Assembly (NCBI GenBank): GCA_965223905.1
Contig: CBDCXV010000009.1
Coordinates: forward strand, 1-64,000
Reading direction: 5' to 3'
DNA: 64,000 nucleotides
From: Candidatus Latescibacterota bacterium
GTDB lineage: Bacteria; Latescibacterota; UBA2968; UBA8231
The first letter of the stretch is position 1. Each line of letters opens with the position of its first letter. This document shows, piece after piece, positions 1-64,000 of this stretch. The position numbers and the translations under genes were made by a program. Under the pieces are notes generated by a model. That model was not told the origin of the DNA. It was given only the letters and a program-made list of their open reading frames with translations, and searched no databases.

Positions 1-1
1 C

Positions 2-1516
2 GAGGGGAACATGCTGTTCTACGACTTCGGCGTCGCCTCCCCCGCGATCTCGGAGAATGTCCGCCGCGCCCGCGGCTTCGCCGCGATGTTCACCGGGGAA
101 GATCCCCGGGCACCCAACTACGATCGCCGGTACCGTATCCTGCGCTCCCCGGTGACGACCAGCCGCGGCCCCCGGCTGCAGGCGGACCGGCACCTCGCAA
201 AGACGCTGCTCACCGCCAGGGACTGGGAGAAGGAGCGGTTCTACGGAATCCGGGCGAGCCTCCACCCTCACGTCGAGGAGCTCGAGCTTGACTGGGACCG
301 CGATCCGCAGCGCCGCGCCGAAATCGTCCGCCTCGCCGGCGAGGTCGTGCTCGACGGGGACGTCCCCCAGAACATGGCGGCCACCGCCCTGGTCGCCAAC
401 GCCTATCTCTACAGCGGCGAGGAGAAGTACCGGCAGTGGGTGCTCGACTACGTCGAGGCCTGGATCGAGCGGATGCGGCGGAACGGGGGCATCATGCCGG
501 ACAACGTCGGGCCCACCGGGGTGATCGGCGAAAACCGCGGCGGCCAGTGGTGGGGCGGGTACTACGGATGGAACAGCCGCTTTTCCCCCCGGATCATGCT
601 CAACGGCACCATCGTCGGCGCCGAGTGCGCCCTGTTGCTGAGCGGGGACTACGGATACCTCGATGTCCTGCGCTCGCAGCTGAACCTGCTGTTCGACAAC
701 GCCGTCAGCGACGGCGACGGCCAGCTCCTGCTGCCCCATCGCTACGGCCCGGACGGCTGGTACCACTTCCGGCGCTTCCGCATTGTCGACGCCGCCCACC
801 TCTGGCACGCCTCGATGGAGCGGCGCGACTACGAGCTGATCGAGCGGCTGCGCGCCGGAGACCGGGAGGGCGACTGGAACCGGCTCGACTCGTTCGGGGA
901 GAAGAACAACCGCGAGGGGGACTCCGAGTACTGCCGCTTCCAGTACTACGACGGCCGCAATCCCGACTGGCCGGTGCAGGTGATGCGGGGAGAGCTGCGC
1001 TACGTGCAGGAAACCGCGGAGGCGATCCGCGCCGATAGCCGCGGCGTCGAGACCATCATCGAAGAGAACCGGAATCCCCCCAATCCCGTGGTGACCAAGG
1101 GACTGACGCAGATGACGACGGGGTCGCCGCACAGCATCTACAACGGCGGCCTGCTGCGGTCGACGGTCCGTCACTTCGACGCCGACGCCCGCCGCCCCGG
1201 CCTGCCGGAAGATGTCGCCGCCTTCGTCGATCTGCTCGAGGCGGAGCGGGTGGGGCTGCAACTGGTGAACACGGGGGCGGCGAACCGCAACCTCGTCCTC
1301 CAGGCCGGAGCCTTCGGCGAGCACAGATTCACCGATCTGATCTGCGGCGATGCAGAGGGAGGCCGGCCGCTGGCAGTAAACTCCAGGCACCTCGCGGTGC
1401 GGCTCCCCCCGGAGACCGGCATCCGCCTCGAGATCGGACTGCGGCGATTCGCCAACCGGCCGGGCTACGCCTTCCCGTGGCACGGCGACAGGATCCCGGT
1501 GCCGTTTCAGCCTTGA
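2..1516 (+). CDS. Conserved hypothetical protein, probably 5'-truncated by the window edge
   Basis: Frame is open from base 2 (ATG at 11), ~500 aa with host-like codon usage, Trp/Tyr/Gly-rich; no family recognised with confidence. Confidence 0.75.
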   Translation, partial: EGNMLFYDFGVASPAISENVRRARGFAAMFTGEDPRAPNYDRRYRILRSPVTTSRGPRLQADRHLAKTLLTARDWEKERFYGIRASLHPHVEELELDWDRDPQRRAEIVRLAGEVVLDGDVPQNMAATALVANAYLYSGEEKYRQWVLDYVEAWIERMRRNGGIMPDNVGPTGVIGENRGGQWWGGYYGWNSRFSPRIMLNGTIVGAECALLLSGDYGYLDVLRSQLNLLFDNAVSDGDGQLLLPHRYGPDGWYHFRRFRIVDAAHLWHASMERRDYELIERLRAGDREGDWNRLDSFGEKNNREGDSEYCRFQYYDGRNPDWPVQVMRGELRYVQETAEAIRADSRGVETIIEENRNPPNPVVTKGLTQMTTGSPHSIYNGGLLRSTVRHFDADARRPGLPEDVAAFVDLLEAERVGLQLVNTGAANRNLVLQAGAFGEHRFTDLICGDAEGGRPLAVNSRHLAVRLPPETGIRLEIGLRRFANRPGYAFPWHGDRIPVPFQP

Positions 1517-1568
1517 GGGGATTTTCCCGGGGCCGTAGCCGGTTCTCCCCCTGCAAGTAGTAGAGTCG

Positions 1569-3209
1569 TGGACTAGCCCTGCGCATGTGGGGCGAACCTG
1601 CCGAAGTGTTGAACGAGGAGTACGCGATCCGGTACATCCCCACGCGTGTGGGGAGAACGAGACCATCGAGACCCTCGACGCGCTCGGCAACGGTACATCC
1701 CCACGCGTGTGGGGAGAACACTACTCGGCAAGCTCGCCGGCGCCCGCAAGGCGGTTCATCCCCACGCGTGTGGGGAGAACTTTCTACTACTTTCCGCTCC
1801 CGGTGCTACCTGAATTACGGTTCATCCCCACGCGTGTGGGGAGAACTTCTCTGCCTCCACCGAACCGAGCATTGTATTTCGGTTCATCCCCACGCGTGTG
1901 GGGAACAACGACATGATTTAATTCCGGACGGTCGACCTGGATAAACGGTTCATCCCCACGCGTGTGGGGAGAACTACGCCATCGCGGCACCGAGCGGCAT
2001 GTCTTTCGGTACATCCCCACGCGTGTGGGGAGAACGATTTCGTCGGTGCGAGACTTCCCGAGCTTCGCGGTTCATCCCCACGCGTGTGGGGAGAACGAGG
2101 ACGGGCTAAACGTGCGAGACGAGGTTCTGATCGGTTCATCCCCACGCGTGTGGGGAGAACGAGGACGGGCTGACGTGCGAGGAGGTTCTGATCGGTTCAT
2201 CCCCACGCGTGTGGGGAGACACTCCATCATGCAGCGGTAGCGTCCAACCCGGCGACGGTTCATCCCCACGCGTGTGGGGAGACACGCCCCCGGGCCCGCC
2301 CGCGAAAGAGGCATCGCCGACGGTTCATCCCCACGCGTGTGGGGAGAACCAGGTCGATCTCGTAGGGGAGGTTGACGGTCTCGGTACATCCCCACGCGTG
2401 TGGGGAGAACGTGGACGCCTACACCGGTCTGCTCGGGTACCGCGGTACATCCCCACGCGTGTGGGGAGAACGGCATGACGGAACTGCTCTGCCTTCTCGA
2501 TTCCGGTACATCCCCACGCGTGTGGGGGAGAACGAACTCACTAAGCGGAAAGGCAACCTCGCTTCCGGTTCATCCCCACGCGTGTGGGGAGACACTCAAC
2601 CTCACCGCGAGTGAAGCTGCGGGCCTGCGGTTCATCCCCACGCGTGTGGGGAGACACGGCATGACGGAACTCTCTGCCATTCTCGATTCCGGTACATCCC
2701 CACGCGTGTGGGGAGAACGAACTCACTAAGCGGAAAGGCAACCTCGCTTCCGGTTCATCCCCACGCGTGTGGGGAGACACGGCTCCCGCCACGGATACGA
2801 CCGTTTTCAAATGCGGTTCATCCCCACGCGTGTGGGGAGACACGGACAGGTCGCCAATGCCGACCTCGTGGCGAACGGTTCATCCCCACGCGTGTGGGGA
2901 GAACGGCATCGGCGGCGGGGTGGAACTGCCCGGATCCGGTACATCCCCACGCGTGTGGGGAGAACGTCTCGTCCGGCACTTTGATCGCAACCAATAACGG
3001 TACATCCCCACGCGTGTGGGGAGAACTGCCGGCATCGCGCTCCGCGGGCGTGATCCGCCGGTACATCCCCACGCGTGTGGGGAGAACGGCTTGAGGGGAA
3101 GCTCGGTACTCGGAGACGACGGTACATCCCCACGCGTGTGGGGAGAACCATCCGCCCGTGCTCGTTATGGGCACCAGTCCCGGTACATCCCCACGCGTGT
3201 GGGGAGAAC
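1569..3209 (-). CRISPR. Type I-E CRISPR array, 27 repeats (one degenerate terminal copy at 1569-1597) and 26 spacers, mostly 32 nt
   Basis: Repeat on + is CGGT[A/T]CATCCCCACGCGTGTGGGGAGAAC (29 nt; - strand GTTCTCCCCACACGCGTGGGGATG[T/A]ACCG) with a ~61-nt period and a CCCCAC/GTGGGG hairpin; adjacent to I-E cas genes; degenerate copy at the low-coordinate end indicates - orientation. Confidence 0.98.
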
Positions 3210-3304
3210 TCCTACAAATTGCATAGGAATAGTGTGGACAGCGCTACATCTTGGAGTCGAGTGCACTTGATATCCGAGCGCCTGCAACCCCAACCAGGCT
3301 ATGC
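3210..3304 (-). promoter_or_regulatory. CRISPR leader region
   Basis: Short non-coding, less GC-rich stretch between the last cas-operon gene and the first uniform repeat, opposite the degenerate end. Confidence 0.7.
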
Positions 3305-4060
3305 TCAGCTCCTGGTAATCTGAGGTACGCCCATCGGGTGGCCGCTCATTGACTGCCCATACAGGCGAACCAAAATCCGTTTCAGATTGACTACATCCTC
3401 TGCATTGTATTCAAGTAACTGCTGCAAGGCACCCGATCGGCCCTTGAGGTGCTCCGCCCATAGTGACCCAGTGTCCGCCCCTGTCAAGTCGGACATCTCA
3501 CGATGAATGCCAAACCTCCTCTCGCACTGTTTCAAACCGCCGCGAAAGCCACGCGAATACAGTTCCAGCCACATATCAAGGTGTGGGTGATCTACACGCG
3601 CTCCCAATTCGCGCCGCAGAAGTGGGAGGTCGAACCGGTCGCCGTTGTAAGAGACGAGAAACTCAACCTTTTCCAAATCCTGTACAAGGTGATGCAGGCT
3701 CGCACCGTTCACGTAGGTCTTGACTTCGTCTTTCCATAGTAGCGCCGCAGTTGTAATTCGATCCCGTGAACTCAGGCCAGTGGTTTCAATGTCGATGAAG
3801 GCGGTGCGACCAGCGATATGGGGCCAAATCCGAACTCGTTCTCCGCAAGGGAGGGTTTGTAGAAAAAACCTCCACGCCTGCCGCTGTAAAGCTGATTGAC
3901 TCGCATCGAGGTGTCTACCAACCCTGCAGGACTTGCCTTTGCCTAAGAATTCTTCCGCTCGCAAGCGCAGATCCCGCCAGCATAAGACACCCTTCCGCCA
4001 CAGTTTCATCTCAGCGGAAACGCCGAGTCCGTCGAGATGACAGAAGGTCCGCTCCAGCAT
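3305..4060 (-). CDS. YprB-like / RNase_H_2 DEDDy 3'-5' exonuclease, CRISPR-associated by position
   Basis: Motifs FIDIETTGL (ExoI), SYNGDRFDLP (ExoII), YNAEDV (ExoIII); start overlaps the cas2 stop (TGATG). Confidence 0.85.
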   Translation of the reverse strand: MLERTFCHLDGLGVSAEMKLWRKGVLCWRDLRLRAEEFLGKGKSCRVGRHLDASQSALQRQAWRFFLQTLPCGERVRIWPHIAGRTAFIDIETTGLSSRDRITTAALLWKDEVKTYVNGASLHHLVQDLEKVEFLVSYNGDRFDLPLLRRELGARVDHPHLDMWLELYSRGFRGGLKQCERRFGIHREMSDLTGADTGSLWAEHLKGRSGALQQLLEYNAEDVVNLKRILVRLYGQSMSGHPMGVPQITRS

Positions 4061-4353
4061 CAGGCTGGTTCAGGCTCTTTCCATTTCTCGGCAATAAGGG
4101 CCAAGCCGCACTCGCTCACGATGCTGCGTGGATTTTGGCCATAGGACTCGACGAAGAAGCCCTGCGCGGAGTCGTCGCTGGAGATCACTAACATTCCCAT
4201 TTCTTGCCCATGCCGCCGAACGTAGGCGATCACATTTTCTCGTGTACGGCGGTTGACTGTGCCAACGAAAACATTGGCACGAGGTTCGATAAACCACCGT
4301 TTTAGGAGACCGCGCACCGCAGGAGGTGTATGACTGGCGACGATGACGGTCAA
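4060..4353 (-). CDS. cas2: Type I-E Cas2
   Basis: 97 aa, PPAVRGLLKRWFIEPRANVFVG typical of Cas2e; TTG start overlaps the cas1 stop. Confidence 0.93.
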   Translation of the reverse strand: MTVIVASHTPPAVRGLLKRWFIEPRANVFVGTVNRRTRENVIAYVRRHGQEMGMLVISSDDSAQGFFVESYGQNPRSIVSECGLALIAEKWKEPEPA

Positions 4354-5183
4354 TGCAAAAGCTCGGAGATATCCCGGGGCATACGACGGAGCAACCGAAC
4401 TTCCTCGATTTTTATTTTCAATAGGGAGAGTACCTGCTTCTCATCCGCATCGGGATCCAGACTCACAGCGTGAAATGCAGCCGGAAGTGTCGTTTCAGGC
4501 TTGTACATATCCGCTATGTCGAAGACAAACGGCAAGGTTCCTCCAAGGTGGATAAAACCGAGTTGCGGCAGGTATCCCATGGAACACACGACGGCCGTTG
4601 TCAGTGCGTACAGTGCAGCATTTGCGGCCGAAACCGCCCGGTTGATATTGTCGGCGAGATGCCAGTTGCTCTTGTCGTACTGGCGTCCTTTCCATGTCAC
4701 ACCGTAACGCCGGCCCATTTCCTCATATAGCCCCTTGACTCTCCGACCTTCCATTCCTCGAAGCTCCTGAATGCCGATGCCGGTTAATTCTTCGCCTGGA
4801 AAGCGCTTGGCAAACATCCGATGGGCGATCTCCCGGCTCTTCGAGCGCGAAGCGCGTTGAGTAGCGTGGTGGCGGGCGTTGTCACTGTCGTGGGTCGGGC
4901 TCACGCCGAATGAGTAGAAATGTGTTCCCTCTTCACCTACCCAGCACACCGGAGTATTGCACTCACTGCAGGCTTTAATCGCCGCGTGTGTAACAGTTGT
5001 TCCGGGTCCGAGCATGAGAGCGCTTAGGGTGGCTATGGGAATTCGTAGGACTGTTCGATCTGCGCCGATCCACTTCACACTGGCATCGTCCACCTCCAAG
5101 CGTCCATGCTCGAGGTAAAGAGGGGTCCAACGTTCCCTTGCCGGTGTCAATGTATCGAGTGGAGGTTTCTCAAAGACGGGCAT
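4350..5183 (-). CDS. cas1: Type I-E Cas1
   Basis: LMLGPGTTVTHAA, LRGMEGRRVK, LGFIH, FVFDIADMYK motifs. Confidence 0.97.
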   Translation of the reverse strand: MPVFEKPPLDTLTPARERWTPLYLEHGRLEVDDASVKWIGADRTVLRIPIATLSALMLGPGTTVTHAAIKACSECNTPVCWVGEEGTHFYSFGVSPTHDSDNARHHATQRASRSKSREIAHRMFAKRFPGEELTGIGIQELRGMEGRRVKGLYEEMGRRYGVTWKGRQYDKSNWHLADNINRAVSAANAALYALTTAVVCSMGYLPQLGFIHLGGTLPFVFDIADMYKPETTLPAAFHAVSLDPDADEKQVLSLLKIKIEEVRLLRRMPRDISELLH

Positions 5184-5195
5184 CAGGCTGCCCTG

Positions 5196-5894
5196 CTATT
5201 CTGCCTCGAGTTCGTCCGGGCTGCCTGTCCAAACTCTCCGGGGCTGGTTTCGTTGAGAAGAATCGAAGACGGCGACGAGCGGGACATCCATCAATGTATC
5301 CGTACCGTCTTCGAATCTGTCGACTTCCCTGACCAAGCGGACGAGGTATCCGCCTGAGTGGTTGGTCAGATGATCGATGGCCTCGTCTCGAGAGCGGTGC
5401 AGCCCCTGGCAAATGAGGTCGGCGGGCAAGCAGCATTTTCGCCCCAGCCACACACCCCACTTGGGATCAAACAGTGCCGCCTCGCAACGCCGGAGGAGCG
5501 ATACCTGACCCGTGAGCACAGCACCAAAGGCCGCATCTGCAAGGTACTCCCGTTCTGTCAGAACAGTACCTTTCGGCTTGCCGTCTTCGGCAGTGGTGGG
5601 AATGAATCCGCCCTCCGTTTCGCGATTGTAGCCGCCGCCAACGGTGTGATAGTCTCCCCAGAGGGTCAGTCGGTGCTTCTTCTCGAAAACAAGAATCTCC
5701 ATGGACAGTTCTGCGAGTGTCTCCAGCATAGTCTGGTCAGCGCGCTGGACCCCCATGGCCGCACACAGGATTCCCGTGATACCGCTTCTCGTGGGGTACG
5801 GTAGTGTTGTTCGACGATTATATCGGCTTGAAATTCCCCATGATTGCATCGGTCCATCAAGATACAGCGCCAGGACCTCGCTCTCAGGTGACAT
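5196..5894 (-). CDS. cas5: Type I-E Cas5 (CasD)
   Basis: LDGPMQSWG, PTRSGITGILCAAMG, DYHTV, REYLADA, LGRKCC; start placed at ATG 5894 overlapping the cas7 end. Confidence 0.95.
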   Translation of the reverse strand: MSPESEVLALYLDGPMQSWGISSRYNRRTTLPYPTRSGITGILCAAMGVQRADQTMLETLAELSMEILVFEKKHRLTLWGDYHTVGGGYNRETEGGFIPTTAEDGKPKGTVLTEREYLADAAFGAVLTGQVSLLRRCEAALFDPKWGVWLGRKCCLPADLICQGLHRSRDEAIDHLTNHSGGYLVRLVREVDRFEDGTDTLMDVPLVAVFDSSQRNQPRRVWTGSPDELEAE

Positions 5895-6951
5895 GACTGA
5901 CCAAACCTTTGATCTGAGCATCGAGGGTGATTTCAGGTACGCGGTACGCCGTGCCATCAAGGCCGTACGTCTTTTTCAGGGTTTCGTAATGTTCCTCGAG
6001 GGCCTCGCGGGATTTTTCAACCAGTCCGTCGGAGGACCAGATCGGCTTCTCGAAGGCATTCGCGAGGGAAAGAGGTTGACCCGACTTCCGGTGAAGACCC
6101 AGTATGAACTGCGGTCTCGTGGCGGCGAACATTGAAGTGTGACGGGCGCTCGGCACCGCTTCCACAATTGCCCTAAGAAAGGTTGTAACGACCGCTTTGC
6201 GATCATCCGGCGTGAGATGATGCAAGTGATCTTTATCGGCAAGAAGGTCCAGGTTGATTCCTGCATACCGGTAATAGCAGGCAGCATTGAACTCCAGGGT
6301 CCCCATGTGTCCGGCGCCTTCGGACTCGTCAGGTTTCAAGTCATCAACTGCCGTGAAGAAATCGATCTCGTTGCTCACGCGATGAGTCGAAATGGCATGG
6401 CTGAAGAATGCGGCACCCTCCAGAGTTAGAGAATGGTCGTCGGCCACCATACGGCCAAACATGGCAATGTCGGCCATGTCGCGCGGGCGTGTCTCACCAA
6501 GGGCCTTTTTCAAATTTCCTCGCTTGAGCTGGACTTTCTCACTTTCCTCAATGTCCCGAACTGCGGCGTCGGCAATCGCTTCGATTTCTCCAGGCGATAA
6601 ATAAAGTGCTACGGCGGACTTGTGCGCGTCTTTGTATTTCTTGTCCTGCTTGCCGAGGAAAGTCACAATGCTGGCGCTCTCCTCTCGGGCTATTTTCGGA
6701 TCGACTCCCTTCGATAGGAGGGTGTGCTCGAGTTTCTCGGCAGCGAAATGCCCTCGCTGTCCAGCAAAATGCTCTGGCGAGTTGTAACGCGCGTGCAGGC
6801 GGATCGCACGTTTCCAGGACTGGCTCGACACACGCGCCCGCGGTGCACCGCCGAATACCGCCGTTTTGGGTGCGCCTACATCGTCGCGATTGAGGCAGGA
6901 CACCGGAAAAGATTGCACGATGTGCAGCTCGATGAGTTCCATGGATTCCAT
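5884..6951 (-). CDS. cas7: Type I-E Cas7 (Cse4/CasC)
   Basis: LNRDDVGAPKTAVFGG, RVSSQSWKRAIR, DIAMFGRMVA, DFFTAVDD motifs. Confidence 0.97.
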   Translation of the reverse strand: MESMELIELHIVQSFPVSCLNRDDVGAPKTAVFGGAPRARVSSQSWKRAIRLHARYNSPEHFAGQRGHFAAEKLEHTLLSKGVDPKIAREESASIVTFLGKQDKKYKDAHKSAVALYLSPGEIEAIADAAVRDIEESEKVQLKRGNLKKALGETRPRDMADIAMFGRMVADDHSLTLEGAAFFSHAISTHRVSNEIDFFTAVDDLKPDESEGAGHMGTLEFNAACYYRYAGINLDLLADKDHLHHLTPDDRKAVVTTFLRAIVEAVPSARHTSMFAATRPQFILGLHRKSGQPLSLANAFEKPIWSSDGLVEKSREALEEHYETLKKTYGLDGTAYRVPEITLDAQIKGLVSHVT

Positions 6952-6982
6952 CTCCTACTCTATCTGTGTGTCGCGTCCCGTG

Positions 6983-7387
6983 TTATTCCTCCGACTTCTG
7001 GAGATAACGCGCCCCAAGAGCGAAAATCTCGGCGGCGGCCAGGACCGCATTGTTGGCATCTGTCCGGTCGGGATCGGCAGTCTCACCCGGATAGCGCACT
7101 TGCACTGCATATTCGGAGAGTTGCGAGCATACCTCTCGGAATTGATCCAGTTCGGGTACCAGACGTGCCGACCTTTCCAGCAGCGGCATCAGATCGTGGA
7201 TGCGTTGGTACTGCACGCCCGCAGCCGTGAGGATCGCCTTGAGGGTCTTTTCCGCGGTCTGCTGTGAGTGGAAGCACGATATGTCGGTGGGACCGTCCTC
7301 AGCATCGAGAACAAGCCGTGCAGTGAAGAGGTCGTGACGGGCCTTCTCCAGCCACTGTGCCGCGAGCGCTTTATCCAGATCGTTCAT
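6983..7387 (-). CDS. HEPN domain protein (COG2250-like)
   Basis: 134 aa; WLEKARHDL, CFHSQQTAEKTLKA, RIHDL, RYPG pattern; overlaps the upstream MNT by 17 nt. Confidence 0.9.
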   Translation of the reverse strand: MNDLDKALAAQWLEKARHDLFTARLVLDAEDGPTDISCFHSQQTAEKTLKAILTAAGVQYQRIHDLMPLLERSARLVPELDQFREVCSQLSEYAVQVRYPGETADPDRTDANNAVLAAAEIFALGARYLQKSEE

Positions 7388-7748
7388 ATACGACGTTCCC
7401 TCGATCGAAGACCTCCGTCACGATATGGTTTGTCGTGCCCCGCCACTTCTCGACTTCGGCTGGCGTGTAGACCAGGATGTCCATGGGGCAAGGGTACGGA
7501 GAGAACAGCAGGCGAATCGGGGCGGCCCGCTTGTGGCGCGGCAGGGTGGAATCCATGACCACCAGCAGATCGAGGTCGCTGTCTTGACCGGTCCGCCCGG
7601 TGGCCGCCGAACCGAACAGGACGATCATTTCAGGATCGCAGTTATGCACGATCGCGCTTATGACACTGTCGATGACATCAGGTGCGATCACAGCCTCTTG
7701 ATCTGGTATCGCCGGCGCCCGCGTCCCTTTCCGAGGCGAGATGTTCAT
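7371..7748 (-). CDS. Minimal nucleotidyltransferase (MNT, Pol beta superfamily)
   Basis: VLFGSAATGRTGQDSDLDLLVV (GS-x10-DxD) and a downstream D in MDILVYTP; ATG 7748 overlaps the cas6 stop (ATGA). Confidence 0.92.
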   Translation of the reverse strand: MNISPRKGTRAPAIPDQEAVIAPDVIDSVISAIVHNCDPEMIVLFGSAATGRTGQDSDLDLLVVMDSTLPRHKRAAPIRLLFSPYPCPMDILVYTPAEVEKWRGTTNHIVTEVFDRGNVVYERSG

Positions 7749-8386
7749 GGCGCGTGGCCGCCATTCTCTGCGCTGGTTGCTTTCAGAAGCAGGAGGCCGA
7801 ACCCGAACGCCTTGGCCGGTCCGACTCCTTTCCGGTACGTCTCGTCGAAGCGTTGCTGGTCCGTAACCGTCAGTATGCCATCGTAATCCACGCGAGCGTG
7901 TGTTATGCGCTGTTTCTTGCGCCAGGAGGTCTGGTCCACGGGCGGCGATACTCGCAGGTGAGCACCCTCTATACTGAACCCGCCTGACTTGCTCTTGCGG
8001 TCCAACCACGCCCGCAGCTCGGCCGGATCGCAGACCCGCGTGCGACGGCCATTTCGCTTGCGCGCCCCGCTTTCACCCTCGCGGACGACCCGTTTGACGG
8101 TGGGATTCGCACGTAACGAAAAAAAGTAGCGTTCACGGCTCAGGAACCTCGGGGCTACAGAACGCGTCTCCCACACGCCCCACTTCTGCGACGCCGGCGC
8201 AGTCGGGGACAGCATCAACGTTTCGAAGACATCGCGATGTACGTCCGTGCGGCTCAGGAACTCGCGCTCTTGACCATCCTGTCCGGGAAACGCCTTCCAA
8301 AGCTGCTGATGCCACGCATACGCATCCGACAATGCCATACTCAGGGCTTCGGTCTGATCAACGCGAATCCGGGTGAGAAACATCAC
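7745..8386 (-). CDS. cas6: Type I-E Cas6 (Cse3/CasE)
   Basis: YAWHQQLWKAFP, FSLRANPT, C-terminal glycine loop GVGPAKAFGFGLL. Confidence 0.96.
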   Translation of the reverse strand: MMFLTRIRVDQTEALSMALSDAYAWHQQLWKAFPGQDGQEREFLSRTDVHRDVFETLMLSPTAPASQKWGVWETRSVAPRFLSRERYFFSLRANPTVKRVVREGESGARKRNGRRTRVCDPAELRAWLDRKSKSGGFSIEGAHLRVSPPVDQTSWRKKQRITHARVDYDGILTVTDQQRFDETYRKGVGPAKAFGFGLLLLKATSAENGGHAP

Positions 8387-8913
8387 TCAGTCTCCTCAGA
8401 ATCGGCCGGAGGCACACTACCCCAGAATTCGGACGCCCATCGTACTTTGGTCCCCTCACGGGGTTCCGGCCAGCGAAAAGAGCGAAGGTCTCGAAACAAC
8501 TGTTCGTAGTCGACCGGAATCCCTTTCTGTTTGGCAGCACGCACAATTTCACCACTACGGTGGCATATATCCGCAACCGAGTCACACACCAACAGCCGAC
8601 GAAATCGGGCATCGAATGACTCCAGTCCCTTCTGCTCGTCCTGCCCCATGGCAATGAGTCGCATGACGGAACCAAGCCCGCCTTTGCCTCCCGGCTCCGG
8701 GTGGGAGGCAAAGGCGGCGGCAACGGCTATGTGAATCCCGCGCTCGTCGTCTTTCTCGAACAGACGACCGCACCAGCGCGCGATATGAGGCCAAGCCCGG
8801 TACGCTCTATCCGCTGCAAAGCCGTGGCGCAGATCGGCCATCATTCCACGATCCTCACGATTACGGTCCAGCCACTCTATGAAATGGCGAGCATGGTCTT
8901 GAGATTGTGTCAT
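8383..8913 (-). CDS. cse2: Type I-E Cas11 (Cse2/CasB)
   Basis: DRGMMADLR, RFRRLL, VDYEQLFRDL, VRWASEFW; lies between cas8e and cas6 with overlapping start/stop codons. Confidence 0.9.
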   Translation of the reverse strand: MTQSQDHARHFIEWLDRNREDRGMMADLRHGFAADRAYRAWPHIARWCGRLFEKDDERGIHIAVAAAFASHPEPGGKGGLGSVMRLIAMGQDEQKGLESFDARFRRLLVCDSVADICHRSGEIVRAAKQKGIPVDYEQLFRDLRSFRWPEPREGTKVRWASEFWGSVPPADSEETE

Positions 8914-10373
8914 GCTGCCTCTGCGTCGAGTTGGCCGGATTGATGCCTCAGAACGAGCTTACGCTGTCCAAGGGCGAATGCCTGGATCTGTCGAGGGGTA
9001 GTATGGGGACATTCGGCCCTATACGAACGAATCATAGCACTCCTTACAGTAACGATCCATTGGTTCAAACTTGCGTCATCGGAACAGGCTTCTTGCGTAA
9101 GTAGATCGCACACGCTGTCCAGTATGCTCCAATAGGTTCGAACCGCTCGCTGTCGGTACCCAATTGCCACGTCAGATTTGGTGGTTTGCAAGGTCTCAGA
9201 ATACACTTTGATCCCCCATTTCAGCATCTTTTCGCCCTCGTCGGCAAAAAAGACACCGTTCTCGTACACCGCCATCTTCTGGTCTCCGAGCAATTCTGTG
9301 GGCACAGAGAAGGTCCATTCGGCGGCATCCAGCACTTTACCCTTGTCGGCTGCAAGTCCGCCGAGCCATACATCCACCACTCCTTGGTCGAAACCAATGG
9401 CGAGATTTGATAACGCGAGTGGCCCGCCGACTTTCGCGGCACCTTTGACTGCCAAGACGCTCGGGGCTTCTCGCCAGGGATGTTTGGCCAGATCGACCCT
9501 GATATACGCGTACTCATCGTCACCTTTCCGATTTCGACGCAGCGCAACGGTAGCCATGGGGTCACGGCTGATCGGCAGCTTTGGGTAGACAAGCCCGTTC
9601 GCCAATGTGCATTTCTTTCTGCCTGCGATTCGGATAGCTCGGGAGAGCGGGACAAGCCGACCGAGATAGGTTGAGGAAATCCCTTCAGTACGATCCGGAC
9701 GTTCAAGCCGTTCAACCGGTATATCCCATACTGGTATGCCGATCTCGCAGGGCATTCTGGTTTTTGGCACAAGATTGAGATGAACGGTGCTAAGAAGGTC
9801 TTCCTTTCTCAAGATCGCATGCAACGCGGATCCCTCGACGCAGGGCGCGTGTTCGGAATGCCGGCCCGTGAGATTGCCTGACCATCGTGTCTCGCCAATC
9901 GTGCCGCCGGGCGAGAAACTTTGGTACGTCACCAAATTGAGCACTACCCTTCCTGGCGACAGCTCTCTACGTTTCGTTGAACCGCCATGGTCGAACAGGG
10001 TGTCGTTGTTCCCCGAAGCCAATCCGAAATCCAGTTTATCGAGTGTTGCGTTATCAGTTGGCTCCAGATTTGGCACCTGCAAGAAGGGCCGCTCTCCGAA
10101 CAGCTCGAATCGGTCTGTGCGTACATCAAGATACTTGAGGCTCGCCGGGACAATTCGCTCGCGGCACGCCAGCCAATCCGCTTCGTCTTCGGGGCCGTCG
10201 AGAGCAGCGTGGGTAATGCACAGGAGCAATCTGGTTACGGCGATTCGCTGGGGTGGCTGCAACGCCAGGTCACGGATCTCGTGCGCCCGCTCGAACAGCT
10301 CTTGGAGCCCTACCTGCCGGGAACGTCCCTCGCCGTCGATTACGGGGATCCAGGGCTCACCAATCAGATTCAT
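8910..10373 (-). CDS. cse1: Type I-E Cas8e (Cse1/CasA)
   Basis: MNLIGEPWIPV start, RFELFGERPFLQ, SGNNDTLFDH. Confidence 0.93.
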   Translation of the reverse strand: MNLIGEPWIPVIDGEGRSRQVGLQELFERAHEIRDLALQPPQRIAVTRLLLCITHAALDGPEDEADWLACRERIVPASLKYLDVRTDRFELFGERPFLQVPNLEPTDNATLDKLDFGLASGNNDTLFDHGGSTKRRELSPGRVVLNLVTYQSFSPGGTIGETRWSGNLTGRHSEHAPCVEGSALHAILRKEDLLSTVHLNLVPKTRMPCEIGIPVWDIPVERLERPDRTEGISSTYLGRLVPLSRAIRIAGRKKCTLANGLVYPKLPISRDPMATVALRRNRKGDDEYAYIRVDLAKHPWREAPSVLAVKGAAKVGGPLALSNLAIGFDQGVVDVWLGGLAADKGKVLDAAEWTFSVPTELLGDQKMAVYENGVFFADEGEKMLKWGIKVYSETLQTTKSDVAIGYRQRAVRTYWSILDSVCDLLTQEACSDDASLNQWIVTVRSAMIRSYRAECPHTTPRQIQAFALGQRKLVLRHQSGQLDAEAA

Positions 10374-12668
10374 TGAAATCGCCTTCCCACATGTCCTCGG
10401 CCGGCTCGACAGCGGCGTCCTCGCGCCGCCAGACACCCCGGTCATCCTTGTAGCCATATCGGGTGCCCTGGCCGTCCAGGTTCTCAAGGAAGCCCTGGCT
10501 GTTGATTTTCAGTACCACGACAGGCCCGTACACCGTGCTACGTAACCAACGGGGCGTAGATCGTTCATTGGCATTCTCGAAGTCAGGGTATTTCGGCAGC
10601 GTTACGAGATTCCCGTGCACTTGGCGGGCAGCCGCGACATCGCGGCGCGCGCCTGCTTCCCACACCAACTCGACCGTCTCGCCACTCGCTAGTTCGAGTC
10701 GCGCTCGCGACGAGTCCATCTGGTCGCAGTCTCTCACCAGCAACACTTTGACCATGGATCTATCGTCGTACCGAGTCAAGGCCGCATCTTCATCATCCGA
10801 CCGGGTAGGCAGATCGTCTCGCGTCATAGCCATGGCCAATTGACCCAACCTGCACTTTTTCTCCGCAAGGTGATCATACAAATCTCGCACCCAGGGCGGT
10901 TCAGTAGTGCCCGACTGGCAATACGTGGCTTCAAGCAGAGTGCGGATCTCGTCCGGCAGCAGGACCTCCGGCCTGTCTTGCCAGACTGTGTAACTTCTCC
11001 ACAGCACATAAGGAGCATACACGTAGCCTGACGATCCGACGAGCTCCTTGAGCTCTCTTTGATCGCGGGCGCTGGAAAGACGGTTCCCGGCGATCAGGCA
11101 GGTTGCCCGGCCCGTTCTGCCCTCCCGCGGGTGGCGCCACAACCTGCCCATGCGCTGAAGCAGCATGTCGGTAGGCGCGAGATCCGTGATCAGCATGTCG
11201 CCGTCGATATCCACGCTCTGCTCGACCACCTGCGTGGCGACGAGAACGCACCCTGATGGGCGGTCACCCTCCTTGCCCAGCCGTGAAAGCCACAGCGTCT
11301 CGAGCTCATCGCGGCGCCAGGGAGGAAATCTCGAGTGCAGCAGCCCTACCTCGATCCCTTCCCTCACAGTGCTCTTCACCAAACCGAAAGCCCTCTGGCT
11401 CCGCGCGACGGTGTTGCAGATCCAGAGCGCGCACTGTCCACTATCAGCCAGATCAGCGGCTTGATCAGCCAGGGTTATCAAACTGTCAGGTACGTAACGA
11501 CACTCAACCCTGCGGGACGCCGGTGGGGGAGTCGTACGCGTAGTGACCTCGTTGCCCGATTGATGGGTGATAAGGGGATACGCCTCGGCTTTTCCATGTC
11601 GGTCCGCACCTGAAAAAAACTCGTTTCGTTTTTCCCGCGTGAGCGTTGCCGATAGTATCATCACCGTGCACTCCAGGCGTAGCAGGCAGTCCACGAGATG
11701 CCTTATCAAGGTGCCCGTGTAAGCGTCGTACGAGTGTACCTCGTCGAGGATGACGACTTTTCCTGCCAAGCCGAATGCTCGCACGAAACCGTGCTTGACG
11801 TTCATCACGGCGAGGAGCGCCTGATCGATGGTGCCGACTCCAAACGGATAGAGTAAGGCTCGTTTGATGGGAGCGAACCACGCACCGCCTGGACGGAGCT
11901 CTTCCCCTCCCGGGTATTGGTCGGCCAACCACGCTTGACCGTGAACGAGGCGTGCGCCCGCCCCGACGCCAAACGCCTGATCGATAAACGCCGCCAAACG
12001 ACTGCGAAGACGGTTGCTCGTCAACCGCGTCGGCAGGGCAAAATAGACACCGTGGTGATGGCCGGCAGCCATCAGCCGATAGGCCGCATACAGCGCGGCT
12101 TCGGTCTTGCCCGTACCCATCGGTGCTTCCAGAATAAACAGGCCTGGGCGATCGGCGAGTTCGTGAACCACGGCCTGCATCTCATTTGGTGACGATATGG
12201 CGGGAAACAGGTCTTCGAACGAACACCCTCGTCTGACCTCGGGGATTGCAAACCCTGCATCCTCCAGCGCGTAGCGGGCGCACGCTCCGTGATCGGCAGT
12301 CTGGGGCAACCCTTCAGCAGGAAACCAGTTTTCGTTCGAGCCGATCCAATCCGCCACCGTTGTCAGTCCCGCTGCGAGCCACAGGGACTCCGGGGTGGGA
12401 GACTTCTCCGGCAGCGGGCCGAACGCCTCGATGAGCACCTCCAGCAGCTTTGACCGTTCCGCCGACCAGCTTTGGCCACCGTAGGGGAAACAAGGCTCTC
12501 GTGCAGCTGACTGGGTCCGTTTGCCGTGGTGCACCCCTGCCACTTGAGACCATGACTGCCACGTTTCGTCACGACCGTGGCTATATCCCCAAGTTCGAAT
12601 GGCTGCTTCACTGACCTCTGCATGGTTCGCGCAGAACATGGCAGGCGTGGAGGTCGTTACAGCTTTCC

Positions 12669-14338
12669 CCTGAATCCGTGATCACTTCTATAGCAAATGG
12701 TCAAGTTTGATATTTAGCATGATCAGGCACTTCTCAACAGAGGATTTGGGTGTCAACGACTCGCCATTACGGCTGATGCCGCTGTCGGTGGCTCTCGACG
12801 TCGGCTGGAGTCGCAAGAACGGGCATACAGGTGCCTTGCGTACGGCGGAGAGTCGAGTGCGGGTGAGATCGTCGCCTTCAGGTGCACACACGCAGGTAGG
12901 TCCGTCTCCAGACATCGAACCAGGGATTGAAACACCCGAAGCTGAGGCCGAAACGGCGCGCATGCCGGACCCAGCGGGCCGCTTGGTACATGAGATCGAG
13001 AAGGACGCTGCGGAGACGACGACGGCCGGCCTTTTTACGAAAAGCCACGTGCTTTTCGGGGGGCAGATTGCCGGACTCGCGCAGACCGATTTGGCCGCAC
13101 AGGCGCAGAGCGTTGTAGGCCATCATGGCCAGCAGCAGCAGGAGCGCGTTGGTGGCGAACTTGCCCGACGGCAGGCGTTCCAGATCCAGGTCCGTTTTCA
13201 ACTCGGAGTGGAATTGCTCGCAGGTGCTGTGCTCGCGGTAGAGCCGGATCACGTGCGCCGGCGGCGCCATCAGGTTGGTCCACCAGGTCTGCACCTCGAT
13301 TTCGGGGATCAGCAGCGCCTGACCGTCGACGCTGATCGTGCGCCGCACGACCTCGTAAACGACGCGTTCGAAGGTGTCCTTGCGCTCGCACACCAGCGAG
13401 CCGGTGAAGATCTCCTTGCCGGGCCGCGGACAGGTGCGCTCGCCCAGGGCTTCGGCGTCCTCCAGCCAGGTCTGTTTCGATTCGCTGCGCAGGTTGCGTT
13501 TGACGATGAAGTCGGTCTTGGGAGTGCGGCGCAACTGCTGTACGGTGGCGATGTCGTCATGGGCGCTGTCCATGCGCACCAGCAGCTTTTCCTTGGTGAT
13601 GCGGCGCGCCAGCCGCAGCGTCTCTCGAATAAAGTCCGGGGCTCCTTCCTGGGAGTGCTGACTGCCTTCGCGCAGCTGGCAGTTGAGCAGATACCCTTCC
13701 TCGCCCAGGTAGGCGAAGATCGGGGCAAAGCCGTCGACCTTCTTGTAGGTCCACGACACCCCTTGTTTTTTGGTGTGGGAGTTGTCGAACACCGACACGT
13801 CGATATCCAGCGCGATCCAGGGACCGTAGCGCCCGTCGGCGACTTCGTAACAGGGGGTGAGCGGCGGCGCGTGACGGGCCACCATGTCGGCCGACTCCTC
13901 TCGAATGGCGGTCTCCCCCTGTGCGCCCAAGCCATCGAGCCGCTGCCGCAGCGTGGCCGCCGACGGCACCGCATCCAGGCCCAGGGCCTGGGCGAAGAAG
14001 GGATCGGTGCGAAACGCTTCCACCGCCTCGAAATCCGGCTTGCCCAGCGCCAGCAAGCCGATCATCGACGTCATCACGTCGCCGTGAGAAACCTCGGGGC
14101 AGGGTCGCTCCGGCAAGAGGATTTCATCCACCCGCGCGGCCAAGCGCGTGCGTCCCATCAAGGCCCCGATCAAGGCCAAGCCCGAATGCGAGGTCAGCGC
14201 TTCTTCGCCCTGCGTAACTTCATACGAAACCAGTCGCAATTCTTCACCTCCAAGGTGAGTGGATATCCTCCTCTAAGATAGCCCACATTCCCCTCGGAAA
14301 ACCACCGAAAATCAAGCTCTGGACTTCACGGATTCAGG
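12669..14338 (-). mobile_element. IS1380-family insertion sequence, 1670 bp
   Basis: 13-bp perfect terminal inverted repeats CCTGAATCCGTGA (12669-12681 / 14326-14338); CTTTCC duplicated at 12663-12668 and 14339-14344. Confidence 0.93.
12878..14239 (-). CDS. IS1380-family DDE transposase
   Basis: 453 aa; LTSHSGL, PSAATLRQRL, LDID, VRMDS, EQFHSELKTD, LPSGKFATN. Confidence 0.93.
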   Translation of the reverse strand: MRLVSYEVTQGEEALTSHSGLALIGALMGRTRLAARVDEILLPERPCPEVSHGDVMTSMIGLLALGKPDFEAVEAFRTDPFFAQALGLDAVPSAATLRQRLDGLGAQGETAIREESADMVARHAPPLTPCYEVADGRYGPWIALDIDVSVFDNSHTKKQGVSWTYKKVDGFAPIFAYLGEEGYLLNCQLREGSQHSQEGAPDFIRETLRLARRITKEKLLVRMDSAHDDIATVQQLRRTPKTDFIVKRNLRSESKQTWLEDAEALGERTCPRPGKEIFTGSLVCERKDTFERVVYEVVRRTISVDGQALLIPEIEVQTWWTNLMAPPAHVIRLYREHSTCEQFHSELKTDLDLERLPSGKFATNALLLLLAMMAYNALRLCGQIGLRESGNLPPEKHVAFRKKAGRRRLRSVLLDLMYQAARWVRHARRFGLSFGCFNPWFDVWRRTYLRVCT

Positions 14339-14790
14339 CTTTCCGTAACAGTAGCTTTGGGAAATACTTGGCCAAGAAACCTGGCGAGACTTTGCCCAGG
14401 TCATGGCAGGCTGCCAGTGTGGCGGAACCATCCGGAAACAGGCGCCGTACCGGTCCGGGGGTCTGGTCCAATAGTGCCTGAGCCACCGAACCCACGATCC
14501 TGCAGTGCTGCTCAACGGATAGCCCTGGGCAATTGGATTCCGTGGACTTCGCTGGACAGTCTTGGAAGGGCAGGGCTGGCTGCTTCTGATTTACACCTTT
14601 GGCGAATCTCGGCATTTGTCAAATAACCGTGTGAAGGCGGGATTTTCGACGAGGTCACCGGTCCGTGCCGGCGATGCGACGCAGGGAATAAACTGTCCGG
14701 CCCGCACCCAGGCGAGAACCCTCGCTTGCCGCCTTCCGGATGGTGCGTTAGCATCCTGCGAACCTCCCTCGGAACAAACCACCGAAGACC

Positions 14791-15147
14791 ATGATCGACG
14801 CCGCCCAGGTATCGCAGTGGCTCGGGCAGCTCAGGCGGGGCGTGCTCACCCCGGCTGACCTCGAGCAGGCCCTCGCCCGCCTGAAACAGGACCGCTCCCC
14901 GGCAGTACAGCGGCTGCTTTATCTCCAGACCCACACCACCGACCTCGAGTCTCCCGTCATCGGCATGGCCATCGTCGACGGCGCGGTGGTGCTCGACGCG
15001 CCGGACGACCCGGACGACTGGCCCTACAAGACCGTCCTCGAGGCGATGAGCGACGGCTGGCGCATCGTCAAGTTTCCCGAGATGGCCCTGGCCTACCTCG
15101 ATCCCGACTACGGGGGCATGAAATGGGAATTCATACTCGAGAAATGA
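14791..15147 (+). CDS. Small hypothetical protein coupled to the downstream PhyH gene
   Basis: 118 aa, host-like codons, ATGA overlap with the next gene. Confidence 0.75.
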   Translation: MIDAAQVSQWLGQLRRGVLTPADLEQALARLKQDRSPAVQRLLYLQTHTTDLESPVIGMAIVDGAVVLDAPDDPDDWPYKTVLEAMSDGWRIVKFPEMALAYLDPDYGGMKWEFILEK

Positions 15148-15980
15148 ACGGCGCCGTGGTCGCCGGCCAGACCTGGGACTGCCCGCCCACCCTCGACGAC
15201 CGGCAGGTGATGGATTTCTGCAGAAGGGGCTACGTGATGCTCGAGGAGGTGGTCCCGGACGAGGTCAACCGCCGCACCGTAGAGTTCCTCGACGAGCACG
15301 ACTCCCCGGAGCCGTCGGAGATCCTCGACGAGGACTGGTTCGCAGAAGGGGTGATCCGCAACCCGGAAGGGGCCGGGGCGGTGCGCTCCCTGCTCGGCAA
15401 GGACTTCGTGCTGCCGGCGCTGATGGCCAACCACCGGGTCGAGTGCCCGGCGCCGGCCCTCAACTGGCACCAGGACGGCGGCTCGCTGCTGACCCCCCGG
15501 GTCGACTACCTGCAGGTGTTCTACTACCCCGAGGATGTGCCGAGAGAGATGGGCCCGACCGAGATACTGCCGGGAAGCCACCTGAAGCGGGGCTACGGCG
15601 GCATCCTCAGCAGGCTGCGGAGCGTGCGCGACTCGGTTCTCACGATCGCGCCGGCCGGAACCATATTCCTGACCTGCTACACGATCTGGCACCGCCGCAG
15701 CGCCAGCACCGGCAGCGGCATCCGCAACAACCTCAAGTACAACTACTGGCGCACCTCCGAGCCCTGCCGCGACTGGAAAACCGATCCCGGCTTCAGCTTT
15801 TCCTGGCCGGCCAACGAGTTTCCCGGATTCACCGTTCCTTCGGCGCAGATGCTCGTCTGGCTGTGCGGCGAGGAGTGGGAGCACATGGGCGGCCAGGCGT
15901 GGCCCTGCTTCTCGGAGAAGGTCCACGACCACGACCAGCAGGGGCTTCCCGCCGGGTTTCGCCGGCCTGGGCGGGGGTGA
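15144..15980 (+). CDS. Phytanoyl-CoA dioxygenase (PhyH) family Fe/2OG enzyme
   Basis: WHQD, ILPGSH, distal WHR. Confidence 0.88.
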   Translation: MNGAVVAGQTWDCPPTLDDRQVMDFCRRGYVMLEEVVPDEVNRRTVEFLDEHDSPEPSEILDEDWFAEGVIRNPEGAGAVRSLLGKDFVLPALMANHRVECPAPALNWHQDGGSLLTPRVDYLQVFYYPEDVPREMGPTEILPGSHLKRGYGGILSRLRSVRDSVLTIAPAGTIFLTCYTIWHRRSASTGSGIRNNLKYNYWRTSEPCRDWKTDPGFSFSWPANEFPGFTVPSAQMLVWLCGEEWEHMGGQAWPCFSEKVHDHDQQGLPAGFRRPGRG

Positions 15981-16107
15981 GGGTCGGGCCGGAACAGCTG
16001 TTTGCTGCCTGCTCTGGCGGTTGTCCTGGGGCTTTTGGCCGGTTGTCTCGATGGACTGCCGAGGAAGGGTGTCCCCTTCAGGTCGGCGAAGATTTTACTG
16101 GGAGGTT

Positions 16108-17433
16108 CACTACTGTCCCGCTGTTGGCTGAGTAATTTTTCGTAACTCATTAGTTTTGTTGGCGTTAGAGAACTTTATCGGTGGAATCGACTTGAAATCG
16201 TCTCGTTATTTTGGGCCTTCTCCTCCTCGATCCTTCACAAGGAACGGCCCATGTACAGCGGACGCTTCGTCTTTTCCCAACTCATGGAATTCTTCCCGTT
16301 GCCCGCGTTTCGGCGCTGTGTTCAGCGCTACCGGGGCCAGTACAAGGTGCAACGCTTCTCCTGCCTGGATCAGTTTCTCTGCATGGCCTTTGCCCAACTG
16401 ACTGGTCGCGAGAGCCTGCGAGACATCGAAACCTGCCTTCGAGCGCTTCAGCCCAAACTGTACCCTGTCGGCATTCGCGCCAACGTTTCGCGGACCACCT
16501 TGGCCCGGGCCAACGAGAACCGCGATTGGCGCATTTTTGCCGATTTTGCCCATGTCCTCATCCGCCACGCTCGAACGTTGTATGCCCAAGACGACTTTGG
16601 AGTCCAACTCGACCAGACCGCTTATGTCTTCGATTCCAGCACCATCGATCTGTGTCTTTCGCTGTTTCCTTGGGCCCGCTTTCGTCAGCGCAAAGCCGCG
16701 ATCAAGCTGCACACCTTGATGGATCTGCGCGGTAACATCCCCTGCTGTATCCGCATTACAGAGGGAAAAACGCACGATGTCAATCTCCTCGACCACCTGG
16801 TGTTGGAACCGGGCGCCTTCTATATCATGGACCGCGGATACATCGACTTTGCGCGGCTGTATACCTTCACTGAGCAGGCCGCTTTCTTTGTTATTCGGGC
16901 CAAACGCAATCTGGCCTATCGCCGGCGTGCCTCGCGTGGCGTCGACAAAACCACCGGCGTGCGCAGCGACCAGCGCATTGTCCTGAGCGGACCCCGAACC
17001 TCAAAAGAATACCCCGACGCGCTTCGCCGCATAAGTTTCTTCGACTCCGAAACGAAGAAGCGATTGGTCTTCCTGAGCAACCAATTTCTCCTGCCTTCTT
17101 TACCCATTGCCCAGTTGTATCGATGTCGCTGGCAGGTGGAGTTCTTCTTCAAGTGGATCAAGCAGCACCTGCGCATCAAGGCGTTTTTCGGAACCTCCGA
17201 GAACGCGGTCAAGACCCAGATCTGGATCGCCGTCAGCATGTACGTGCTCGTGGCCATCGTGAAGAAGCACCTGCAAGTCGACCGCAGTCTCTCCGAAATC
17301 CTGCAAATTCTCACCGTTTCGCTTTTCGAGAAAGTTGATATTTTACAAGTACTTACGAAAACTCATCTCCAAAACGAACCGGAGCATACTTGTAACCAGT
17401 TGAAATTATTCGACTTATAACGGGACAGTAGTG
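16108..17433 (+). mobile_element. IS4-family insertion sequence, 1326 bp
   Basis: Inverted repeats CACTACTGTCCCG (16108-16120) / CGGGACAGTAGTG (17421-17433); 9-bp duplication TGGGAGGTT at 16099-16107 and 17434-17442. Confidence 0.95.
16251..17420 (+). CDS. IS4-family transposase (DUF4372-like N-terminus plus DDE)
   Basis: DSSTIDL, MDRGY, YRCRWQVEFFFKWIKQ (YREK signature). Confidence 0.95.
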   Translation: MYSGRFVFSQLMEFFPLPAFRRCVQRYRGQYKVQRFSCLDQFLCMAFAQLTGRESLRDIETCLRALQPKLYPVGIRANVSRTTLARANENRDWRIFADFAHVLIRHARTLYAQDDFGVQLDQTAYVFDSSTIDLCLSLFPWARFRQRKAAIKLHTLMDLRGNIPCCIRITEGKTHDVNLLDHLVLEPGAFYIMDRGYIDFARLYTFTEQAAFFVIRAKRNLAYRRRASRGVDKTTGVRSDQRIVLSGPRTSKEYPDALRRISFFDSETKKRLVFLSNQFLLPSLPIAQLYRCRWQVEFFFKWIKQHLRIKAFFGTSENAVKTQIWIAVSMYVLVAIVKKHLQVDRSLSEILQILTVSLFEKVDILQVLTKTHLQNEPEHTCNQLKLFDL

Positions 17434-17507
17434 TGGGAGGTTACAAAATCCTTGCGAGGGTAGCACGGGTCTGTGAACTTGGCAGCCAATATCCATGAGC
17501 TGAATGA

Positions 17508-18788
17508 ATGGAACTTCCGTACGAGATTCGCGACCCGATCCACGGCTTCATCGGCATCAGCGAGTGGGAACGGGATATCCTCAACCATCCGGTACTCCAG
17601 AGGCTGAGGCGAATCCGCCAGCTCGGCCTGAGCGAAATGGTCTATCCCGGAAGCGTGCATACCCGGTTCGAGCATTCCCTCGGGGTAATGCATGTCGCGT
17701 CGAGGATGTTCAGCGAGATCTGCAAGCGTTCACCGGATCTTCTGAAAGAACTGGGCTACGAGCGTGCAGGGCTGGACCGCCAACATGCGTTGATTCGGAT
17801 AACTGCACTGATACACGACGTGGGACACGCCCCTTTTTCACATGCGACAGAGGAACTTATGGAGAGGGAAGAGGGGGAGGTGGTGTCTCACGAGAGATAC
17901 TCCGCCAGCGTAGTAGAGCACCTGCTTCGCGATGTGATCGCAGATAATCCGGTAAACACTGCCAACTACGGCATTCGCGCAGACGAGGTGACCGCATTAC
18001 TGGCAGAAGAGACCCGGCTCGGACACCAGGAACTGGTGTGGCGAGAGCTCATCTCCGGGCAATTGGATGCCGATCGTGCCGACTACCTGCTGCGGGACTC
18101 CTATCATGCGGGAGTGGAGTACGGGAGATACGACCTCCAAAGGATGCTGGTGTGTCTTCAACTGGCGATCGATCCGGAGACGGACTCACCCCGGATCGCC
18201 ATGAGTGAAGGTGGTTGGCACGTTGCAGAGTCATTCATCATTGCGAGATACATGATGTTCACGCAGGTCTATTTTCAGCATACACGCAGGGCGTACGACA
18301 AGCACTGCGTCATCGCCACGCAGGAGGTGCTCGAGAACGATGCGAAGCAAGCCGGGCGAGCGACGTTGTTTCCACCTGCCGACGATGCAGATTCTCTCAC
18401 CGAGTATCTCGCCTGGGATGACTGGCGGGTTCTGGGGCGGGTAAAAGAAGGGGAAGGAGGAGAGCATGGGGCTGCATTGCTGGAGCGCAAGCATTTCCGG
18501 CATGTCTTCGAAACGCCGGAAGTACCTTCCGAGAAGGATCTCGAATTTTTTGAAACGCTGACAGGTAAACTTGGCGATATGGTCGGATTCGTGGATGAGG
18601 CGCAGAGCTCATTGTACCGGCAAGAGGGTGACCCCCTGATTAGTGGAAAGGACGGAGTGAAGCCGCTCTCTCAGCTCTCGACCATTGTCGGCAGCATGAA
18701 GACGGTAAACCGGCACAGGGTCTACGTTCGACCGTCGGTTCGCGAACCGGCCGAGCAAGTGGTGCGTCTTGCGAAAGGAGGAAACTGA
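17508..18788 (+). CDS. HD-domain phosphohydrolase, SAMHD1/YwfO-like dNTP triphosphohydrolase family
   Basis: RDPIHG, QRLRRIRQLG, HTRFEHSLG, HDVGHAPFSH, DADRADYLLRD, MFTQVYFQH. Confidence 0.92.
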   Translation: MELPYEIRDPIHGFIGISEWERDILNHPVLQRLRRIRQLGLSEMVYPGSVHTRFEHSLGVMHVASRMFSEICKRSPDLLKELGYERAGLDRQHALIRITALIHDVGHAPFSHATEELMEREEGEVVSHERYSASVVEHLLRDVIADNPVNTANYGIRADEVTALLAEETRLGHQELVWRELISGQLDADRADYLLRDSYHAGVEYGRYDLQRMLVCLQLAIDPETDSPRIAMSEGGWHVAESFIIARYMMFTQVYFQHTRRAYDKHCVIATQEVLENDAKQAGRATLFPPADDADSLTEYLAWDDWRVLGRVKEGEGGEHGAALLERKHFRHVFETPEVPSEKDLEFFETLTGKLGDMVGFVDEAQSSLYRQEGDPLISGKDGVKPLSQLSTIVGSMKTVNRHRVYVRPSVREPAEQVVRLAKGGN

Positions 18789-18791
18789 CAG

Positions 18792-19370
18792 ATGGTAGAG
18801 AGTCCCTTGAAATTCAAGGTGCCTTGGGAGCGGTATGGACTGATTTCTGCGGTGGTGAAGGGGCTGCACCAGAGATCGCCACAGCTTGGGAAGACGGTCC
18901 TGCAGAAGATCGTTTACCTGCTTCAGGCCCTGGCCAACATCCAGGCTGGATACCGGTTCCGGTTCTATACGTACGGTCCGTTTTCAGTCGAGCTGTTGCA
19001 GGATCTTGACCTGGTTGAGGGCTTAGGGGGGGTGAAAATTAATCGCGTGGTGAGTGAACCGGGTGGGTTTCATCTCGAGCCAGGAGAAAATGCGGAGGGT
19101 TTGATCCAGAAAGCGAGCAGTCTGCTGGAGGAGCAAGGGGCGAATGACGCGATCTCCCGAATTGTTGGGGATTTCGGCCATCTCCCCGCCAAGTACCTGG
19201 AGTTGCGTGCCACGGTTGTCTACGTGGTGCGGGATCTCCAACGCAGAGAGGAGAGCGACGAAAAGAGTCGTGTCATGGAACTCGTGGAAAACTTGAAACC
19301 AAGGTTCGAAAAGCAAGAGATCGAAAAGTCGATTTCGGATCTGTCAGGGTATATAGAGTTGTCAGACTGA
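18792..19370 (+). CDS. YwgA/SocA(Panacea)-like winged-helix protein
   Basis: GKTVLQKIVYLLQ...FRFYTYGPFS...LELRAT motif; starts 3 nt after the HD gene stop. Confidence 0.7.
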   Translation: MVESPLKFKVPWERYGLISAVVKGLHQRSPQLGKTVLQKIVYLLQALANIQAGYRFRFYTYGPFSVELLQDLDLVEGLGGVKINRVVSEPGGFHLEPGENAEGLIQKASSLLEEQGANDAISRIVGDFGHLPAKYLELRATVVYVVRDLQRREESDEKSRVMELVENLKPRFEKQEIEKSISDLSGYIELSD

Positions 19371-19390
19371 CCCCAAGGCCGGAGAAAACC

Positions 19391-20371
19391 ATGACCCTTC
19401 CCATGCGCGTCGGACTCGGGCAGTTCAACACCCTTACCGACGAGATGCTCACCTTCATCAAGCAGATCGGCGTCGACGATTTCCTGATGAATATGGTGAA
19501 CGGATCCTCGCTGCCCGGGGAACAGCAGTGGGAGTACGAGGACCTCGCGGCGCTCAGACAGCGCGCCGACGGCGCCGGGCTCCGCCTTATGGCGATCGAG
19601 AACGTGCCGTTTGCCTTCTACGACAAGGCGATGCTCGGGCTGCCGGGCGGCGACGGGCAGATCGCCCACATGCAGGCGACGATCCGCAACCTCGGCAGGG
19701 CCGGCATCCCGACGCTGGGGTATCACTGGGTCCCCAACGGGGTCTGGCGCACCCCGGATCCGGCGGTGCTCTCAGGCGGGGCGAGGGGCACCCGCTTCGA
19801 CCTGGCGGCCCACGAGGATGCCGGGCCAACCCATGGGCGCGAGTTCACCGCCGATGAGATGTGGGAGAACTACCAGTACTACCTCGAGCGCATCCTGCCT
19901 GTCGCCGAGGAAGCCGGCGTCCGTCTGGCGCTGCACCCGGACGACCCGCCGGTCCCTGCGCTGGGCGGCATCGCGCGGATCTTCGGCAGCTTCGACGCCT
20001 TCCGGCGCGCCATGGACCGCTTCGACAGCCCCAACCACGGCCTCAACTTCTGCATGGGCTGCTGGTCGGAGATGGGGGGCAACGACAACGTCATCAGGGC
20101 GATCCGCCATTTCGGCGGCCAGGGGAAGATCGTCTACGTCCACTTCCGCGACGTGCAGGGCCGGGTCCCCTGCTTCAACGAGTGTTTCATCGGCGACGGC
20201 AACGTCAACACCCTCGAGGTGGTAAGTACTCTCAAGGAGGTCGGCTTCACCGGCTTCATGATCCCCGACCACGTGCCGGCGACCGACGGCGATTCATCCT
20301 GGCACCACCGAGGCCGCGCCCATGCCGTCGGCTACATGAAGGCGTTGCTGCAGGTGGTGGAGCAGCTGTAA
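19391..20371 (+). CDS. Mannonate dehydratase (UxuA) family
   Basis: LALHPDDPP, NFCMGC, VHFRDV, IPDHVP, AHAVGYMKAL. Confidence 0.88.
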   Translation: MTLPMRVGLGQFNTLTDEMLTFIKQIGVDDFLMNMVNGSSLPGEQQWEYEDLAALRQRADGAGLRLMAIENVPFAFYDKAMLGLPGGDGQIAHMQATIRNLGRAGIPTLGYHWVPNGVWRTPDPAVLSGGARGTRFDLAAHEDAGPTHGREFTADEMWENYQYYLERILPVAEEAGVRLALHPDDPPVPALGGIARIFGSFDAFRRAMDRFDSPNHGLNFCMGCWSEMGGNDNVIRAIRHFGGQGKIVYVHFRDVQGRVPCFNECFIGDGNVNTLEVVSTLKEVGFTGFMIPDHVPATDGDSSWHHRGRAHAVGYMKALLQVVEQL

Positions 20372-21372
20372 CCGCGGTCCCCCGGATACTGCGCCACCTC
20401 GGCGGGTCGGCCGCTGGCGCAGGAGGCGTACACCCCCTCGGTCAGCTGCGCCACCCGCAGTCCGCAGATTCCGGGTGCCTGCACCTCGGCGCGGCCCTGG
20501 ATCGCGTCGACGAAGTTGTGGGCAGGCGTGGCGCCCCCGGCGGCCGGCTGCGGCAGCAGGATGTCCTCCCCGCGCCTGTGGACCATCAGCGGCTCCGCGG
20601 CGCCGAACCTCATCACCCCTTCGGTTCCATAAAACGTGAACTCCTCGCGCCACTCCGGTGAGAGCGAGGTGTAGGCCAGGGTGCCGACGGCGCCGTTGGT
20701 GAACTCGACGGTCACCGCGGTGAGCACGTCGACATCGGTGCCTTGCTGGTTGATGAAGGCCTGGACCCGCTTCGGCTCGAGGCCGGTCGCCCACAGCAGG
20801 ATGTCGTTGATGTGGCTGCCGGTGTCCATGAAATGGCCCCCGCCCGACAGCGCCGGGTCGGCCCGCCAGGACGCCCCCGGCAGAAAGACGGACAGGCAGT
20901 CCTGGGCGATGACGACGTGGACGAGGCGTATCTCGCCGATGGCGCCGCTCAGCAGCAGCTCGCGGGCGCGGATGAAGCGTCCTTCTCCATGTCTCTGGTA
21001 GGCGATGGCCAGCACCTTGCCAGAGGCCGCCGCGGCGTCGAGGATGCCGCGGGCATCGGCCGCGGTGGTCGCCATCGGCTTCTCGACCAGGACGTGCAGG
21101 CCGGCCTGCAGGCACTGCCGCACCTGCTCCCCGTGCTGGGTGTGCGGGGTGGCGACGGCGACGGCGTCGAGGCCTCCCTCGGCGAGCAGCTGTTTCCAGT
21201 CCGGGAACAGCGCCACTCCATCGCCTCCGAGTGACCGCTGCAGTTGCGCCATCGAATCTCCATTGGTGTCGCAGAGCGCCGCTATGAAGGCGTCGTCGCG
21301 CTGCGAGATCTGGTGCGCGTGGTGCCCTCCCATGCCGCCTGTCCCGATGATACCTGTCCGAATTGCCGTCAC
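20332..21372 (-). CDS. Gfo/Idh/MocA oxidoreductase
   Basis: GIIGTGGMG, VLVEKPM, GGGHFMDTGSH. Confidence 0.92.
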   Translation of the reverse strand: MTAIRTGIIGTGGMGGHHAHQISQRDDAFIAALCDTNGDSMAQLQRSLGGDGVALFPDWKQLLAEGGLDAVAVATPHTQHGEQVRQCLQAGLHVLVEKPMATTAADARGILDAAAASGKVLAIAYQRHGEGRFIRARELLLSGAIGEIRLVHVVIAQDCLSVFLPGASWRADPALSGGGHFMDTGSHINDILLWATGLEPKRVQAFINQQGTDVDVLTAVTVEFTNGAVGTLAYTSLSPEWREEFTFYGTEGVMRFGAAEPLMVHRRGEDILLPQPAAGGATPAHNFVDAIQGRAEVQAPGICGLRVAQLTEGVYASCASGRPAEVAQYPGDRGYSCSTTCSNAFM

Positions 21373-21594
21373 TGGGTTCCTTTCGCATGCCCGCGTTCGC
21401 GGGCGATCGCACTCCGTGGTGGGGTGTTGCCGTCCGGGCGAAGCGGCTAAAATAACGGCGTTGAATCATGGCTCAACTCGACACAGATCGACTCGCGGCC
21501 GTTCAAGCCGGACGGGAAACCCCTTGAAATCCAGGTGCGACAGCCTCGCAGAACCCGCACGCCCGGCGCCGCGGTTGCAGGCTATCGGTGCAGG

Positions 21595-23178
21595 ATGAAT
21601 GGGGCAGAGAGCGTCGTTGAGACGCTGACCGCGGCCGGAGTCCGCCATCTCTTCGCGCTCTCCGGCAACCAGAACCTGCCTCTCTTCGACGCCTGCATCG
21701 GCAGCGACATCCGGCTCATCCACACCCGCCACGAGGCAGCCGCGGTACACATGGCCGACGGATGGGGCCGGCTCTGCGGCGAACCGGGGGTCGCCCTGCT
21801 CACCGCCGGGCCCGGGCATTGCAACGGCATCACGGGCCTGTTCGTCGCCCGGGCGGCCGAGTCCCCCCTGGTGCTGATAAGCGGCAACAGCCCGGTTGCG
21901 CAGGCCGGCATGGGGGCCTTCCAGGAGCTCGACCAGGCCGCGGTGGCGGCCCCGGTGACCAAGTGGTCGCACACCGCGACCGGCGCCGAGCCGCTGGGGG
22001 AGATCGTCGCCCGGGCCCTGCGGGTCGCGGCCGGCGGCCGCCCCGGTCCGGTCCACCTCAGCCTTCCGGTCGACCTGTTGCAGGCAGAGGTTCCGGATCA
22101 TGCCCCGCAGGCGGAGATGCCTGAGGGAACGGGTCCGCAGCTGAGCGAGGGCGATGCCGAGGATATCCTCGATCGCCTCGAGGCCGCGGACCGTCCCCTG
22201 ATCCTGGCCGGGCCCGCCATGTCGCGGGGCCGAGGCTGGAGCGGGGTGCTGGAACTGCAGTCGGTCTCCGGAGTTCCCGCGCTGCCGTGCGAGAGTCCGC
22301 GCGGGGTCGACGATCCCTGGCTGCGCGGCGCCAACAGCTGTCTCGCCAGGGCCGACCTCGTGCTGCTGCTCGGCAAGCAGCTCGACTTCTCCCTGCGCTT
22401 CGGCGAGCCCCCCGCCTTTTCCGACTCGGTGAGCTTTCTTTCGGTCGATGCCGAGGGGGCGGTAGTCAACGGCGGCCGCCTCGAGTGCCGTTTCCGCGGC
22501 GATCCCGCGGCCGCGGTTCGCCTCCTCGCCGCCGCGGCGGCAGGTCGGCAGTGGGCGGAAAGCCCGTGGAGCCGGGAGGTCAAGGCCGCCCGCGCCGTGC
22601 CCCCGGAATGGCTGGCGCAGCGCATGAGCGGCGCGGCCCCCACGCATCCGCTGGCGGTCTGCGAGACGCTGCAGCCGTTCCTGGAGGAGAACGCCGTCTT
22701 CGTCAGCGACGGCGGCGAGTTCGGGCAGTGGATGCAGGCAGGCCTCACCGCGGAGATGCGCCTGATCAACGGCCCCTCCGGTGCGATCGGCAGCTCCCTG
22801 CCCCTGGGGATGGCCGCCAGGCTCCGCTACCCGGAGCGGAACGTTTTCGTGTTTCAGGGGGACGGCACCTTCGGTTACCACGCCCTCGAGATCGACACCT
22901 GCGTGCGCTACGGCCTGCCGGTGATCGTCATCGTCGGCAACGACGCCCGCTGGAACGCCGAGGTGCAGCTGCAGATCCGCCAGTACGGCCCCGACCGCAC
23001 CATCGGCTGCGACCTCCTGCCGTCCCGGTACGACCGCGTCGCCCAGGCCCTGGGCGGATACGGGGAGCGGGTAGAGGACCCCGGCGAACTGGGGCCGGCG
23101 GTCGAGCGCGCCCTCGCCAGTGGCCTGCCATCGGTGCTCGACGTGACCATCGAGGGGGCAGCGGCGCCGGCCTTCTGA
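21595..23178 (+). CDS. Thiamine-diphosphate-dependent enzyme (acetolactate synthase/oxalyl-CoA decarboxylase-like)
   Basis: RHEAAAVHMADG, GRPGPVHL, GDGTFG...GND ThDP motif. Confidence 0.92.
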   Translation: MNGAESVVETLTAAGVRHLFALSGNQNLPLFDACIGSDIRLIHTRHEAAAVHMADGWGRLCGEPGVALLTAGPGHCNGITGLFVARAAESPLVLISGNSPVAQAGMGAFQELDQAAVAAPVTKWSHTATGAEPLGEIVARALRVAAGGRPGPVHLSLPVDLLQAEVPDHAPQAEMPEGTGPQLSEGDAEDILDRLEAADRPLILAGPAMSRGRGWSGVLELQSVSGVPALPCESPRGVDDPWLRGANSCLARADLVLLLGKQLDFSLRFGEPPAFSDSVSFLSVDAEGAVVNGGRLECRFRGDPAAAVRLLAAAAAGRQWAESPWSREVKAARAVPPEWLAQRMSGAAPTHPLAVCETLQPFLEENAVFVSDGGEFGQWMQAGLTAEMRLINGPSGAIGSSLPLGMAARLRYPERNVFVFQGDGTFGYHALEIDTCVRYGLPVIVIVGNDARWNAEVQLQIRQYGPDRTIGCDLLPSRYDRVAQALGGYGERVEDPGELGPAVERALASGLPSVLDVTIEGAAAPAF

Positions 23179-23425
23179 AGCGCATCCCCGGGAGGACGGC
23201 GGGAACCGGGAGGTCATCCCGGCGCTCGCAAGCCCGCTCCGGTGGCCGGTGGAAGGAAGGTTACCCGGGATCGAAGGCGGTATTCCCTGGTTGGTGATTT
23301 CGGGTCCCGGATCGCCGGTTTGCCCCCCACCCTATCTTTGTTGACGGAATCTGGCGAGCGCCCCCGAGCAGCTGTCAAGAACTGCGGGGGCGAGCCTTCT
23401 GAAACTCATTTCCCCGGAGAAAGAC

Positions 23426-24775
23426 GTGACGACCATACCCACTCGTACTGACGAGCCGGATCGCGCGCGCGCCGCGGGCAACGGCAATGCGGGCGATTTC
23501 ATGGTAACCGACATCGGGCTGGCCGGCTGGGGCCGCAAGGAAATCGAGCTGGCGGAGAAGGAGATGCCCGGGCTGATGACGCTGCGCGAGGAGTACGGGC
23601 CGCGGCAGCCGCTCAAAGGGGCTCGCATAGCCGGCTCCCTGCACATGACGATCCAGACGGCCGTGCTCATAGAGACCCTGCAGGCGCTCGGAGCTCAGGT
23701 GCGCTGGGCTTCCTGCAACATCTTCTCCACCCAGGACCACGCCGCCGCCGCGGTCGCCGAGGCAGGCACCCCGGTGTTCGCCTGGAAGGGGGAGAGCGAG
23801 AAGGAATACTGGTGGTGCACGGACCAGACCCTGAACTGGCCGGGAGAGGGCCCCAACCTCATCCTCGACGATGGCGGGGATTTGACCCGGTGGGTCCACG
23901 ACGAACGGCCCGAGCTGTTGCCGGAAATCCGGGGAACCTCGGAAGAGACGACGACGGGGGTCCACAACCTGCATCGCATGCTCGCCGCCGGCTCCCTGCA
24001 GATTCCGGCCATCAACGTCAACGACGGGGTAACCAAGTCGAAGTTCGACAACCTCTACGGCTGCCGGGAGTCGTTGCTCGACGGCATAAAAAGAGCCACC
24101 GACATCATGACGGCAGGCAAGGTCGCCGTTGTCGCCGGGTACGGGGACGTAGGCAAAGGCTGCGCCCAATCCATGCGCGGGTTCGGCTCGCGGGTCATCG
24201 TCACCGAGGTCGATCCGATCTGCGCGCTGCAGGCGGCGATGGAAGGGATCGAGGTGATGCCGATGAACCGGGCGGTCGAGGAAGGGGACATTTTCATTAC
24301 CACGACGGGGTGCAAGGACATCATCACCATCGATCACATGGAAGCGATGAAGGACGGAGCCATCGTCTGCAACATCGGTCACTTCGACGTCGAGATTCAG
24401 GTCGCTCAGCTCGAGGCCTACCCCGGCATCCGCAAGGACGAGATCAAGCCGCAGGTCGACCGCTTCACCTTTCCAGACGGCCGCTCGGTCATCCTGCTGG
24501 CGGAAGGCCGCCTGGTGAACCTGGGCTGCGCCACCGGGCATCCGTCGTTCGTGATGTCGATGTCGTTCACGAACCAGGTGCTGGCGCAGATCGAGCTGTT
24601 CACCGGGGAGTACGAGATCGGCGTCCACCGTCTGGCCAAGAGGCTCGACGAGCAGGTGGCCCAGCTTCACCTGAAGAAGCTCGGGGTCGAGCTCGACAGG
24701 CTCGGCGAGGATCAGGCGGGGTACCTCGGGGTACCGGTCGAAGGCCCCTACAAGCCGGATCACTACAAGTACTAG
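23426..24775 (+). CDS. ahcY: Adenosylhomocysteinase
   Basis: [55 protein letters not shown]. Confidence 0.98.
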
Positions 24776-24845
24776 CGCCTGCCAGCCCGGCGGGCACAGC
24801 GGTCGGTCGGCTTGCGCCGGCACCGGAAAGAACTTGCCTGGCACG

Positions 24846-24889
24846 AAAAAGCCCCCCGGAGATCCACTCCGGGGGGCTTGCTTTTTTTC
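24846..24889. terminator. Intrinsic terminator, likely bidirectional
   Basis: AAAAAGCCCCCCGGAG-ATCCA-CTCCGGGGGGCTT followed by a T-run, between convergent genes. Confidence 0.85.
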
Positions 24890-24901
24890 GGTCCGGGTAT
24901 C

Positions 24902-25126
24902 TTACCCGGCCTGCTCCTCGACTTCCTCTTCGACCCGGGTGACTATGCGCCCGTCGGTGTACTCCCCGAGGGCGGTGGCCGGGGCGTTGTGCAGGGCTTC
25001 ACCGGTCTGCATCGCCCGCGAGTTGATGTCGCGGGCCCGGGTGAAGATCGCCCTGCAGACTTCGTACTTGTTTTCGATGTCCTGAAGGGCGGCTGAGACT
25101 TCGCCAGAGAAAATCGTATTTTCCAT
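24902..25126 (-). CDS. rpoZ: RNA polymerase omega subunit-like protein
   Basis: 74 aa; IENKYE...RARDI...ALGEYTDGRI matches the omega pattern; GGAGG RBS upstream. Confidence 0.6.
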   Translation of the reverse strand: MENTIFSGEVSAALQDIENKYEVCRAIFTRARDINSRAMQTGEALHNAPATALGEYTDGRIVTRVEEEVEEQAG

Positions 25127-25271
25127 CGCGGCGCACCTCCTTAGTTGGTGTTAGAAACTAATCGCTGATGCGGATTTGACAATTGCTTGCGGGAGATCGG
25201 GGTGAAGCGTCCCGGGCGAGGTGCCCAGCTTCGGGACATGGACAATCCGGCCTGTCGGCCTGGGCCAAGGG

Positions 25272-25943
25272 TCAGCTGCGTATCTCGGCGATCAGCTTAA
25301 CCACCCGGCGCACCTCCGCGCTGAGCCCGGCGAAATCACCCGAGGCCAGAATCTCTTTCGTGATCAGCTTCGAGCCGACGCCGACACAGGCGACGCCGGC
25401 GCCGAACCAGGCCTCGAGGCTCGCGCGCGTGACATCGACTCCGCCCGTGGGCATGATGCGGGTCCAGGGACAGGGGCCGAGAACGGACTTGACGAACTCG
25501 GGTCCGCCCACCTCGGCGCCGGGAAACACCTTGACGATCTCGACCCCGAGCTCTTCAGCTGCGGCGATCTCGGAGACGCTGCCGCAGCCGGGTGAATAGG
25601 CGATCTTGCGGCGGTTGCAGAGCCTGCCCACCTCGGCGTTCAGCAGCGGCCCGACGACGAAGTTGGCGCCGCTGGCGATGTAGAGCGCCGCGGTCGGGGC
25701 GTCGACGATCGAGCCGACCCCGAGGATGACGTCGATCTCGTGGTCGATGACGTGCCTGGCGGCATCGGCGAAGACGCGGTAGGCCTGGTCGCCGCGATTG
25801 GTGAACTCGACGACGCGGGCGCCCCCTGCGGCGCAGGCTTCGATGGTCGAGATGACGGTTTTCAGATCGCCGTGGTAGAAGACCGGCACAACGCCGACCT
25901 CGAAGATCGCGTTGAGCACGGCCATGCGGTCGTGTTGGGCCAT
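25272..25943 (-). CDS. eda: KDPG/KHG aldolase
   Basis: VVEFTNR, GVGSIVD, VKVFPG, MPTGGV. Confidence 0.9.
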   Translation of the reverse strand: MAQHDRMAVLNAIFEVGVVPVFYHGDLKTVISTIEACAAGGARVVEFTNRGDQAYRVFADAARHVIDHEIDVILGVGSIVDAPTAALYIASGANFVVGPLLNAEVGRLCNRRKIAYSPGCGSVSEIAAAEELGVEIVKVFPGAEVGGPEFVKSVLGPCPWTRIMPTGGVDVTRASLEAWFGAGVACVGVGSKLITKEILASGDFAGLSAEVRRVVKLIAEIRS

Positions 25944-26152
25944 GGTGCGGAAAGCTCCCGGGATTTGGTGTTTCGAAAAACTGTCGGGCCCCGGCGGAGG
26001 CGGGGCAGGGCCATCGGCGCCGGTCTCGACGCCGACAGAAAGGTGATCCTGCGACCGCCCGGCGAGGTGCGGTGAAACAGGACAACTACCAACAGCCCGT
26101 TGATATAGTTGCTCTGCAGGCCGCAGCCCGGACGGACTTTCTCAACGGGCTG

Positions 26153-26923
26153 CTAAGGGACGGGGAACGGGGGCGGCGTTTCGGGATAGTGGTGATGGCG
26201 GTCCTCGCCGCGCAGCAGGATCGGCTTCCAGTCGCCACCCAGCGAGTTGATCTCGGTCTGGCGCGCCTCGGGGGGAATGAAGCGAACCGTGAGGCCGCAG
26301 CGGCGCCGGTTCGAGGTGTTGGGATGGCTGGCGTGATACACCTTGCCGTAGTGGATGGACATCTGACCCGCTTCGAGCTCGAGATTTACGGCGTTCGTTT
26401 TGTCGACGTACTCGTCGGGGATCTCCTGGTTGATGCTGAGGAGGTTGCCGTCGCGGTCCGCCTTGCCGTGCGGGACGATCCCCTGGGCATGCGAGCCGGG
26501 AACCACCTGCATGCAGCCGTTCTCGACGGCGCTGTCGTCGATGGCGATCCAGGCGGTGTGGGCTTCGTCCGGCTCGAGGCCCCAGTAGGTTACGTCCTGG
26601 TGCCAGGCGACGAACTTCTCCCCCTTGGCGTCGGGGTATTTGCAGAAGAAGTGGGTGCTCAGCAGCATCAGGTCCTCGCCCATGACACCCTCCATCCAGT
26701 CGAGGACGCGGGGGTCGGCGGCCAGTTTCCAGATGAACTCCTGGTCGAAGTGCCGCGCCTGCAGGCCGATCTGGGACTTCTCCCGGCCCTCGCGGGCCTC
26801 CAGTTCGTCGAACTGCTCCCGGTAGGCTTCGATTTCATCGGCGCCGAACAGGTCGATGGGGGAGAGGTACCCATCCGCTTCGTACTGCTGCCGCGCGGAA
26901 TCAGTCACGGTTGCGGTTGTCAT
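26153..26923 (-). CDS. PhyH-family dioxygenase
   Basis: WHQDVTYW, VVPGSH, YHASHPN...RR. Confidence 0.92.
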   Translation of the reverse strand: MTTATVTDSARQQYEADGYLSPIDLFGADEIEAYREQFDELEAREGREKSQIGLQARHFDQEFIWKLAADPRVLDWMEGVMGEDLMLLSTHFFCKYPDAKGEKFVAWHQDVTYWGLEPDEAHTAWIAIDDSAVENGCMQVVPGSHAQGIVPHGKADRDGNLLSINQEIPDEYVDKTNAVNLELEAGQMSIHYGKVYHASHPNTSNRRRCGLTVRFIPPEARQTEINSLGGDWKPILLRGEDRHHHYPETPPPFPVP

Positions 26924-27083
26924 CTCGATTGCTCCTGGAATTCGCAGATGCGCTTTCTGGCGAGATCGCAAAAGCTATGGAAACGGCACCCGTCCTTCAA
27001 CCGAATCGCGACCTGTCCGCGGATTGGACAGCCCCCGGAACCCCCCTAACTTCACGGCCCCTTCAGACGAACGGAGGCCGCCC

Positions 27084-28328
27084 ATGAAGCCGATACAGGT
27101 AAACGAAGAGCTGCTGGCGGAAAGCGACTTCTTCGCCGACGCGGAGCAGCGCACCGAGTTGTCCCGGATCTTCAAGTTCGACAGCCGCCGCGTGATCCTG
27201 GGAGAGGGGGCCGTCTACCTTCTCGCCCGGGAATGCCGGCGTCTGCAGGCGCGCCGGCTGCTGCTGCTCCGGGACGGCGCCGTCGAGCATCTCGAAGAGC
27301 CGGTCCGCTGGATACTCGACCGCGAGGGGATCGAGCTGGCCGGGGTGTTCGACCGGGTGGTTCCCAATCCGACGGTGGCCAGCGTCGACGACTTCGCCGA
27401 AACCCTGCGCAACACCGATTGCGACGCCGTGGCGGCGCTGGGCGGCGGCAGTTCCCTCGATACCGCCAAGGTCGGCTCCTGCACCGCCACCAGCGGAGGG
27501 TCCTGCGCCGATTACTTCGGCTTCGACCTGTTTCCCGAGCCCTCCCGGTGGCCGCTGATCGCGATGCCGACCACGGCCGGCACCGGCGCCGAGGCCAGCC
27601 GGGTCTCCGTCATCGTCGCCGAGGAAGGGAAGCAGGCGGTGTACAGCGACCACATCCAACCTGCGGTCGCCATCGTCGACCCGCACTTCACGCGCGACCT
27701 GCCGCCGGTTCTCACCGCCGTCACCGCCCTCGACGCTATCGGCCACGCCCTCGAGTGCACGGCTTCGCTGAAGAGCAATCCCGTAGGCGACGCCGTGGCC
27801 CGCGAGGCGCTCAAGGCCGGGCTGCCGAATTTCACCGCCGCGGTCGAGAAGGGAAGCGACGATCCCGGGGCCCGCTACCAGATGTCGCGCTGCAGCCTGC
27901 TGGCCGGCCTGCTGCTCAGCCCCATCAACACCGGGGCCGCCCACGCCCTCGGGTACGGCATCGAGAAGGTGTCCCACGCCAAGGGCAAACCGGTGCCGCA
28001 CGGGACCGCGGTCGCCCTGGTGCTGCCCGGGGTCATGCGCCACAACGCCCCCGCGGCCGGGGACAAGTACTACTATGCCGCCGGGGTGGCCGGCATCGAT
28101 CTGTCGGCAAAGAGCAGGGAGGAGGCGGTCGACGCGGTGGCCGGCTGGATCGACCAGCTTCGGCGCCGCTACACCCCGTACGGGTCGTTGGCCGCGGCGG
28201 GGCTGGGGGAAGAGGATCTGCCGCGGATGGTGGAGGTCGGAATGGCGGTACGCCGCCTTCTCGACCCCAATCCGGTCGAGGTCACCGAGAGGGACGCCGA
28301 AGCGATCTACCGGACCGTCCTGGAGTAG
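27084..28328 (+). CDS. Iron-containing alcohol dehydrogenase
   Basis: GGGSSLDTAK, PTTAGTGAE, DAIGHALE, AHALGY, PHG. Confidence 0.92.
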   Translation: MKPIQVNEELLAESDFFADAEQRTELSRIFKFDSRRVILGEGAVYLLARECRRLQARRLLLLRDGAVEHLEEPVRWILDREGIELAGVFDRVVPNPTVASVDDFAETLRNTDCDAVAALGGGSSLDTAKVGSCTATSGGSCADYFGFDLFPEPSRWPLIAMPTTAGTGAEASRVSVIVAEEGKQAVYSDHIQPAVAIVDPHFTRDLPPVLTAVTALDAIGHALECTASLKSNPVGDAVAREALKAGLPNFTAAVEKGSDDPGARYQMSRCSLLAGLLLSPINTGAAHALGYGIEKVSHAKGKPVPHGTAVALVLPGVMRHNAPAAGDKYYYAAGVAGIDLSAKSREEAVDAVAGWIDQLRRRYTPYGSLAAAGLGEEDLPRMVEVGMAVRRLLDPNPVEVTERDAEAIYRTVLE

Positions 28329-28529
28329 TCCGGGCGCCGAGGTCCGGTTCCGCCGTTCCCTGTCTGTCGGGCAAAGACCGGTCAGATCCCGTCCCTGATC
28401 CGGGCTCTCGGACCCGCGGCAGGCAATTCAGTGCCTGCCCCCCACCCCGGGAAGCGACCCGTATCGGGCGATGGCGGTGACGAGGGAAGATCCGCACCGA
28501 AAACGGCCGTCCCCGGCTCGGACCCTCGC

Positions 28530-28575
28530 CAATCCCCCGGTTTGGGGAGATTGCAATCCCCCGTTGGGAGAATTG
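28530..28575. repeat. Two tandem imperfect hairpins between convergent genes (possible terminator)
   Basis: CAATCCCCCGGTTTGGGGAGATTG directly followed by CAATCCCCCGTTGGGAGAATTG. Confidence 0.45.
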
Positions 28576-28652
28576 CTACCGCTCCGCAGACCTATACGGG
28601 AAATGCAACCTCTGGCCTGGCACTGAGCCAATCCCACTGCTGGGAAGATTGG

Positions 28653-29807
28653 CTACCAGTTTGTGTACGAGCCGTCGCGCCGGTGCAGGTGCGGCGCCTC
28701 CCAGAACTTCCACTCCTGTTCGGCGGCGAGCTCCTCGTTGAGCTCCACCCCGAGCCCCGGTCCCTCGGGCAGCGGGAAGGAGGTGCCTTCGAGGCGGTGC
28801 TGTTTCGGGAACAGGTCCTCCTCGAAAAGGAACTCCCGCTCCCGCACCTCGAGCCAGGCGAAGTTGGGCACCGCGGCCCCGAAGTGGATGTGGGCGGCGG
28901 TGCTGACCGGCCCCAGCGGATTGTGCGGCATCATGTCGATGTAGTGGGCTTCGCACCAGCCGGCGACCTTCATCGCCTCGGTGAGGCCGCCGACATTGCA
29001 GACGTCGACGCGGGCGAAGTTCGTCAGCCCGCGCTCGATGTACGGCAGGAACGCCCACTTGCTCGAAAACTCCTCGCCGATGGCGAACGGCACCGGGGTC
29101 ATCCCGCGCAGGGCGGCGTAGGCTTCCGGGGATTCGTCGCGGATCGGCTCCTCGAGAAAATCCAGCGTCCCCGGTGGAATCATCTGGCAGAAGGAGGCGG
29201 TCTCGGCGACGTTGAGCCGGTGGTGGTAGTCGATGCCCAGAACCGGTCCGTTTCCCACCTCCTCGCGCACCGCGGTGATCCACTCGGCGGACAGGGCGAT
29301 CGAGTGGCGCGGCTCGTACAGCTGCTCGTCGCCCGGGTCCGAGCTGTTCCCCTCGGCCGGGCCGAAGCGGATCACGTCCCAGCCCTCGGCGATGAGCCGG
29401 CGGGCCCCCTCGACCGCCTGCGGGCCGTCGAGGCCGAAGCTGGTCGGGAACCCGGGGATGCGGTCGCGGTGGGCTCCCCCGAGCAGCTGGTACACCGGAA
29501 TCCCGAGGCTGCGGGCGACGACGTCGTGCAGGGCGATGTCGATGGCGGAGATCGCCCCGGTAAGGATGCGGCCGCCCTCGAAGTACTGGCCGCGGTAGAG
29601 CTCCTGCCAGAGGGCGCCGATGCGCCTCGGGTCGCGTCCGAGAAGGAACTCCCGGTAATGGCGCAGGGCGCCGGCCACGGCCAGCTCGCGCCCGCTGACA
29701 CCGGACTCCCCCAGGCCGAACAGCCCGGTGTCGGTCTCGATCCTGACGATCATCTGATTGCGGCCCCCGGCCCAGACCGGAAACCATTTGACCTCGGCGA
29801 TTCTCAT
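28653..29807 (-). CDS. Mandelate racemase/galactonate dehydratase-like enolase-superfamily protein
   Basis: ISAIDIALHD, IDYHHR, FLEEP, IGEE, MPHNPLGP. Confidence 0.9.
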   Translation of the reverse strand: MRIAEVKWFPVWAGGRNQMIVRIETDTGLFGLGESGVSGRELAVAGALRHYREFLLGRDPRRIGALWQELYRGQYFEGGRILTGAISAIDIALHDVVARSLGIPVYQLLGGAHRDRIPGFPTSFGLDGPQAVEGARRLIAEGWDVIRFGPAEGNSSDPGDEQLYEPRHSIALSAEWITAVREEVGNGPVLGIDYHHRLNVAETASFCQMIPPGTLDFLEEPIRDESPEAYAALRGMTPVPFAIGEEFSSKWAFLPYIERGLTNFARVDVCNVGGLTEAMKVAGWCEAHYIDMMPHNPLGPVSTAAHIHFGAAVPNFAWLEVREREFLFEEDLFPKQHRLEGTSFPLPEGPGLGVELNEELAAEQEWKFWEAPHLHRRDGSYTNW

Positions 29808-30466
29808 TCCGTGCCTCCCACCCAGTTGACGGCGTTGTCGATCAGGCGCAGGAAATCGAGCTCCCAGAAATCCTTCTGGTGCCCCAGGGAAGTGTAGAAG
29901 ATGCGGCCGCGGCGCCCGCTGCCGTGCCTTCGCGTCCAGGCGACCGGCTCGAAATGCTCCGCGGTGCGGCCGCTGAGGAGCAGCTCCGCGTCGCCGGCTA
30001 TCGGCGTGTTCCTGTACAGGCTTCCCTGGGATTCGAACGGCGCGACTCCCTTCAGGACCGGGTGACCGGCCGCCTCGTCCGCGATCTCGACGCGGGCGGC
30101 CACGCCGCTGCCGTAGTGGCCGTCGTAGCTGCCGCCGAGGACCTCGCGGTCGAACTCCAGCCAGTTCTGGTAGGCGTGGCTGGCGGTACGCACTCCGACG
30201 ATCGGCTTGCCGGCCGCGCAGTACTGCCTGAAACGCTCGAGCTCGGCCCCGGTCGTGTTGAGGCGGCGGGTGAAAACCAGAAGGACGTCGGTCTCCTCTT
30301 CGAGCAGCTGCAGCGAAGGATCGTCGTCCTCGCTCCGGTAGGGGATCAGGGTCGCGGAGATCGCCGGAGAATGGTAGCGCAGGTAGTCGCGCAGCACCGT
30401 CAGCGAATCCTCCGAGTCGTACTCGAAGGAGCCGGACAGCATGGTCAAACGCAGGGTCTCTTTCAT
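29804..30466 (-). CDS. ThuA-like domain protein
   Basis: GVRTASHA, EPVAWTR, IFYTSLGH. Confidence 0.85.
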   Translation of the reverse strand: MKETLRLTMLSGSFEYDSEDSLTVLRDYLRYHSPAISATLIPYRSEDDDPSLQLLEEETDVLLVFTRRLNTTGAELERFRQYCAAGKPIVGVRTASHAYQNWLEFDREVLGGSYDGHYGSGVAARVEIADEAAGHPVLKGVAPFESQGSLYRNTPIAGDAELLLSGRTAEHFEPVAWTRRHGSGRRGRIFYTSLGHQKDFWELDFLRLIDNAVNWVGGTE

Positions 30467-30470
30467 CTCT

Positions 30471-31433
30471 TCAACGGGTTTCTATCGACACGGAGGCATG
30501 TTCGGTCAGCGGCGTTTCCCTGATCGGGTGGGAACCGAGCGGCACCTTGCCGAGGATTTCGACCCAGCGCCGGCACCAGTCTTCGTAGTCGGTGTATTTG
30601 GTTTCGGGGCGCGAGCGGCTGCGGGTGACGAAGTGGGGGTAGAGCTCGCGCCCGGTCGGGGTGCCGGTTTTTTGATATCGCAGGTCCATGCTCCAGCGGA
30701 TGCCGTCGGTGAGGTTCGGCGTCGAGCGGTGGGGGATCAGCTTGTGCAGGAGCAGGACGCTGCCCTTGCGCATCGGCAGGGTGACGGCCTCGCGGCTCTC
30801 GAGGTCCTCGTCGTCGATCCCCCAACCCGGACCCTTCCACCACAGCACCGTCCGCTCCCTGTGGACCCCCGGGACGATCTGCAAACAGCCGTTCTCCGGG
30901 GTGGCGTCCACCAGGGGGATCCAGACGGTGAGGATGAAGGTCGAGTCGGCCACTTCCTGGTGCACCTGGGCGTCCTGGTGCCACGGGGCGACGTTCCCGC
31001 TCACCATCCCTTTGCGCTTCTCCGCCTCGGCATCGCCGTCGTCCGTGTCGGGCAGAAAGGACTGCGGCAGCTTGGCGCGGGTATGCTGGATGGGACTGCA
31101 GATGATCTCCGGTCCGACTATCGGTTCGACGACGTCCATCAGGTGGTCGTTGCCGAGGAACTCGAACACCCCGCGGCCGCGGAAAGCCGGGATGTCGATG
31201 TCGTCGTAGATCTCGGTGTTCCCCTCGCAGATGCGCGCCAGGCGGCGTTCGAACGGCTCCTCCTCGAAGGTCATCGACAGCTTGCCGGCGGCGTGCAGGT
31301 CGCGGGAGCGGCGGTCGATGTGATCGGCGTAGTCGCCGATCACCGGGTCGAGATCGCCGTCCTCGAGGACGTCCTCGGCGATCAGGTACCCGTGCTCGTC
31401 AAAATGGACGAGTTGCCCTGCGCTCAGTTGCAT
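30471..31433 (-). CDS. PhyH-family dioxygenase
   Basis: PWHQD, NGCLQIVPGVH, PHRS...RWSMDLRY. Confidence 0.9.
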   Translation of the reverse strand: MQLSAGQLVHFDEHGYLIAEDVLEDGDLDPVIGDYADHIDRRSRDLHAAGKLSMTFEEEPFERRLARICEGNTEIYDDIDIPAFRGRGVFEFLGNDHLMDVVEPIVGPEIICSPIQHTRAKLPQSFLPDTDDGDAEAEKRKGMVSGNVAPWHQDAQVHQEVADSTFILTVWIPLVDATPENGCLQIVPGVHRERTVLWWKGPGWGIDDEDLESREAVTLPMRKGSVLLLHKLIPHRSTPNLTDGIRWSMDLRYQKTGTPTGRELYPHFVTRSRSRPETKYTDYEDWCRRWVEILGKVPLGSHPIRETPLTEHASVSIETR

Positions 31434-31622
31434 CTTTCCTCCTCGTTCGGTGCAGAAGCCGGATAGGAAAAATAACATTTCCGGCAACCGGTGCGGGGTC
31501 TGCCGCGTGTGGGTCCAGCCCGGGGCGATGGGGGCCGACAAGGCAGGATCAATGGGCTTGCCGGTGTTTCGGAACCAGGGCTTTCCATCTTGCGGAACCG
31601 GCGAGACCTCCCTCCGGCAACT

Positions 31623-32435
31623 CTACCGCCGCGCCCCGGCGCCCCGGTACTCGAACCTCGGCTTGGCTCCCGGGGCGTCGACGATTTTGAAATCGCGCGG
31701 CGATTCCTCCCAGGCGGACTGGCACTCGAACCCGAGCAGCCGGCGCAGCAGCGGCGTGGCCGCGGCGACGACCTCGGGCGGCGTCGAGCGCGTGTGGTCG
31801 CAGAAAGGCTTCACCGTGCTGCGGCAGCAGAACCCCTGAATGGCGTAGCGGATCTCCCCCGTCCTGTTGACGCCGCCGCCGTGCAGCAGGCGGGCGTCGA
31901 AGACCAGTATCGTTCCCGGCCTGCAGATGAACATCCGCTCCTCTTCGGGGGGCACCGACTTCGGGTCGATATCCCTGTTGTGGGAGCCGGGCACGAAGCG
32001 CGTGGCGCCGTTCTCGGGGGTGAATTCCGACAGCGCGATCAGCGACTGCGCCATGGTGGGAAACGCGGTGTGGACGTTGAAGGGAGGGTTGGGGACGAAG
32101 GGGCCGCCGTCCCGGTGCAGGCCCTGCGCCTCCATTCCCGGCAGCGGCGAGCGCGCCCCCATGTCGGAGAGGATGCAGTCGGGGCCCAGCAGGTACTCCA
32201 TGCAGGCGACCAGCCGCGGCAACTGGATGATCTCGCGGAACACCTCGGCGCGCGCGGTCAGGTTGTGGGTGCGCCTGGCCCCCGGTTCGTGTTCCTCCGA
32301 GCGCTCTTCCTCATAGCTGGCGCGCAGCGCCTCGACCGCCTCGTCGATCCGGCGCTGTTCGAGCATCCCCTCGAGGATGGTGAAGCCCTGCTCGTCGAGC
32401 TCGCGGAAGTGGGCTTCCATGGCTGAATCGGTCAT
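31623..32435 (-). CDS. PhyH-family dioxygenase
   Basis: LHRD, NGATRFVPGSH, LLHGGG. Confidence 0.9.
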   Translation of the reverse strand: MTDSAMEAHFRELDEQGFTILEGMLEQRRIDEAVEALRASYEEERSEEHEPGARRTHNLTARAEVFREIIQLPRLVACMEYLLGPDCILSDMGARSPLPGMEAQGLHRDGGPFVPNPPFNVHTAFPTMAQSLIALSEFTPENGATRFVPGSHNRDIDPKSVPPEEERMFICRPGTILVFDARLLHGGGVNRTGEIRYAIQGFCCRSTVKPFCDHTRSTPPEVVAAATPLLRRLLGFECQSAWEESPRDFKIVDAPGAKPRFEYRGAGARR

Positions 32436-32737
32436 AACGCTCCCCTATATCAAAATGGATTTACGAACCGATGCCATGGTGATCGTCGACCGCGCGATCT
32501 GCGCTACCTCGACTGAGGCGGCGCCCCCCCTTCCCGGACCACCAGCCGCTTGTCGACGGACGCGTCCAAGAGCCGCTGCAGCGTTCCCCCCGGCCAAGTG
32601 TTTCCGACGCTGTCCGCTTCCGGCGGCAGGGGAAACATGCGAACAATCCTCGCAAAAGCCACAGCCAGGGGTTATATCTGTGCGCAGGGCGAGCCGTTCC
32701 ACCGACCCGGAACGGTAGCAGCCCCCCCCCACCATCC

Positions 32738-34768
32738 ATGTCCACCCTGAAACCGCAACCTGACAGCCCGCCTCCGTTTTCCAGGCGCATTCCCTCCTGT
32801 CCTGGATTTCCAGGAGCGGAAGGGGTCGGATACGGCGTCCTCCGAACCGGTCTCCGCGCGGGCCTTCCTGCTGGGAGCGGCGCTCTGCCTGCTCATCGGC
32901 GTCGGAACGATTTACGGCAACGCCATCGTCCAGGGAACGTTCATGGCCTGCCTTCAGCAACCCGGTGGCGCTCTTCCTGTTCTTCTACCTCGTGCTGGGC
33001 AACCTCCTCGTCGGCGCCATGGCACGCGGGTTCGCCCTGCGCCGCGGGGAGCTGGTGCTGATCTACGCCATGATGATGATTGTCGGCGTCGATCCCCACC
33101 TTCGGGGTGGTAGAGCACCTGCTGCCGATGATCACCGGGGTGTTCTACTACGCCACCCCGGAAAACAAATGGGCAGAGCTGATTCAGCCCCACGTCCCTT
33201 CCTGGATCGCCCCCCGGGAGGAGAGCCTGATCCAGGGCTTCTACGAGGGGCTGCCGCCCGGGGCTCCGATTCCCTGGGAAGGGTGGTTGGAGTCGCTCGC
33301 CTGGTGGTCGGTTTTCCTGATGGCCCTCTGGCTCGTGTCGATCAGTATCATGGTGATCCTGCGCCGGCCCTGGATCGAGGGAGAGCGGCTCCTCTATCCG
33401 ATAATGCAGGTGCCGATCGAGATGGTCGACGGGGGGACCGGGGCCCGGCGCACCGCGGGCCACATCTTCCGGCAGCCGCAGACGTGGATCGGCTTCGCCT
33501 TGCCGGTCCTGGTCGGCACCGCCAACGCCCTGAGCAGCTATTTCCCCCAACTCCCGTCCTTCTACTGGCGGTCGCAACTGAGCCTGTTCAACGACACGAT
33601 CCAAATACCCTTTACGTTCTCCTTCTCCCTGATCGGTTTCTCTTTCTTCATCAACCGCAATCTCGCCCTCGGCATCTGGGTTTTCTACCTGGTGACCCAG
33701 TTCGAGCAGGGGATCTTCAACACCTTCGGCGTGCGCAGCACCGAGAGACTGGGCTGGTTCAGCAATCCCTACTCCCCCTACCTGACCCACCAGGCTTTCG
33801 GGGCGATGATGGTGTTCGCCCTGTATACCCTGTGGAAGGCCCGCGCTCACCTGCTGGCGGTGGCGCGACGGGCGGCCGGCCTGGGACGGGCCGACGACCG
33901 GGAGGAGATCATGTCGTACCGCGCCGCGGCGCTGACCCTGCTGCTCGGTCTCGCGGTGATGGTGGCGTGGCTCGAGGCGGCCGGGATCCCGCTGTTGGCC
34001 GCGCTCCTCCTCGTAGCGGTCGCGCTGCTGATCTTTCTCGCCCTGTCGCGCCTCGTCGCCGAGGCCGGGGTGGCCCTGGCGCGGGCCCCGTTCATCGCAC
34101 CGGATTTCGTGATGGCGACCCTGGGGCGGTCCTTCCTCGGGAGCGGCGGACTGACCGGCCTGGCATACTGCTACCCGTGGACGGCGGACATCGTCACCTT
34201 CCCGATGGCGGCCTGCGGCAACAATCTCAAGATGATCCACGAGATCGTGCGTGGGAGGAAGAGGGCCTTCTTCTGGGGGATGGTGCTGGCCCTCGCCGTG
34301 ACCCTCGCCGGCGCCTGCTGGATCATCCTCTACCTGTCGTACCGGCACGGGGGGGTCAACCTCAACAACTGGTTCTGGCTCAACTCTTCGGATACTCCCC
34401 TCGCCTACATCACCACGATGATGAAAAACCCCTCCACCACCGGTCTGGGGGGGTGGCTGTTCACGGGGTTCGGGGCCGCCCTGATGGGAGTGCTTGTCGT
34501 GGTCCATCAGCGGGTAATGTGGTGGCCGGTCCATCCGCTCGGGCTGGCCATGACCGGCACGATCTTCACCTCGGGGTTGCTGTGGTTCAATGTCTTTCTG
34601 GCCTGGGCGGTGAAGGGGGTGGTGCTCAAATGCGGGGGCGGCGAGCTGTACCGCAAGGCGCGCTATTTCTTTGCCGGAATGATACTCGGCGCCTTCGTCG
34701 CGTCCGGCACCTGGCTGGCGATCGATGCCGTCACCGGCAAGGAGGGGAATTTCGTGCTCTCATGGTGA
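32738..34768 (+). pseudogene. Polytopic membrane protein (DUF6785/DUF6784-like putative transporter), frameshifted near 32951 and 33081 (pseudogene or consensus error)
   Basis: Hydrophobic segments split across frames align with the paralog at 34896-36831 (RAFL.GAALC, FSNP.ALF, VEHLLPMITGVFYYATPEN, WP.HPLG); start uncertain. Confidence 0.65.
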
Positions 34769-34895
34769 CCGGGGGCCCGCTGGTTTGGGCTTTCGCAAGT
34801 TTGCAAGCGGAGGGCGACTGCGGGAGCGTTTACAGCGCAAGCCCGACTCCGGTGCCGCACTGACCCAGGCTGTCACCGCACCTCTCAGGCGCCGG

Positions 34896-36831
34896 TCACT
34901 GCCAGCCGAGGACGAAGTTGTTGGTCATGCCGGTGAAGTGGTCGATGACGAGCCAGGTTCCCGAGACGACGAAAGCCCCCAGGATCATGCCGATGAAGAA
35001 CGAGCGCAGGCTCCTGTAGGCGGCGCTGCCGCCGTACCTCAGCACCCAGCCCTTGATCAGCCAGGCGAGAAACACGTTGAACCACATTACGCCGGAAGTG
35101 AACACCGTGCCTCCCATGGCGAGGCCGAGGGGATGCAGGGGCCAGGAGACGAAGCGCAGCTGGCAGATCATCAGCAGCCACATCATGCCGGCGCCGAAGA
35201 GGGTGAACATCCAGCCCCAGAAGTCGGTGGTCGCGGTACTGTTCAGCATCTGCGCGAGATAGGTGAGCGGGAACTCCGACGAGTAGCGCCACCACCAGTC
35301 GTGCAGGTTGATGCCGCCGTACGAGTACGACAGGTGGATGACGATCCAGAACGAGGAGACCAGGGTCACCAGGATTCCCAGCATCATCGCCCAGAAGAAC
35401 GGCCTGCGCTGCGGCCCCGCCACCGTCTCCTCGATCAGCTTCAGGTTGTTGGCGCACAGAAGCCATCGGGAAGGTGACGATGTCGGCGGTCCAGGGATAG
35501 CAGTAGGCCAGGCCGGTCAGGCCGGATCCTCCCAGCCGCGACACCCCCATGCTGGCCATGATGAAGTCCGGGGCGATGAGGGGCGCGCGCACCAGGGCCA
35601 CACCGGCTTCGACGACGATGCGGCTGAGGGCGATGAAGATGAGAAAGGCGACGGCGAGAAAGAGCGGAACGACCCACAGGGGGATGCCGGCGGCGTTGAG
35701 CCACGCCGTCATCACCGCCAAGCCGCCGACGATGCCGAAGACGGCGCCCCGGTAGGAGATGACCTCCTCGCTGTCGTCGATTCCGGGGTCGCCGGTGAAC
35801 GCCTTGCGCACCACCTGGCGCAGGTGGGTGCGCGCCTTCCACAGGGTGAACAGCGCGAACATCAGCATCGCCCCGAGGGCTTGGTGGGTCAGGTAGGGGG
35901 CCTCGGGGTTGGAGAACCACCCGAGCTTCTCGGTGCTTGCGATGCCGAGAGTGTAGAAGGCCCCGCGCTCGATGATCGTCAGGAGATAGAAGACCCAGAT
36001 GCCGAGTCCGAGCGGCTGGCTGATGAAGTAGGAGAACCCCAGCAGCGAGAAGGAGACCTGCATGGGCACGCTCACCCCGAGAATCGTGAACCCCGCGCTC
36101 ATGCTGATGCCCCGGAAATAGGGGGAGTAGTGGCTGAGGCCGTTGATCGAACCGATGACTACCGGCAGGGCGAAGCCGATCCAGAACAGCGACCGTCGCA
36201 GCAGGGGCGGGACCGCCGCCATGGGACCGCTGTCCTGTTCCGATGCGACCAGCTCGATGGGCGCCTGCATCATCGGGTAGAGGAGACGTTCCCCCTGGAT
36301 CCACTGCTTGCGCAGCAGCACCATCAGGCAGATGGAGACCAGGTGCAGGGACAGCAGGAACAGGAGCCAGGCCGACAGCGATACCATCCATCCGCCCCAG
36401 GGGATCCCCTCCCCCTGGGGCAGTCCCTCGTAGAACCCGCGGATCACCCCCTCCTCGCTGGGAGCGATCCACCCGGGGACCATCGGCTGGATGAGGTCGA
36501 CCCAGCCGTTCTCCGGCGTCGCGTAGTAGAAGACGCCGGTAATCATCGGCAGCAGGTGCTCGACGAGGCCGAAGGTCGGCAGCGAGGCCGACACGAACAT
36601 CATCGCGAAGATGAGGACGAGCTCCTCGCGGCGCAGGGAGAGGCGGCGCGCCGCCAAGCCGACGAGGATGTTGCCCAGGACGAGGTAGAAGAAGAAGAAG
36701 AGGGCGATCGGGTTGCTGAAGCACCAGGCGACGAAACTGCCGCGGATGATGGTGTTGGCGTAGATGGCGCTGGTGCCGATGGTGGCGCACAGCGCCGCCC
36801 CGATCAGGAACGCCCGGAATCGGAGGATCAC
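34896..36831 (-). pseudogene. Paralogous polytopic membrane protein with one extra base near 35456
   Basis: Frame shifts at TFPMAS/CANNLK relative to the paralog's TFPMAACGNNLK; C-terminal part is ORF 34896-35423. Confidence 0.7.
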
Positions 36832-37074
36832 GGCGCTGGCGTCCTGTCCAGGAGATGGATTGCAGGGATTCGGCCGCGAGACGGGATTGAGGCAAAAAAC
36901 CGCGCGGAGGAAGATTTCATTGAGCCGCGATTTTTCCCTCGAATGGATCGGCGGGAGTATGGCAGGGGAATATTGGGACAGGGCTATCGGTCAGCCGGGA
37001 CCCACTGCTCCGGGGCGCCGCGGGGAACCGGCAACGGCCGTGCAGCTCGATGTCGGAATCGATGGGCAACGTGT

Positions 37075-37910
37075 TCAGCCTTCTCCCGGAAGGCGGATGC
37101 GGGACAGGGCCGCCTCGTCGATTCGGACCTCACCGGCGTACTGTACCCGCAGCTCTTCGATGTACCCGTTGAAGAGTTCCTCCCTGCGGATCATGTTGAG
37201 GATGCCGCGGATACGGGGCGCCTCCTCCTCCAGCCCCTGGACCCCGGCAGCCGGGGCCAGCTGCACGGCGTAGCTGTCGGGGTCGGCCGGGGCTGACCCG
37301 CGCGCTTCCATTGCCCGCGCGTCCACCAGGTGTCCCCCACCCTGCTCTCGACTGGTCAGTCGGGAGTGGATTGCGCCGAGATCGAATCCGTTCACCAGGT
37401 AGAGGTCGAGGTGGCCGTCGCCGTCGAAGTCGGCGCCGCCGCCGGCAGCCATCGTCTCGATCAGAAAATAGTCCCCGGCCGAACCTTTGACGTGATCGAA
37501 ATCGATACCCGAGCCGCCCGGCAGGGGCGTCCCCGGGAAGCCCGCCAAGCCCTGACCCGGGCGGTCCAACTCGACTCCACCCACTGGCAGGCCTGGCTCA
37601 ACCTCGGCACGCTGAGGTCCGCGGCGGGGACCCGCGTGGGGCGCTGCCGATCTTCCGCGTGGCTCGCGGCGCTCCCGGGCGGCTCGAACCCTGGATGGAC
37701 CTGGCCGGCGCCTACCGCAGGGCCGTGCAGGCGGCGCCGGACGCCCATCACCCTTACGGCGGCTTGCTGCGGGCCCTGATGATGGCAGGGCAGCCGGATC
37801 GCGCCCGCGAGGTTCTGGAAGATGCGGTCGAGCGCTTCCCGGGCCGCGCCCGCTCCTTCCGGGAGGCCTTCGGCCGCCTGGAAGCCAGCCGGAGCGGCGG
37901 CGTCCGCTGA
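37075..37910. pseudogene. Mosaic of gene fragments: foldase-like C-terminus (-), FG-GAP/CRTAC1-like piece (-), TPR piece (+)
   Basis: REELFNGYIEELRVQYAGEVRIDEAAL; GIDFDH..GS..DYFLIETM..G..DFDGDGHLDLYLVNG; RAVQLDSTHWQAWLNLG; no full-length ORF. Confidence 0.5.
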
Positions 37911-38041
37911 CCATCCAGAAACGCCGGCCGCATGCTTGACGCGCGAGCGGCCCCTTACATCTTCCCGCTTCCCGTGCGGGTCAGCGCGGACCGCGGGGAC
38001 CTTTCGTTCCGCGGCAACCGGTTACCAGACGAGGACAACCG

Positions 38042-38911
38042 ATGGACAACATCTATCTGCGATGGGCGGGGTGCGGCCACTTCGACGTGCTGATGGGGGA
38101 TGTCAACATCTGCTTCGATCCCTACCTGTTCGGCGACAACCTCGAGGCCGCCGAGCCGATCTTCGACTACATCTTCATCAGTCACGAGCACTTCGACCAC
38201 GCCCATCCGAAGACGCTGAAGAAGCTGTGCCGGGGGGACCGCTTCAAGAAGCTTTTCGTGCCGATCGGCTGCCTGACGCCGAACGAGCCGGTCCACGGCA
38301 AGTATGGCTATGCCGCCTTCGATCGCGACCTGCCGATCACCAAGCACATCCCGGTCGACAAGGTGCAGGTGGCCTACCCGAAATACCAGGACGAAGAGAA
38401 GAACGGCCGCCGCGATTTCCCCGGACCGTTCGAATTCGATCTCGGGCCGCTGCAGGTAGAGGTGTACGAAAGCGGCGAGAACGCGCGGCCCGACCTGCCC
38501 ACCTGTGCATACCACGTGGTGCACGCGGAGCGGGACGTCTCCGTGTTCCACACCGGCGACCTGCACGGCGCCTACCCTCCCCTGGAGCGGATGCGGGGAC
38601 GGGTCGACTATCTCGTGCACATGAAGACCCCGATCGGGCCCCTGGTCGAAGCGGTGCAGCCCCGCTTCGTGGTGCCCACGCACTACCGCACGGACCGCGA
38701 GACGGAGCCGATCCCCGCGGGCCACTGGCCGCCCAACCTCACCGACGTCAACGCCTTCCTCGAAGATATGCGCGAGCAGATCGGCGACAGGGCCACCATG
38801 CTGCCGTTTACCGCCCCGATGCAGTACGAAGTCGAGATGCCTTCAAAGAAGGTGAAGTGGGCCTGGGAATGGTTCAACTCGTGGGACGTGCCCAAATGGA
38901 TAGAGGAGTAA
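38042..38911 (+). CDS. MBL-fold metallo-hydrolase (UlaG-like)
   Basis: FDPYL, SHEHFDH, FHTGD, VPTHY; GAGG RBS. Confidence 0.88.
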   Translation: MDNIYLRWAGCGHFDVLMGDVNICFDPYLFGDNLEAAEPIFDYIFISHEHFDHAHPKTLKKLCRGDRFKKLFVPIGCLTPNEPVHGKYGYAAFDRDLPITKHIPVDKVQVAYPKYQDEEKNGRRDFPGPFEFDLGPLQVEVYESGENARPDLPTCAYHVVHAERDVSVFHTGDLHGAYPPLERMRGRVDYLVHMKTPIGPLVEAVQPRFVVPTHYRTDRETEPIPAGHWPPNLTDVNAFLEDMREQIGDRATMLPFTAPMQYEVEMPSKKVKWAWEWFNSWDVPKWIEE

Positions 38912-39531
38912 CCCCTTGCCGACCCGGGAAATCGCTTGCGTTCCGGGCGAGGGGGCCGCAAAATGAAGAGTTCGGGGAAGCGGAGGGGTCGTTCACCCAC
39001 CGGTCGCCGCCCGAGCCGGCGTCGATCAGGGTGCCGGCGGCCGGGGCCGGCGTCTACGAGGTCAAGGTCGACTCGCCGCGCTGGTACGGCTGGAGCGAAC
39101 CGAGCATGCCGGCGGTGCTGGCCGGCGAGCCCACTGCCGATGGCGGGGCCCGGTTCTCGCTGATGCTGGCCCTGGGACGGCACTGGTTCTTCGGCGTTCC
39201 CGAGGGAACGAGAGAATTCCGGGTGCGCGTCGAGCTCGCCGATCCCAACCACGCGCTGCAGGTCGAGATCAACGCCCCGGACCGGATCGTCCAGGTGCTG
39301 TACGCACAGGGGGGCGCCCCGCGGGAGGTGACGGTGCCTGTTCCGGACGGACTCGACGGAAAGGTCTGGTTCCTGAAGCTGTCGGCCGGCAGCTCCACCC
39401 GGCTCCTCGGTCAGGGCGCCGGCAACCGGCGTACCGTGCAGATCGACCCAGACCTCGAGCTGCACGGCGTACCCGGGTACCTGGCCCCGACCTGGGAGCA
39501 GTGGTTCCACCCTGGGGATCCGTCCTCTTGA
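38912..39531 (+). pseudogene. C-terminal fragment of a hypothetical protein, no clear start
   Basis: Protein-like stretch ending HGVPGYLAPTWEQWFHP in the 37822 frame, lacking an evident start codon and RBS. Confidence 0.4.
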
Positions 39532-40092
39532 GTCCTGCCGGAGAAATGGGGAGCGCCGCCGGATTCAGCTTCTTGACAGCACCATGCTGGTTCCCCGGTA
39601 CGACTCGCTCAGGGCTTGCGAGCCGGGTGCCTCGGTGGGCCGAATTTTTGCAATCCATTTCCGGGACAGGACACTGGGAGCCCGGGGACGAGGCAAACTT
39701 GGCTTGCCGGGAGTGACCGGCTTGCACCGGCAGCCCGACCGTCCGGCCCTTCCGTAACCTGATCCCGCCGGGGACCCGGGGGAGAGCCCAGGTGCGCGGA
39801 AATGCGGGGAGTCCGGGCAAAGCCGGGGTAGGGCGCTTCCAGGAATCTACCCCGTAAAGCAGGGCGGGCTGGTTCCGCCGCTACCGAAGATGGAGGTGCA
39901 GGCTCCGTACGAGCAGTTTCGGCCGGGTGAGGCAAGCGCCTCCAGGGGTTTGCTCACTGGTCATTCTTCGGGGCGGAAATCCCGCCCGCCAAAGGAGGAG
40001 CGGTCCCGAGGCAACCCGGGTAAGCGCCGCGGCAATGGGCGGGACGCCAGCAGCCGGCAGCGAACCGTGCCCAAATCCCTCTGACGTCCTGC

Positions 40093-41028
40093 CTACGGCA
40101 CCAGTTCGTGCAGGTCCTCTATCCAGCGGTACCCCGGGGCGTCGGCGAGCTTGTACGCCCCTCCCATCACGAAGATGCGCCCGTCCACCAGGGCGGACGC
40201 CATCCAGGCCTTCCTGTCCGCCATGGGGGTTTCGACAGACCAGGAATCGGCGTCGACGTCGTAGATCTCGACCCTGGCGTGGTAGGGCCCGTCGTCTCCG
40301 CCCCAGCCCCCGAAGGTGTAGATCCTGCGGCCGACGGCGAGCACCCCCGGATCGCAGCGGCCGGTCGGAATCGGGGCCAGCTCCTCCCATCGGCCGCCGT
40401 CGGGGTCGAGCGCGAACGTGCGCCTGTTCACGCCCCCTTCCGGCCCGCCGATGCCGGCGGAGACGTAGATGCGGCCGCCGACGGCAGCAACCGCGGGACC
40501 CTGCAGACCTAGCGGCAGGGGAACACCCGGCGACCAGTGGCCGGTTGCCGCATCGAACACCTCGACGCGGTCGAGATGGGCGCCGCCGCTGCCGCTCTCG
40601 TTGTTCATGGAGTTGCCGCCGATGGCGTAGATCCTGCCGTCGCAGACGGTGGCGACCAGGCCGGCTCGAGGTTCGCTCAAGGATTCGACTGCGGACCAGG
40701 TGCCGGCGGCCAGATCTAGGCGCTCGACGCTGTCGCGGATCTCGAAGTGGCGCTCGTCCCCGGTTCGCCGCTTCTCCTCGTCGGGACGGACCCGCTTGCC
40801 GCCGATCGCGTAGATGGCGCCGTTCACCAGTCCGGCGCCGAACCACCCCCGCGCTGTCGGAATCGGCGGGCCGCTCTCCCAGCTGTCGCTTTGCGGGTCG
40901 TAGATTTCTACGGCGTGCACGGTTTCGTCTCCGGCGCCGGAGACCGCGTAGATCTTCGAGCCGACGGTTATCGCCTGCAGGTCGTGCCGCGGCGTCGGCA
41001 TCGGTTGCCGCTGTATCCATTGCCCCAT
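40093..41028 (-). CDS. Kelch-repeat beta-propeller protein
   Basis: Six repeats of P.PR...IY..GG...VE.YD...W; AGAGGAGG RBS. Confidence 0.92.
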   Translation of the reverse strand: MGQWIQRQPMPTPRHDLQAITVGSKIYAVSGAGDETVHAVEIYDPQSDSWESGPPIPTARGWFGAGLVNGAIYAIGGKRVRPDEEKRRTGDERHFEIRDSVERLDLAAGTWSAVESLSEPRAGLVATVCDGRIYAIGGNSMNNESGSGGAHLDRVEVFDAATGHWSPGVPLPLGLQGPAVAAVGGRIYVSAGIGGPEGGVNRRTFALDPDGGRWEELAPIPTGRCDPGVLAVGRRIYTFGGWGGDDGPYHARVEIYDVDADSWSVETPMADRKAWMASALVDGRIFVMGGAYKLADAPGYRWIEDLHELVP

Positions 41029-41198
41029 CCTGTCTATCCTCCTCTGTTGTCGTGGCCCCAAAACAGCGACCTCGATGCCTTGCGGACAAGCTGCCCCGAA
41101 GTTCGGACGGCAGGCACTGTCGCGTCCCACGGGTAACTTCAAAAATTCCCGGCGCTGATGCGCCTTGGACGCGACGGTACATCAGCGGAGAGAATCGA

Positions 41199-42875
41199 AT
41201 GCCCACGATGACCGGCGCCCAGGTTATGGCCGACATGCTGAAAGGGTACGGCCTCAGCCATCTGTTCATGGTGCCCGCGGTGCTGCGGCGGACCATGGTC
41301 GAACTGGAGCGCCGCACCGGCATCAAGCGTCTGCACGTCCACTCGGAGAAATCGGCTGCCTACATGGCCGACGGCTACGCCCGCGCCACCCGGCGTCCGG
41401 GGGTCTGCATGGCCCAGGTGATCGGCGCCCTCAACCTCGCAGCCGGCCTGCGGGACGCGCATCTCGCCCACTCTCCGGTCATCGCCATGACGGGGGGCCG
41501 CGATCCGCAGACCAAGTTTCGCGGAGTGTACCAGGAGGTCGACGACCTCCCCGCTTTCGAGCCGGTGACCAAATTCAACGCCACCGTCGACGCCGTGGAG
41601 CGCTTTCCCGACATGATCCGCCAGGCGTTTCGCGCCGCCACCTCCGGCACGCCCGGTCCGGTGCACCTGCAATTCCGGGGAAACGAGGGCCAGATCGACG
41701 CCGAGCACGCAGACATGGAGGCGTGGTGCGAACCGGGTTTCGCCCAATTGCCGCCGTTTCGGCCCGAGCCTGGCGATGAGGAGGCCCGAGCTGCGCTGGC
41801 GCTGTTGGAAGCGGCGCAGCGGCCCGTCATCGTCGCCGGCGGCGGAGTGCGCGCATCGGGGGCAGCCCCCGAACTGGTTGCCCTGGCAGAATGCCTCAAC
41901 ATCCCGGTCGCCACCTCTCTTAACGGCAAGGACGTCATCCCCGGATTCCACCCCCTGTCCGTCGGAGTGGTAGGCACCTATTCGCGGGAATGCGCCAACC
42001 AGGTGGTCAACCAGGCGGATCTGGTCTGTTTCATCGGAACCACCGCAGGCGGCATGCCCACCCACTTCTGGCAGGTTCCGCCGCCCGGAGTGCCGGCGAT
42101 CCACATCGACATCGAAGCGCAGATCATCGGCCGCAACTACCCTCTGCAGGCCGCGGTTCAGGCCGATGCAAAGGCGGCCCTGACACGGATGCTGGCGCTG
42201 GCGGACTCCCACTCGGCGCCGCGGCGGGCAGCCTGGGTCGGGCGCGCCGGGCGCAATCGTCGGCGAGTGGCGCGGCAGGTACGGCGGCCTGCTGGGATCG
42301 GACGCCGTCCCGATGCGGCCCGAACGGATCTGCAAGGAGCTGACCGACCACCTGCCGGGCGATGCCATCGTCGTCGCCGACACCGGGCACGGCGGCATGT
42401 GGATGGGCGGCATGTTCGATCTGCGCACGCCGGGCCAGAGCTACATGCGCAGCGCCGGCCATCTCGGATGGGCCTTCCCGGCGGCGCTCGGGGCCAGGTG
42501 CGGGGCTCCCGAACGGCCGGTATTCTGCTTTACCGGTGACGCCGGTTTCTGGTACCACATCGCCGAGGTCGAGACCGCGGCGCGCTGGGGAATCGACGCC
42601 GTCATCCTGGTGAACAACAACAGCTCGGGCAACCAGTCGAAGCGCGGCTTCGACCGGGTTTACGATGGCGAGCAGACCGAGGATGGGCTGCGCCTGTGGC
42701 AGTTTACGGACGTCGACTTCGCCGAAATTGCCGAAAACATGGGCGCCGTGGGTATCCGGGTGGAAAAACCCCGGAGCTGCCCGGTGCCCTCGAGCGCGCC
42801 TTTGCCGCCAGACGCCCCGTCATCATCGATGCCGTCTCGGACATCGATGCGATGGCGCCCCTGGCGGTGACCTAG
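41199..42875 (+). CDS. ThDP-dependent enzyme, frameshifted at ~42250 and ~42770 (probable consensus errors)
   Basis: HSEKSAAYMADGYAR, GPVHL, GDAGFWY...NN; both shifts lie in homopolymer runs. Confidence 0.75.
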
Positions 42876-44629
42876 CGCCTACGCGAGGCGTTGAGAGAAC
42901 CTCGGGCAATCTCCGGCGCAGCTGTCGGCGATGCTTTCAACCAGGAGTCGCGAACTTCCCCGGGCCGCTTTCCCGCAGGCAGCCTACCCGAAGTTGGCGA
43001 AGCCGTCCGGGGTCGCACCTCGACGACGGTGACTACCCCGGAATGAAGGGCGGTTTCGAGCGCCGCTCCCAGCTCGGCAAGCGAGCCTACCCGCAGGCCG
43101 CGGGCGCCGTAGGCTTCGGCCAGCCCGGGGAAGTCCGGGTTGCGCAGGTCGCTTGCGATGTAGCGTCCGTCACGGGCCTGTTGGTACTGGCGCAGCAGTC
43201 CCCAGGCGTTGTCGTTGAACAGCAGGATCACCGGATCGAGTCCGTACTGAACGCAGGTTCCCAGCTCCTGGATGTTGAACTGGAAGCCCCCGTCCCCGGT
43301 GATGCAGACGACCTGGCGGTCCGGGGCACCCGCCTTGGCCCCGGCCGCGGCAGGCAGCCCGAAACCCAGCCCTCCCCAGGCCGGCGTCATCCAGGTCCGC
43401 TGCCCGTAGGCGTCGAGACAGTAGTTGGCGCCGCGGTGGTTGCAGATGCCGACGTCGCCGGTGAAGATCGCGTCCCTCGCCGCGGCCCCGCGGATGGTCT
43501 CCATGATGCCGGTTTCGCACGGCATGGTCCGCCGCTTGAATGCCCTGATCTCGTCCCTGACCCGCTCGACCTCGGCGGCGAACCCGGGGTCGGGCCGCAG
43601 TGAAGGGCCGGCGACCGCGTCGTAGAGCTGCCGGAGCACGGTTCCCGCGTCGCCGACCAGCTTCACGGAGGTGTCGTACCACTTTCCCATCGGCTCGGGA
43701 TCGATGTCGAGGTGGATCAGGTTGGCCGGCTGCTCGAGCCCCTGCGATTTCACCCGGAACCAGGAGAGGCTCGAGCCGACGGCGAGGAGCGTGTCGAGGG
43801 AGTTGGCGAAAGTCTGCCGCGGATCCTCGTGGCCGCCCGGCGGGAAGTCGTACTCGCCGCCGTACATGCCCAGGCTCAGGGGATGGTCCTCGGGGATCGA
43901 CCCCTTGCCGTTGGCGGTGGTGAACACCGGGAGCCCCAGCCTCTCCACCAGGCGCCGCAACTCCTCCGCGGCGCCGGAGCGGTGAACGCCGGTGCCTGCC
44001 AGGACGCCGGCGCGTCCGCCGGACCGCAGCAGGGCAGCCGCATCTTCGACCAGGGCCGGGTCAGCCGCCGGAGCCGGAACCTTTGCCGCCTCGGGGATCT
44101 CGACTTCGGCCGTCTGCCCCTGGACGTCTACGGGGATCTGGATGGCGACCGGCCGCGGCCGCGCGCCTGAAAACAGCTCGAAGGCCTCGCTTACCCGCGC
44201 AGGCACTTCCTCGGGGCGGTTGACGTGAAAGGCGGTCCGGGTGACCGACCAGAGCATGCCGAGCTGGTCCCTGGTCTCGTGGATCGTGCCCAACCCGCGC
44301 TCGTAGAGCTCTTCCTCGGCAGTGCTCGTTACGCTCAGGACGGGGGAGGAGGCGAAGTAGGCTTCCCCCAGGCCGCCCATGGAGTTGGCGGCTCCCGGAC
44401 CGGTGCTGGTCAGGCAGACCCCAGGCTTCCCGCTCACCCGGGCGTACCCGTCCGCCATCATCGCCGCGGCGTGCTCGTGGCGGGCGCTTATGAAGCGGAT
44501 GTCGTGGCGGTAGTCGTAAAGGGCGTCGAAGATCTCCATGGTGTGGCTGGAGATGATCCCGAAGATCGTGTCGACCCCGTGGGCCCGCAGCGACTCGATC
44601 AGGGCCCGCGCCGCGGAAATCCTATTCAT
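42872..44629 (-). CDS. ThDP-dependent enzyme; true stop probably ~42985 after a 1-nt shift near 43015
   Basis: RHEHAAAMMADGYAR, TSTGPGAAN, GDGGFQF...FND. Confidence 0.88.
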   Translation of the reverse strand: MNRISAARALIESLRAHGVDTIFGIISSHTMEIFDALYDYRHDIRFISARHEHAAAMMADGYARVSGKPGVCLTSTGPGAANSMGGLGEAYFASSPVLSVTSTAEEELYERGLGTIHETRDQLGMLWSVTRTAFHVNRPEEVPARVSEAFELFSGARPRPVAIQIPVDVQGQTAEVEIPEAAKVPAPAADPALVEDAAALLRSGGRAGVLAGTGVHRSGAAEELRRLVERLGLPVFTTANGKGSIPEDHPLSLGMYGGEYDFPPGGHEDPRQTFANSLDTLLAVGSSLSWFRVKSQGLEQPANLIHLDIDPEPMGKWYDTSVKLVGDAGTVLRQLYDAVAGPSLRPDPGFAAEVERVRDEIRAFKRRTMPCETGIMETIRGAAARDAIFTGDVGICNHRGANYCLDAYGQRTWMTPAWGGLGFGLPAAAGAKAGAPDRQVVCITGDGGFQFNIQELGTCVQYGLDPVILLFNDNAWGLLRQYQQARDGRYIASDLRNPDFPGLAEAYGARGLRVGSLAELGAALETALHSGVVTVVEVRPRTASPTSGRLPAGKRPGEVRDSWLKASPTAAPEIARGSLNASRRR

Positions 44630-45450
44630 TACAAGGTCCTTCGCCGCTCCCCTCGGGCCATACGGTCACCCGAGGTGAACGGGATGTCGGCGTTGATGAG
44701 CGGCCTCCCCCCGAGCGGGTGCGGAAGTTGTCTTCTCCTGGAGGTTGCTGAACAGGGAGGCCGGAGACAGTCTGATGTTCGGACATCTCGAGATCATGAA
44801 AGAGGAAGAAAACCGACCAGAACATATAGTCAGTCCGGAAAAACCGGAAAATGGAATCCATCCGGCAAGGATTTCGGCCATACTGAGCTGCGGCGCGATA
44901 TCGCCGTGGGTACCCGGGAAGCCGTGGGACTGGAAATCCCCTTCGGCATGTAATCGTCAAGACGCGTTCGCCGGCGGTATCCCAGCAGGTTCCGGAAGAC
45001 AGCGTCGTACGTGAAAAAGTTATAGAAACAACAATTGAGGAGAACTGTTAAAAAATCCCCATTTTTTCTGTTTGTCGGGTACTTGGAGAACAACAACAGT
45101 GAGGAATCAGATATCATTGCCCGCGGCGACCTGATTGCTTTTCGGCGCATGTAAAAATGTAAGAGTTGAATTTAAGCATAGGCAGGAAGACTCTTACTGA
45201 TGAACACCGGCGTTGCGCCGGCAGGACCAATTCCTCGCTACGGGCTCCTATTCGCAGCCGTGTTACACTGGATGTTGAGCAACCGACCTTCGAGATCTAC
45301 TTTAAAAACCTGCCTGCGGAAGGGCAAAATGGCGGGAAACTGCCATTTCACGATTAGGTCCTACATAATGGGGACTTTTCAAAAGGAGAAAAAATGCACC
45401 CTTCCACCCCCATCCTGAATCGGTGCCTGCAGTTTCTTCACCGAAAACTC

Positions 45451-46359
45451 ATGCTCCGGCTGATCCACCTTGTCACCGTCGCCCTCGTTGCTGCTCTTTT
45501 GCCCCAGGCCGCCGATGCGGGAGCCTGGACGCTTGGAAAGGGGAACCTGTGGAGCAAAGTCACCTTCCTGTCGCAGACGACCGACGAACACTACGACGGT
45601 GAGGGAAGTGCGGTTAAAATGCCCTTGGATGCCCGCTACCAGACCCGGCAGGTCTTTTTCGACATGTTTTACGGCGTCAAGGACGGGATCGATCTCGGCC
45701 TGCAGATCCCGTTGGTCCGCAACAAGTTCGTCGACAAGGACGACGGCAACGATGTGGCGACTCCGCCCCCGGCCCTGGAAACGGAATCCGGTCTGTCCGA
45801 CCTGCGCGGATACGCCAAGTTCAAGCTCCTGGACCAGTCCCAGCTCGTCGGCACGCTGAAACTGGGATTCAAGACCCCGATAGGCGAGTACCGCCCGGTG
45901 CCCGAGGCTCTATCAGTTACCGATGGTCAGTGGGACTTCGAGGTCGTCGGGCAGATCGGCCGCTCCTTCTGGCCCATCCCCGTGTACACCAACTTCGACC
46001 TCGGGTACCGGATGCGCGGTGAATACAAGGACACCGACGGCGTCGAGCCGGACCGCAGCTATACTCCCGGCCCCGAGCTTGTTTTCAACGCCGAGGCGGG
46101 CTACAGCCCGATGGACAGGCTCCTCGTCGCCCTCAAGTTCGAAGGCCTCTCCGGAGCGAAGTACGATGCCCTGAGCAACCCGGGAGAACCGGAGAAGCTC
46201 AGCCAGAGCGTCACCTACCTGGCGCCGACGGTGCTGGTCGATCTCAATCCCGACCTGAGTATCGAGGCCTCGGCGCGCATGACCGCCAGCGGCAACCGGT
46301 ATTTCGCCGGGCCGACCTGGACGGTCGGGCTTTCCTACACGGGAACCCTGGTGGAGTAG
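45451..46359 (+). CDS. Secreted, probable outer-membrane beta-barrel protein (alternative start 45394)
   Basis: Signal peptide ending AADA-GAW, alternating beta-strands, GLSDL, C-terminal VGLSY. Confidence 0.7.
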   Translation: MLRLIHLVTVALVAALLPQAADAGAWTLGKGNLWSKVTFLSQTTDEHYDGEGSAVKMPLDARYQTRQVFFDMFYGVKDGIDLGLQIPLVRNKFVDKDDGNDVATPPPALETESGLSDLRGYAKFKLLDQSQLVGTLKLGFKTPIGEYRPVPEALSVTDGQWDFEVVGQIGRSFWPIPVYTNFDLGYRMRGEYKDTDGVEPDRSYTPGPELVFNAEAGYSPMDRLLVALKFEGLSGAKYDALSNPGEPEKLSQSVTYLAPTVLVDLNPDLSIEASARMTASGNRYFAGPTWTVGLSYTGTLVE

Positions 46360-46824
46360 CTGCATCACCAGGGGAACTCCCCGTCCAATTCCATCAGATA
46401 CAGGTAGACATCTGCCAGCGCAGGGGAGGGGCTTTCCGGCTTCCTCCCCTGCCCCAGTTGGTCTGCACGCGCTTTTCGGCCCGGCGGTGCGGATCTGCTG
46501 GCTGAAATCGAACTCGAAGCTGCTGTTCGCCAGCAGGTTGTCTGGCATCGTCGGTCTCCGGTGGAATTGGGTTGGAGGGGGGCCGCGGTACCGGGAGAGG
46601 TCGCGGCCGGCCTGTGGGAGGAGGGCGTCCGAAGCGGCATGTTTTCGCCCCCCGGAGGTGCTCGGGCTCCGGCCCGTCAGGTAGCGCTGCGGGCCTGCGA
46701 TCCTGCTTGACCCTCTTTCGAGAGGGGGCGTATAATCAGGCCGCTTCCCCGAGTGATCACCGTGCCCCTGCAGCGGATTCGAGGGGCACGAATCCGTTCC
46801 ACGCAGAAGAAGAAGGCGAGACAA

Positions 46825-48033
46825 ATGGCAAAGCAGTTCAGCGTCCGCGCGGTGCGCTGCGACCACCGCGCCTCCGACGAAGAGGTATACCAGGCGCTCG
46901 CACGGGCGACCGCTCCGCTGGGGCGGTCCTGGGAAAAGTTGGAGAAGGCGGGGCGGATCGCCCTCAAGTTCAACATGATGCACACCGACGTCGAGCATTT
47001 CGAAGGGCGCCGCCGCGAGCTCGTCGACGATGCCGTCGCCCGCGCCGTGCTCAGGCTGCTGCGCGAGCGCACCTCCGCCGACCTGGTGGCCAGCGACACG
47101 CACGGGTACGACGCCGAGGGCAAGCGGACCGACGGCCTCAACTACCTGGAGCTGCTGCAGGAGTTCGGCGTCGAGTACGACGAGTCGACGCTGGCCCCGT
47201 TCGCCGAGTACCAGGTCCCGGGCGGCGGCTTCATGTTCGACCGCTACACCCTGAGCAGCTGCTGGCGGGATGCGGACGAAGCGGTGTCGGTCGCCAAGAT
47301 GAAGAACCACGGGTTCATGGGCGTGACCCTGTGCATGAAGAACCTGTTCGGGATCACCCCGACCATTCCCCCCGAAGGCCGCGTGCGCACCTACTTCCAC
47401 CACGCCATCCGGCTCTCCTACGTGCTCCCCGACCTGGCGCGCATCACCGATCCGGCGCTCAACATCGTCGACGCCACCACCGGCCAGTGGGGGTGCGAAT
47501 GGGGCGGCGAGGGCCGCGTCGGCAACGCCCTGGTCGCCGGGGACCAGATCGTCGCCACCGATGCCGTCGGCGCCCACCTGATGGGGCACGACCCGGCATC
47601 GGACTGGCCGACGCCCCCGTTCCGCCGCGACCGCAACCACCTGCTGGTAGCGGCCCAGGGTGGGTTCGGCACCGTCGACCTCGACGCCATCGACCTCGAG
47701 AGCGAGGTGGAGGCGCCGCTGAACGAGTTCGACTCCATCGAACAGGAATCCCCCGAGCGTATGGCCTCGGTGCGCAGCAGCGCCTGCGAGCAGGGCCTGT
47801 TCTACCGCGACCGCATGAAGGAGATGACGGACCGCTACGCCGGGGAGTTCATCTATTTGCAGGACGGCGAGGTCAAGTGGAACGGGCCGGACCCGGCCCA
47901 CATCGGCAGCCACCGCAGCTTCGCCGGCTCCAGGCCCGGCAGCGCCCTGTTCCTCAAGAAAGTCGATCGGGAAGAGCGCGAGGGAGAGCGGTTCGAGGTG
48001 TATGAAAACTGCCTGCGGCTGATGCGGGCCTGA
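46825..48033 (+). CDS. DUF362-family protein
   Basis: LKFN, SVAKMKNH..GVTLCMKNLFG, IVDA...GCEW, VATDAVG..LMG.DP. Confidence 0.8.
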   Translation: MAKQFSVRAVRCDHRASDEEVYQALARATAPLGRSWEKLEKAGRIALKFNMMHTDVEHFEGRRRELVDDAVARAVLRLLRERTSADLVASDTHGYDAEGKRTDGLNYLELLQEFGVEYDESTLAPFAEYQVPGGGFMFDRYTLSSCWRDADEAVSVAKMKNHGFMGVTLCMKNLFGITPTIPPEGRVRTYFHHAIRLSYVLPDLARITDPALNIVDATTGQWGCEWGGEGRVGNALVAGDQIVATDAVGAHLMGHDPASDWPTPPFRRDRNHLLVAAQGGFGTVDLDAIDLESEVEAPLNEFDSIEQESPERMASVRSSACEQGLFYRDRMKEMTDRYAGEFIYLQDGEVKWNGPDPAHIGSHRSFAGSRPGSALFLKKVDREEREGERFEVYENCLRLMRA

Positions 48034-48053
48034 TCGCGGAAAGAGAGACACGG

Positions 48054-49037
48054 ATGTACATCGGGACCCAGTTTCACTGCCGCCACGACACCGACATCGA
48101 GATCCTCGCCCAGCTCGGGGTCAGGAACGTCGACCAGACGCCGACCGAACCCTGGGAGGAGTGGACGGCCGACACGCTCGTGCGGCTGCGCGAGCGCTTC
48201 GACAGGCACGGCATCAACCTCGAGATGATCCACATCCCCCTCGGTTCGGGCAGCGCCTTCGAGAACGAGGCGGGGGCGATCTTCCTGCCTCCCAGCGACG
48301 AGCGCGAGCGCCAGCTCGACAGGATGTGCGAGACCGTGCGCATGGCCTCGCAGGCGGGGATTCGCGGTCTCAACTACAACATCACCATCCTCGGCCATCT
48401 GCGGACCGAGTCGCGCTACGGGCGCGGCGGGGCGCGGCTGTCGTCGTGGGAGTACGACAAGCTCGACAAGTCGCTGCCGGAGTTCGAAGGGGGCGCCGCG
48501 GACGAGAACGAGATGTACGGGCGCGTCGAGTACTGGCTCGGACGCATCATCCCGGTGGCCGAGGAGTACGAGGTGCAGATGGCCTGTCATCCCTCGGACC
48601 CCGGCATCGGCGTCGGCAACACCTACCGCGGCGTGGCGCGGGTGATGGGGATGGTGGACGGCCTGAAGAAGCTGACCCAGCTCTACGACAGCCCCTACAA
48701 CGGCTTGAACTTCTGCCTCGGCTGCGTCGCCGAGAGCCTGGAGAACCCCGGCGAAGAGGTCTGCGACGTCATTCGCTGGTTCGGCGAGCGCAAGAAGATC
48801 TTCAACCTGCACTTCCGCAACATAAAGGGCGGGCTCGGCAACTTCGTCGAGGTCTTCCCCGACGAAGGGGACGTCGACATGCTCAAGGCCCTGCGCACCT
48901 TCAAGGAAGTGGAGTACGAGTACATGATCATGCCCGACCACGTACCCGGTATTTCGGGAGAGGAAGCGTCGCAGGTCGGTTTCGCCTACACCTACGGATA
49001 CATTCACGCCATGTTGCAGGCGATCAACGAGAACTGA
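48054..49037 (+). CDS. Mannonate dehydratase (UxuA) family
   Basis: ACHPSDP, NFCLGC, LHFRNI, MPDHVP. Confidence 0.87.
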   Translation: MYIGTQFHCRHDTDIEILAQLGVRNVDQTPTEPWEEWTADTLVRLRERFDRHGINLEMIHIPLGSGSAFENEAGAIFLPPSDERERQLDRMCETVRMASQAGIRGLNYNITILGHLRTESRYGRGGARLSSWEYDKLDKSLPEFEGGAADENEMYGRVEYWLGRIIPVAEEYEVQMACHPSDPGIGVGNTYRGVARVMGMVDGLKKLTQLYDSPYNGLNFCLGCVAESLENPGEEVCDVIRWFGERKKIFNLHFRNIKGGLGNFVEVFPDEGDVDMLKALRTFKEVEYEYMIMPDHVPGISGEEASQVGFAYTYGYIHAMLQAINEN

Positions 49038-49069
49038 GGACGGACCGGCGCCGCCTCCGGGAGGAAAAA

Positions 49070-50140
49070 ATGAAAATCGGGAAGTTCATGATGCCGTTGC
49101 ATCCGCCGCAGAAGGACCGCACGGAGACCTTCGAAGAAGACACGGAGTGCGTGCTGTGGGCGGAGGAGCTCGGCTTCAGCGAGGCCTGGATCGGCCAGCA
49201 CCACACCGCCATGTGGGAGCCGATCCCGGCCAACGACCTGTTCATCGCCCACGTGCTGCCGCAGACCCGGACGATCCGCATGGGCACCGGGGTCACCATC
49301 ATGACCCAGCACCACCCGGTCAACGTCGCGGTGCGCCTCGCCTACCTCGACCACCTGTCGCGGGGCCGCATCAACGTCGGCTTCGGGCAGGGGGGCGTGC
49401 CGACGGACTGGGGGCTGTTCGACCTGCCGGATCCCCGCACGCAGGGGCTGATGAACCTCGAGGCGATGGACATCGTCATGAAGCTCTGGACCGAGGAGGG
49501 CCCCTTCGAGTTCAACGGGGATTTCTGGAAGGTCGCCTTGGGGGAGAGGGTTCCGGAGCTCGGCCTCGGAGAGGTGCTCAAGCCGTACCAGAAGCCGCAT
49601 CCGCCGATCGCCATGAGCATCGTCAAGGAGGAGTCGATGGCGGCGACCACTGGCGGCAAGCGCGGATTCCTGCCGATCAGCATCAACCTGGCGCCGCCGC
49701 ACAAGGTCAGGCGCCAGTGGGAGATGTACTGCGACGGTGCCGCCGAAGCCGGACGGCCCGAACCGGACCGCGCCGACTGGCGCGTCTCGCGCAGCATCTG
49801 CGTCGGCGAGACCGATGCCGAGGCCCGCGAGCACGCCCTGAGCGGGGCCTTCGGCGACTCGCTCGTATACCTTCGCGGCATGCTGGAGATCGCCAAAATG
49901 ATCGACCTGCCCAAGAAGGACTCCTCCATGTCCGATGCCGACGTCACCCGGGAGTACATCGTCGATGAAGTCGCCATCGTCGGCAGTCCCGACACGGTGA
50001 CCGCGCGCCTGCAGGAGCTGTACGAGGTCACCGGCGGATTCGGCACGGTGCTGATGATCGGCCACGACTGGGACGACAAGGAGAAGATGAAGCGGTCGAT
50101 GGAGCTGATGGCGAAGGAGGTCGTCCCCCGGCTTCCCTGA
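49070..50140 (+). CDS. Luciferase-like (LLM) flavin-dependent monooxygenase
   Basis: FMMPLHP, AWIGQHHT, LDHLSRGR, PYQKPHPP, IVGSPDTV. Confidence 0.92.
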   Translation: MKIGKFMMPLHPPQKDRTETFEEDTECVLWAEELGFSEAWIGQHHTAMWEPIPANDLFIAHVLPQTRTIRMGTGVTIMTQHHPVNVAVRLAYLDHLSRGRINVGFGQGGVPTDWGLFDLPDPRTQGLMNLEAMDIVMKLWTEEGPFEFNGDFWKVALGERVPELGLGEVLKPYQKPHPPIAMSIVKEESMAATTGGKRGFLPISINLAPPHKVRRQWEMYCDGAAEAGRPEPDRADWRVSRSICVGETDAEAREHALSGAFGDSLVYLRGMLEIAKMIDLPKKDSSMSDADVTREYIVDEVAIVGSPDTVTARLQELYEVTGGFGTVLMIGHDWDDKEKMKRSMELMAKEVVPRLP

Positions 50141-50186
50141 GGGCCGCCGGAGCCGCGGCGCTTCGGCGACAACGGAAGAAGCAGCG

Positions 50187-50939
50187 ATGAACCGGGAACT
50201 GCTGGACGCCGCCGACCACCTGCTGACCTACGGATACTGCATCCTCGAGGACCGCCTTCCCGAGGAGAAGACGCGGTCGATGGCCGCCGACTTCCTCGAG
50301 CTGCACGAAGACCCCCGCTACTCGGAATACAACACCGGCGAGAAGCCGTACGAAACCCTGTTCGGCATGCTCAACCACGACGACCGCGTCTGGGACTGCG
50401 CCTTTCACCCCGATACCGTCGCGGTTGCCCGCCACTTCCTCGGCCGCTGCCGCGTCGTCGAGGCCGCCAGCAAGCCGATCTGGCCCGGCTGCAAGGGTCA
50501 GTGGCCCCTGCACGTCGACTCGGCCGGCGATTTCCAGCAGGTGCCGGACGTGCCCTGGATGATCAACTCGATCTGGATGCTGACCGACTTCAGGGCAGCC
50601 AACGGCGCCACCCGGGTCGTGCCGATGAGCCATCGCTCGCGGCTGAAGAGCCCCCCGGCCGACCTCGAGGCCGGCGACCCGGTGATCCGCGACGTCACCG
50701 GCCGCTCCGGCTCGGTGATGATGTGGCACGGCGGCCTGTTTCACGGAGCCGGCGCCAACACCGGCGGGGATATCCGCGTCGGCCTCAACATCGCCTACTA
50801 CCCCCGCTGGATGAACAACTGGGTCGAGGGGGGACACCAGCCGCTCTGGCCCGAGACGTACGAGCGCATGCCCGAGGAGCACCGGGCCCTATGCGTCGGC
50901 AAGTTCGGGCGCCGGAGAGAGGAGGAGTACGAGTTGTGA
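50187..50939 (+). CDS. PhyH-family dioxygenase
   Basis: LHVD, NGATRVVPMSH, FHGAGAN. Confidence 0.9.
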   Translation: MNRELLDAADHLLTYGYCILEDRLPEEKTRSMAADFLELHEDPRYSEYNTGEKPYETLFGMLNHDDRVWDCAFHPDTVAVARHFLGRCRVVEAASKPIWPGCKGQWPLHVDSAGDFQQVPDVPWMINSIWMLTDFRAANGATRVVPMSHRSRLKSPPADLEAGDPVIRDVTGRSGSVMMWHGGLFHGAGANTGGDIRVGLNIAYYPRWMNNWVEGGHQPLWPETYERMPEEHRALCVGKFGRRREEEYEL

Positions 50940-51859
50940 TCGTCGACGCCCACAACCACATCTTCCCCGAGGTCGACGGGGTCATCCGCGGCGGCGCCAC
51001 GCGCGGGGCCGGCTACGGGAACATGACCGTGGGCGGGCGGCGGACCGTGCGCATGTTCCCCCCCTTCAACGAGCGCACCGAGTTCACCCCGGAGATGCTG
51101 ATCGCCAATCTCGACTGGGCGGGCGTCGACAAGGCGGTGCTGCAGCAGGGCACGATATACGGCGAGTGCAACCAGTTCGTCCTCGACGCCGTGCGCCGCT
51201 ACCCGGACCGCCTGCTCGGCGCCCTGCACGCCGATCCCTGGCGCCCGGAGTACCGGCGGGAGTTCGACCGCATGCTGGCGACCGGGGAGTTCTCGGCGGT
51301 GAAGATCGAGTTCTCGTACGAGGCCGGATTATCCGGCGTTCACCTGGGGGCCCGCCTCGACGACGACGGCATCTCCTGGCTCTGGACGGCGACGGAAAAG
51401 ACCGGCGTTCCCCTCGTTCTCGACCTCGGCACCGCAGGAGATCCCTCGTACCAGACCGACGCCGTGCGCGGAATTGCCGGGAGCCACCCTTTACTCAGGA
51501 TCGTCATCGCCCACCTCGGGCAGCCCCGCAAGCAGGCGGAGCAGGCCGACCCGCTGAAGTGGCGGATGTGGCAGGAGCAGATCGCCCTCGGCAGGCTGCC
51601 GAACGTCTGGTTCGACATGGCGTCGCTGCCGGACTGGGAGGAGGACTTCCCCTACCCGGCGGCGCAGCGGTTTTTCAGACTGGCGGTCGAGGCCATCGGG
51701 CCGCGGAAGATCATGTGGGGCACCGACCAGCCGGGGACCCTCAAGCACCAGAACTACCCGGCCTGGCTGCGGCTGGCGCAGCTGCACACCGCGTTCCTGT
51801 CGCCGGACGAGCGCGCCCTGGTGCTGGGCGGCACCGCCCGGCAGGTGTACGGCGCCTGA
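50936..51859 (+). CDS. Amidohydrolase family 2 protein
   Basis: IVDAHNH, IAHLG, MWGTD; GTG overlaps the upstream stop. Confidence 0.88.
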   Translation: MIVDAHNHIFPEVDGVIRGGATRGAGYGNMTVGGRRTVRMFPPFNERTEFTPEMLIANLDWAGVDKAVLQQGTIYGECNQFVLDAVRRYPDRLLGALHADPWRPEYRREFDRMLATGEFSAVKIEFSYEAGLSGVHLGARLDDDGISWLWTATEKTGVPLVLDLGTAGDPSYQTDAVRGIAGSHPLLRIVIAHLGQPRKQAEQADPLKWRMWQEQIALGRLPNVWFDMASLPDWEEDFPYPAAQRFFRLAVEAIGPRKIMWGTDQPGTLKHQNYPAWLRLAQLHTAFLSPDERALVLGGTARQVYGA

Positions 51860-51914
51860 GGCGGCAGATCGGCTGTTCAGGGTACTGAAGGGTACTGAAT
51901 AGAGGGGAACTCGG

Positions 51915-54337
51915 ATGAAAAAAGCCCTGTTGTTCAACGCCGCCTTGCTGTGGGTCTGTATCCTGTTCGTACAGGATAGCGGCGCCCAAGACGATAACCC
52001 ATTGAGTTTGCCCGACGGGGCTATCGCCCGCCTCGGCAAAGGACCCATCGATGGAGGCGACCGAGGCGTGGCCTATTCGCCCGATGGCACGCGGCTGGCG
52101 GTGGTCAGTAGCCTGGGTATCTGGCTCTACGATTTAGGTAAAGTGCGTCGCCAACCACGAGTATGTCATTCACAGCAACGGGGAGTATGTCAATGGCAAG
52201 GCGCACACCAATGGCCTTGAATCCTTCTGGTCGACTCTGAAACAGGCATATCACTTCATCTATAGACACAACATATCCAAAAAATATTTCCCTCTATATG
52301 TCAACGAGATGGTAGGGCGACATAATATCAGGGACAAGGATACCATGGAGAAAATGGAATGGCTCGCTTCCAGGTTGTTGGAAAAGAAATAGACAGGCTC
52401 GGAACAGCGAGCAGCCGGCGTCATCTTCCAAGTCGTGCAGATAGACACGCTCGATGAAGACGTAATTGACGTTGATGGAAGTTCTGAATCTCCTTCCATC
52501 TCCCAGCTAAACAGTGGGACGGAGGATGTCCATTACTCTGAATTTTCTATTATATGGTTATACCATATTTTTCTTAAATTCGCGGGATAATATCGGTCCC
52601 ATACAGGTTACTCTCACGACGGAGGCAGAAGGGTATCGGAAGACTATGGCATTACTGGATCAGTCTGCTGTAGATGATGCAAAGTCGCTCCCTGATCGAT
52701 GTAAGGAATCTTGGGGAAGATAACATCAAGGGGAGCTCTCCCCCTGAGGTGCAGACAATGCGTCTGCTCCTGTATGGCTTACCGACATGGAGAAGCTAAC
52801 ATGCCAAAAACAAAAACAGCTTGTCTAATAGCCCTCTTCCTCGCCGCTCCGCTACAGTCCAGCGAGTGGAGCTTAGGCTTGGATCTCCCATTGCATCAGG
52901 GCGGCCCGAGCTTATGGAGAACTGGAGAAAGGTGGGGGTTTGGCCTTACTCTTGGAGGACCTATTGTCAGCCTGGGAGGGTGCTGCTCAAAAGCCAAACT
53001 TTACTATGCCTCGGGATCCCTTACGATACAGAGGTTCAGGGGTAGAATGTTTTTCTTCGGGGAAGTAACAGGGAAGGGTCGAGGCCAGGATAGTCATTAT
53101 GATGATAAAGGGGTTCTCATTAGAATGAGAGCCGGAGCTGGCATTTCCAGAAGGTATAAGGATTTCGGAGTCCTTATATCCTACGGATTTGGATATGAAG
53201 GCTGGGATGGAGATGGCATATACGAGAGAGTAGGACTGGACGCTTACCCGAGAGTAGTTGCCTACTGGACCCTCTGATGAATCCAAGGTTCTTGATCCTG
53301 TTCCTTCCCTTAATGCGCTCGTGGTATCCAGAGAAAAACTCACTGAGTTCGTCAGAACTGTCGAAAACAACCTCGCTGCTGGTCGGAAGATTACTATCAG
53401 TGTCGAATAGCTCCTCCTGCCATCCATCGCGCAACCTGTTACGTAGTATGTTCATAAGTCGTTGTCCCTTCGGGGACTTACACCGAATTCTATTTTTCCT
53501 TTATACTTTTGCGCAGTATTCGATATAAGCCCCTTGGCCAGTGGCGACATTTCGGGAGAGATCCGGTTGTGGGATGTGGCCGGCGGTCAGCTCCAGGACA
53601 TCCTTGAAGGGCATACGAGGGGGATCAGTTCCTTGGCGTTTTCTCCGGATGGAACCAAGCTGGCCAGTGGCAGTTGGGGCTCTTTCAGTGGTGAGCACAA
53701 CACCTTGCGTATGTGGGATGTGGACAACGGCAAAATCCGGGCAACCTTCGAAGGGTATGCGGAGGATGTCAATTCCCTTGGCTTTTCTCCTGAGGGGACC
53801 ACCCTGGCCAGTGCCCATGGGGACTACGAGCGAAGTGAAGACTACACGGTGCGGTTGTGGGATGCGGACAGCGGCCAGCTCCGGGCCACCTTGGAAGGGC
53901 ATACGCGTTTGGTCAATTCCGTGGTGTTTTCGCCGGATGGGTCCACCTTGGCCAGTGCCAGTGACGACCACACGATCCTGCTGTGGGATATGTCGCCGTA
54001 CATCACACAACCTCCACCTGTCCCCACGGGAATTGATACGGAATCCCGGGAAGGGCCGGTCGCCAGCGGCCTGGAGCCCAATGCCCCCAATCCTTTCAAC
54101 AGCACCACTCGAATCCCCTACCGCCTAGCCAGTCCCGGTCCCGTGCGGCTGGAGATCTACAATATCCTGGGACAGCGGGTGCGCACCTTGGTGAACGAGT
54201 TTCAGGGAGCCGGCTTCCACCGGGTTCAATGGGATGCTCGCGACCACCGGGGGGCGACGGTGGGGACTGGGGTCTATCTCATGCGCCTGCTTTATCCCGG
54301 CGGCGTGCAGGCAAGGCGGATGCTCTACCTTGAGTAG
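51915..54337 (+). pseudogene. Secreted WD40-repeat protein with FlgD-Ig-like C-terminal domain, split by ~1.4 kb of lower-GC DNA (~52135-53532)
   Basis: N-piece: signal peptide, LPDGAIARLGKG, AYSPDG..LA, IWLYD; C-piece: WD40 repeats and NAPNPFNSTTRIPY...GVYLMRL. Confidence 0.75.
52801..53277 (+). CDS. Small secreted beta-strand-rich hypothetical protein inside the insertion
   Basis: GGAG RBS, signal-like N-terminus, Gly/aromatic-rich strands, lower GC. Confidence 0.55.
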   Translation: MPKTKTACLIALFLAAPLQSSEWSLGLDLPLHQGGPSLWRTGERWGFGLTLGGPIVSLGGCCSKAKLYYASGSLTIQRFRGRMFFFGEVTGKGRGQDSHYDDKGVLIRMRAGAGISRRYKDFGVLISYGFGYEGWDGDGIYERVGLDAYPRVVAYWTL

Positions 54338-54593
54338 CCCGCCCGGCGAAGGGCGTCGTGGTGCTGGGCGGACCCGGAAGGTGTACGGCGCCTGAGGCGT
54401 CAGGTCCTGCCGAAACAGATCGCGGCCGGCGATGGCCCCAGGTCCGGCGCTGCAGGTCCTTCGCGGGAGCCTCCGAGCAGGCGGAATTCTCCGATGCGGA
54501 CGCCGTCCGGATCACTTCCCCGGCCCCGTTGCCCAAGCGTTCGAGATTTCGCACGTACTTTCCCACACATCTCTTCCAAGGAAACGGAACGTC

Positions 54594-55439
54594 ATGAGCG
54601 CCGAGCTGCTGCCTGCAACCAATGCAGACGGGCTTCCCGTCGTGCCGATGAGCGACGAGCAGAAGTACCTCTTCGATCTCAAGGGCTGGATCTGCCTGCC
54701 CGGCCTGCTGTCCGGGGACCAGCTCGAGGCGATCCGCGCCCATCAGCACGCCTTCCTCCACGACCGCGAGTCGCTGCCGCCGCAGGAGCGCGACAACCAC
54801 GGCGGACCGTCCGAGATCCTGCTCGATCACCCCGCGATCGTCGGCGTGCTCAACGAGATCCTGTCGCACCAGGGGCTCGCGTCGGAATCCTGTTACGGGT
54901 TCCGCTACGACCACACCTACACCAGCCGTCGCAGCGCGGGCAACGACAACTACAACCCGCACGGCGGCGGCGGGCTGTTCAACTTCGAGGGGAATTCCCA
55001 CATCTACCAGATGCAGCCGGGAAAGATCCACGCCGGCCTGACGCGGGTGGTGTGGGAGCTCAACGAGGTCGGACCCGGCGACGGAGGCACCCTGCTGTTG
55101 TCGGGAAGCCACAAGTCCGCCTTTCCCCGGCCCGACGCCCTCAGCGGGCGCGACTGCGACCTGTGGGAGACCTACGCCTGCCCCGCGGGGTCGGTGCTGA
55201 TCTTCACCGAAGCGCTGTGCCACACCGGAACGAAGTGGGTCAACGAAGAGCGGGACCGGCTGTCGCTGTTCACCTGCTACAACACGGTGAACTCCAAGTG
55301 GGGGAAGGGCTGCCCGGCGCCGGAAGTGATCGCCGCCATGAAGCCGAAGCGGCAAACCTTGTTCCGCGGCGTCTGGCACGGGATGAGGGACGTCCCGGGA
55401 ATCAACAAGTACTACGAAGCGGCGAACACGGCCGTGTAA
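54594..55439 (+). CDS. PhyH-family Fe/2OG enzyme with HxG in place of HxD
   Basis: YLFDLKGW, PHGGG, LLSGSHK, FTEALCH. Confidence 0.85.
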   Translation: MSAELLPATNADGLPVVPMSDEQKYLFDLKGWICLPGLLSGDQLEAIRAHQHAFLHDRESLPPQERDNHGGPSEILLDHPAIVGVLNEILSHQGLASESCYGFRYDHTYTSRRSAGNDNYNPHGGGGLFNFEGNSHIYQMQPGKIHAGLTRVVWELNEVGPGDGGTLLLSGSHKSAFPRPDALSGRDCDLWETYACPAGSVLIFTEALCHTGTKWVNEERDRLSLFTCYNTVNSKWGKGCPAPEVIAAMKPKRQTLFRGVWHGMRDVPGINKYYEAANTAV

Positions 55440-55461
55440 CCTTGCCTGTGACCCTCTCCGG

Positions 55462-56211
55462 TCACGCCGGCGGCGGCACCCAGGTGGCGAAGTACTCCGG
55501 AGCCCACTTGCGGGCGAGGAAATACGAGCGCGTCTCCTCCTGCCGGAGCGGGGACTGCACCTCGGCGTCGATCCAGGCCTCCGCCCCGGCGAGCCCGGGG
55601 AACTCCGCGATCCGGACCAGGTTCCAGTCCTGTTGGGGTGCGATCAGCTCGAACGCCTCGCAGCGCATCAGCCCGAAGTCGCGAGCGACCGATTTCATCA
55701 GGGCCTCCCGCTCCTCGTTGTCCCCCGTCCCTGCCCCGGGCTCGTCCGCCTCCGGCGGCCTCCGCCAGAACGTCAGGACGACGACCGAATCGCCGGAGAC
55801 CGACAGCGTGGGAACCGCCCGGGGATTGGCGTCGGCCGCAACCGCGACCGGCGGCGGCGGATTCGTCACCCATGCGTCGAGCTGTTCCCGGCGCCAGCGT
55901 GTGGCCAGGAAGTACTCGTAGAATCCGTAGCGCCCGTACGGCGGTGCGACCTCGTTCTCTATCCAGTCCCGCGCTCCGGCAAAGGTGGGAAACTCGATCG
56001 TCCAGAAGCGCTGCCAGTTCTGCTGCGGGGTGATGAGGCGGAAGCCCTGGAGGCCGATCATCCGGTGCCGGCTCGCCACCTCGAGCATGAGGTCGACGTG
56101 CTTCTGCTGATACTCCTCCCGCTGCTGGTCGGTGAGGGCATTCCACGTGGGAAGGCGTCCCCCCTTGTAGAGGACGACGACGCTGTCAGAGCTGGTGTCG
56201 GGCATTTCCAA
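55462..56211 (-). CDS. Hypothetical protein of two homologous halves (alpha-beta barrel-like)
   Basis: F.LI.PQQ.W....EFP..AGA..WI..EV...YFLA..W occurs twice; AGGAGG RBS. Confidence 0.75.
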   Translation of the reverse strand: MEMPDTSSDSVVVLYKGGRLPTWNALTDQQREEYQQKHVDLMLEVASRHRMIGLQGFRLITPQQNWQRFWTIEFPTFAGARDWIENEVAPPYGRYGFYEYFLATRWRREQLDAWVTNPPPPVAVAADANPRAVPTLSVSGDSVVVLTFWRRPPEADEPGAGTGDNEEREALMKSVARDFGLMRCEAFELIAPQQDWNLVRIAEFPGLAGAEAWIDAEVQSPLRQEETRSYFLARKWAPEYFATWVPPPA

Positions 56212-56491
56212 CCTCCTTTGATGGCTCCCATTGGCCGCCTAATTTAGCCCGCACCGGAAGTGGCGTTACGCGAGCCGCAGGGCCCCGCGGGACGAGCGGG
56301 AGGGCAGCCACGCCGGCGGCGAAGTGAGGGTGAGGCCACGGGGAAGTGGATTCATCTGGCACCTTGCAAGAAACCATGTCGGCCGGAAGGCCGCTGGCTT
56401 CTCTCAGGTGCGTGGGCCATTATCCGCGACATGCATTCCACGGCGGCTGCGGCACCGGCTGTCGGGACAAATTACCTGCAAAGAGGAAAGC

Positions 56492-56893
56492 ATGGCATCG
56501 AAGGTCGTGAAAACCGAAGAGGAGTGGAGGGAGATCCTCACGCCCGGGCAGTTCGACATCCTCCGGCGGAAGGGGACGGAGCGCCCGTTCACCGGGGAGT
56601 ACAACGACATCAAGGGGAAGGGGACGTTCGCCTGCGCCGGCTGCGGCGCCAAGCTGTTCAGCTCCGACACCAAGTTCGACTCCGGGACCGGGTGGCCGAG
56701 CTTCTACCAGCCGCACGATCCCGAAAGCATCGACGAGGAGACCGACCCCAGCTACGGCATGGTGCGGACCGAGGTCCTGTGCAGCGCCTGCGGCGGCCAC
56801 CTCGGCCACCTGTTTCCCGACGGGCCGCATCCCACCGGGATGCGCTACTGCATCAACTCGGCGGCGCTCCGGTTCGAGGAGGGGGCCGGTTAG
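56492..56893 (+). CDS. msrB: Peptide-methionine (R)-S-oxide reductase
   Basis: [42 protein letters not shown]. Confidence 0.97.
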
Positions 56894-56922
56894 ACGATGA
56901 ATCACCGAAGAAAGGGAGCGAC

Positions 56923-57726
56923 ATGAGCGCCGTCAGCGCAGAGGAGCGGTTCCTGTTCGACCTGCAGGGGTTTCTGCTGCTGCGGCAGGTGCTGTCTCCC
57001 ACCGAATGCGAGCGTCTCCTCGGCAGGCTCCAGGCGGCCGAGAGCAGGGAGTACGAAGACCGCTGGCAGGATGACCTCGAAGAGGGCCGCAAGGGACGGC
57101 CGACCAAGGAGTTGAAGCGGGCCAACCAGGTCAGGATGAACGGCCTCCTGCGCCTCGACCCGGTGTTCGACGAGCTGATCGACCACCCCCGGGTGCTCCC
57201 CTACCTCGAGGAGTTCGTCGGCCTGCCCCAGCTGATCAATACCTGGTCGATCTCCAAGTTCGAGGGAGCGGTTCACAGCGGCTGGCACCGGGGGGTGCCG
57301 GTCTCCGACTACTCCTACTTCAACGGCGAGATCCGCTCCCGCATGTTCAACAGCGTCTGGTTCCTGACCGACAACGGCCCGGACGACGGCTGCGTCGTCG
57401 CCCTGCCGGGGTCGCACAAGAGCAGCTTCGACCTCCCCTTCGGCGACTACGAAGGTCTCGAGCTTCCGGGGGCGCAGCCGGTCACCGGCAAAGCGGGGGA
57501 CGTGCTGATGTTCTCCGAGACGGTGGTCCACAACGGCCTGCTGAAGACGACCCCCGGAATCCGCTCCAACCTGTATTTCAACTACGTCCACGCCCACTAC
57601 AACGTCATGTCGCGGGAGCCGATCAACTGTCACCACTTCTACCTGCCTCCCGGGATGCGCAGGAGGCTGACGCCGAAGCGGCTCGAGCTGACGCGCTGGA
57701 TGGAGCTGGCCCGCTGGGAGCATTGA
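56923..57726 (+). CDS. PhyH-family Fe/2OG enzyme with HxG in place of HxD
   Basis: FLFDLQGF, WHRG, LPGSHK, FSETVVH. Confidence 0.85.
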   Translation: MSAVSAEERFLFDLQGFLLLRQVLSPTECERLLGRLQAAESREYEDRWQDDLEEGRKGRPTKELKRANQVRMNGLLRLDPVFDELIDHPRVLPYLEEFVGLPQLINTWSISKFEGAVHSGWHRGVPVSDYSYFNGEIRSRMFNSVWFLTDNGPDDGCVVALPGSHKSSFDLPFGDYEGLELPGAQPVTGKAGDVLMFSETVVHNGLLKTTPGIRSNLYFNYVHAHYNVMSREPINCHHFYLPPGMRRRLTPKRLELTRWMELARWEH

Positions 57727-57897
57727 GGGCCGGGCCCGGGGGGATGGGCGGGCTGATCGGGACATGCACCCGGATTCCGAGCAGCTGGGGAGCCGGGCGA
57801 ATCGGCTGGCAGCGGGCATACCCACCGGGCGGGGATCTTGCTACGACTAGTTCTTTATAATACCTGCATAACACCTGTTTGAACAGGGGAGAGTGAA

Positions 57898-58836
57898 ATG
57901 CCGCAGGTCAAAATTACCGAGAATACCAGCCCAAGATCCATGGTATGCGTAACGACGAGTCAATTGATTGTGACGATTGCCTTGGTCATGTCCTTGTTGG
58001 TATGTCTCCATTCTTCTAGTTATGCTGATGACCTGACGGTTCTTATCGAAAAGCTGGCCCGGAATGCCAACCCGATAGCCAGTGGTATTGGTGAATTGGC
58101 ATTCCAGCAATTTGATGATAATGGTTTGTTAACATTGGACAAAACGGCTACAGTTGCCTTCAAAGGTGAGAATTTTTCAATTGTCCAAAAATACACCACA
58201 AGTCCGGAAGATGGTGTCACCGACACAACGCTGGTTAAGCAGACATTCGACGGTGAAAAACTAAGAGCGTACGAAACGCATTCCATGTCTGATGGGTTGT
58301 CGTGGACAAGGGGTGTCATACGGTCAGAGACAAAAATGGTTAATGAAATGCTTTTACCGATGACTTGGGGGCGAGTCTATGGTGGTGAACATCTTGTGTC
58401 TTCTCTTCTTCAACGGGAAGATTCGAACGGTAGGTTATTGGGCTCTGAGATCGTGAATGGTGAAGTTTGTCACCGAGTTGAGCTGGACTTTTTTGGAGGA
58501 CGAACGGAATTCTTGATAAATGAAAGCAAGCAGTTCGTATTTCAAGAAGTGAGGGTTCGTGTTCAAGGAAAGCTTCTTGGAAAAATTGACATAGATTTCA
58601 GAGAGCTGGAAAACGGTATTTGGTTCCCAAAGAGCGGTACATTCCATCGATACCACCACAACGCAGATGGCGAAGAATTGTTGTTCACGATAAAAGTGCA
58701 ATTCAGCGAACAATACCAAGTTAATGTTCCCATTGCCGCCGAGGAATTTAGATTGCAGTTTCCTCCAGACGAGCCTGTAGCGGACCTTACCAACGGAGGA
58801 ATCCCGGGGGGAGGGGGAATTTTTAGCCCTAGATGA
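57898..58836 (+). CDS. Exported hypothetical protein (LolA-like fold possible), low GC
   Basis: Signal/TM segment, G.EIVNGEVC, GIWFPK.G, VNVPI..EEF.L.FP. Confidence 0.65.
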   Translation: MPQVKITENTSPRSMVCVTTSQLIVTIALVMSLLVCLHSSSYADDLTVLIEKLARNANPIASGIGELAFQQFDDNGLLTLDKTATVAFKGENFSIVQKYTTSPEDGVTDTTLVKQTFDGEKLRAYETHSMSDGLSWTRGVIRSETKMVNEMLLPMTWGRVYGGEHLVSSLLQREDSNGRLLGSEIVNGEVCHRVELDFFGGRTEFLINESKQFVFQEVRVRVQGKLLGKIDIDFRELENGIWFPKSGTFHRYHHNADGEELLFTIKVQFSEQYQVNVPIAAEEFRLQFPPDEPVADLTNGGIPGGGGIFSPR

Positions 58837-59146
58837 TAGGGAGGTCGGGAGATTACCGGAAAATTGTTGTAGCCGTTAGGGTTTTTTGTTGGGTACGACA
58901 AAGGCGCTAGTCTCGCCTTTCGCGGACTCATGGCACAGTTAGTACCGTCAGCCTCCGTACCAAGGGGGGTTCGCTCTTTTCGCCCGCCCTCCCCTTTGCC
59001 CAACAGGATTCTGCGGTTTTTCGACCCGGGGGGGTGTGCCAGGTATTAGGCACTAGAATATGTGCCAAGTCACTGAACGCCCTTTCTCCACTGCATCCTA
59101 AAGGGTTTCCGGAATCTTTAATAAAAGCGCCTACATTTTTAAAAAA

Positions 59147-59481
59147 ATGAACATGCTAGCCACAATCTTATTTTTCGTTTTTTTATCTAATGTGCCTTCC
59201 GCGCTTTCGCAGACTCAGAAGGCCAATATGTGTGGTCTGAGAAGCCTTTACGTTATCCTGACCAACGCCGCCGCGGAAGGGCTCAATCGCATCATCCGCA
59301 TGGTCAAGAATCGAGCCAGTGGATTTAAAACTCTGGATGCCTTTGCAGACCTGATTTACCTGTGCGTCGGAGACCTCGATATCCCTGCGCAGATTCCGGC
59401 CCGATTCCGTACAGTGTGAAACCCTCAAAATCTCCCTCTGTAAACGCTATAAAATGTCCTTTGAAAAACCCGGATATAGCC
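59147..59481 (+). mobile_element. ISL3-family remnant (transposase C-terminus and right end) fused to a truncated exported gene
   Basis: TNAAAEGLNRIIRMVKNRASGFK is an ISL3 C-terminal motif; end reads GGCTATATCC on the - strand at 59481; preceded in frame by a signal peptide and NMCGLRSLY. Confidence 0.65.
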
Positions 59482-60146
59482 TTGCTTTTGGCCCAGATGG
59501 AATGCTCTACGTTGGGACGGGTGATATCCAACATCCCGAAACATCCCAAGATTTGAAAACACTCTCGGGAAAAATCCTTCGCATTACACCGGATGGGCGC
59601 ATTCCGGAAGACAATCCCTTCCCGGATTCGCCAGTATACTCTTACGGGAATCGTGTGGTCCAGGGTATGACCTGGGATCCACGAACTGACGCCCTATTTG
59701 CTTCGGAACATGGACCATCAGGTGAAATAGGTCCTAAACACCGGGACGAAATCAACATTATAAAGAGCGGGGGAAACTACGGTTGGCCTGCGGTCGTTGG
59801 CGCGCCAGGCATACAAGTCTACAGGGATCCCATTGTAATGTGGAAGGAATCGTCAGTGCCACCTGGAGGCATGACCTTCTACCGTGGAGATCTCTTCGTC
59901 GCCACTCTTGGCAGCCAGGCCCTTGTTCGCGTTCGCTTCAATAGAATCGGAATCGCCTATGAGGTATCCGGAATCGAACGCTGGTTCGCCAAGGATCTCA
60001 AAAGAGGACTATACGGGCGGCTGAGAGACGTGACAGTCGGACCCGATGGTGATCTTTATGTGCTTACTAGCAACAGAGATGGAGGGGCAAGAATCAGGCC
60101 AGGTGATGACAAAATCCTGCGTCTCAGGTGGTTGACTTCACAGTAG
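59482..60146 (+). pseudogene. PQQ-dependent glucose/sorbosone dehydrogenase family, N-terminally truncated
   Basis: LAFGPDGMLYV.TGD, GKILRI, SEHGP, DEIN, GNYGWP, GRLRDV..GPDG; begins at the IS end. Confidence 0.8.
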
Positions 60147-60438
60147 GCGCCGAGGCGCCGGGCCTGCATGGCGCCCGAGCAAGACGCATTGGGAGAAAGA
60201 ACCCCGGTTTGGGCAACGCCGGATCCGGCGGCAAGGACCGGTCGTAGCCCAGTTCGATTTCAACGGGCCGCCAGGGGAGCAGCCGCGAACAGCCAGGGCC
60301 CGGTGACGTCCGCAGCACCCCCCGGCATCATTCCGACCGGCCGCGCGGCATCGACTCGATGCGGGAGGGGTTCGTGGGCGCATCTGCCGGTGCGAAGGCA
60401 GACCGGGCAGGCGCTGGCAGAGGCGCCCAAGGTGGCTA

Positions 60439-60902
60439 GTGCTCTGTTAAAGAGTCGGCATTGAATTTTGGACCTTCACCAGCTTGGCATCGTCCCGGTT
60501 TCGATGTCGCCATACGAGGTATTCCTGCATGCGCTGGCCGACTTCTCGATGGTCCCTTGGGTCGCTGTTCCTGATAACGAAGTAGTGGGCGGCCGTAAGA
60601 TGGCATTCGAAACGATTTATCCAGGAGGCGTTGGTCGCGGTGAAGACTAGGGAGACCTGATTTCGCCGACACCATTGCCGGATCTGTTTGGTCGTGTGTG
60701 TCGACAAATTGTCGAGGACGAGGTAGATGCGTTGGGCTTTCCGGTACCGGCGCCAGATAGCCTGGGTTCAGTTCCTTGGATTCGGCCGCATCCGGTGTTC
60801 GAGCATGGAGACACATGGCAGAACCTACCAGAAAAAATGCCATATGTCCCAATGATACCACGACGAACGAGAAAGTACAAGCCTGAATCCTTAACGGAGC
60901 AC
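60439..60902 (-). mobile_element. Internally deleted IS630-family element (MITE-like)
   Basis: Inverted repeats GTGCTCTGTTAAAGAGTC vs GTGCTCCGTTAAGGATTC (15/18), TA on the left flank; degenerate transposase piece TNASWINRFE. Confidence 0.7.
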
Positions 60903-60970
60903 GAGGCGGGCGGGCCCCCGGCGGATTTCACCGCCCCGGCGACGCTGCCCCTGATCGGTTCCCCGCTTCG

Positions 60971-62161
60971 CTACGGCTCGGTTCCGGTGATTCGCCGGTA
61001 GGCCTCCGGGTCGCCGGCCCCCTCGGTCGAGAACAGCAGCACCTTCGATTCCGCGTCGAGCTGCAGTTCCCTGAACAGCCGCTCGTCGTTGCCGGCTTCG
61101 ACCAGCAGGCCCGCGGTCACCGCCCCCGACTCTCCCGAGACGACGCGCGCATCCCCGGCACCCGGATGGGCGAGGCTGCGCATTCCCGACTCCGCGACCT
61201 GATCCGGACAACGGACGAAGAAATCGGCGTGATCCCGCAGGATCGGCCAGGCCAGCGGGTTGTTCTCGCCCGCTGCCAGGCAGGCCATGATGGTCTCGTG
61301 GTGGGCATCGACGATGGCGCGGGAGCGCCCGTCCCCGGCCCGGGCGGAGGCGAAGCAGGAGGCCATCGCCAGCGGCTCGACCACGGCCAGCAGCGGCCGC
61401 CGCGCTCCGTAGCGCTCGACGAGATACCCCTGCAGGGCGCCGGCGAATGATCCGACCCCGGCCTGGATGAACAGGTGCGTCGGCAGCTCTCCCGCCTGCT
61501 CCAAGGCTTCGGCCAACATCGTCAGGTACCCCTGCATGATCCACACCGGCACCTCCTCGTACCCCTCCCAGGCGGTGTCCTGGATCAGCACCCAGCCCCG
61601 CCTTTCCGCCTCGGCGGCGACGATGCGCACGGTGTCGTCGTAGTTGCAGTCGGTGACGGTGGTCTCGGCGCCGTGCCCCCGGATGCGCTCGACCCGGACC
61701 GGGGCCGCGTGGGAGGGCAGGAAGACCGCGGCCTTCTGCCCGAGTTGCTGCGCCGCCCAGGCGACGCCGCGGCCGTGGTTGCCGTCGGTCGCCGTGGCGA
61801 AGACGAGATCGCCGAGGGCAGCCCTCGCCCCGGGGGAGGTCAGGTCGCCGAAGGTGATGCCGGCGACATCGCGCTCGAGCCTGCCGGCGAGGACGCCGGC
61901 GACGGCGTACGAGGCGCCCAACCCCTTGAAGGCGTTGAGGCCGAAACGGGTCGACTCGTCCTTGACCCATACCGCGGAAACACCGAGCGACGCCGCCAGG
62001 GCGGGGAGGGGGTGCAGGGCCGTGGGGGAATAGCCCGGAATCGAGCGGTGAAAGGCGGCAGCCTCTTCCGCAAAGCGGGGGGCAAACCGGGAAGTGCGGG
62101 ACCCGGTCACGTCGCGGGCCGCGGCCCGGTTGTCGAAGACCTCGACTGATTCGGAGGGCAT
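60971..62161 (-). CDS. dpaL: Diaminopropionate ammonia-lyase
   Basis: VKDESTRFGLNAFKGLG, ATDGNHGRG, QDTAWEGY, IMQGY, QAGVGS, SGESGA, STEG. Confidence 0.92.
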   Translation of the reverse strand: MPSESVEVFDNRAAARDVTGSRTSRFAPRFAEEAAAFHRSIPGYSPTALHPLPALAASLGVSAVWVKDESTRFGLNAFKGLGASYAVAGVLAGRLERDVAGITFGDLTSPGARAALGDLVFATATDGNHGRGVAWAAQQLGQKAAVFLPSHAAPVRVERIRGHGAETTVTDCNYDDTVRIVAAEAERRGWVLIQDTAWEGYEEVPVWIMQGYLTMLAEALEQAGELPTHLFIQAGVGSFAGALQGYLVERYGARRPLLAVVEPLAMASCFASARAGDGRSRAIVDAHHETIMACLAAGENNPLAWPILRDHADFFVRCPDQVAESGMRSLAHPGAGDARVVSGESGAVTAGLLVEAGNDERLFRELQLDAESKVLLFSTEGAGDPEAYRRITGTEP

Positions 62162-62294
62162 CGGGATTCAGGAACCTCGCTGGTGGTCTTTCTTCATGCC
62201 ATTGCCGATCCCCCCATACATTACGACACCCATGGCTACCTGTCGTCCCGGATGGGAGGACGCGTACCAATACCGAATCTCTGGAGAGAGCTTG

Positions 62295-63512
62295 ATGAGG
62301 TTTTTCGTCGGAATGTGGGCGGCGCTGTCGATGGCCGCGTGCGGGGTCAACGAAGTGACTGTCCGGATCGAAGGGGGCGACGGCAACAAGATCCGGCTGG
62401 ACGCCGCCGGGCTCGAGCACAAGTTCAACCGGCTCGTGGACGCGGGGTCCTTTTCCTTTGCGGGAGTCCGGGAAGGGGAGTACGCGATCAACGTAGCAGC
62501 CAGCGAGGTAGTGGTGACCCGGACGTTGAAGGTGGAATCGGAGCCACTGTTCGGTGTACAGACGTACGAGCTGTCGATCGCCATTCCCGAAGACGGCAAC
62601 GGCCCCTACCAGCCGCAGGGCACCATCGCCTACGCCTCCACGCCGACAGCGGTTCGCGACTGGGACCTGTTCACCATCCCTGCCGGCGGCGGCGAGCCAA
62701 CCCAACTGACTCACACTCGGGAATTCGAGCGGCATCCCGCCTGGTCGCCCCACGGCAACGAGATCGCTTTCACCCGCGGAGAGATGATGACCAACATCGA
62801 CATCTGGGTGATGGCTGCCGACGGCAGCGGCGAGCGGCGCCTGACCGAGCATCCCGAGCGCGACGCACATCCGGCCTGGTCGCCGGACGGCGGCACCATC
62901 GCCTTCCTCAGCCAGCGCGAGGGCGACCTGGCGATCTGGCTCATGGACAGCGCCGACGGCGGCAACAAGCGCAGGCTGGTCAAAGGAAAGGAGCCGTCCT
63001 GGTCCCCGGACGGCAGCCGCATCGCCTTCACTTCCGGGGACTTCGACGACAACGACGAGATCTACATCATCGACGTCGACGGCTCAAACATGCGCCGCAT
63101 GACCGAGAACAGGCACTACGACTGGAACTCGTCATGGTCTCCCGACGGCGCCCGTCTCGCCTTCAGCAGCGAGCGCTTCCAGGGCCAGGAGCTGATGGTG
63201 GCGGACGCCGAGAGCGGCGGCCAGGTGCGCATCACCGTGGCCAGGAACACGTTCGAGCTGGATCCGTCCTGGTCCCCGGACGGCCGCGCCCTGGCCTACC
63301 AGGGGAAGATGAACTTCCGCGAAGACGGAGAGCTCGACGTCGACTTCAACGACCGCACGGGGAAGTGGGTGCTGCACGGCACCTTCGACATCTTCGTCGT
63401 ACCTGCCGTCGGGTTCGACTGGGACGACGTCGAGGATCACCCCGTCATGCCGGTCAATCTGACCAACACCACCGATCGCGACGAGAAATCGCCGAGCTGG
63501 CGGCCGTTCTGA
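62295..63512 (+). CDS. Lipoprotein with TolB-like PD40 repeats
   Basis: Lipobox-like MAAC; repeated P.WSPDG..IAF. Confidence 0.87.
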   Translation: MRFFVGMWAALSMAACGVNEVTVRIEGGDGNKIRLDAAGLEHKFNRLVDAGSFSFAGVREGEYAINVAASEVVVTRTLKVESEPLFGVQTYELSIAIPEDGNGPYQPQGTIAYASTPTAVRDWDLFTIPAGGGEPTQLTHTREFERHPAWSPHGNEIAFTRGEMMTNIDIWVMAADGSGERRLTEHPERDAHPAWSPDGGTIAFLSQREGDLAIWLMDSADGGNKRRLVKGKEPSWSPDGSRIAFTSGDFDDNDEIYIIDVDGSNMRRMTENRHYDWNSSWSPDGARLAFSSERFQGQELMVADAESGGQVRITVARNTFELDPSWSPDGRALAYQGKMNFREDGELDVDFNDRTGKWVLHGTFDIFVVPAVGFDWDDVEDHPVMPVNLTNTTDRDEKSPSWRPF

Positions 63513-63764
63513 TCGCAGGGGTCCGAAGCCCGGCAGGGGACGTGGGTGACCAAACGCCAAAGCGACAAAATTGTAGATGCGACCAGAATTGTAGAGAGCT
63601 ACTGGTCGCAGCGGTACGTCTGAGCAGCTACAGACTGAGCTACAAGCGGCCATCTCGACGCGCCGGCGCGCTTCCGGAGGCTCGCAAAGGCCGCGCTGAT
63701 CCGTCCCTCCCAAGGCTCCCCGGCTTCCCGGAGGGGGCCGCGCGGTTTCTTGCGCCGGGCGGCG

Positions 63765-64000
63765 CTACCGGGGGTTCCGCTGGCGGTAGATCGAACCGGA
63801 CTTCACCACCGTGACCGGCTCCAGCACGCGGCTGGCGGTGCGGGAATGGCCGTAGGCGTCGTCGAGCCGGAACTCCCCTTGGCGCAGCTCGAAGAGCACG
63901 GCGTCCCCCCAGGCGCCGCTTCGCAGCGTGCCGATCTCCCCTTCCATGCCGACGACTGCGGCCGGAACCGAGGTGACCTTGGCGATGCAGTCGTCGAGAG
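63765..64000 (-). CDS. Amidohydrolase/deacetylase (dihydroorotase-like), C-terminal part only
   Basis: KVTSVPAA..GM..EIGTL..GA.GD..LF, runs off the window edge. Confidence 0.7.
   Translation of the reverse strand, partial: LDDCIAKVTSVPAAVVGMEGEIGTLRSGAWGDAVLFELRQGEFRLDDAYGHSRTASRVLEPVTVVKSGSIYRQRNPR

Follow-up and report, generated by a model that had tools for sequence, protein, structure and literature searches.

A stand-alone PF13482 exonuclease encoded between cas2 and the CRISPR array: a candidate prespacer trimmer in one branch of the type I-E systems

In CRISPR-Cas systems without Cas4, prespacer trimming and PAM removal have, to our knowledge, been worked out only for host enzymes of the DnaQ family and for Cas2-DnaQ fusions. 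The type I-E locus described here, located in a 64,000-nt stretch of DNA from a Candidatus Latescibacterota bacterium (the window, that is, the whole of the sequence analysed), raises the question of whether an exonuclease of another family, produced as a separate polypeptide, performs the same step. Its gene follows cas2e and is the last one before the leader (Table 1), as the initial annotation had stated; the 1-nt overlap with cas2 reported on that occasion is also confirmed from the sequence, in fact at the junction (...CCA GCC TGA TG...) the TGA stop codon of cas2e and the ATG start codon of the exonuclease share one nucleotide. The arrangement is not known to have been characterised. A literature search for a link between PF13482 exonucleases and CRISPR found none, although published classification tables may list the gene.

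Table 1. Features of the type I-E locus in the window, with the evidence on which each assignment is based.
Feature	Coordinates	Strand	Basis and remarks
CRISPR array	1569..3209	-	29-nt type I-E repeats, 26 regular copies and a degenerate terminal one; first repeat at 3181-3209
Leader	3210..3304	-	95 nt from exonuclease stop to first repeat
Exonuclease, stand-alone PF13482 (YprB/MrfB-like), DEDDy-type 3'-5'	3305..4060	-	251 aa; Pfam, AlphaFold2, Foldseek, MrfB sequence match
cas2e	4060..4353	-	PF09707 E 2.6e-21; TIGR01873
cas1e	4350..5183	-	TIGR03638 301 bits, cut-off 215.6
cas5e	5196..5960	-	TIGR01868, PF09704; true start probably near 5894
cas7e	5884..6951	-	PF09344 E 1e-99; TIGR01869
HEPN and minimal nucleotidyltransferase pair	6983..8009	-	HEPN 6983-7387; nucleotidyltransferase 7371 to about 7748
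cas6e	7745..8386	-	PF08798 E 1.7e-43; TIGR01907
cse2 (cas11e)	8383..8913	-	PF09485; TIGR02548
cse1 (cas8e)	8910..10487	-	PF09481 E 4.6e-66; true start probably near 10373
cas3, main part	10357..12639	-	without the first ~90 HD-domain residues
Insertion sequence splitting cas3	12669..14338	.	DDE transposase ORF 12878-14239 (-), PF13701 E 1e-33
cas3, N-terminal fragment	14337..14615	-	HD-domain start (HDLGK)

By equivalog and Pfam matches the type I-E set is complete (cse1, cse2, cas7e, cas5e, cas6e, cas1e, cas2e, cas3 and the 29-nt array), the remaining genes lying upstream of the cas1e-cas2e-exonuclease module. In the array, the repeats are mostly 61 nt apart and the spacers are mostly 32 nt long. 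The gene order is non-canonical, with cas6e placed between cse2 and cas7e and thus before cas7e, and a HEPN/nucleotidyltransferase pair, recognised by PF05168 (E 1.8e-24) and PF01909/PF18765 and showing an MntA-like match below the cut-off, sits as an insertion between cas6e and cas7e. The main part of cas3, which matches only positions 99-207 of the Cas3_HD profile and the helicase domains (Pfam), corresponds to residues 94-819 of the Cas3 of a related locus in a Kiritimatiellia genome (L067), and the N-terminal fragment is 47% identical to residues 7-70 of the same protein (E 5e-14); the insertion sequence that separates them ends in 13-nt perfect terminal inverted repeats (12669-12681 and 14326-14338). 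Since cas3 is split in this genome, the CRISPR system may be decaying; the exonuclease is still intact although cas3 is split.

The family of the exonuclease is clear. The RNase_H_2 profile search, proposed in the initial annotation, gives a match to PF13482 with E 5.3e-29 (101.7 bits, cut-off 22), which spans residues 87-234 and the entire profile (positions 1-165 of 165). The motifs noted in the initial annotation are all present and intact (D90-I-E92, N139-x3-F143-D144 and Y218-x3-D222), and so is the N-terminal extension with its MLERTFCHLDGLG stretch, which is kept across the family; residues 1-85 constitute an N-terminal helical domain, in which the sequence pattern and the helices of the model suggest a helix-hairpin-helix-like motif. 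D90, E92, D144, D162, Y218 and D222 are unchanged in all 26 distinct CRISPR-linked exonucleases, which outside the close kin of the window gene are just 28-41% identical to it, and the four DEDD acids of ExoI, ExoII and ExoIII (D90, E92, D144 and D222) are invariant also in a 55-row alignment. The protein is probably an active 3'-5' exonuclease.

The AlphaFold2 model of the protein (pLDDT 94, pTM 0.91) finds its best Foldseek matches among archaeal family B polymerases, in their exonuclease domains (E 3e-6, probability 1.00, TMq 0.45-0.48), followed by a TREX1 homolog and the exonuclease domain of PolC. The RNase H-like fold together with Y218-x3-D222 identifies a DEDDy exonuclease fold of the family B polymerase type, whose proofreading domain shares the Y-x3-D form of motif III, the protein described here being devoid of a polymerase domain; PF13482/COG3359 clusters with PolB-type exonucleases also in PMC3985635. 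By sequence, instead, the closest solved relative is MrfB (YprB) of Bacillus subtilis (8un9, E 1.3e-7, with the exonuclease core aligned), which belongs to the same Pfam family. MrfB is a mitomycin C repair exonuclease and works with the helicase MrfA. In comparison with MrfB, the exonuclease has a tyrosine in motif III, lacks TPR repeats and an adjacent MrfA/YprA helicase gene, and has cas2 and the array as neighbours. The tyrosine of motif III is invariant in the family and aligns beside the HH of the HHNEMD motif of MrfB, and, because the B. subtilis protein is described as a DEDDh enzyme in PMC11194089, the original label 'YprB-type' is true at the Pfam level only.

Other families were searched for as well. 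Pfam found in the 251-aa protein only PF13482 and a weak PF10108 match, with no TPR domain, a repeat often present in the COG3359 group according to a passage of PMC3985635, and with no match to PF00929 (DnaQ-like) at E <= 0.01. No PD-(D/E)xK nuclease or Fe-S Cas4-type match was found in Pfam or NCBIfam, the fold being RNase H-like. The curated NCBIfam models gave no match, and the PADLOC CAS-associated 'DEDDh' profile reached 24.4 bits over fragments only; since the former miss the gene and the latter barely touches it, surveys of adaptation modules probably overlook it. One phage 'DnaQ-like exonuclease' was matched weakly.

The neighbourhood survey indicates that the arrangement is not peculiar to this genome. 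Among loci located through Cas1, and not through the exonuclease, 50 of type I-E in which Cas1 is close (59-100% identity; metagenomes and genomes of two bacterial groups, window included) were informative: 39 have the order cas2-exonuclease-array, and in the other 11 the array directly follows cas2. The metagenome scan with the Cas1 alignment yielded 38 loci, 23 with cas2 followed by the exonuclease, 2 in which cas2 is immediately followed by the array, and 13 that end too early to be scored and were left out of the informative count. In the class of the Kiritimatiellia genome mentioned above, 19 of the 401 genomes sampled have a close Cas1, 15 with the exonuclease (one ends after 44 residues) and 4 without it; in the phylum of the window (168 genomes), the five other genomes with a close Cas1 all lack the gene. 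The gene is thus dispensable, being absent from 11 of the 50 related loci, among them the nearest Cas1 relative of the window (L135, 79% identity) and a clade of seven rows. When metagenomes were scanned with alignment A2, made from the close exonuclease clade, 234 pattern matches were obtained, none of which was confirmed. Three further homologues (P0002-P0004) show 70-75% identity.

Where present, the gene always occupies the adaptation end, beside cas2, and never lies beside cas3 or the Cascade genes. In 12 of the 25 locus rows compared there is a 7-nt overlap between its start and the cas2 stop; in the other 13 the two genes overlap by up to 8 nt or are separated by a gap within 13 nt, with the exception of two loci whose starts are uncertain (L106 and L123). 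The distance from the exonuclease to the first repeat is mostly 22-95 nt in related loci, in which a TCTTTGACAA motif is conserved and in many cases extends over the stop codon of the exonuclease gene.

The CRISPR-linked exonucleases also form a group of their own. In a 66-row tree, a branch with SH-aLRT 99 parts 26 CRISPR-linked rows and P0005, a further homologue outside the CRISPR-linked count, from 39 non-CRISPR rows, and its subclades reappear in trees of Cas1; when mapped on a Cas1 tree of 59 rows, the presence of the exonuclease requires 4 changes, against a mean of 10.1 for shuffled labels (all trees come from quick searches, carry no support values other than SH-aLRT and contain long branches). 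The CRISPR-linked exonuclease is under purifying selection: four pairs have unsaturated dS, and their dN/dS values are 0.16, 0.09, 0.09 and 0.15, to be compared with 0.03-0.09 for Cas1. The homologues, the purifying selection in related loci and the confident model (pLDDT 94) indicate a real gene and not a chance ORF. Furthermore, the recurrence, the separate clade and the subclades matching those of Cas1 support the earlier proposal that the adaptation module of I-E recruited an exonuclease of a different family as a separate polypeptide.

Outside this clade the picture is different. The wider PF13482 family has no link to CRISPR, with an array at 1 of 94 loci, no cas genes or arrays nearby at 79 of the best 80 genome loci, and none at 14 of 14 PF13482 loci in the order of the window; hence the rarity of cas genes near the closest homologs, named at the outset as evidence against the proposal, is found for the wider family only and not for the close clade. 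Members of the wider family are fused to MrfA-like helicases, DinG-like helicases or DUF429, and the family looks like one of DNA repair. Homologues 32-36% identical are carried by 11 haloarchaeal megaplasmids, and in the one inspected (H3) no cas genes are near the homologue. Fusions of Cas2 to a PF13482-type exonuclease were absent among 11 longer exonuclease homologues, 2 longer Cas2 homologues and the best 150 library representatives, which is weak evidence of absence. Of these 150 representatives, 57 obtain a higher score with the CRISPR-clade HMM.

Two further observations concern trimming. The structure prediction with Cas1-Cas2 that had been suggested (two Cas1, two Cas2 and one exonuclease) is a weak indication of contact: it scored 0.46, with runs at 0.00, 0.50 and 0.46, and the best of three controls was 0.00; 58 of 80 solved complexes and 2 of 110 mismatched pairs attain the mark set for this score, and passing scores at 0.60 or under belong to 7 of the 80 solved complexes and to both passing mismatches. 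The share of contacts on which the runs agree is at least 0%, and the partner pLDDT is at least 78. As for the spacers, the repeat spacing is 61 nt in arrays with and without the exonuclease alike, so that no effect of the exonuclease on spacer length is visible; odd spacings in the window and L067 arrays may be homopolymer assembly errors.

Taken together, we favour the reading that this is a dedicated, dispensable, operon-encoded 3'-5' prespacer trimmer for Cas1-Cas2 in one branch of type I-E, and consider it probable. The exonuclease would be translated together with Cas2 and, docked on the integrase or active close by, would trim the 3' overhangs of the prespacers held by Cas1-Cas2 to the integration length. 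This would be the step performed by the DnaQ/DEDDh domains fused to Cas2 in other I-E systems, where PMC10284694 and PMC10470216 describe the trimming of prespacer overhangs by Cas2-DEDDh or Cas2-DnaQ fusions, and by the host enzymes DnaQ (Pol III epsilon) and ExoT for the Cas1-Cas2 of E. coli I-E, as cited in the same two papers. The 'trimmer-integrases' of a Megasphaera NM10-related system and of Streptococcus thermophilus likewise combine a 3'-5' exonuclease of the DEDD superfamily, encoded beside cas2 or inside it, with an I-E adaptation module and no Cas4; unlike them, the exonuclease described here is a separate polypeptide, belongs to PF13482 and not to PF00929, has tyrosine and not histidine in motif III and carries an additional N-terminal helical domain. 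With DnaQ and ExoT it would share the action in trans on prespacers held by Cas1-Cas2; however, those are unlinked housekeeping genes, whereas the gene described here belongs to the operon, has a start that overlaps cas2 and has been inherited together with Cas1.

A role at another step of adaptation, in which the exonuclease would make prespacer precursors from Cas3 or RecBCD products (naive or primed) or tidy integration intermediates, with no Cas1-Cas2 ruler, fits the same linkage, coupling and co-inheritance; moreover, the helix-hairpin-helix-like domain may point to independent DNA binding, and the model of the complex predicts only a weak contact with Cas1-Cas2. We nevertheless judge it unlikely, in that the place immediately behind cas2 and the agreement with the subclades of Cas1 favour the integrase over Cas3, and the I-E precedents, as presented in PMC10284694 and PMC10470216, assign DEDD exonucleases to the trimming of overhangs.

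An accessory nuclease of interference, degrading for example the nicked or unwound target after Cascade-Cas3, or a separate defence function that merely shares the operon, would be in line with the 3'-5' exonucleases known in several defence systems, with the fusion of family members to defence-related and repair helicases, and with a locus that tolerates other insertions such as the HEPN/nucleotidyltransferase pair. The constant position at the adaptation end, overlapping cas2 and away from cas3 and the Cascade genes, and the integrity of the gene here despite the split cas3 make this quite improbable. The repeated loss of the gene and the wider family without a CRISPR link (79 of the best 80 loci and 14 of 14) would instead suit an MrfB-like repair housekeeping enzyme captured once beside the leader and carried with no CRISPR role. 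To this we assign only a slight chance: the gene has been kept over deep divergence (28-41% identity) with dN/dS of 0.09-0.16 and all catalytic residues retained, its start-stop overlap with cas2 is conserved, the CRISPR clade evolves apart from the housekeeping clade, and the L067 genome carries, besides the CRISPR-linked copy, a second strong PF13482 gene.

Within the trimmer reading, a bolder form can be put forward tentatively and is, in our opinion, possible rather than probable. Cas4, a PD-(D/E)xK nuclease that carries an iron-sulfur cluster, has the same presumed role, the processing of prespacers for Cas1-Cas2 where PAM-side trimming is needed. An exonuclease of PolB-like fold and DEDDy type, equipped with a DNA-binding domain, could have been recruited once and could dock on Cas1-Cas2 as a trimmer subunit able to detach; it would then join Cas4 and Cas2-DEDDh as the third way of processing prespacers to have arisen independently, and could deserve a cas gene name. 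If this is true, the 3' end of the exonuclease gene doubles as CRISPR leader/promoter in many loci, and the TCTTTGACAA motif over the stop codon would physically tie the gene to the integration site. A conserved exonuclease from another family, encoded in the operon as a separate protein, would mean that more than one answer to the need for a trimmer has evolved, and, in such a two-piece system, trimming and integration would be separable both genetically and biochemically. Sister loci with and without the exonuclease (the window and L135; L107 and L110) would provide natural controls for measuring directly the benefit of a dedicated trimmer.

The cas genes of the window form an island (G+C content about 55-60%, against 69% in the flank 1-1500) in which the exonuclease ORF stands between cas2e and the CRISPR array. 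The HD domain of cas3 is interrupted in this genome by a 1.67-kb insertion sequence, so that CRISPR interference is probably disabled; the exonuclease and the genes for adaptation remain whole. Contig C11 of the same genome encodes, at 364721-365425 and 1268053-1268610, another Cas1, only distantly related (35% identity), and another PF13482 domain, the latter within an open frame of 1135 aa; the additional Cas1 shows that the genome has another CRISPR-Cas locus.

Features of the type I-E locus and its array in the window (L067, homologous locus from a Kiritimatiellia MAG)
Feature	Coordinates	Strand	Remarks
cas3 N-terminal fragment	14337-14615	-	matches L067 Cas3 residues 7-70
Insertion sequence	12669-14338		DDE transposase; 13-nt perfect terminal inverted repeats
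cas3, remaining part	10357-12639	-	matches L067 Cas3 residues 94-819
cse1	8910-10487	-	
cse2	8383-8913	-	
cas6e	7745-8386	-	
Nucleotidyltransferase/HEPN pair	6983-8009	-	between cas6e and cas7e
cas7e	5884-6951	-	
cas5e	5196-5960	-	
cas1e	4350-5183	-	
cas2e	4060-4353	-	
Exonuclease ORF	3305-4060	-	251 aa
Leader			95 nt, after exonuclease
CRISPR array	about 1569-3209		29-nt repeats

The initial annotation had described a YprB-type DEDDy exonuclease, encoded separately and coupled to cas2. The 1-nt TGATG overlap between the cas2 stop and the exonuclease start is indeed seen, all of the proposed catalytic motifs (D90-x-E92, N139-x3-F143-D144 and Y218-x3-D222) are found, and a profile search places the protein in Pfam PF13482 (RNase_H_2) with a match across the full profile (E 5.3e-29); no NCBIfam model matches it. 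The closest solved relative by sequence is B. subtilis MrfB (= YprB; 8un9, E 1.3e-7), which is described as a DEDDh enzyme (PMC11194089). Since Y218 aligns beside the histidines of the HHNEMD motif of MrfB, the family of the window's exonuclease is the DEDDy-type version. Majorek et al. group PF13482/COG3359 next to PolB-type exonucleases and predict 3'-5' exonuclease activity (PMC3985635). An AlphaFold2 model (55-row alignment; pLDDT 94, pTM 0.91) consists of a helical domain (residues 1-85) and an RNase H-like exonuclease core (residues 86-237); judged from the model helices and the conserved N-terminal pattern MLxxTFCHxxG(I/L)GxxxExxLWxxG, the latter looks like a helix-hairpin-helix motif. 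In a Foldseek search of the PDB the best matches were archaeal family B polymerases, in their 3'-5' exonuclease domains (E 3e-6, probability 1.00, TMq 0.45-0.48), followed by a TREX1 homolog, a PolC exonuclease domain and T7 polymerase.

The arrangement recurs, as a neighbourhood survey for cas1e-cas2e-exonuclease revealed. L067 has the same order as the window (cas3, cse1, cse2, cas6e, a small ORF, cas7e, cas5e, cas1, cas2, exonuclease, array), and its array begins 47 nt past the exonuclease stop. A metagenome scan with two Cas1 sequences (window and L067) returned 38 loci with Cas1 59-90% identical, 13 of which end too early to be scored; wherever the sequence continues for 1 kb or more past cas1 (23 loci), cas2 and then the exonuclease follow, and the array directly follows cas2 in L110 and L126. 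The exonuclease sequences of L103 and L118 duplicate those of L102 and L116. A close Cas1 occurs in 19 of 401 sampled genomes of the class of L067, where 15 loci carry the exonuclease (exo+; one of them is truncated to 44 residues where its contig stops) and in four the array comes immediately after cas2 (exo-). Among 168 genomes of the window's phylum, five others have a close Cas1 (68-79% identical); no exonuclease was found in these loci, whose arrays begin 100-230 nt after cas2. Overall, 39 of the 50 informative loci, window included, are exo+, and the gene is dispensable. The end of cas2 and the start of the exonuclease gene share 7 nt in 12 of 25 rows; the other 13 show an overlap of at most 8 nt or a gap of at most 13 nt, except L106 and L123, the starts of which are uncertain.

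The non-canonical gene order cse2-cas6e-cas7e-cas5e is common to all these loci. The whole order in this I-E branch (window 5196-8913, L067, L096-L126 and L170-L188) is cse1-cse2-cas6e-cas7e-cas5e-cas1-cas2; cas6e sits between cas5e and cas1 in more distant I-E loci of the window's phylum. The nucleotidyltransferase/HEPN pair of the window is minimal and toxin-antitoxin-like, and L096 has one of the same kind (3272-3968); at this spot L067 has a small HEAT-repeat ORF, and several metagenome loci carry about 1 kb of additional DNA between cse1 and cse2. The operon of this branch seems to have hot spots for gene insertion.

An exonuclease tree was built from 66 rows, comprising 26 CRISPR-linked, 36 non-CRISPR (every second locus plus three of five deliberately kept loci, the other two having no called ORF) and four of unknown context; L062, whose branch is very long, was excluded. 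The 26 CRISPR-linked rows and P0005, a homologue of unknown context, are split from the other 39 rows by a branch with SH-aLRT 99; the tree is a quick one with long branches, so that a single origin of the CRISPR-linked exonucleases is likely rather than proven. The Cas1 tree has 59 rows and is rooted on three distant Cas1e. Both of its basal rows are exo-, and all 39 exo+ rows fall inside one 54-row clade (support 99). The exo- rows of this clade are L135, which is sister to the window and its nearest Cas1 relative, L110, which is sister to L107, and seven rows that form a clade of their own (support 95). These states need no more than four changes, most simply a single gain and then three or more losses. 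The Cas1 and exonuclease trees give matching subclades. D90, E92, D144, D162, Y218 and D222 are invariant in all 26 distinct CRISPR-linked exonucleases; dN/dS is 0.16, 0.09, 0.09 and 0.15 in the four pairs with unsaturated dS, against 0.03-0.09 for Cas1, and in dN the exonuclease exceeds Cas1 by a factor of 2.5-5.

The wider family is not CRISPR-linked. A word-indexed search with the exonuclease gave 356 matches, in which the usual member has 275-285 aa and 33-43% identity to the query and only P0002-P0004 are close relatives (70-75% identity); the genome collection holds at least 470 confirmed relatives, and a representative library 835 related proteins at E <= 1e-30. When the Cas proteins of the window were used as tblastn queries on the best 80 of the at least 470 genome loci, I-E genes appeared near the homologue only in L067, and a generic scan detected a CRISPR-like array in one of 94 loci (L002-L095), again L067. 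The neighbours in the remaining genome loci show only lineage-specific synteny, in a count that dropped 8 of the 80 loci without a called exonuclease ORF. Of the 75 other genomes in the window's order, 14 encode a homologue (34-41% identity), and the 1.5-kb flanks of these loci contain neither cas1 nor cas2. Family members are fused to MrfA-like helicases, DinG-like helicases, DUF429 and kinase-like AAA domains; PF13482 is a mobile exonuclease module, and its partners fit a repair-type ancestry. In P0166, P0205 and P0249-P0260 the C-terminal partners include a DinG/XPD-like helicase, an MrfA-like helicase that bears the MrfA zinc-binding domain and is joined by HEAT repeats, and DUF429, either alone or together with an AAA kinase-like domain. 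Of the 150 best library representatives, about 57 score higher with an HMM of the CRISPR clade than with one of the housekeeping clade, and the CRISPR-linked clade is probably diverse. Apart from the CRISPR-linked copy, one more strong PF13482 gene is present in the genome of L067; in the window's genome the domain occurs just once more, in the 1135-aa frame on contig C11. In the window's phylum, each of the five genomes whose locus is exo- has a strong PF13482 gene elsewhere, the domain being common (11 of 14 control genomes matched).

The leader, mostly 22-95 nt past the exonuclease stop, is so short that the 3' end of the gene may also serve as leader and promoter. A conserved motif of the leader, TCTTTGACAA, resembling a sigma-70 -35 box and often overlapping the exonuclease stop codon, lies about 55-60 nt upstream of the first repeat in L096, L100, L101, L104, L106-L108, L113, L115, L116, L119 and L122, and also in L110; a second motif, CAAGATGTTGG, adjoins the first repeat. 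The window's own leader has no clear TTGACA. The exonuclease gene of L106 contains, at position 7327 and 648 nt before the array, 14 nt that match the core of the CRISPR repeat (CGCACGTGGGGATG). The window array has an internal duplication (2463-2780), with 100% identical copies of a 71-nt spacer-plus-repeat unit at 2525-2595 and 2710-2780 and near-copies of the adjacent spacers. The repeat variants GGTACATC/GGTTCATC and GAGAAC/GAGACAC and the 62-66 nt spacings concentrate in its older half, and may be real or homopolymer assembly errors. Spacer periodicity is equal in exo+ and exo- arrays.

In I-E systems without Cas4, DnaQ-family 3'-5' exonucleases trim prespacer overhangs on Cas1-Cas2, acting as host enzymes in E. 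coli and as Cas2-fused domains in S. thermophilus and Megasphaera, and trimming is delayed on the PAM side, shielded by Cas1 (PMC10284694, PMC10470216). The idea of an operon-encoded trimmer is already known, since Wang et al., with reference to Makarova et al. 2020, describe standalone DEDDh exonucleases as ancillary components that are widespread in CRISPR systems (PMC10284694). Unlike these, the window's exonuclease belongs to PF13482 and not to PF00929, and it scores only 24 bits, over fragments, with the CAS-associated 'DEDDh' profile of PADLOC. A literature search, which covered texts outside supplementary tables, found no paper tying PF13482 exonucleases to cas2 or I-E, and the main-text passages retrieved from the preprint by Shmakov et al. 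and the article by Altae-Tran et al. make no mention of such a link, though supplementary tables of earlier surveys may list it. No fused form was found among the homologues and library representatives.

In the structure prediction with Cas1-Cas2 that the initial annotation had proposed, two Cas1, two Cas2 and the exonuclease scored 0.46 (runs 0.00, 0.50 and 0.46; partner pLDDT at least 78) against 0.00 for the best of three controls, with at least 0% of contacts agreeing between runs. Of 80 solved complexes, 58 attained the mark used, as did 2 of 110 mismatched pairs; at scores <= 0.60 only 7 of the 80 and both of these mismatches did so. The prediction lends weak support to a contact, and docking on Cas1-Cas2 is therefore not claimed.

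Coupling, clade, co-inheritance, selection and paralogy are evidence that the exonuclease gene belongs to the adaptation module. The dispensability of the gene, the equal spacer periodicity and the lack of a fused form weigh against a trimming role or leave it less certain. Given its position, coupling and co-inheritance, the most likely role, which we hold with moderate confidence, is that of a separate subunit that would trim the prespacer overhangs held by Cas1-Cas2.

Follow-up and report, generated by a model that had tools for sequence, protein, structure and literature searches.

Background

Modules of the Class II HEPN/MNT type, in which a gene for a minimal nucleotidyltransferase (MNT) adjoins one for a HEPN-domain protein, were first predicted, as COG1708/COG2250, by Makarova et al. 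(2009; PMC2701414). This class was defined by Yao et al. (2020; PMC7641770) as the modules whose HEPN protein belongs to PF05168, lacks the RX4HXY motif and carries a conserved tyrosine, and whose MNT belongs to PF01909 and carries GSX10DXD. A motif scan in that study took 9,583 Class II sequences, and the modules are very abundant; the class has been described as commonest in archaea and thermophiles. PMC7641770 presents Class II as a group without any biochemical study, and no later paper on toxicity or AMPylation of a Class II HEPN was found in the literature. For HEPN proteins of the AF0298/AbiV type, an alternative RNase site has been described by Anantharaman et al. (2013; in PMC3710099).

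In T. thermophilus, the lysine operon of strain HB8, but not that of HB27, is reported to contain an inserted MNT-HEPN module (PMC2701414). In the type I-B cas operon of Haloarcula hispanica, a CRISPR-repressed RNA toxin-antitoxin, CreTA, is nested (reviewed in PMC12737573). The present study concerns an MNT-HEPN pair inside a type I-E cas operon, found in a window of 64 kb (the whole stretch of DNA that was analyzed).

Position of the pair in the cas operon

The initial annotation of this DNA placed an MNT gene with a GSx10DxD motif and a HEPN gene between cas6 and cas7, and the coordinates and Pfam matches of the features bear this out (Table 1). The genes run throughout on the minus strand, in the order cas6e, MNT, HEPN (PF05168), cas7e. 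The context is that of a type I-E system: the five Cascade genes and Cas3 match their I-E models, and the array repeats measure 29 nt. The open frame of cse1/cas8e extends to 10487, but translation likely begins at the ATG at 10373, so that the gene overlaps the cas3 stop by 17 nt. The GC content of the pair is 59%, compared to 55-61% in the cas operon and 67-69% in the flanks.

Table 1. Features of the type I-E locus and the embedded MNT-HEPN pair in the 64-kb window.
Feature	Positions	Strand	Matches and remarks
CRISPR array	1580-3215	-	about 27 repeats of 29 nt, spacers ~32 nt; 26 copies at ~61-nt spacing
RNase_H_2 / DEDDh-like exonuclease, behind cas2	3305-4060	-	PF13482 5.3e-29; PADLOC 'DEDDh, CAS associated' 9e-6
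cas2	4060-4353	-	named by position and 68% identity to cas2 of the G022 locus
cas1	4350-5183	-	named by position and 79% identity to cas1 of the G022 locus
cas5e	5196-5960	-	TIGR01868 1.7e-38 from residue 29; true start probably 3' of 5960
cas7e (casC/cse4), 3' of the pair	5884-6951	-	TIGR01869 8e-84, PF09344 1e-99; likely true start at the ATG at 6942
HEPN protein, 134 aa, PF05168 / HEPN-T class, putative toxin	6983-7387	-	PF05168 1.8e-24
MNT, minimal nucleotidyltransferase, 125 aa, putative antitoxin/AMPylase	7371-7748	-	PF01909 3e-9, PF18765 8.5e-9
cas6e (casE/cse3), 5' of the pair	7745-8386	-	TIGR01907 1.3e-38, PF08798 1.7e-43
cse2/cas11	8383-8913	-	TIGR02548 6.2e-19
cse1/cas8e	8910-10373	-	PF09481 4.6e-66, match beginning at residue 40 of the long ORF
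cas3, part 3' of the IS (HD end and helicase)	10357-12639	-	PF18019 positions 99-207, PF22590, TIGR01587
IS1380-family insertion sequence	12669-14338		transposase NF033539 1.3e-102; 1670 bp
cas3 N-terminal fragment (HD start)	14334-14615	-	PF18019 positions 3-76; frame continues across the IS

The cas6e stop (TGA, 7747-7745) and the MNT start (ATG, 7748-7746) share the sequence ATGA, and the HEPN start overlaps the MNT end by 17 nt, both as originally read. The distance of 31 nt first given between HEPN and cas7 holds for the first ATG of cas7e (6951), but the spacer may be 40 nt, because the product of the second ATG (6942) begins with 'MELIELH', resembling the N-termini of the homologues, and a GGAG lies 9 nt upstream of that codon. 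Since the pair abuts cas6e with a 4-nt overlap and cas7e with a gap of 31-40 nt, there is no room for terminal repeats, a target duplication or a transposase, and no IS ends or flanking repeats were found around it. The claim that it lacks room for a promoter is correct as far as intergenic DNA goes but too broad as a whole, as a promoter for the pair may lie inside cas6e. A consensus scan of positions 5800-15200 returned no sigma-70-like sites (2.7 expected), a count that carries no weight either way, and an uninformative five terminator-like sites (7.6 expected). Having no intergenic space of its own, the pair is most likely transcribed with Cascade. Translation of MNT would likely be coupled to that of cas6e through the shared ATGA, and translation of HEPN to that of MNT through the 17-nt overlap.

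Cas3 had been described as broken, and an IS1380-family element indeed splits its HD domain. The element has 13-nt perfect terminal inverted repeats, is flanked by a CTTTCC direct repeat and is present in the genome in five full-length copies, 100% identical as listed; the copy in cas3 has been recently active. The insertion is polymorphic, because metagenome contigs of three runs (X1, X3, X5) hold an uninterrupted cas3 allele. We considered whether this element brought in the pair and rejected the idea: the IS lies 5 kb away, within cas3, and is absent from a related locus in another genus (genome G022, see below). The suggestion that the pair should matter more in the window because Cas3 is broken is likewise weak, given that the insertion is recent and polymorphic and that the pair of G022 accompanies an intact cas3.

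Class and predicted structure of the two proteins

By its domains and motifs, the pair belongs to the Class II HEPN/MNT modules, in which a PF01909 protein with GSx10DxD comes first and is adjoined by a PF05168 protein that lacks RX4HXY and has a conserved tyrosine. The MNT motif consists of G46-S47, ten residues and D58-L-D60; an alignment of 30 sequences shows no variation at G46, S47, S57, D58 and D60 and almost none at D90, and an N-terminal 'MN.SP' is common to the window and its free-standing relatives. Against the NCBIfam MntA model NF047752 the MNT scores 33.9 bits, below the cutoff of 60. The HEPN matches no NCBIfam model, and PF05168 is its sole HEPN-family Pfam match. Its early placement in the COG2250-like class stands, with RIHDL and RYP present and R-x4-6-H absent; RX4HXY is absent as well, R98 being followed by six residues and then by D105 in the position of the histidine. 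R98-Y99 is invariant in 31 sequences, Q42, Q43, E46, K47 and K50 are also invariant, and D19, H40 and H64 are nearly invariant. With PADLOC the HEPN had no match and the MNT only weak ones, to two candidate systems (PDC-S09 and PDC-M05A), and a PHROGs search of the pair returned nothing useful.

The AF2 model of the HEPN has a pLDDT of 91.7, with helices predicted at 34-55, 66-76 and 78-95; E46 falls in helix 34-55, the second of the protein, H64 in the loop 56-65 between helices 34-55 and 66-76, and R98 in the loop after helix 78-95. By the definition in PMC3710099, the active site would be of the alternative AF0298/AbiV type, formed by R98, H64 and E46. The best Foldseek matches are 1ufb (TT1696 of T. 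thermophilus HB8), 1wol, 3o10 and 2hsb, the last with TM scores of 0.67/0.71, while the HepT structures 7ae8, 7ae2 and 7bxo are distant (TM 0.47-0.60). Structure prediction gave weak support for an MNT-HEPN complex, with a score of 0.45 (best of three controls 0.00). The mark we used was passed by 58 of 80 solved complexes and by 2 of 110 mismatched pairs, but those scoring 0.60 or less include just 7 of the 80 and both of the mismatches that passed. Agreement in contacts among the runs is 86% or more, and the partner pLDDT is at least 88.

These features bear on whether the pair is a toxin-antitoxin at all. It could instead be a nucleotidyltransferase of two subunits, with HEPN binding the substrate, an arrangement known from kanamycin nucleotidyltransferase. 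The target of such an enzyme would be a small molecule, a protein or RNA, and the operon would house it either incidentally or for an unknown modification step. An HEPN without the RNase motif RX4H would fit this explanation, as would the nature of the best fold matches, which are not toxins but HEPN proteins solved by structural genomics and the HEPN domain of sacsin. HEPN was, moreover, first recognized as kin of a polymerase-beta-type substrate-binding domain (PMC3710099), and Class II has, according to PMC7641770, never been validated as a toxin-antitoxin. However, R98, H64 and E46 lie where PMC3710099 puts the alternative RNase site, and the invariant tyrosine beside the arginine mirrors the AMPylated tyrosine of HepT (PMC7641770). 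Multiple copies, patchy occurrence and horizontal spread form the pattern of a toxin-antitoxin cassette, and a remnant locus described below lost HEPN while keeping MNT, the usual order of toxin-antitoxin decay. We regard this explanation as improbable.

Occurrence in other cas loci

The same arrangement occurs in another genus. G022 has a complete I-E locus, including an intact cas3 and an array of 20 or more repeats, with the order cse2-cas6e-MNT-HEPN-cas7e. The search for this synteny proposed with the initial annotation thus yielded a second case. The junctions in G022 (4 nt, a 14-nt MNT/HEPN overlap and 1 nt) are tighter than in the window. Because that locus is complete, the pair there coexists with a presumably working system. 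Between the window and G022, identity is 63% for MNT, 53% for HEPN and 55-57% for Cas6e and Cas7e. A congener of the window's organism (G002) carries a decayed remnant at the same chromosomal site, from which cas3-to-cas6e and HEPN have been lost; an MNT remnant is kept, which the deletion joined in frame to codons 1-12 of cas3. The finding speaks against the proposal that the pair guards the cas operon as an addiction module: the pair was there, and the Cascade genes were lost all the same.

In a small census of 16 I-E loci from 970 genomes sampled across three phyla, the pair was present in two, both among the ten loci with the cas6e-cas7e order. A DUF86-type MNT-HEPN pair has reportedly been described in a cyanobacterial I-D locus. 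We found no report in the literature of an I-E operon with an internal MNT-HEPN pair, although the supplementary tables of PMC7641770, PMC3710099 and PMC12669027 may list such loci. The PDB entry 9z7q includes a chain deposited under the name 'Cmr1-MntA'; no paper on it was found in the literature.

Free-standing relatives and selection

The closest relatives of the pair stand free, in differing contexts, in five Acidobacteriota genomes and share about 80% identity with it; none of the four such genomes tested contained a Cas6e match. The 17-nt MNT/HEPN overlap is also found in free-standing relatives. In the tree, (G022,(window, 4 Acidobacteriota)) with UFBoot values of 99 and 100, the free-standing clade is nested within the cas-embedded one. 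One capture followed by one escape requires two changes on this tree and so do two independent captures, and parsimony alone cannot separate them. Distribution within the window's phylum is patchy, with a close relative in 13 of 168 genomes, 11 of these free-standing. The window's own genome encodes about 8 MNT-HEPN pairs, and a recent duplication of a genomic paralogue was rejected as the origin, the nearest paralogue being only 38% identical.

Metagenome contigs searched with the HEPN gave two loci, 41-46% identical and useless for synteny, and phage records held no match to the pair at 1e-6. All 65 matches in plasmid records were from Bacillus, at less than 60% identity, and none covered 80% of the query; these records give no evidence that the subfamily is carried on plasmids.

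Both genes of the pair are under purifying selection: dN/dS between the window and the Acidobacteriota copies is 0.10-0.16 for HEPN and 0.24-0.35 for MNT. These values count against the idea that the pair is a neutral passenger, inserted without consequence and still awaiting deletion, which we hold to be very unlikely. Its rarity (2 of 16 I-E loci), the decay of both locus and pair in G002 and a frameshift in the HEPN of one free-standing copy (L038) would be expected of such a passenger. However, dN/dS lies well below 1, the genes of the window and G022 are all intact despite about 45% protein divergence, and every family-invariant residue has been retained.

Origin and possible function

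Because its nearest relatives are free-standing, the pair has the look of a mobile cassette that was captured, rather than of a proven working part of the immune system. The explanation that we favor, with moderate confidence, is a single capture of a Class II cassette at the cas6e-cas7e junction in one I-E lineage, where it is co-expressed with Cascade but acts autonomously. A mobile, toxin-antitoxin-like module of two genes would have entered the junction a single time and then been inherited with the operon. If it acts as type VII HepT/MntA does, AMPylation by MNT of the invariant Tyr99, beside the HEPN active site (R98, H64, E46), would keep a growth-arresting RNase silent. The cassette would work on its own, as its free-standing relatives do, would be neither a subunit nor a regulator of Cascade, and may incidentally stabilize the middle of the operon; it would persist there because it is hard to lose. 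Mobility of the family is indicated by the many pairs in the window's genome, the patchy distribution in the phylum and the free-standing Acidobacteriota copies, with the T. thermophilus lysine operon as a published precedent. A single old capture is favored by the shared position in G022, the tree, the G002 remnant and the GC content, which is that of the cas operon and not of the flanks. Points against this explanation are the MntA score below its cutoff, the HEPN's failure to match any NCBIfam model and the distant fold match to HepT toxins. The use of the same site and the tighter packing in G022 could also mean that the operon gains something specific from the pair.

A different explanation, raised with the initial annotation and in our view rather unlikely, is that the pair has been domesticated as a fail-safe of Cascade and serves operon addiction or abortive infection as a protein analogue of CreTA/CrePA. 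Since MNT and HEPN would be translated from the Cascade message, deletions, polar insertions and shut-off by anti-CRISPRs or phage would all free HEPN and arrest growth. The position kept across two genera, with coupling as tight or tighter in G022, is consistent with such a role, as are the purifying selection on both genes and the completeness of the G022 locus. The in-frame joining of cas3 codons to MNT in G002 would be expected if an antitoxin was needed while HEPN remained, and precedents exist in CreTA (PMC12737573) and in the hypothesis that immunity and suicide are coupled (PMC3506569, PMC3632139). In a more specific version, a little less likely again, the module is a translationally coupled fail-safe of one I-E lineage: HEPN stays AMPylated for as long as Cascade mRNA is produced, and loss, polar disruption or phage or anti-CRISPR shut-off of Cascade expression would release a dormancy-inducing RNase. 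The G002 fusion would then be a scar of selection for continued antitoxin expression as the operon decayed.

Several findings argue against domestication. The pair is missing from 14 of 16 I-E loci, including 8 of the 10 with the same gene order. The free-standing clade lies within the embedded ones and in genomes without Cas6e, so the module needs no Cascade. G002 lost its Cascade genes regardless, and an IS in cas3, upstream of the pair in the gene string, is tolerated in the window's organism. No CreA-like degenerate repeat (at least 19 of 29 matches) was found on either strand of positions 3251-16000, where shuffled sequences gave 0-1. Finally, an antitoxin that acts by enzymatic, covalent modification would offer no obvious release once expression stops.

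Whichever explanation applies, the locus sets a class of module that, according to PMC7641770, has never been studied biochemically into a well-understood operon. Nature provides it in three states: the intact locus of G022 with its cas3, the window with its IS-split cas3, and the MNT-only remnant of G002. Together with the free-standing sister copies, these make it testable whether a Class II HEPN is a toxin neutralized by AMPylation, and also whether proteins can do for a CRISPR effector operon, as a toxin-antitoxin pair that stabilizes it or backs it up, what CreTA does with RNAs. Even as no more than a selfish cassette that was captured, the pair would be a clean example of entry into an operon without transposon ends.

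Comparison with known systems

Like type VII HepT/MntA, the window pair has an MNT gene followed by a HEPN gene, a GSx10DxD motif and a tyrosine, a possible AMP acceptor, beside a basic active-site residue. It differs in the toxin, which in HepT/MntA belongs to DUF86/PF01934 (or PF08780) and carries RX4HXY, whereas the HEPN of the window belongs to PF05168, lacks the motif and has no close fold match among the HepT structures; its MNT also falls under the cutoff of the MntA model. The ancillary CARF-HEPN RNases Csm6 and Csx1 and other HEPN genes in CRISPR loci share the association of HEPN or MNT domains with CRISPR effector genes, and for them too a back-up role through suicide or dormancy has been proposed (PMC3710099, PMC3632139), but they are parts of type III systems, with cyclic oligoadenylate as the switch.

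CreTA is similarly a toxin-antitoxin unit within a type I effector cluster and is the source of the idea of addiction to Cascade. Its components are RNAs, with a crRNA-like guide as an antitoxin that needs Cascade, whereas the window encodes two proteins whose module also occurs without Cascade. The lysine-operon module of T. thermophilus HB8 resembles the pair as an MNT-HEPN cassette in mid-operon with no visible transposon ends (PMC2701414). Its host operon is metabolic and the insertion is strain-specific; the window pair lies in a defense operon and is conserved across genera.

The closest likeness is to the Class II HEPN/MNT modules. Both Pfam families are shared, as are an MNT that comes first with GSx10DxD, a HEPN with the tyrosine but without RX4HXY, small overlapping genes, many copies per genome and a patchy distribution. 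The pair in the window is set apart from them by its place inside a type I-E effector operon, without flanking intergenic DNA of its own.

Organization of the type I-E locus

All genes of the I-E locus lie on the minus strand of the window (see table), and the order read directly on that strand places the MNT and HEPN genes between cas6e and cas7e, as the initial annotation had described. Its account of the junctions also holds for the most part: cas6e ends and MNT begins within one ATGA, the gene coordinates give the same 17-nt overlap between MNT and HEPN, and MNT carries the GS-x10-DxD motif (G46-S47, ten residues, D58-x-D60). The 31-nt gap to cas7e stands if the first ATG is used, but becomes 40 nt with a second ATG (6942), which agrees with the 'M(E/K)LIELH' N-terminus of homologues and has a GGAG 9 nt upstream.

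Features of the type I-E locus in the window
Feature	Position	Strand	Remarks
cas3, N-terminal HD fragment	14334-14615	-	
IS1380-family element	12669-14338		splits cas3
cas3, remainder	10357-12639	-	
cse1	8910-10373	-	likely start
cse2	8383-8913	-	
cas6e	7745-8386	-	
MNT	7371-7748	-	PF01909, 3e-9
HEPN	6983-7387	-	PF05168, 1.8e-24
cas7e	5884-6951	-	first ATG as start
cas5e	5196-5960	-	
cas1	4350-5183	-	
cas2	4060-4353	-	
RNase_H_2 (PF13482) / DEDDh-like exonuclease gene	3305-4060	-	start at cas2 stop
CRISPR array	about 1580-3215		about 27 repeats, 29 nt each

The exonuclease-like gene behind cas2 recalls the Cas2-DnaQ fusions that occur in some I-E systems, and is absent from the locus of G022, a genome of the same family and another genus. 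Within the CRISPR array, a 71-nt repeat-spacer-repeat unit occurs twice (2525-2595 and 2710-2780, 100% identity), representing one duplicated spacer, and two repeat variants, GGTTCAT and GGTACAT, alternate in blocks. The 501-aa protein on the left flank (11-1516, plus strand) had no Pfam match, and the protein atlas puts it close to DUF8034 clusters (score 0.95).

Cas3 is indeed broken: the 1670-bp IS element ends in perfect 13-nt terminal inverted repeats and is flanked by a CTTTCC direct repeat, and the cas3 reading frame resumes across it. The matches listed in the genome include five full-length copies of the element with 100% identity, plus four with 89-92%. Metagenome contigs from three sequencing runs (X1, X3 and X5) join 12661 to 14338 and thus carry an uninterrupted cas3 allele, while a contig from X2 runs from cas3 into the IS with no difference from the window; the latter is not independent, because X2 may be the source sample of the assembly. 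The break is recent and polymorphic and is uninformative on why the pair is present, which leaves the suggestion that the pair matters more here because Cas3 is broken a weak one.

Class and predicted structure of the pair

Yao et al. 2020 (PMC7641770) split HEPN/MNT modules into Class I (DUF86 or PF08780 with RX4HXY), which comprises the characterised type VII HepT/MntA systems, and Class II (PF05168 without RX4HXY, a conserved tyrosine, and an adjoining MNT retaining GSX10DXD). Every Class II feature is present in the window's pair. The same authors state that Class II had no biochemical study and that its toxin-antitoxin status was to be validated, and a literature search found no later paper on Class II biochemistry.

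An alignment of 31 HEPN sequences showed Q42, Q43, E46, K47, K50, R98 and Y99 to be invariant and D19, H40 and H64 nearly so; the 30 aligned MNT sequences all share the catalytic residues G46, S47, S57, D58 and D60, and almost all share D90. The AlphaFold2 model of HEPN (pLDDT 91.7; helices 3-28, 34-55, 66-76, 78-95 and 108-133) places R98 at the loop start after the third helix, where Anantharaman et al. 2013 (PMC3710099) locate the R of Rx4-6H, with D105 in the position expected for the His. H64 sits in the insert that separates helices 2 and 3, the site these authors give for the 'alternative' histidine in AbiV and in HEPN-T proteins of the AF0298 kind. The earlier remark that there is no clear R-x4-6-H motif was therefore right, since D105 replaces the His and H64 occupies the 'alternative' site; a described active-site variant (R98, D105, H64) accounts for the absence. 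The top Foldseek matches of HEPN were TT1696 (1ufb), ST0689 (1wol), the sacsin HEPN domain (3o10), 4nqf and AF0298 (2hsb), and the TM values to the characterised HepT toxins 7ae8, 7ae2 and 7bxo were only 0.47-0.60. The NCBIfam MntA model scored the window's MNT at 33.9 bits (cutoff 60).

Prediction weakly supports the formation of an MNT-HEPN complex, with a score of 0.45 (best of three controls, 0.00). Among 80 solved complexes, 58 reached the mark, as did 2 among 110 mismatched pairs; scores of 0.60 or less account for only 7 of the 80 solved complexes and for both passing mismatches. Contact agreement between runs was at least 86%, and partner pLDDT at least 88. That the two proteins are subunits of one nucleotidyltransferase instead of a toxin-antitoxin pair seems doubtful.

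Conservation and origin

The placement of the pair between cas6e and cas7e is genuine and has been conserved, although few loci have it. Of the 168 genomes grouped by the analysis tool as the window's phylum, 6 gave a Cas6e match. The synteny search recovered cse2-cas6e-MNT-HEPN-cas7e-cas5e in the window's own genome and in G022, while in four genomes of genus g19 cas6e is followed directly by cas7e (TAA, 12-13 nt with GGAG, ATG). The G022 junctions are tighter than those of the window (cas6e stop to MNT, 4 nt; MNT/HEPN overlap, 14 nt; HEPN stop to cas7e, 1 nt), and its locus is complete: it has an intact cas3, a cas1 of 79% identity, a cas2, and an array with some 20 or more repeats. Two other phyla were sampled at 401 genomes each: the phylum of the Terriglobia yielded seven I-E loci (four in cas6e-cas7e order without an insert, three in E. 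coli order), and Chloroflexota three, all in E. coli order. Overall, 16 loci have a Cas6e match and 2 of these carry the pair; of the 10 with cas6e-cas7e order, 2 do.

Close HEPN relatives (E at most 1e-25) were present in 13 of the 168 genomes, 11 of them free-standing. The window's own genome has about eight MNT-then-HEPN pairs, the nearest paralogue being 38% identical; one further MNT paralogue (G000:C9:413007-413303) is an orphan antitoxin-like gene with no HEPN detected within 1.5 kb. The closest relatives overall are free-standing pairs in Bryobacterales/Terriglobia genomes (HEPN 79-83%, MNT 75-80% identical), whose neighbourhoods differ and one of which has a frameshifted HEPN; no Cas6e match was found in four of the genomes carrying them, and relatives that close occur in only 2 of the 401 sampled genomes of that phylum.

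A maximum likelihood tree of concatenated MNT and HEPN from 36 pairs (LG+G4, midpoint-rooted) omitted second loci covering the same place and loci with an MNT or HEPN match missing or shorter than 90 residues (L006, L008, L014, L023, L028, L032, L038, L041 and L057). The G022 pair branches outside a group of the window's pair and the four free-standing Acidobacteriota pairs (UFBoot 99 and 100). On this tree a single capture with one later escape takes two changes, and so do two independent captures. We prefer a single capture, because the pair occupies the identical site in homologous operons of both genomes, has diverged between them (MNT 63%, HEPN 53% identity) as much as Cas6e and Cas7e have (55% and 57%), and has a GC content (59%) like that of the cas operon (55-61%) and unlike the flanks (67-69%). 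Compared with the Acidobacteriota copies, the window's genes have a dN/dS of 0.10-0.16 (HEPN) and 0.24-0.35 (MNT), and it is very unlikely that the pair is a neutral passenger.

The locus as an island and its decay

The I-E locus forms a 13-kb island (1541-14685) between conserved flanks (1-1541; 14685 onwards), which are joined with nothing between them in a genome of the same genus (G001). They are also joined, with no CRISPR-Cas between, in a second, 95-96% identical copy of the neighbourhood in the window's own assembly; the two copies may have arisen by segmental duplication or may belong to two strains that were assembled together (contamination 5.11%).

In another genome of the genus, G002, the same site holds a remnant (G002:C1:4875000-4893000, positions 1084-6700), in which the first 12 codons of cas3 lead in frame through 8 codons into an MNT with 86% nucleotide identity and a single frameshift past '...DSTLPR'; after it, only about 17 codons of HEPN remain. 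Beyond this stub the DNA is unrelated and encodes an IS1595 transposase and another, truncated Cas3 (HD plus DEAD, 683 aa, 30% identical), and the site resembles a hot spot for defence islands. The embedded pair is thus older than the split between the window's genome and G002, and it failed to prevent the loss of Cascade genes, which argues against the proposal of an addiction module guarding the cas operon. What survives in G002 is an antitoxin-like gene without a toxin-like gene. Toxin-antitoxin systems usually lose the toxin first and keep the antitoxin, an order with which the loss of HEPN and retention of MNT would be consistent.

The G002-type joint (7712 to 14580) is present in one contig of each of four sequencing runs. 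In all four, contig depth over the MNT core (7491-7871) is 5 to 30 times that of neighbouring cas genes, which shows near-identical MNT from other, more abundant organisms in the samples, the G002-type remnant among them.

Proposed mechanism

Anatomy, motifs and conservation are established for the pair. It is probably carried on the Cascade transcript, and MNT translation may be coupled to that of cas6e, because no Shine-Dalgarno precedes the MNT ATG in the window. MNT would AMPylate Tyr99 of HEPN, and unmodified HEPN would act as an RNase using R98, H64 and E46 and arrest growth. The existence of free-standing sisters means that the module has to function without Cascade; we therefore consider the chances slightly better than even that the pair is an autonomous captured cassette. 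A fail-safe of Cascade is unlikely.

Comparison with known systems

The HEPN-MNT system of A. flos-aquae is reported to have a cyanobacterial I-D neighbourhood. A literature search, which did not cover supplementary tables, found no published account of an MNT-HEPN pair inside an I-E operon, and the I-E variants I-E2, I-E3 and I-E5 are each without MNT-HEPN in the excerpted parts of the 2025 classification (PMC12669027). To judge from its name, the 'Cmr1-MntA' PDB chain (9z7q), for which the search found no paper, indicates that type III effector subunits can carry a fused MntA-type domain. CreTA, a known toxin-antitoxin unit, lies within the cas operon of a type I system but, unlike the window's pair, is RNA-based and Cascade-dependent (PMC12737573); no CreA-like repeat was found in the window's cas region. 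For a mobile MNT-HEPN module within an unrelated operon, the lysine operon of T. thermophilus HB8 is a published example (PMC2701414). The pair joins two familiar kinds, the Class II HEPN/MNT cassette and the toxin-antitoxin unit within a cas operon.
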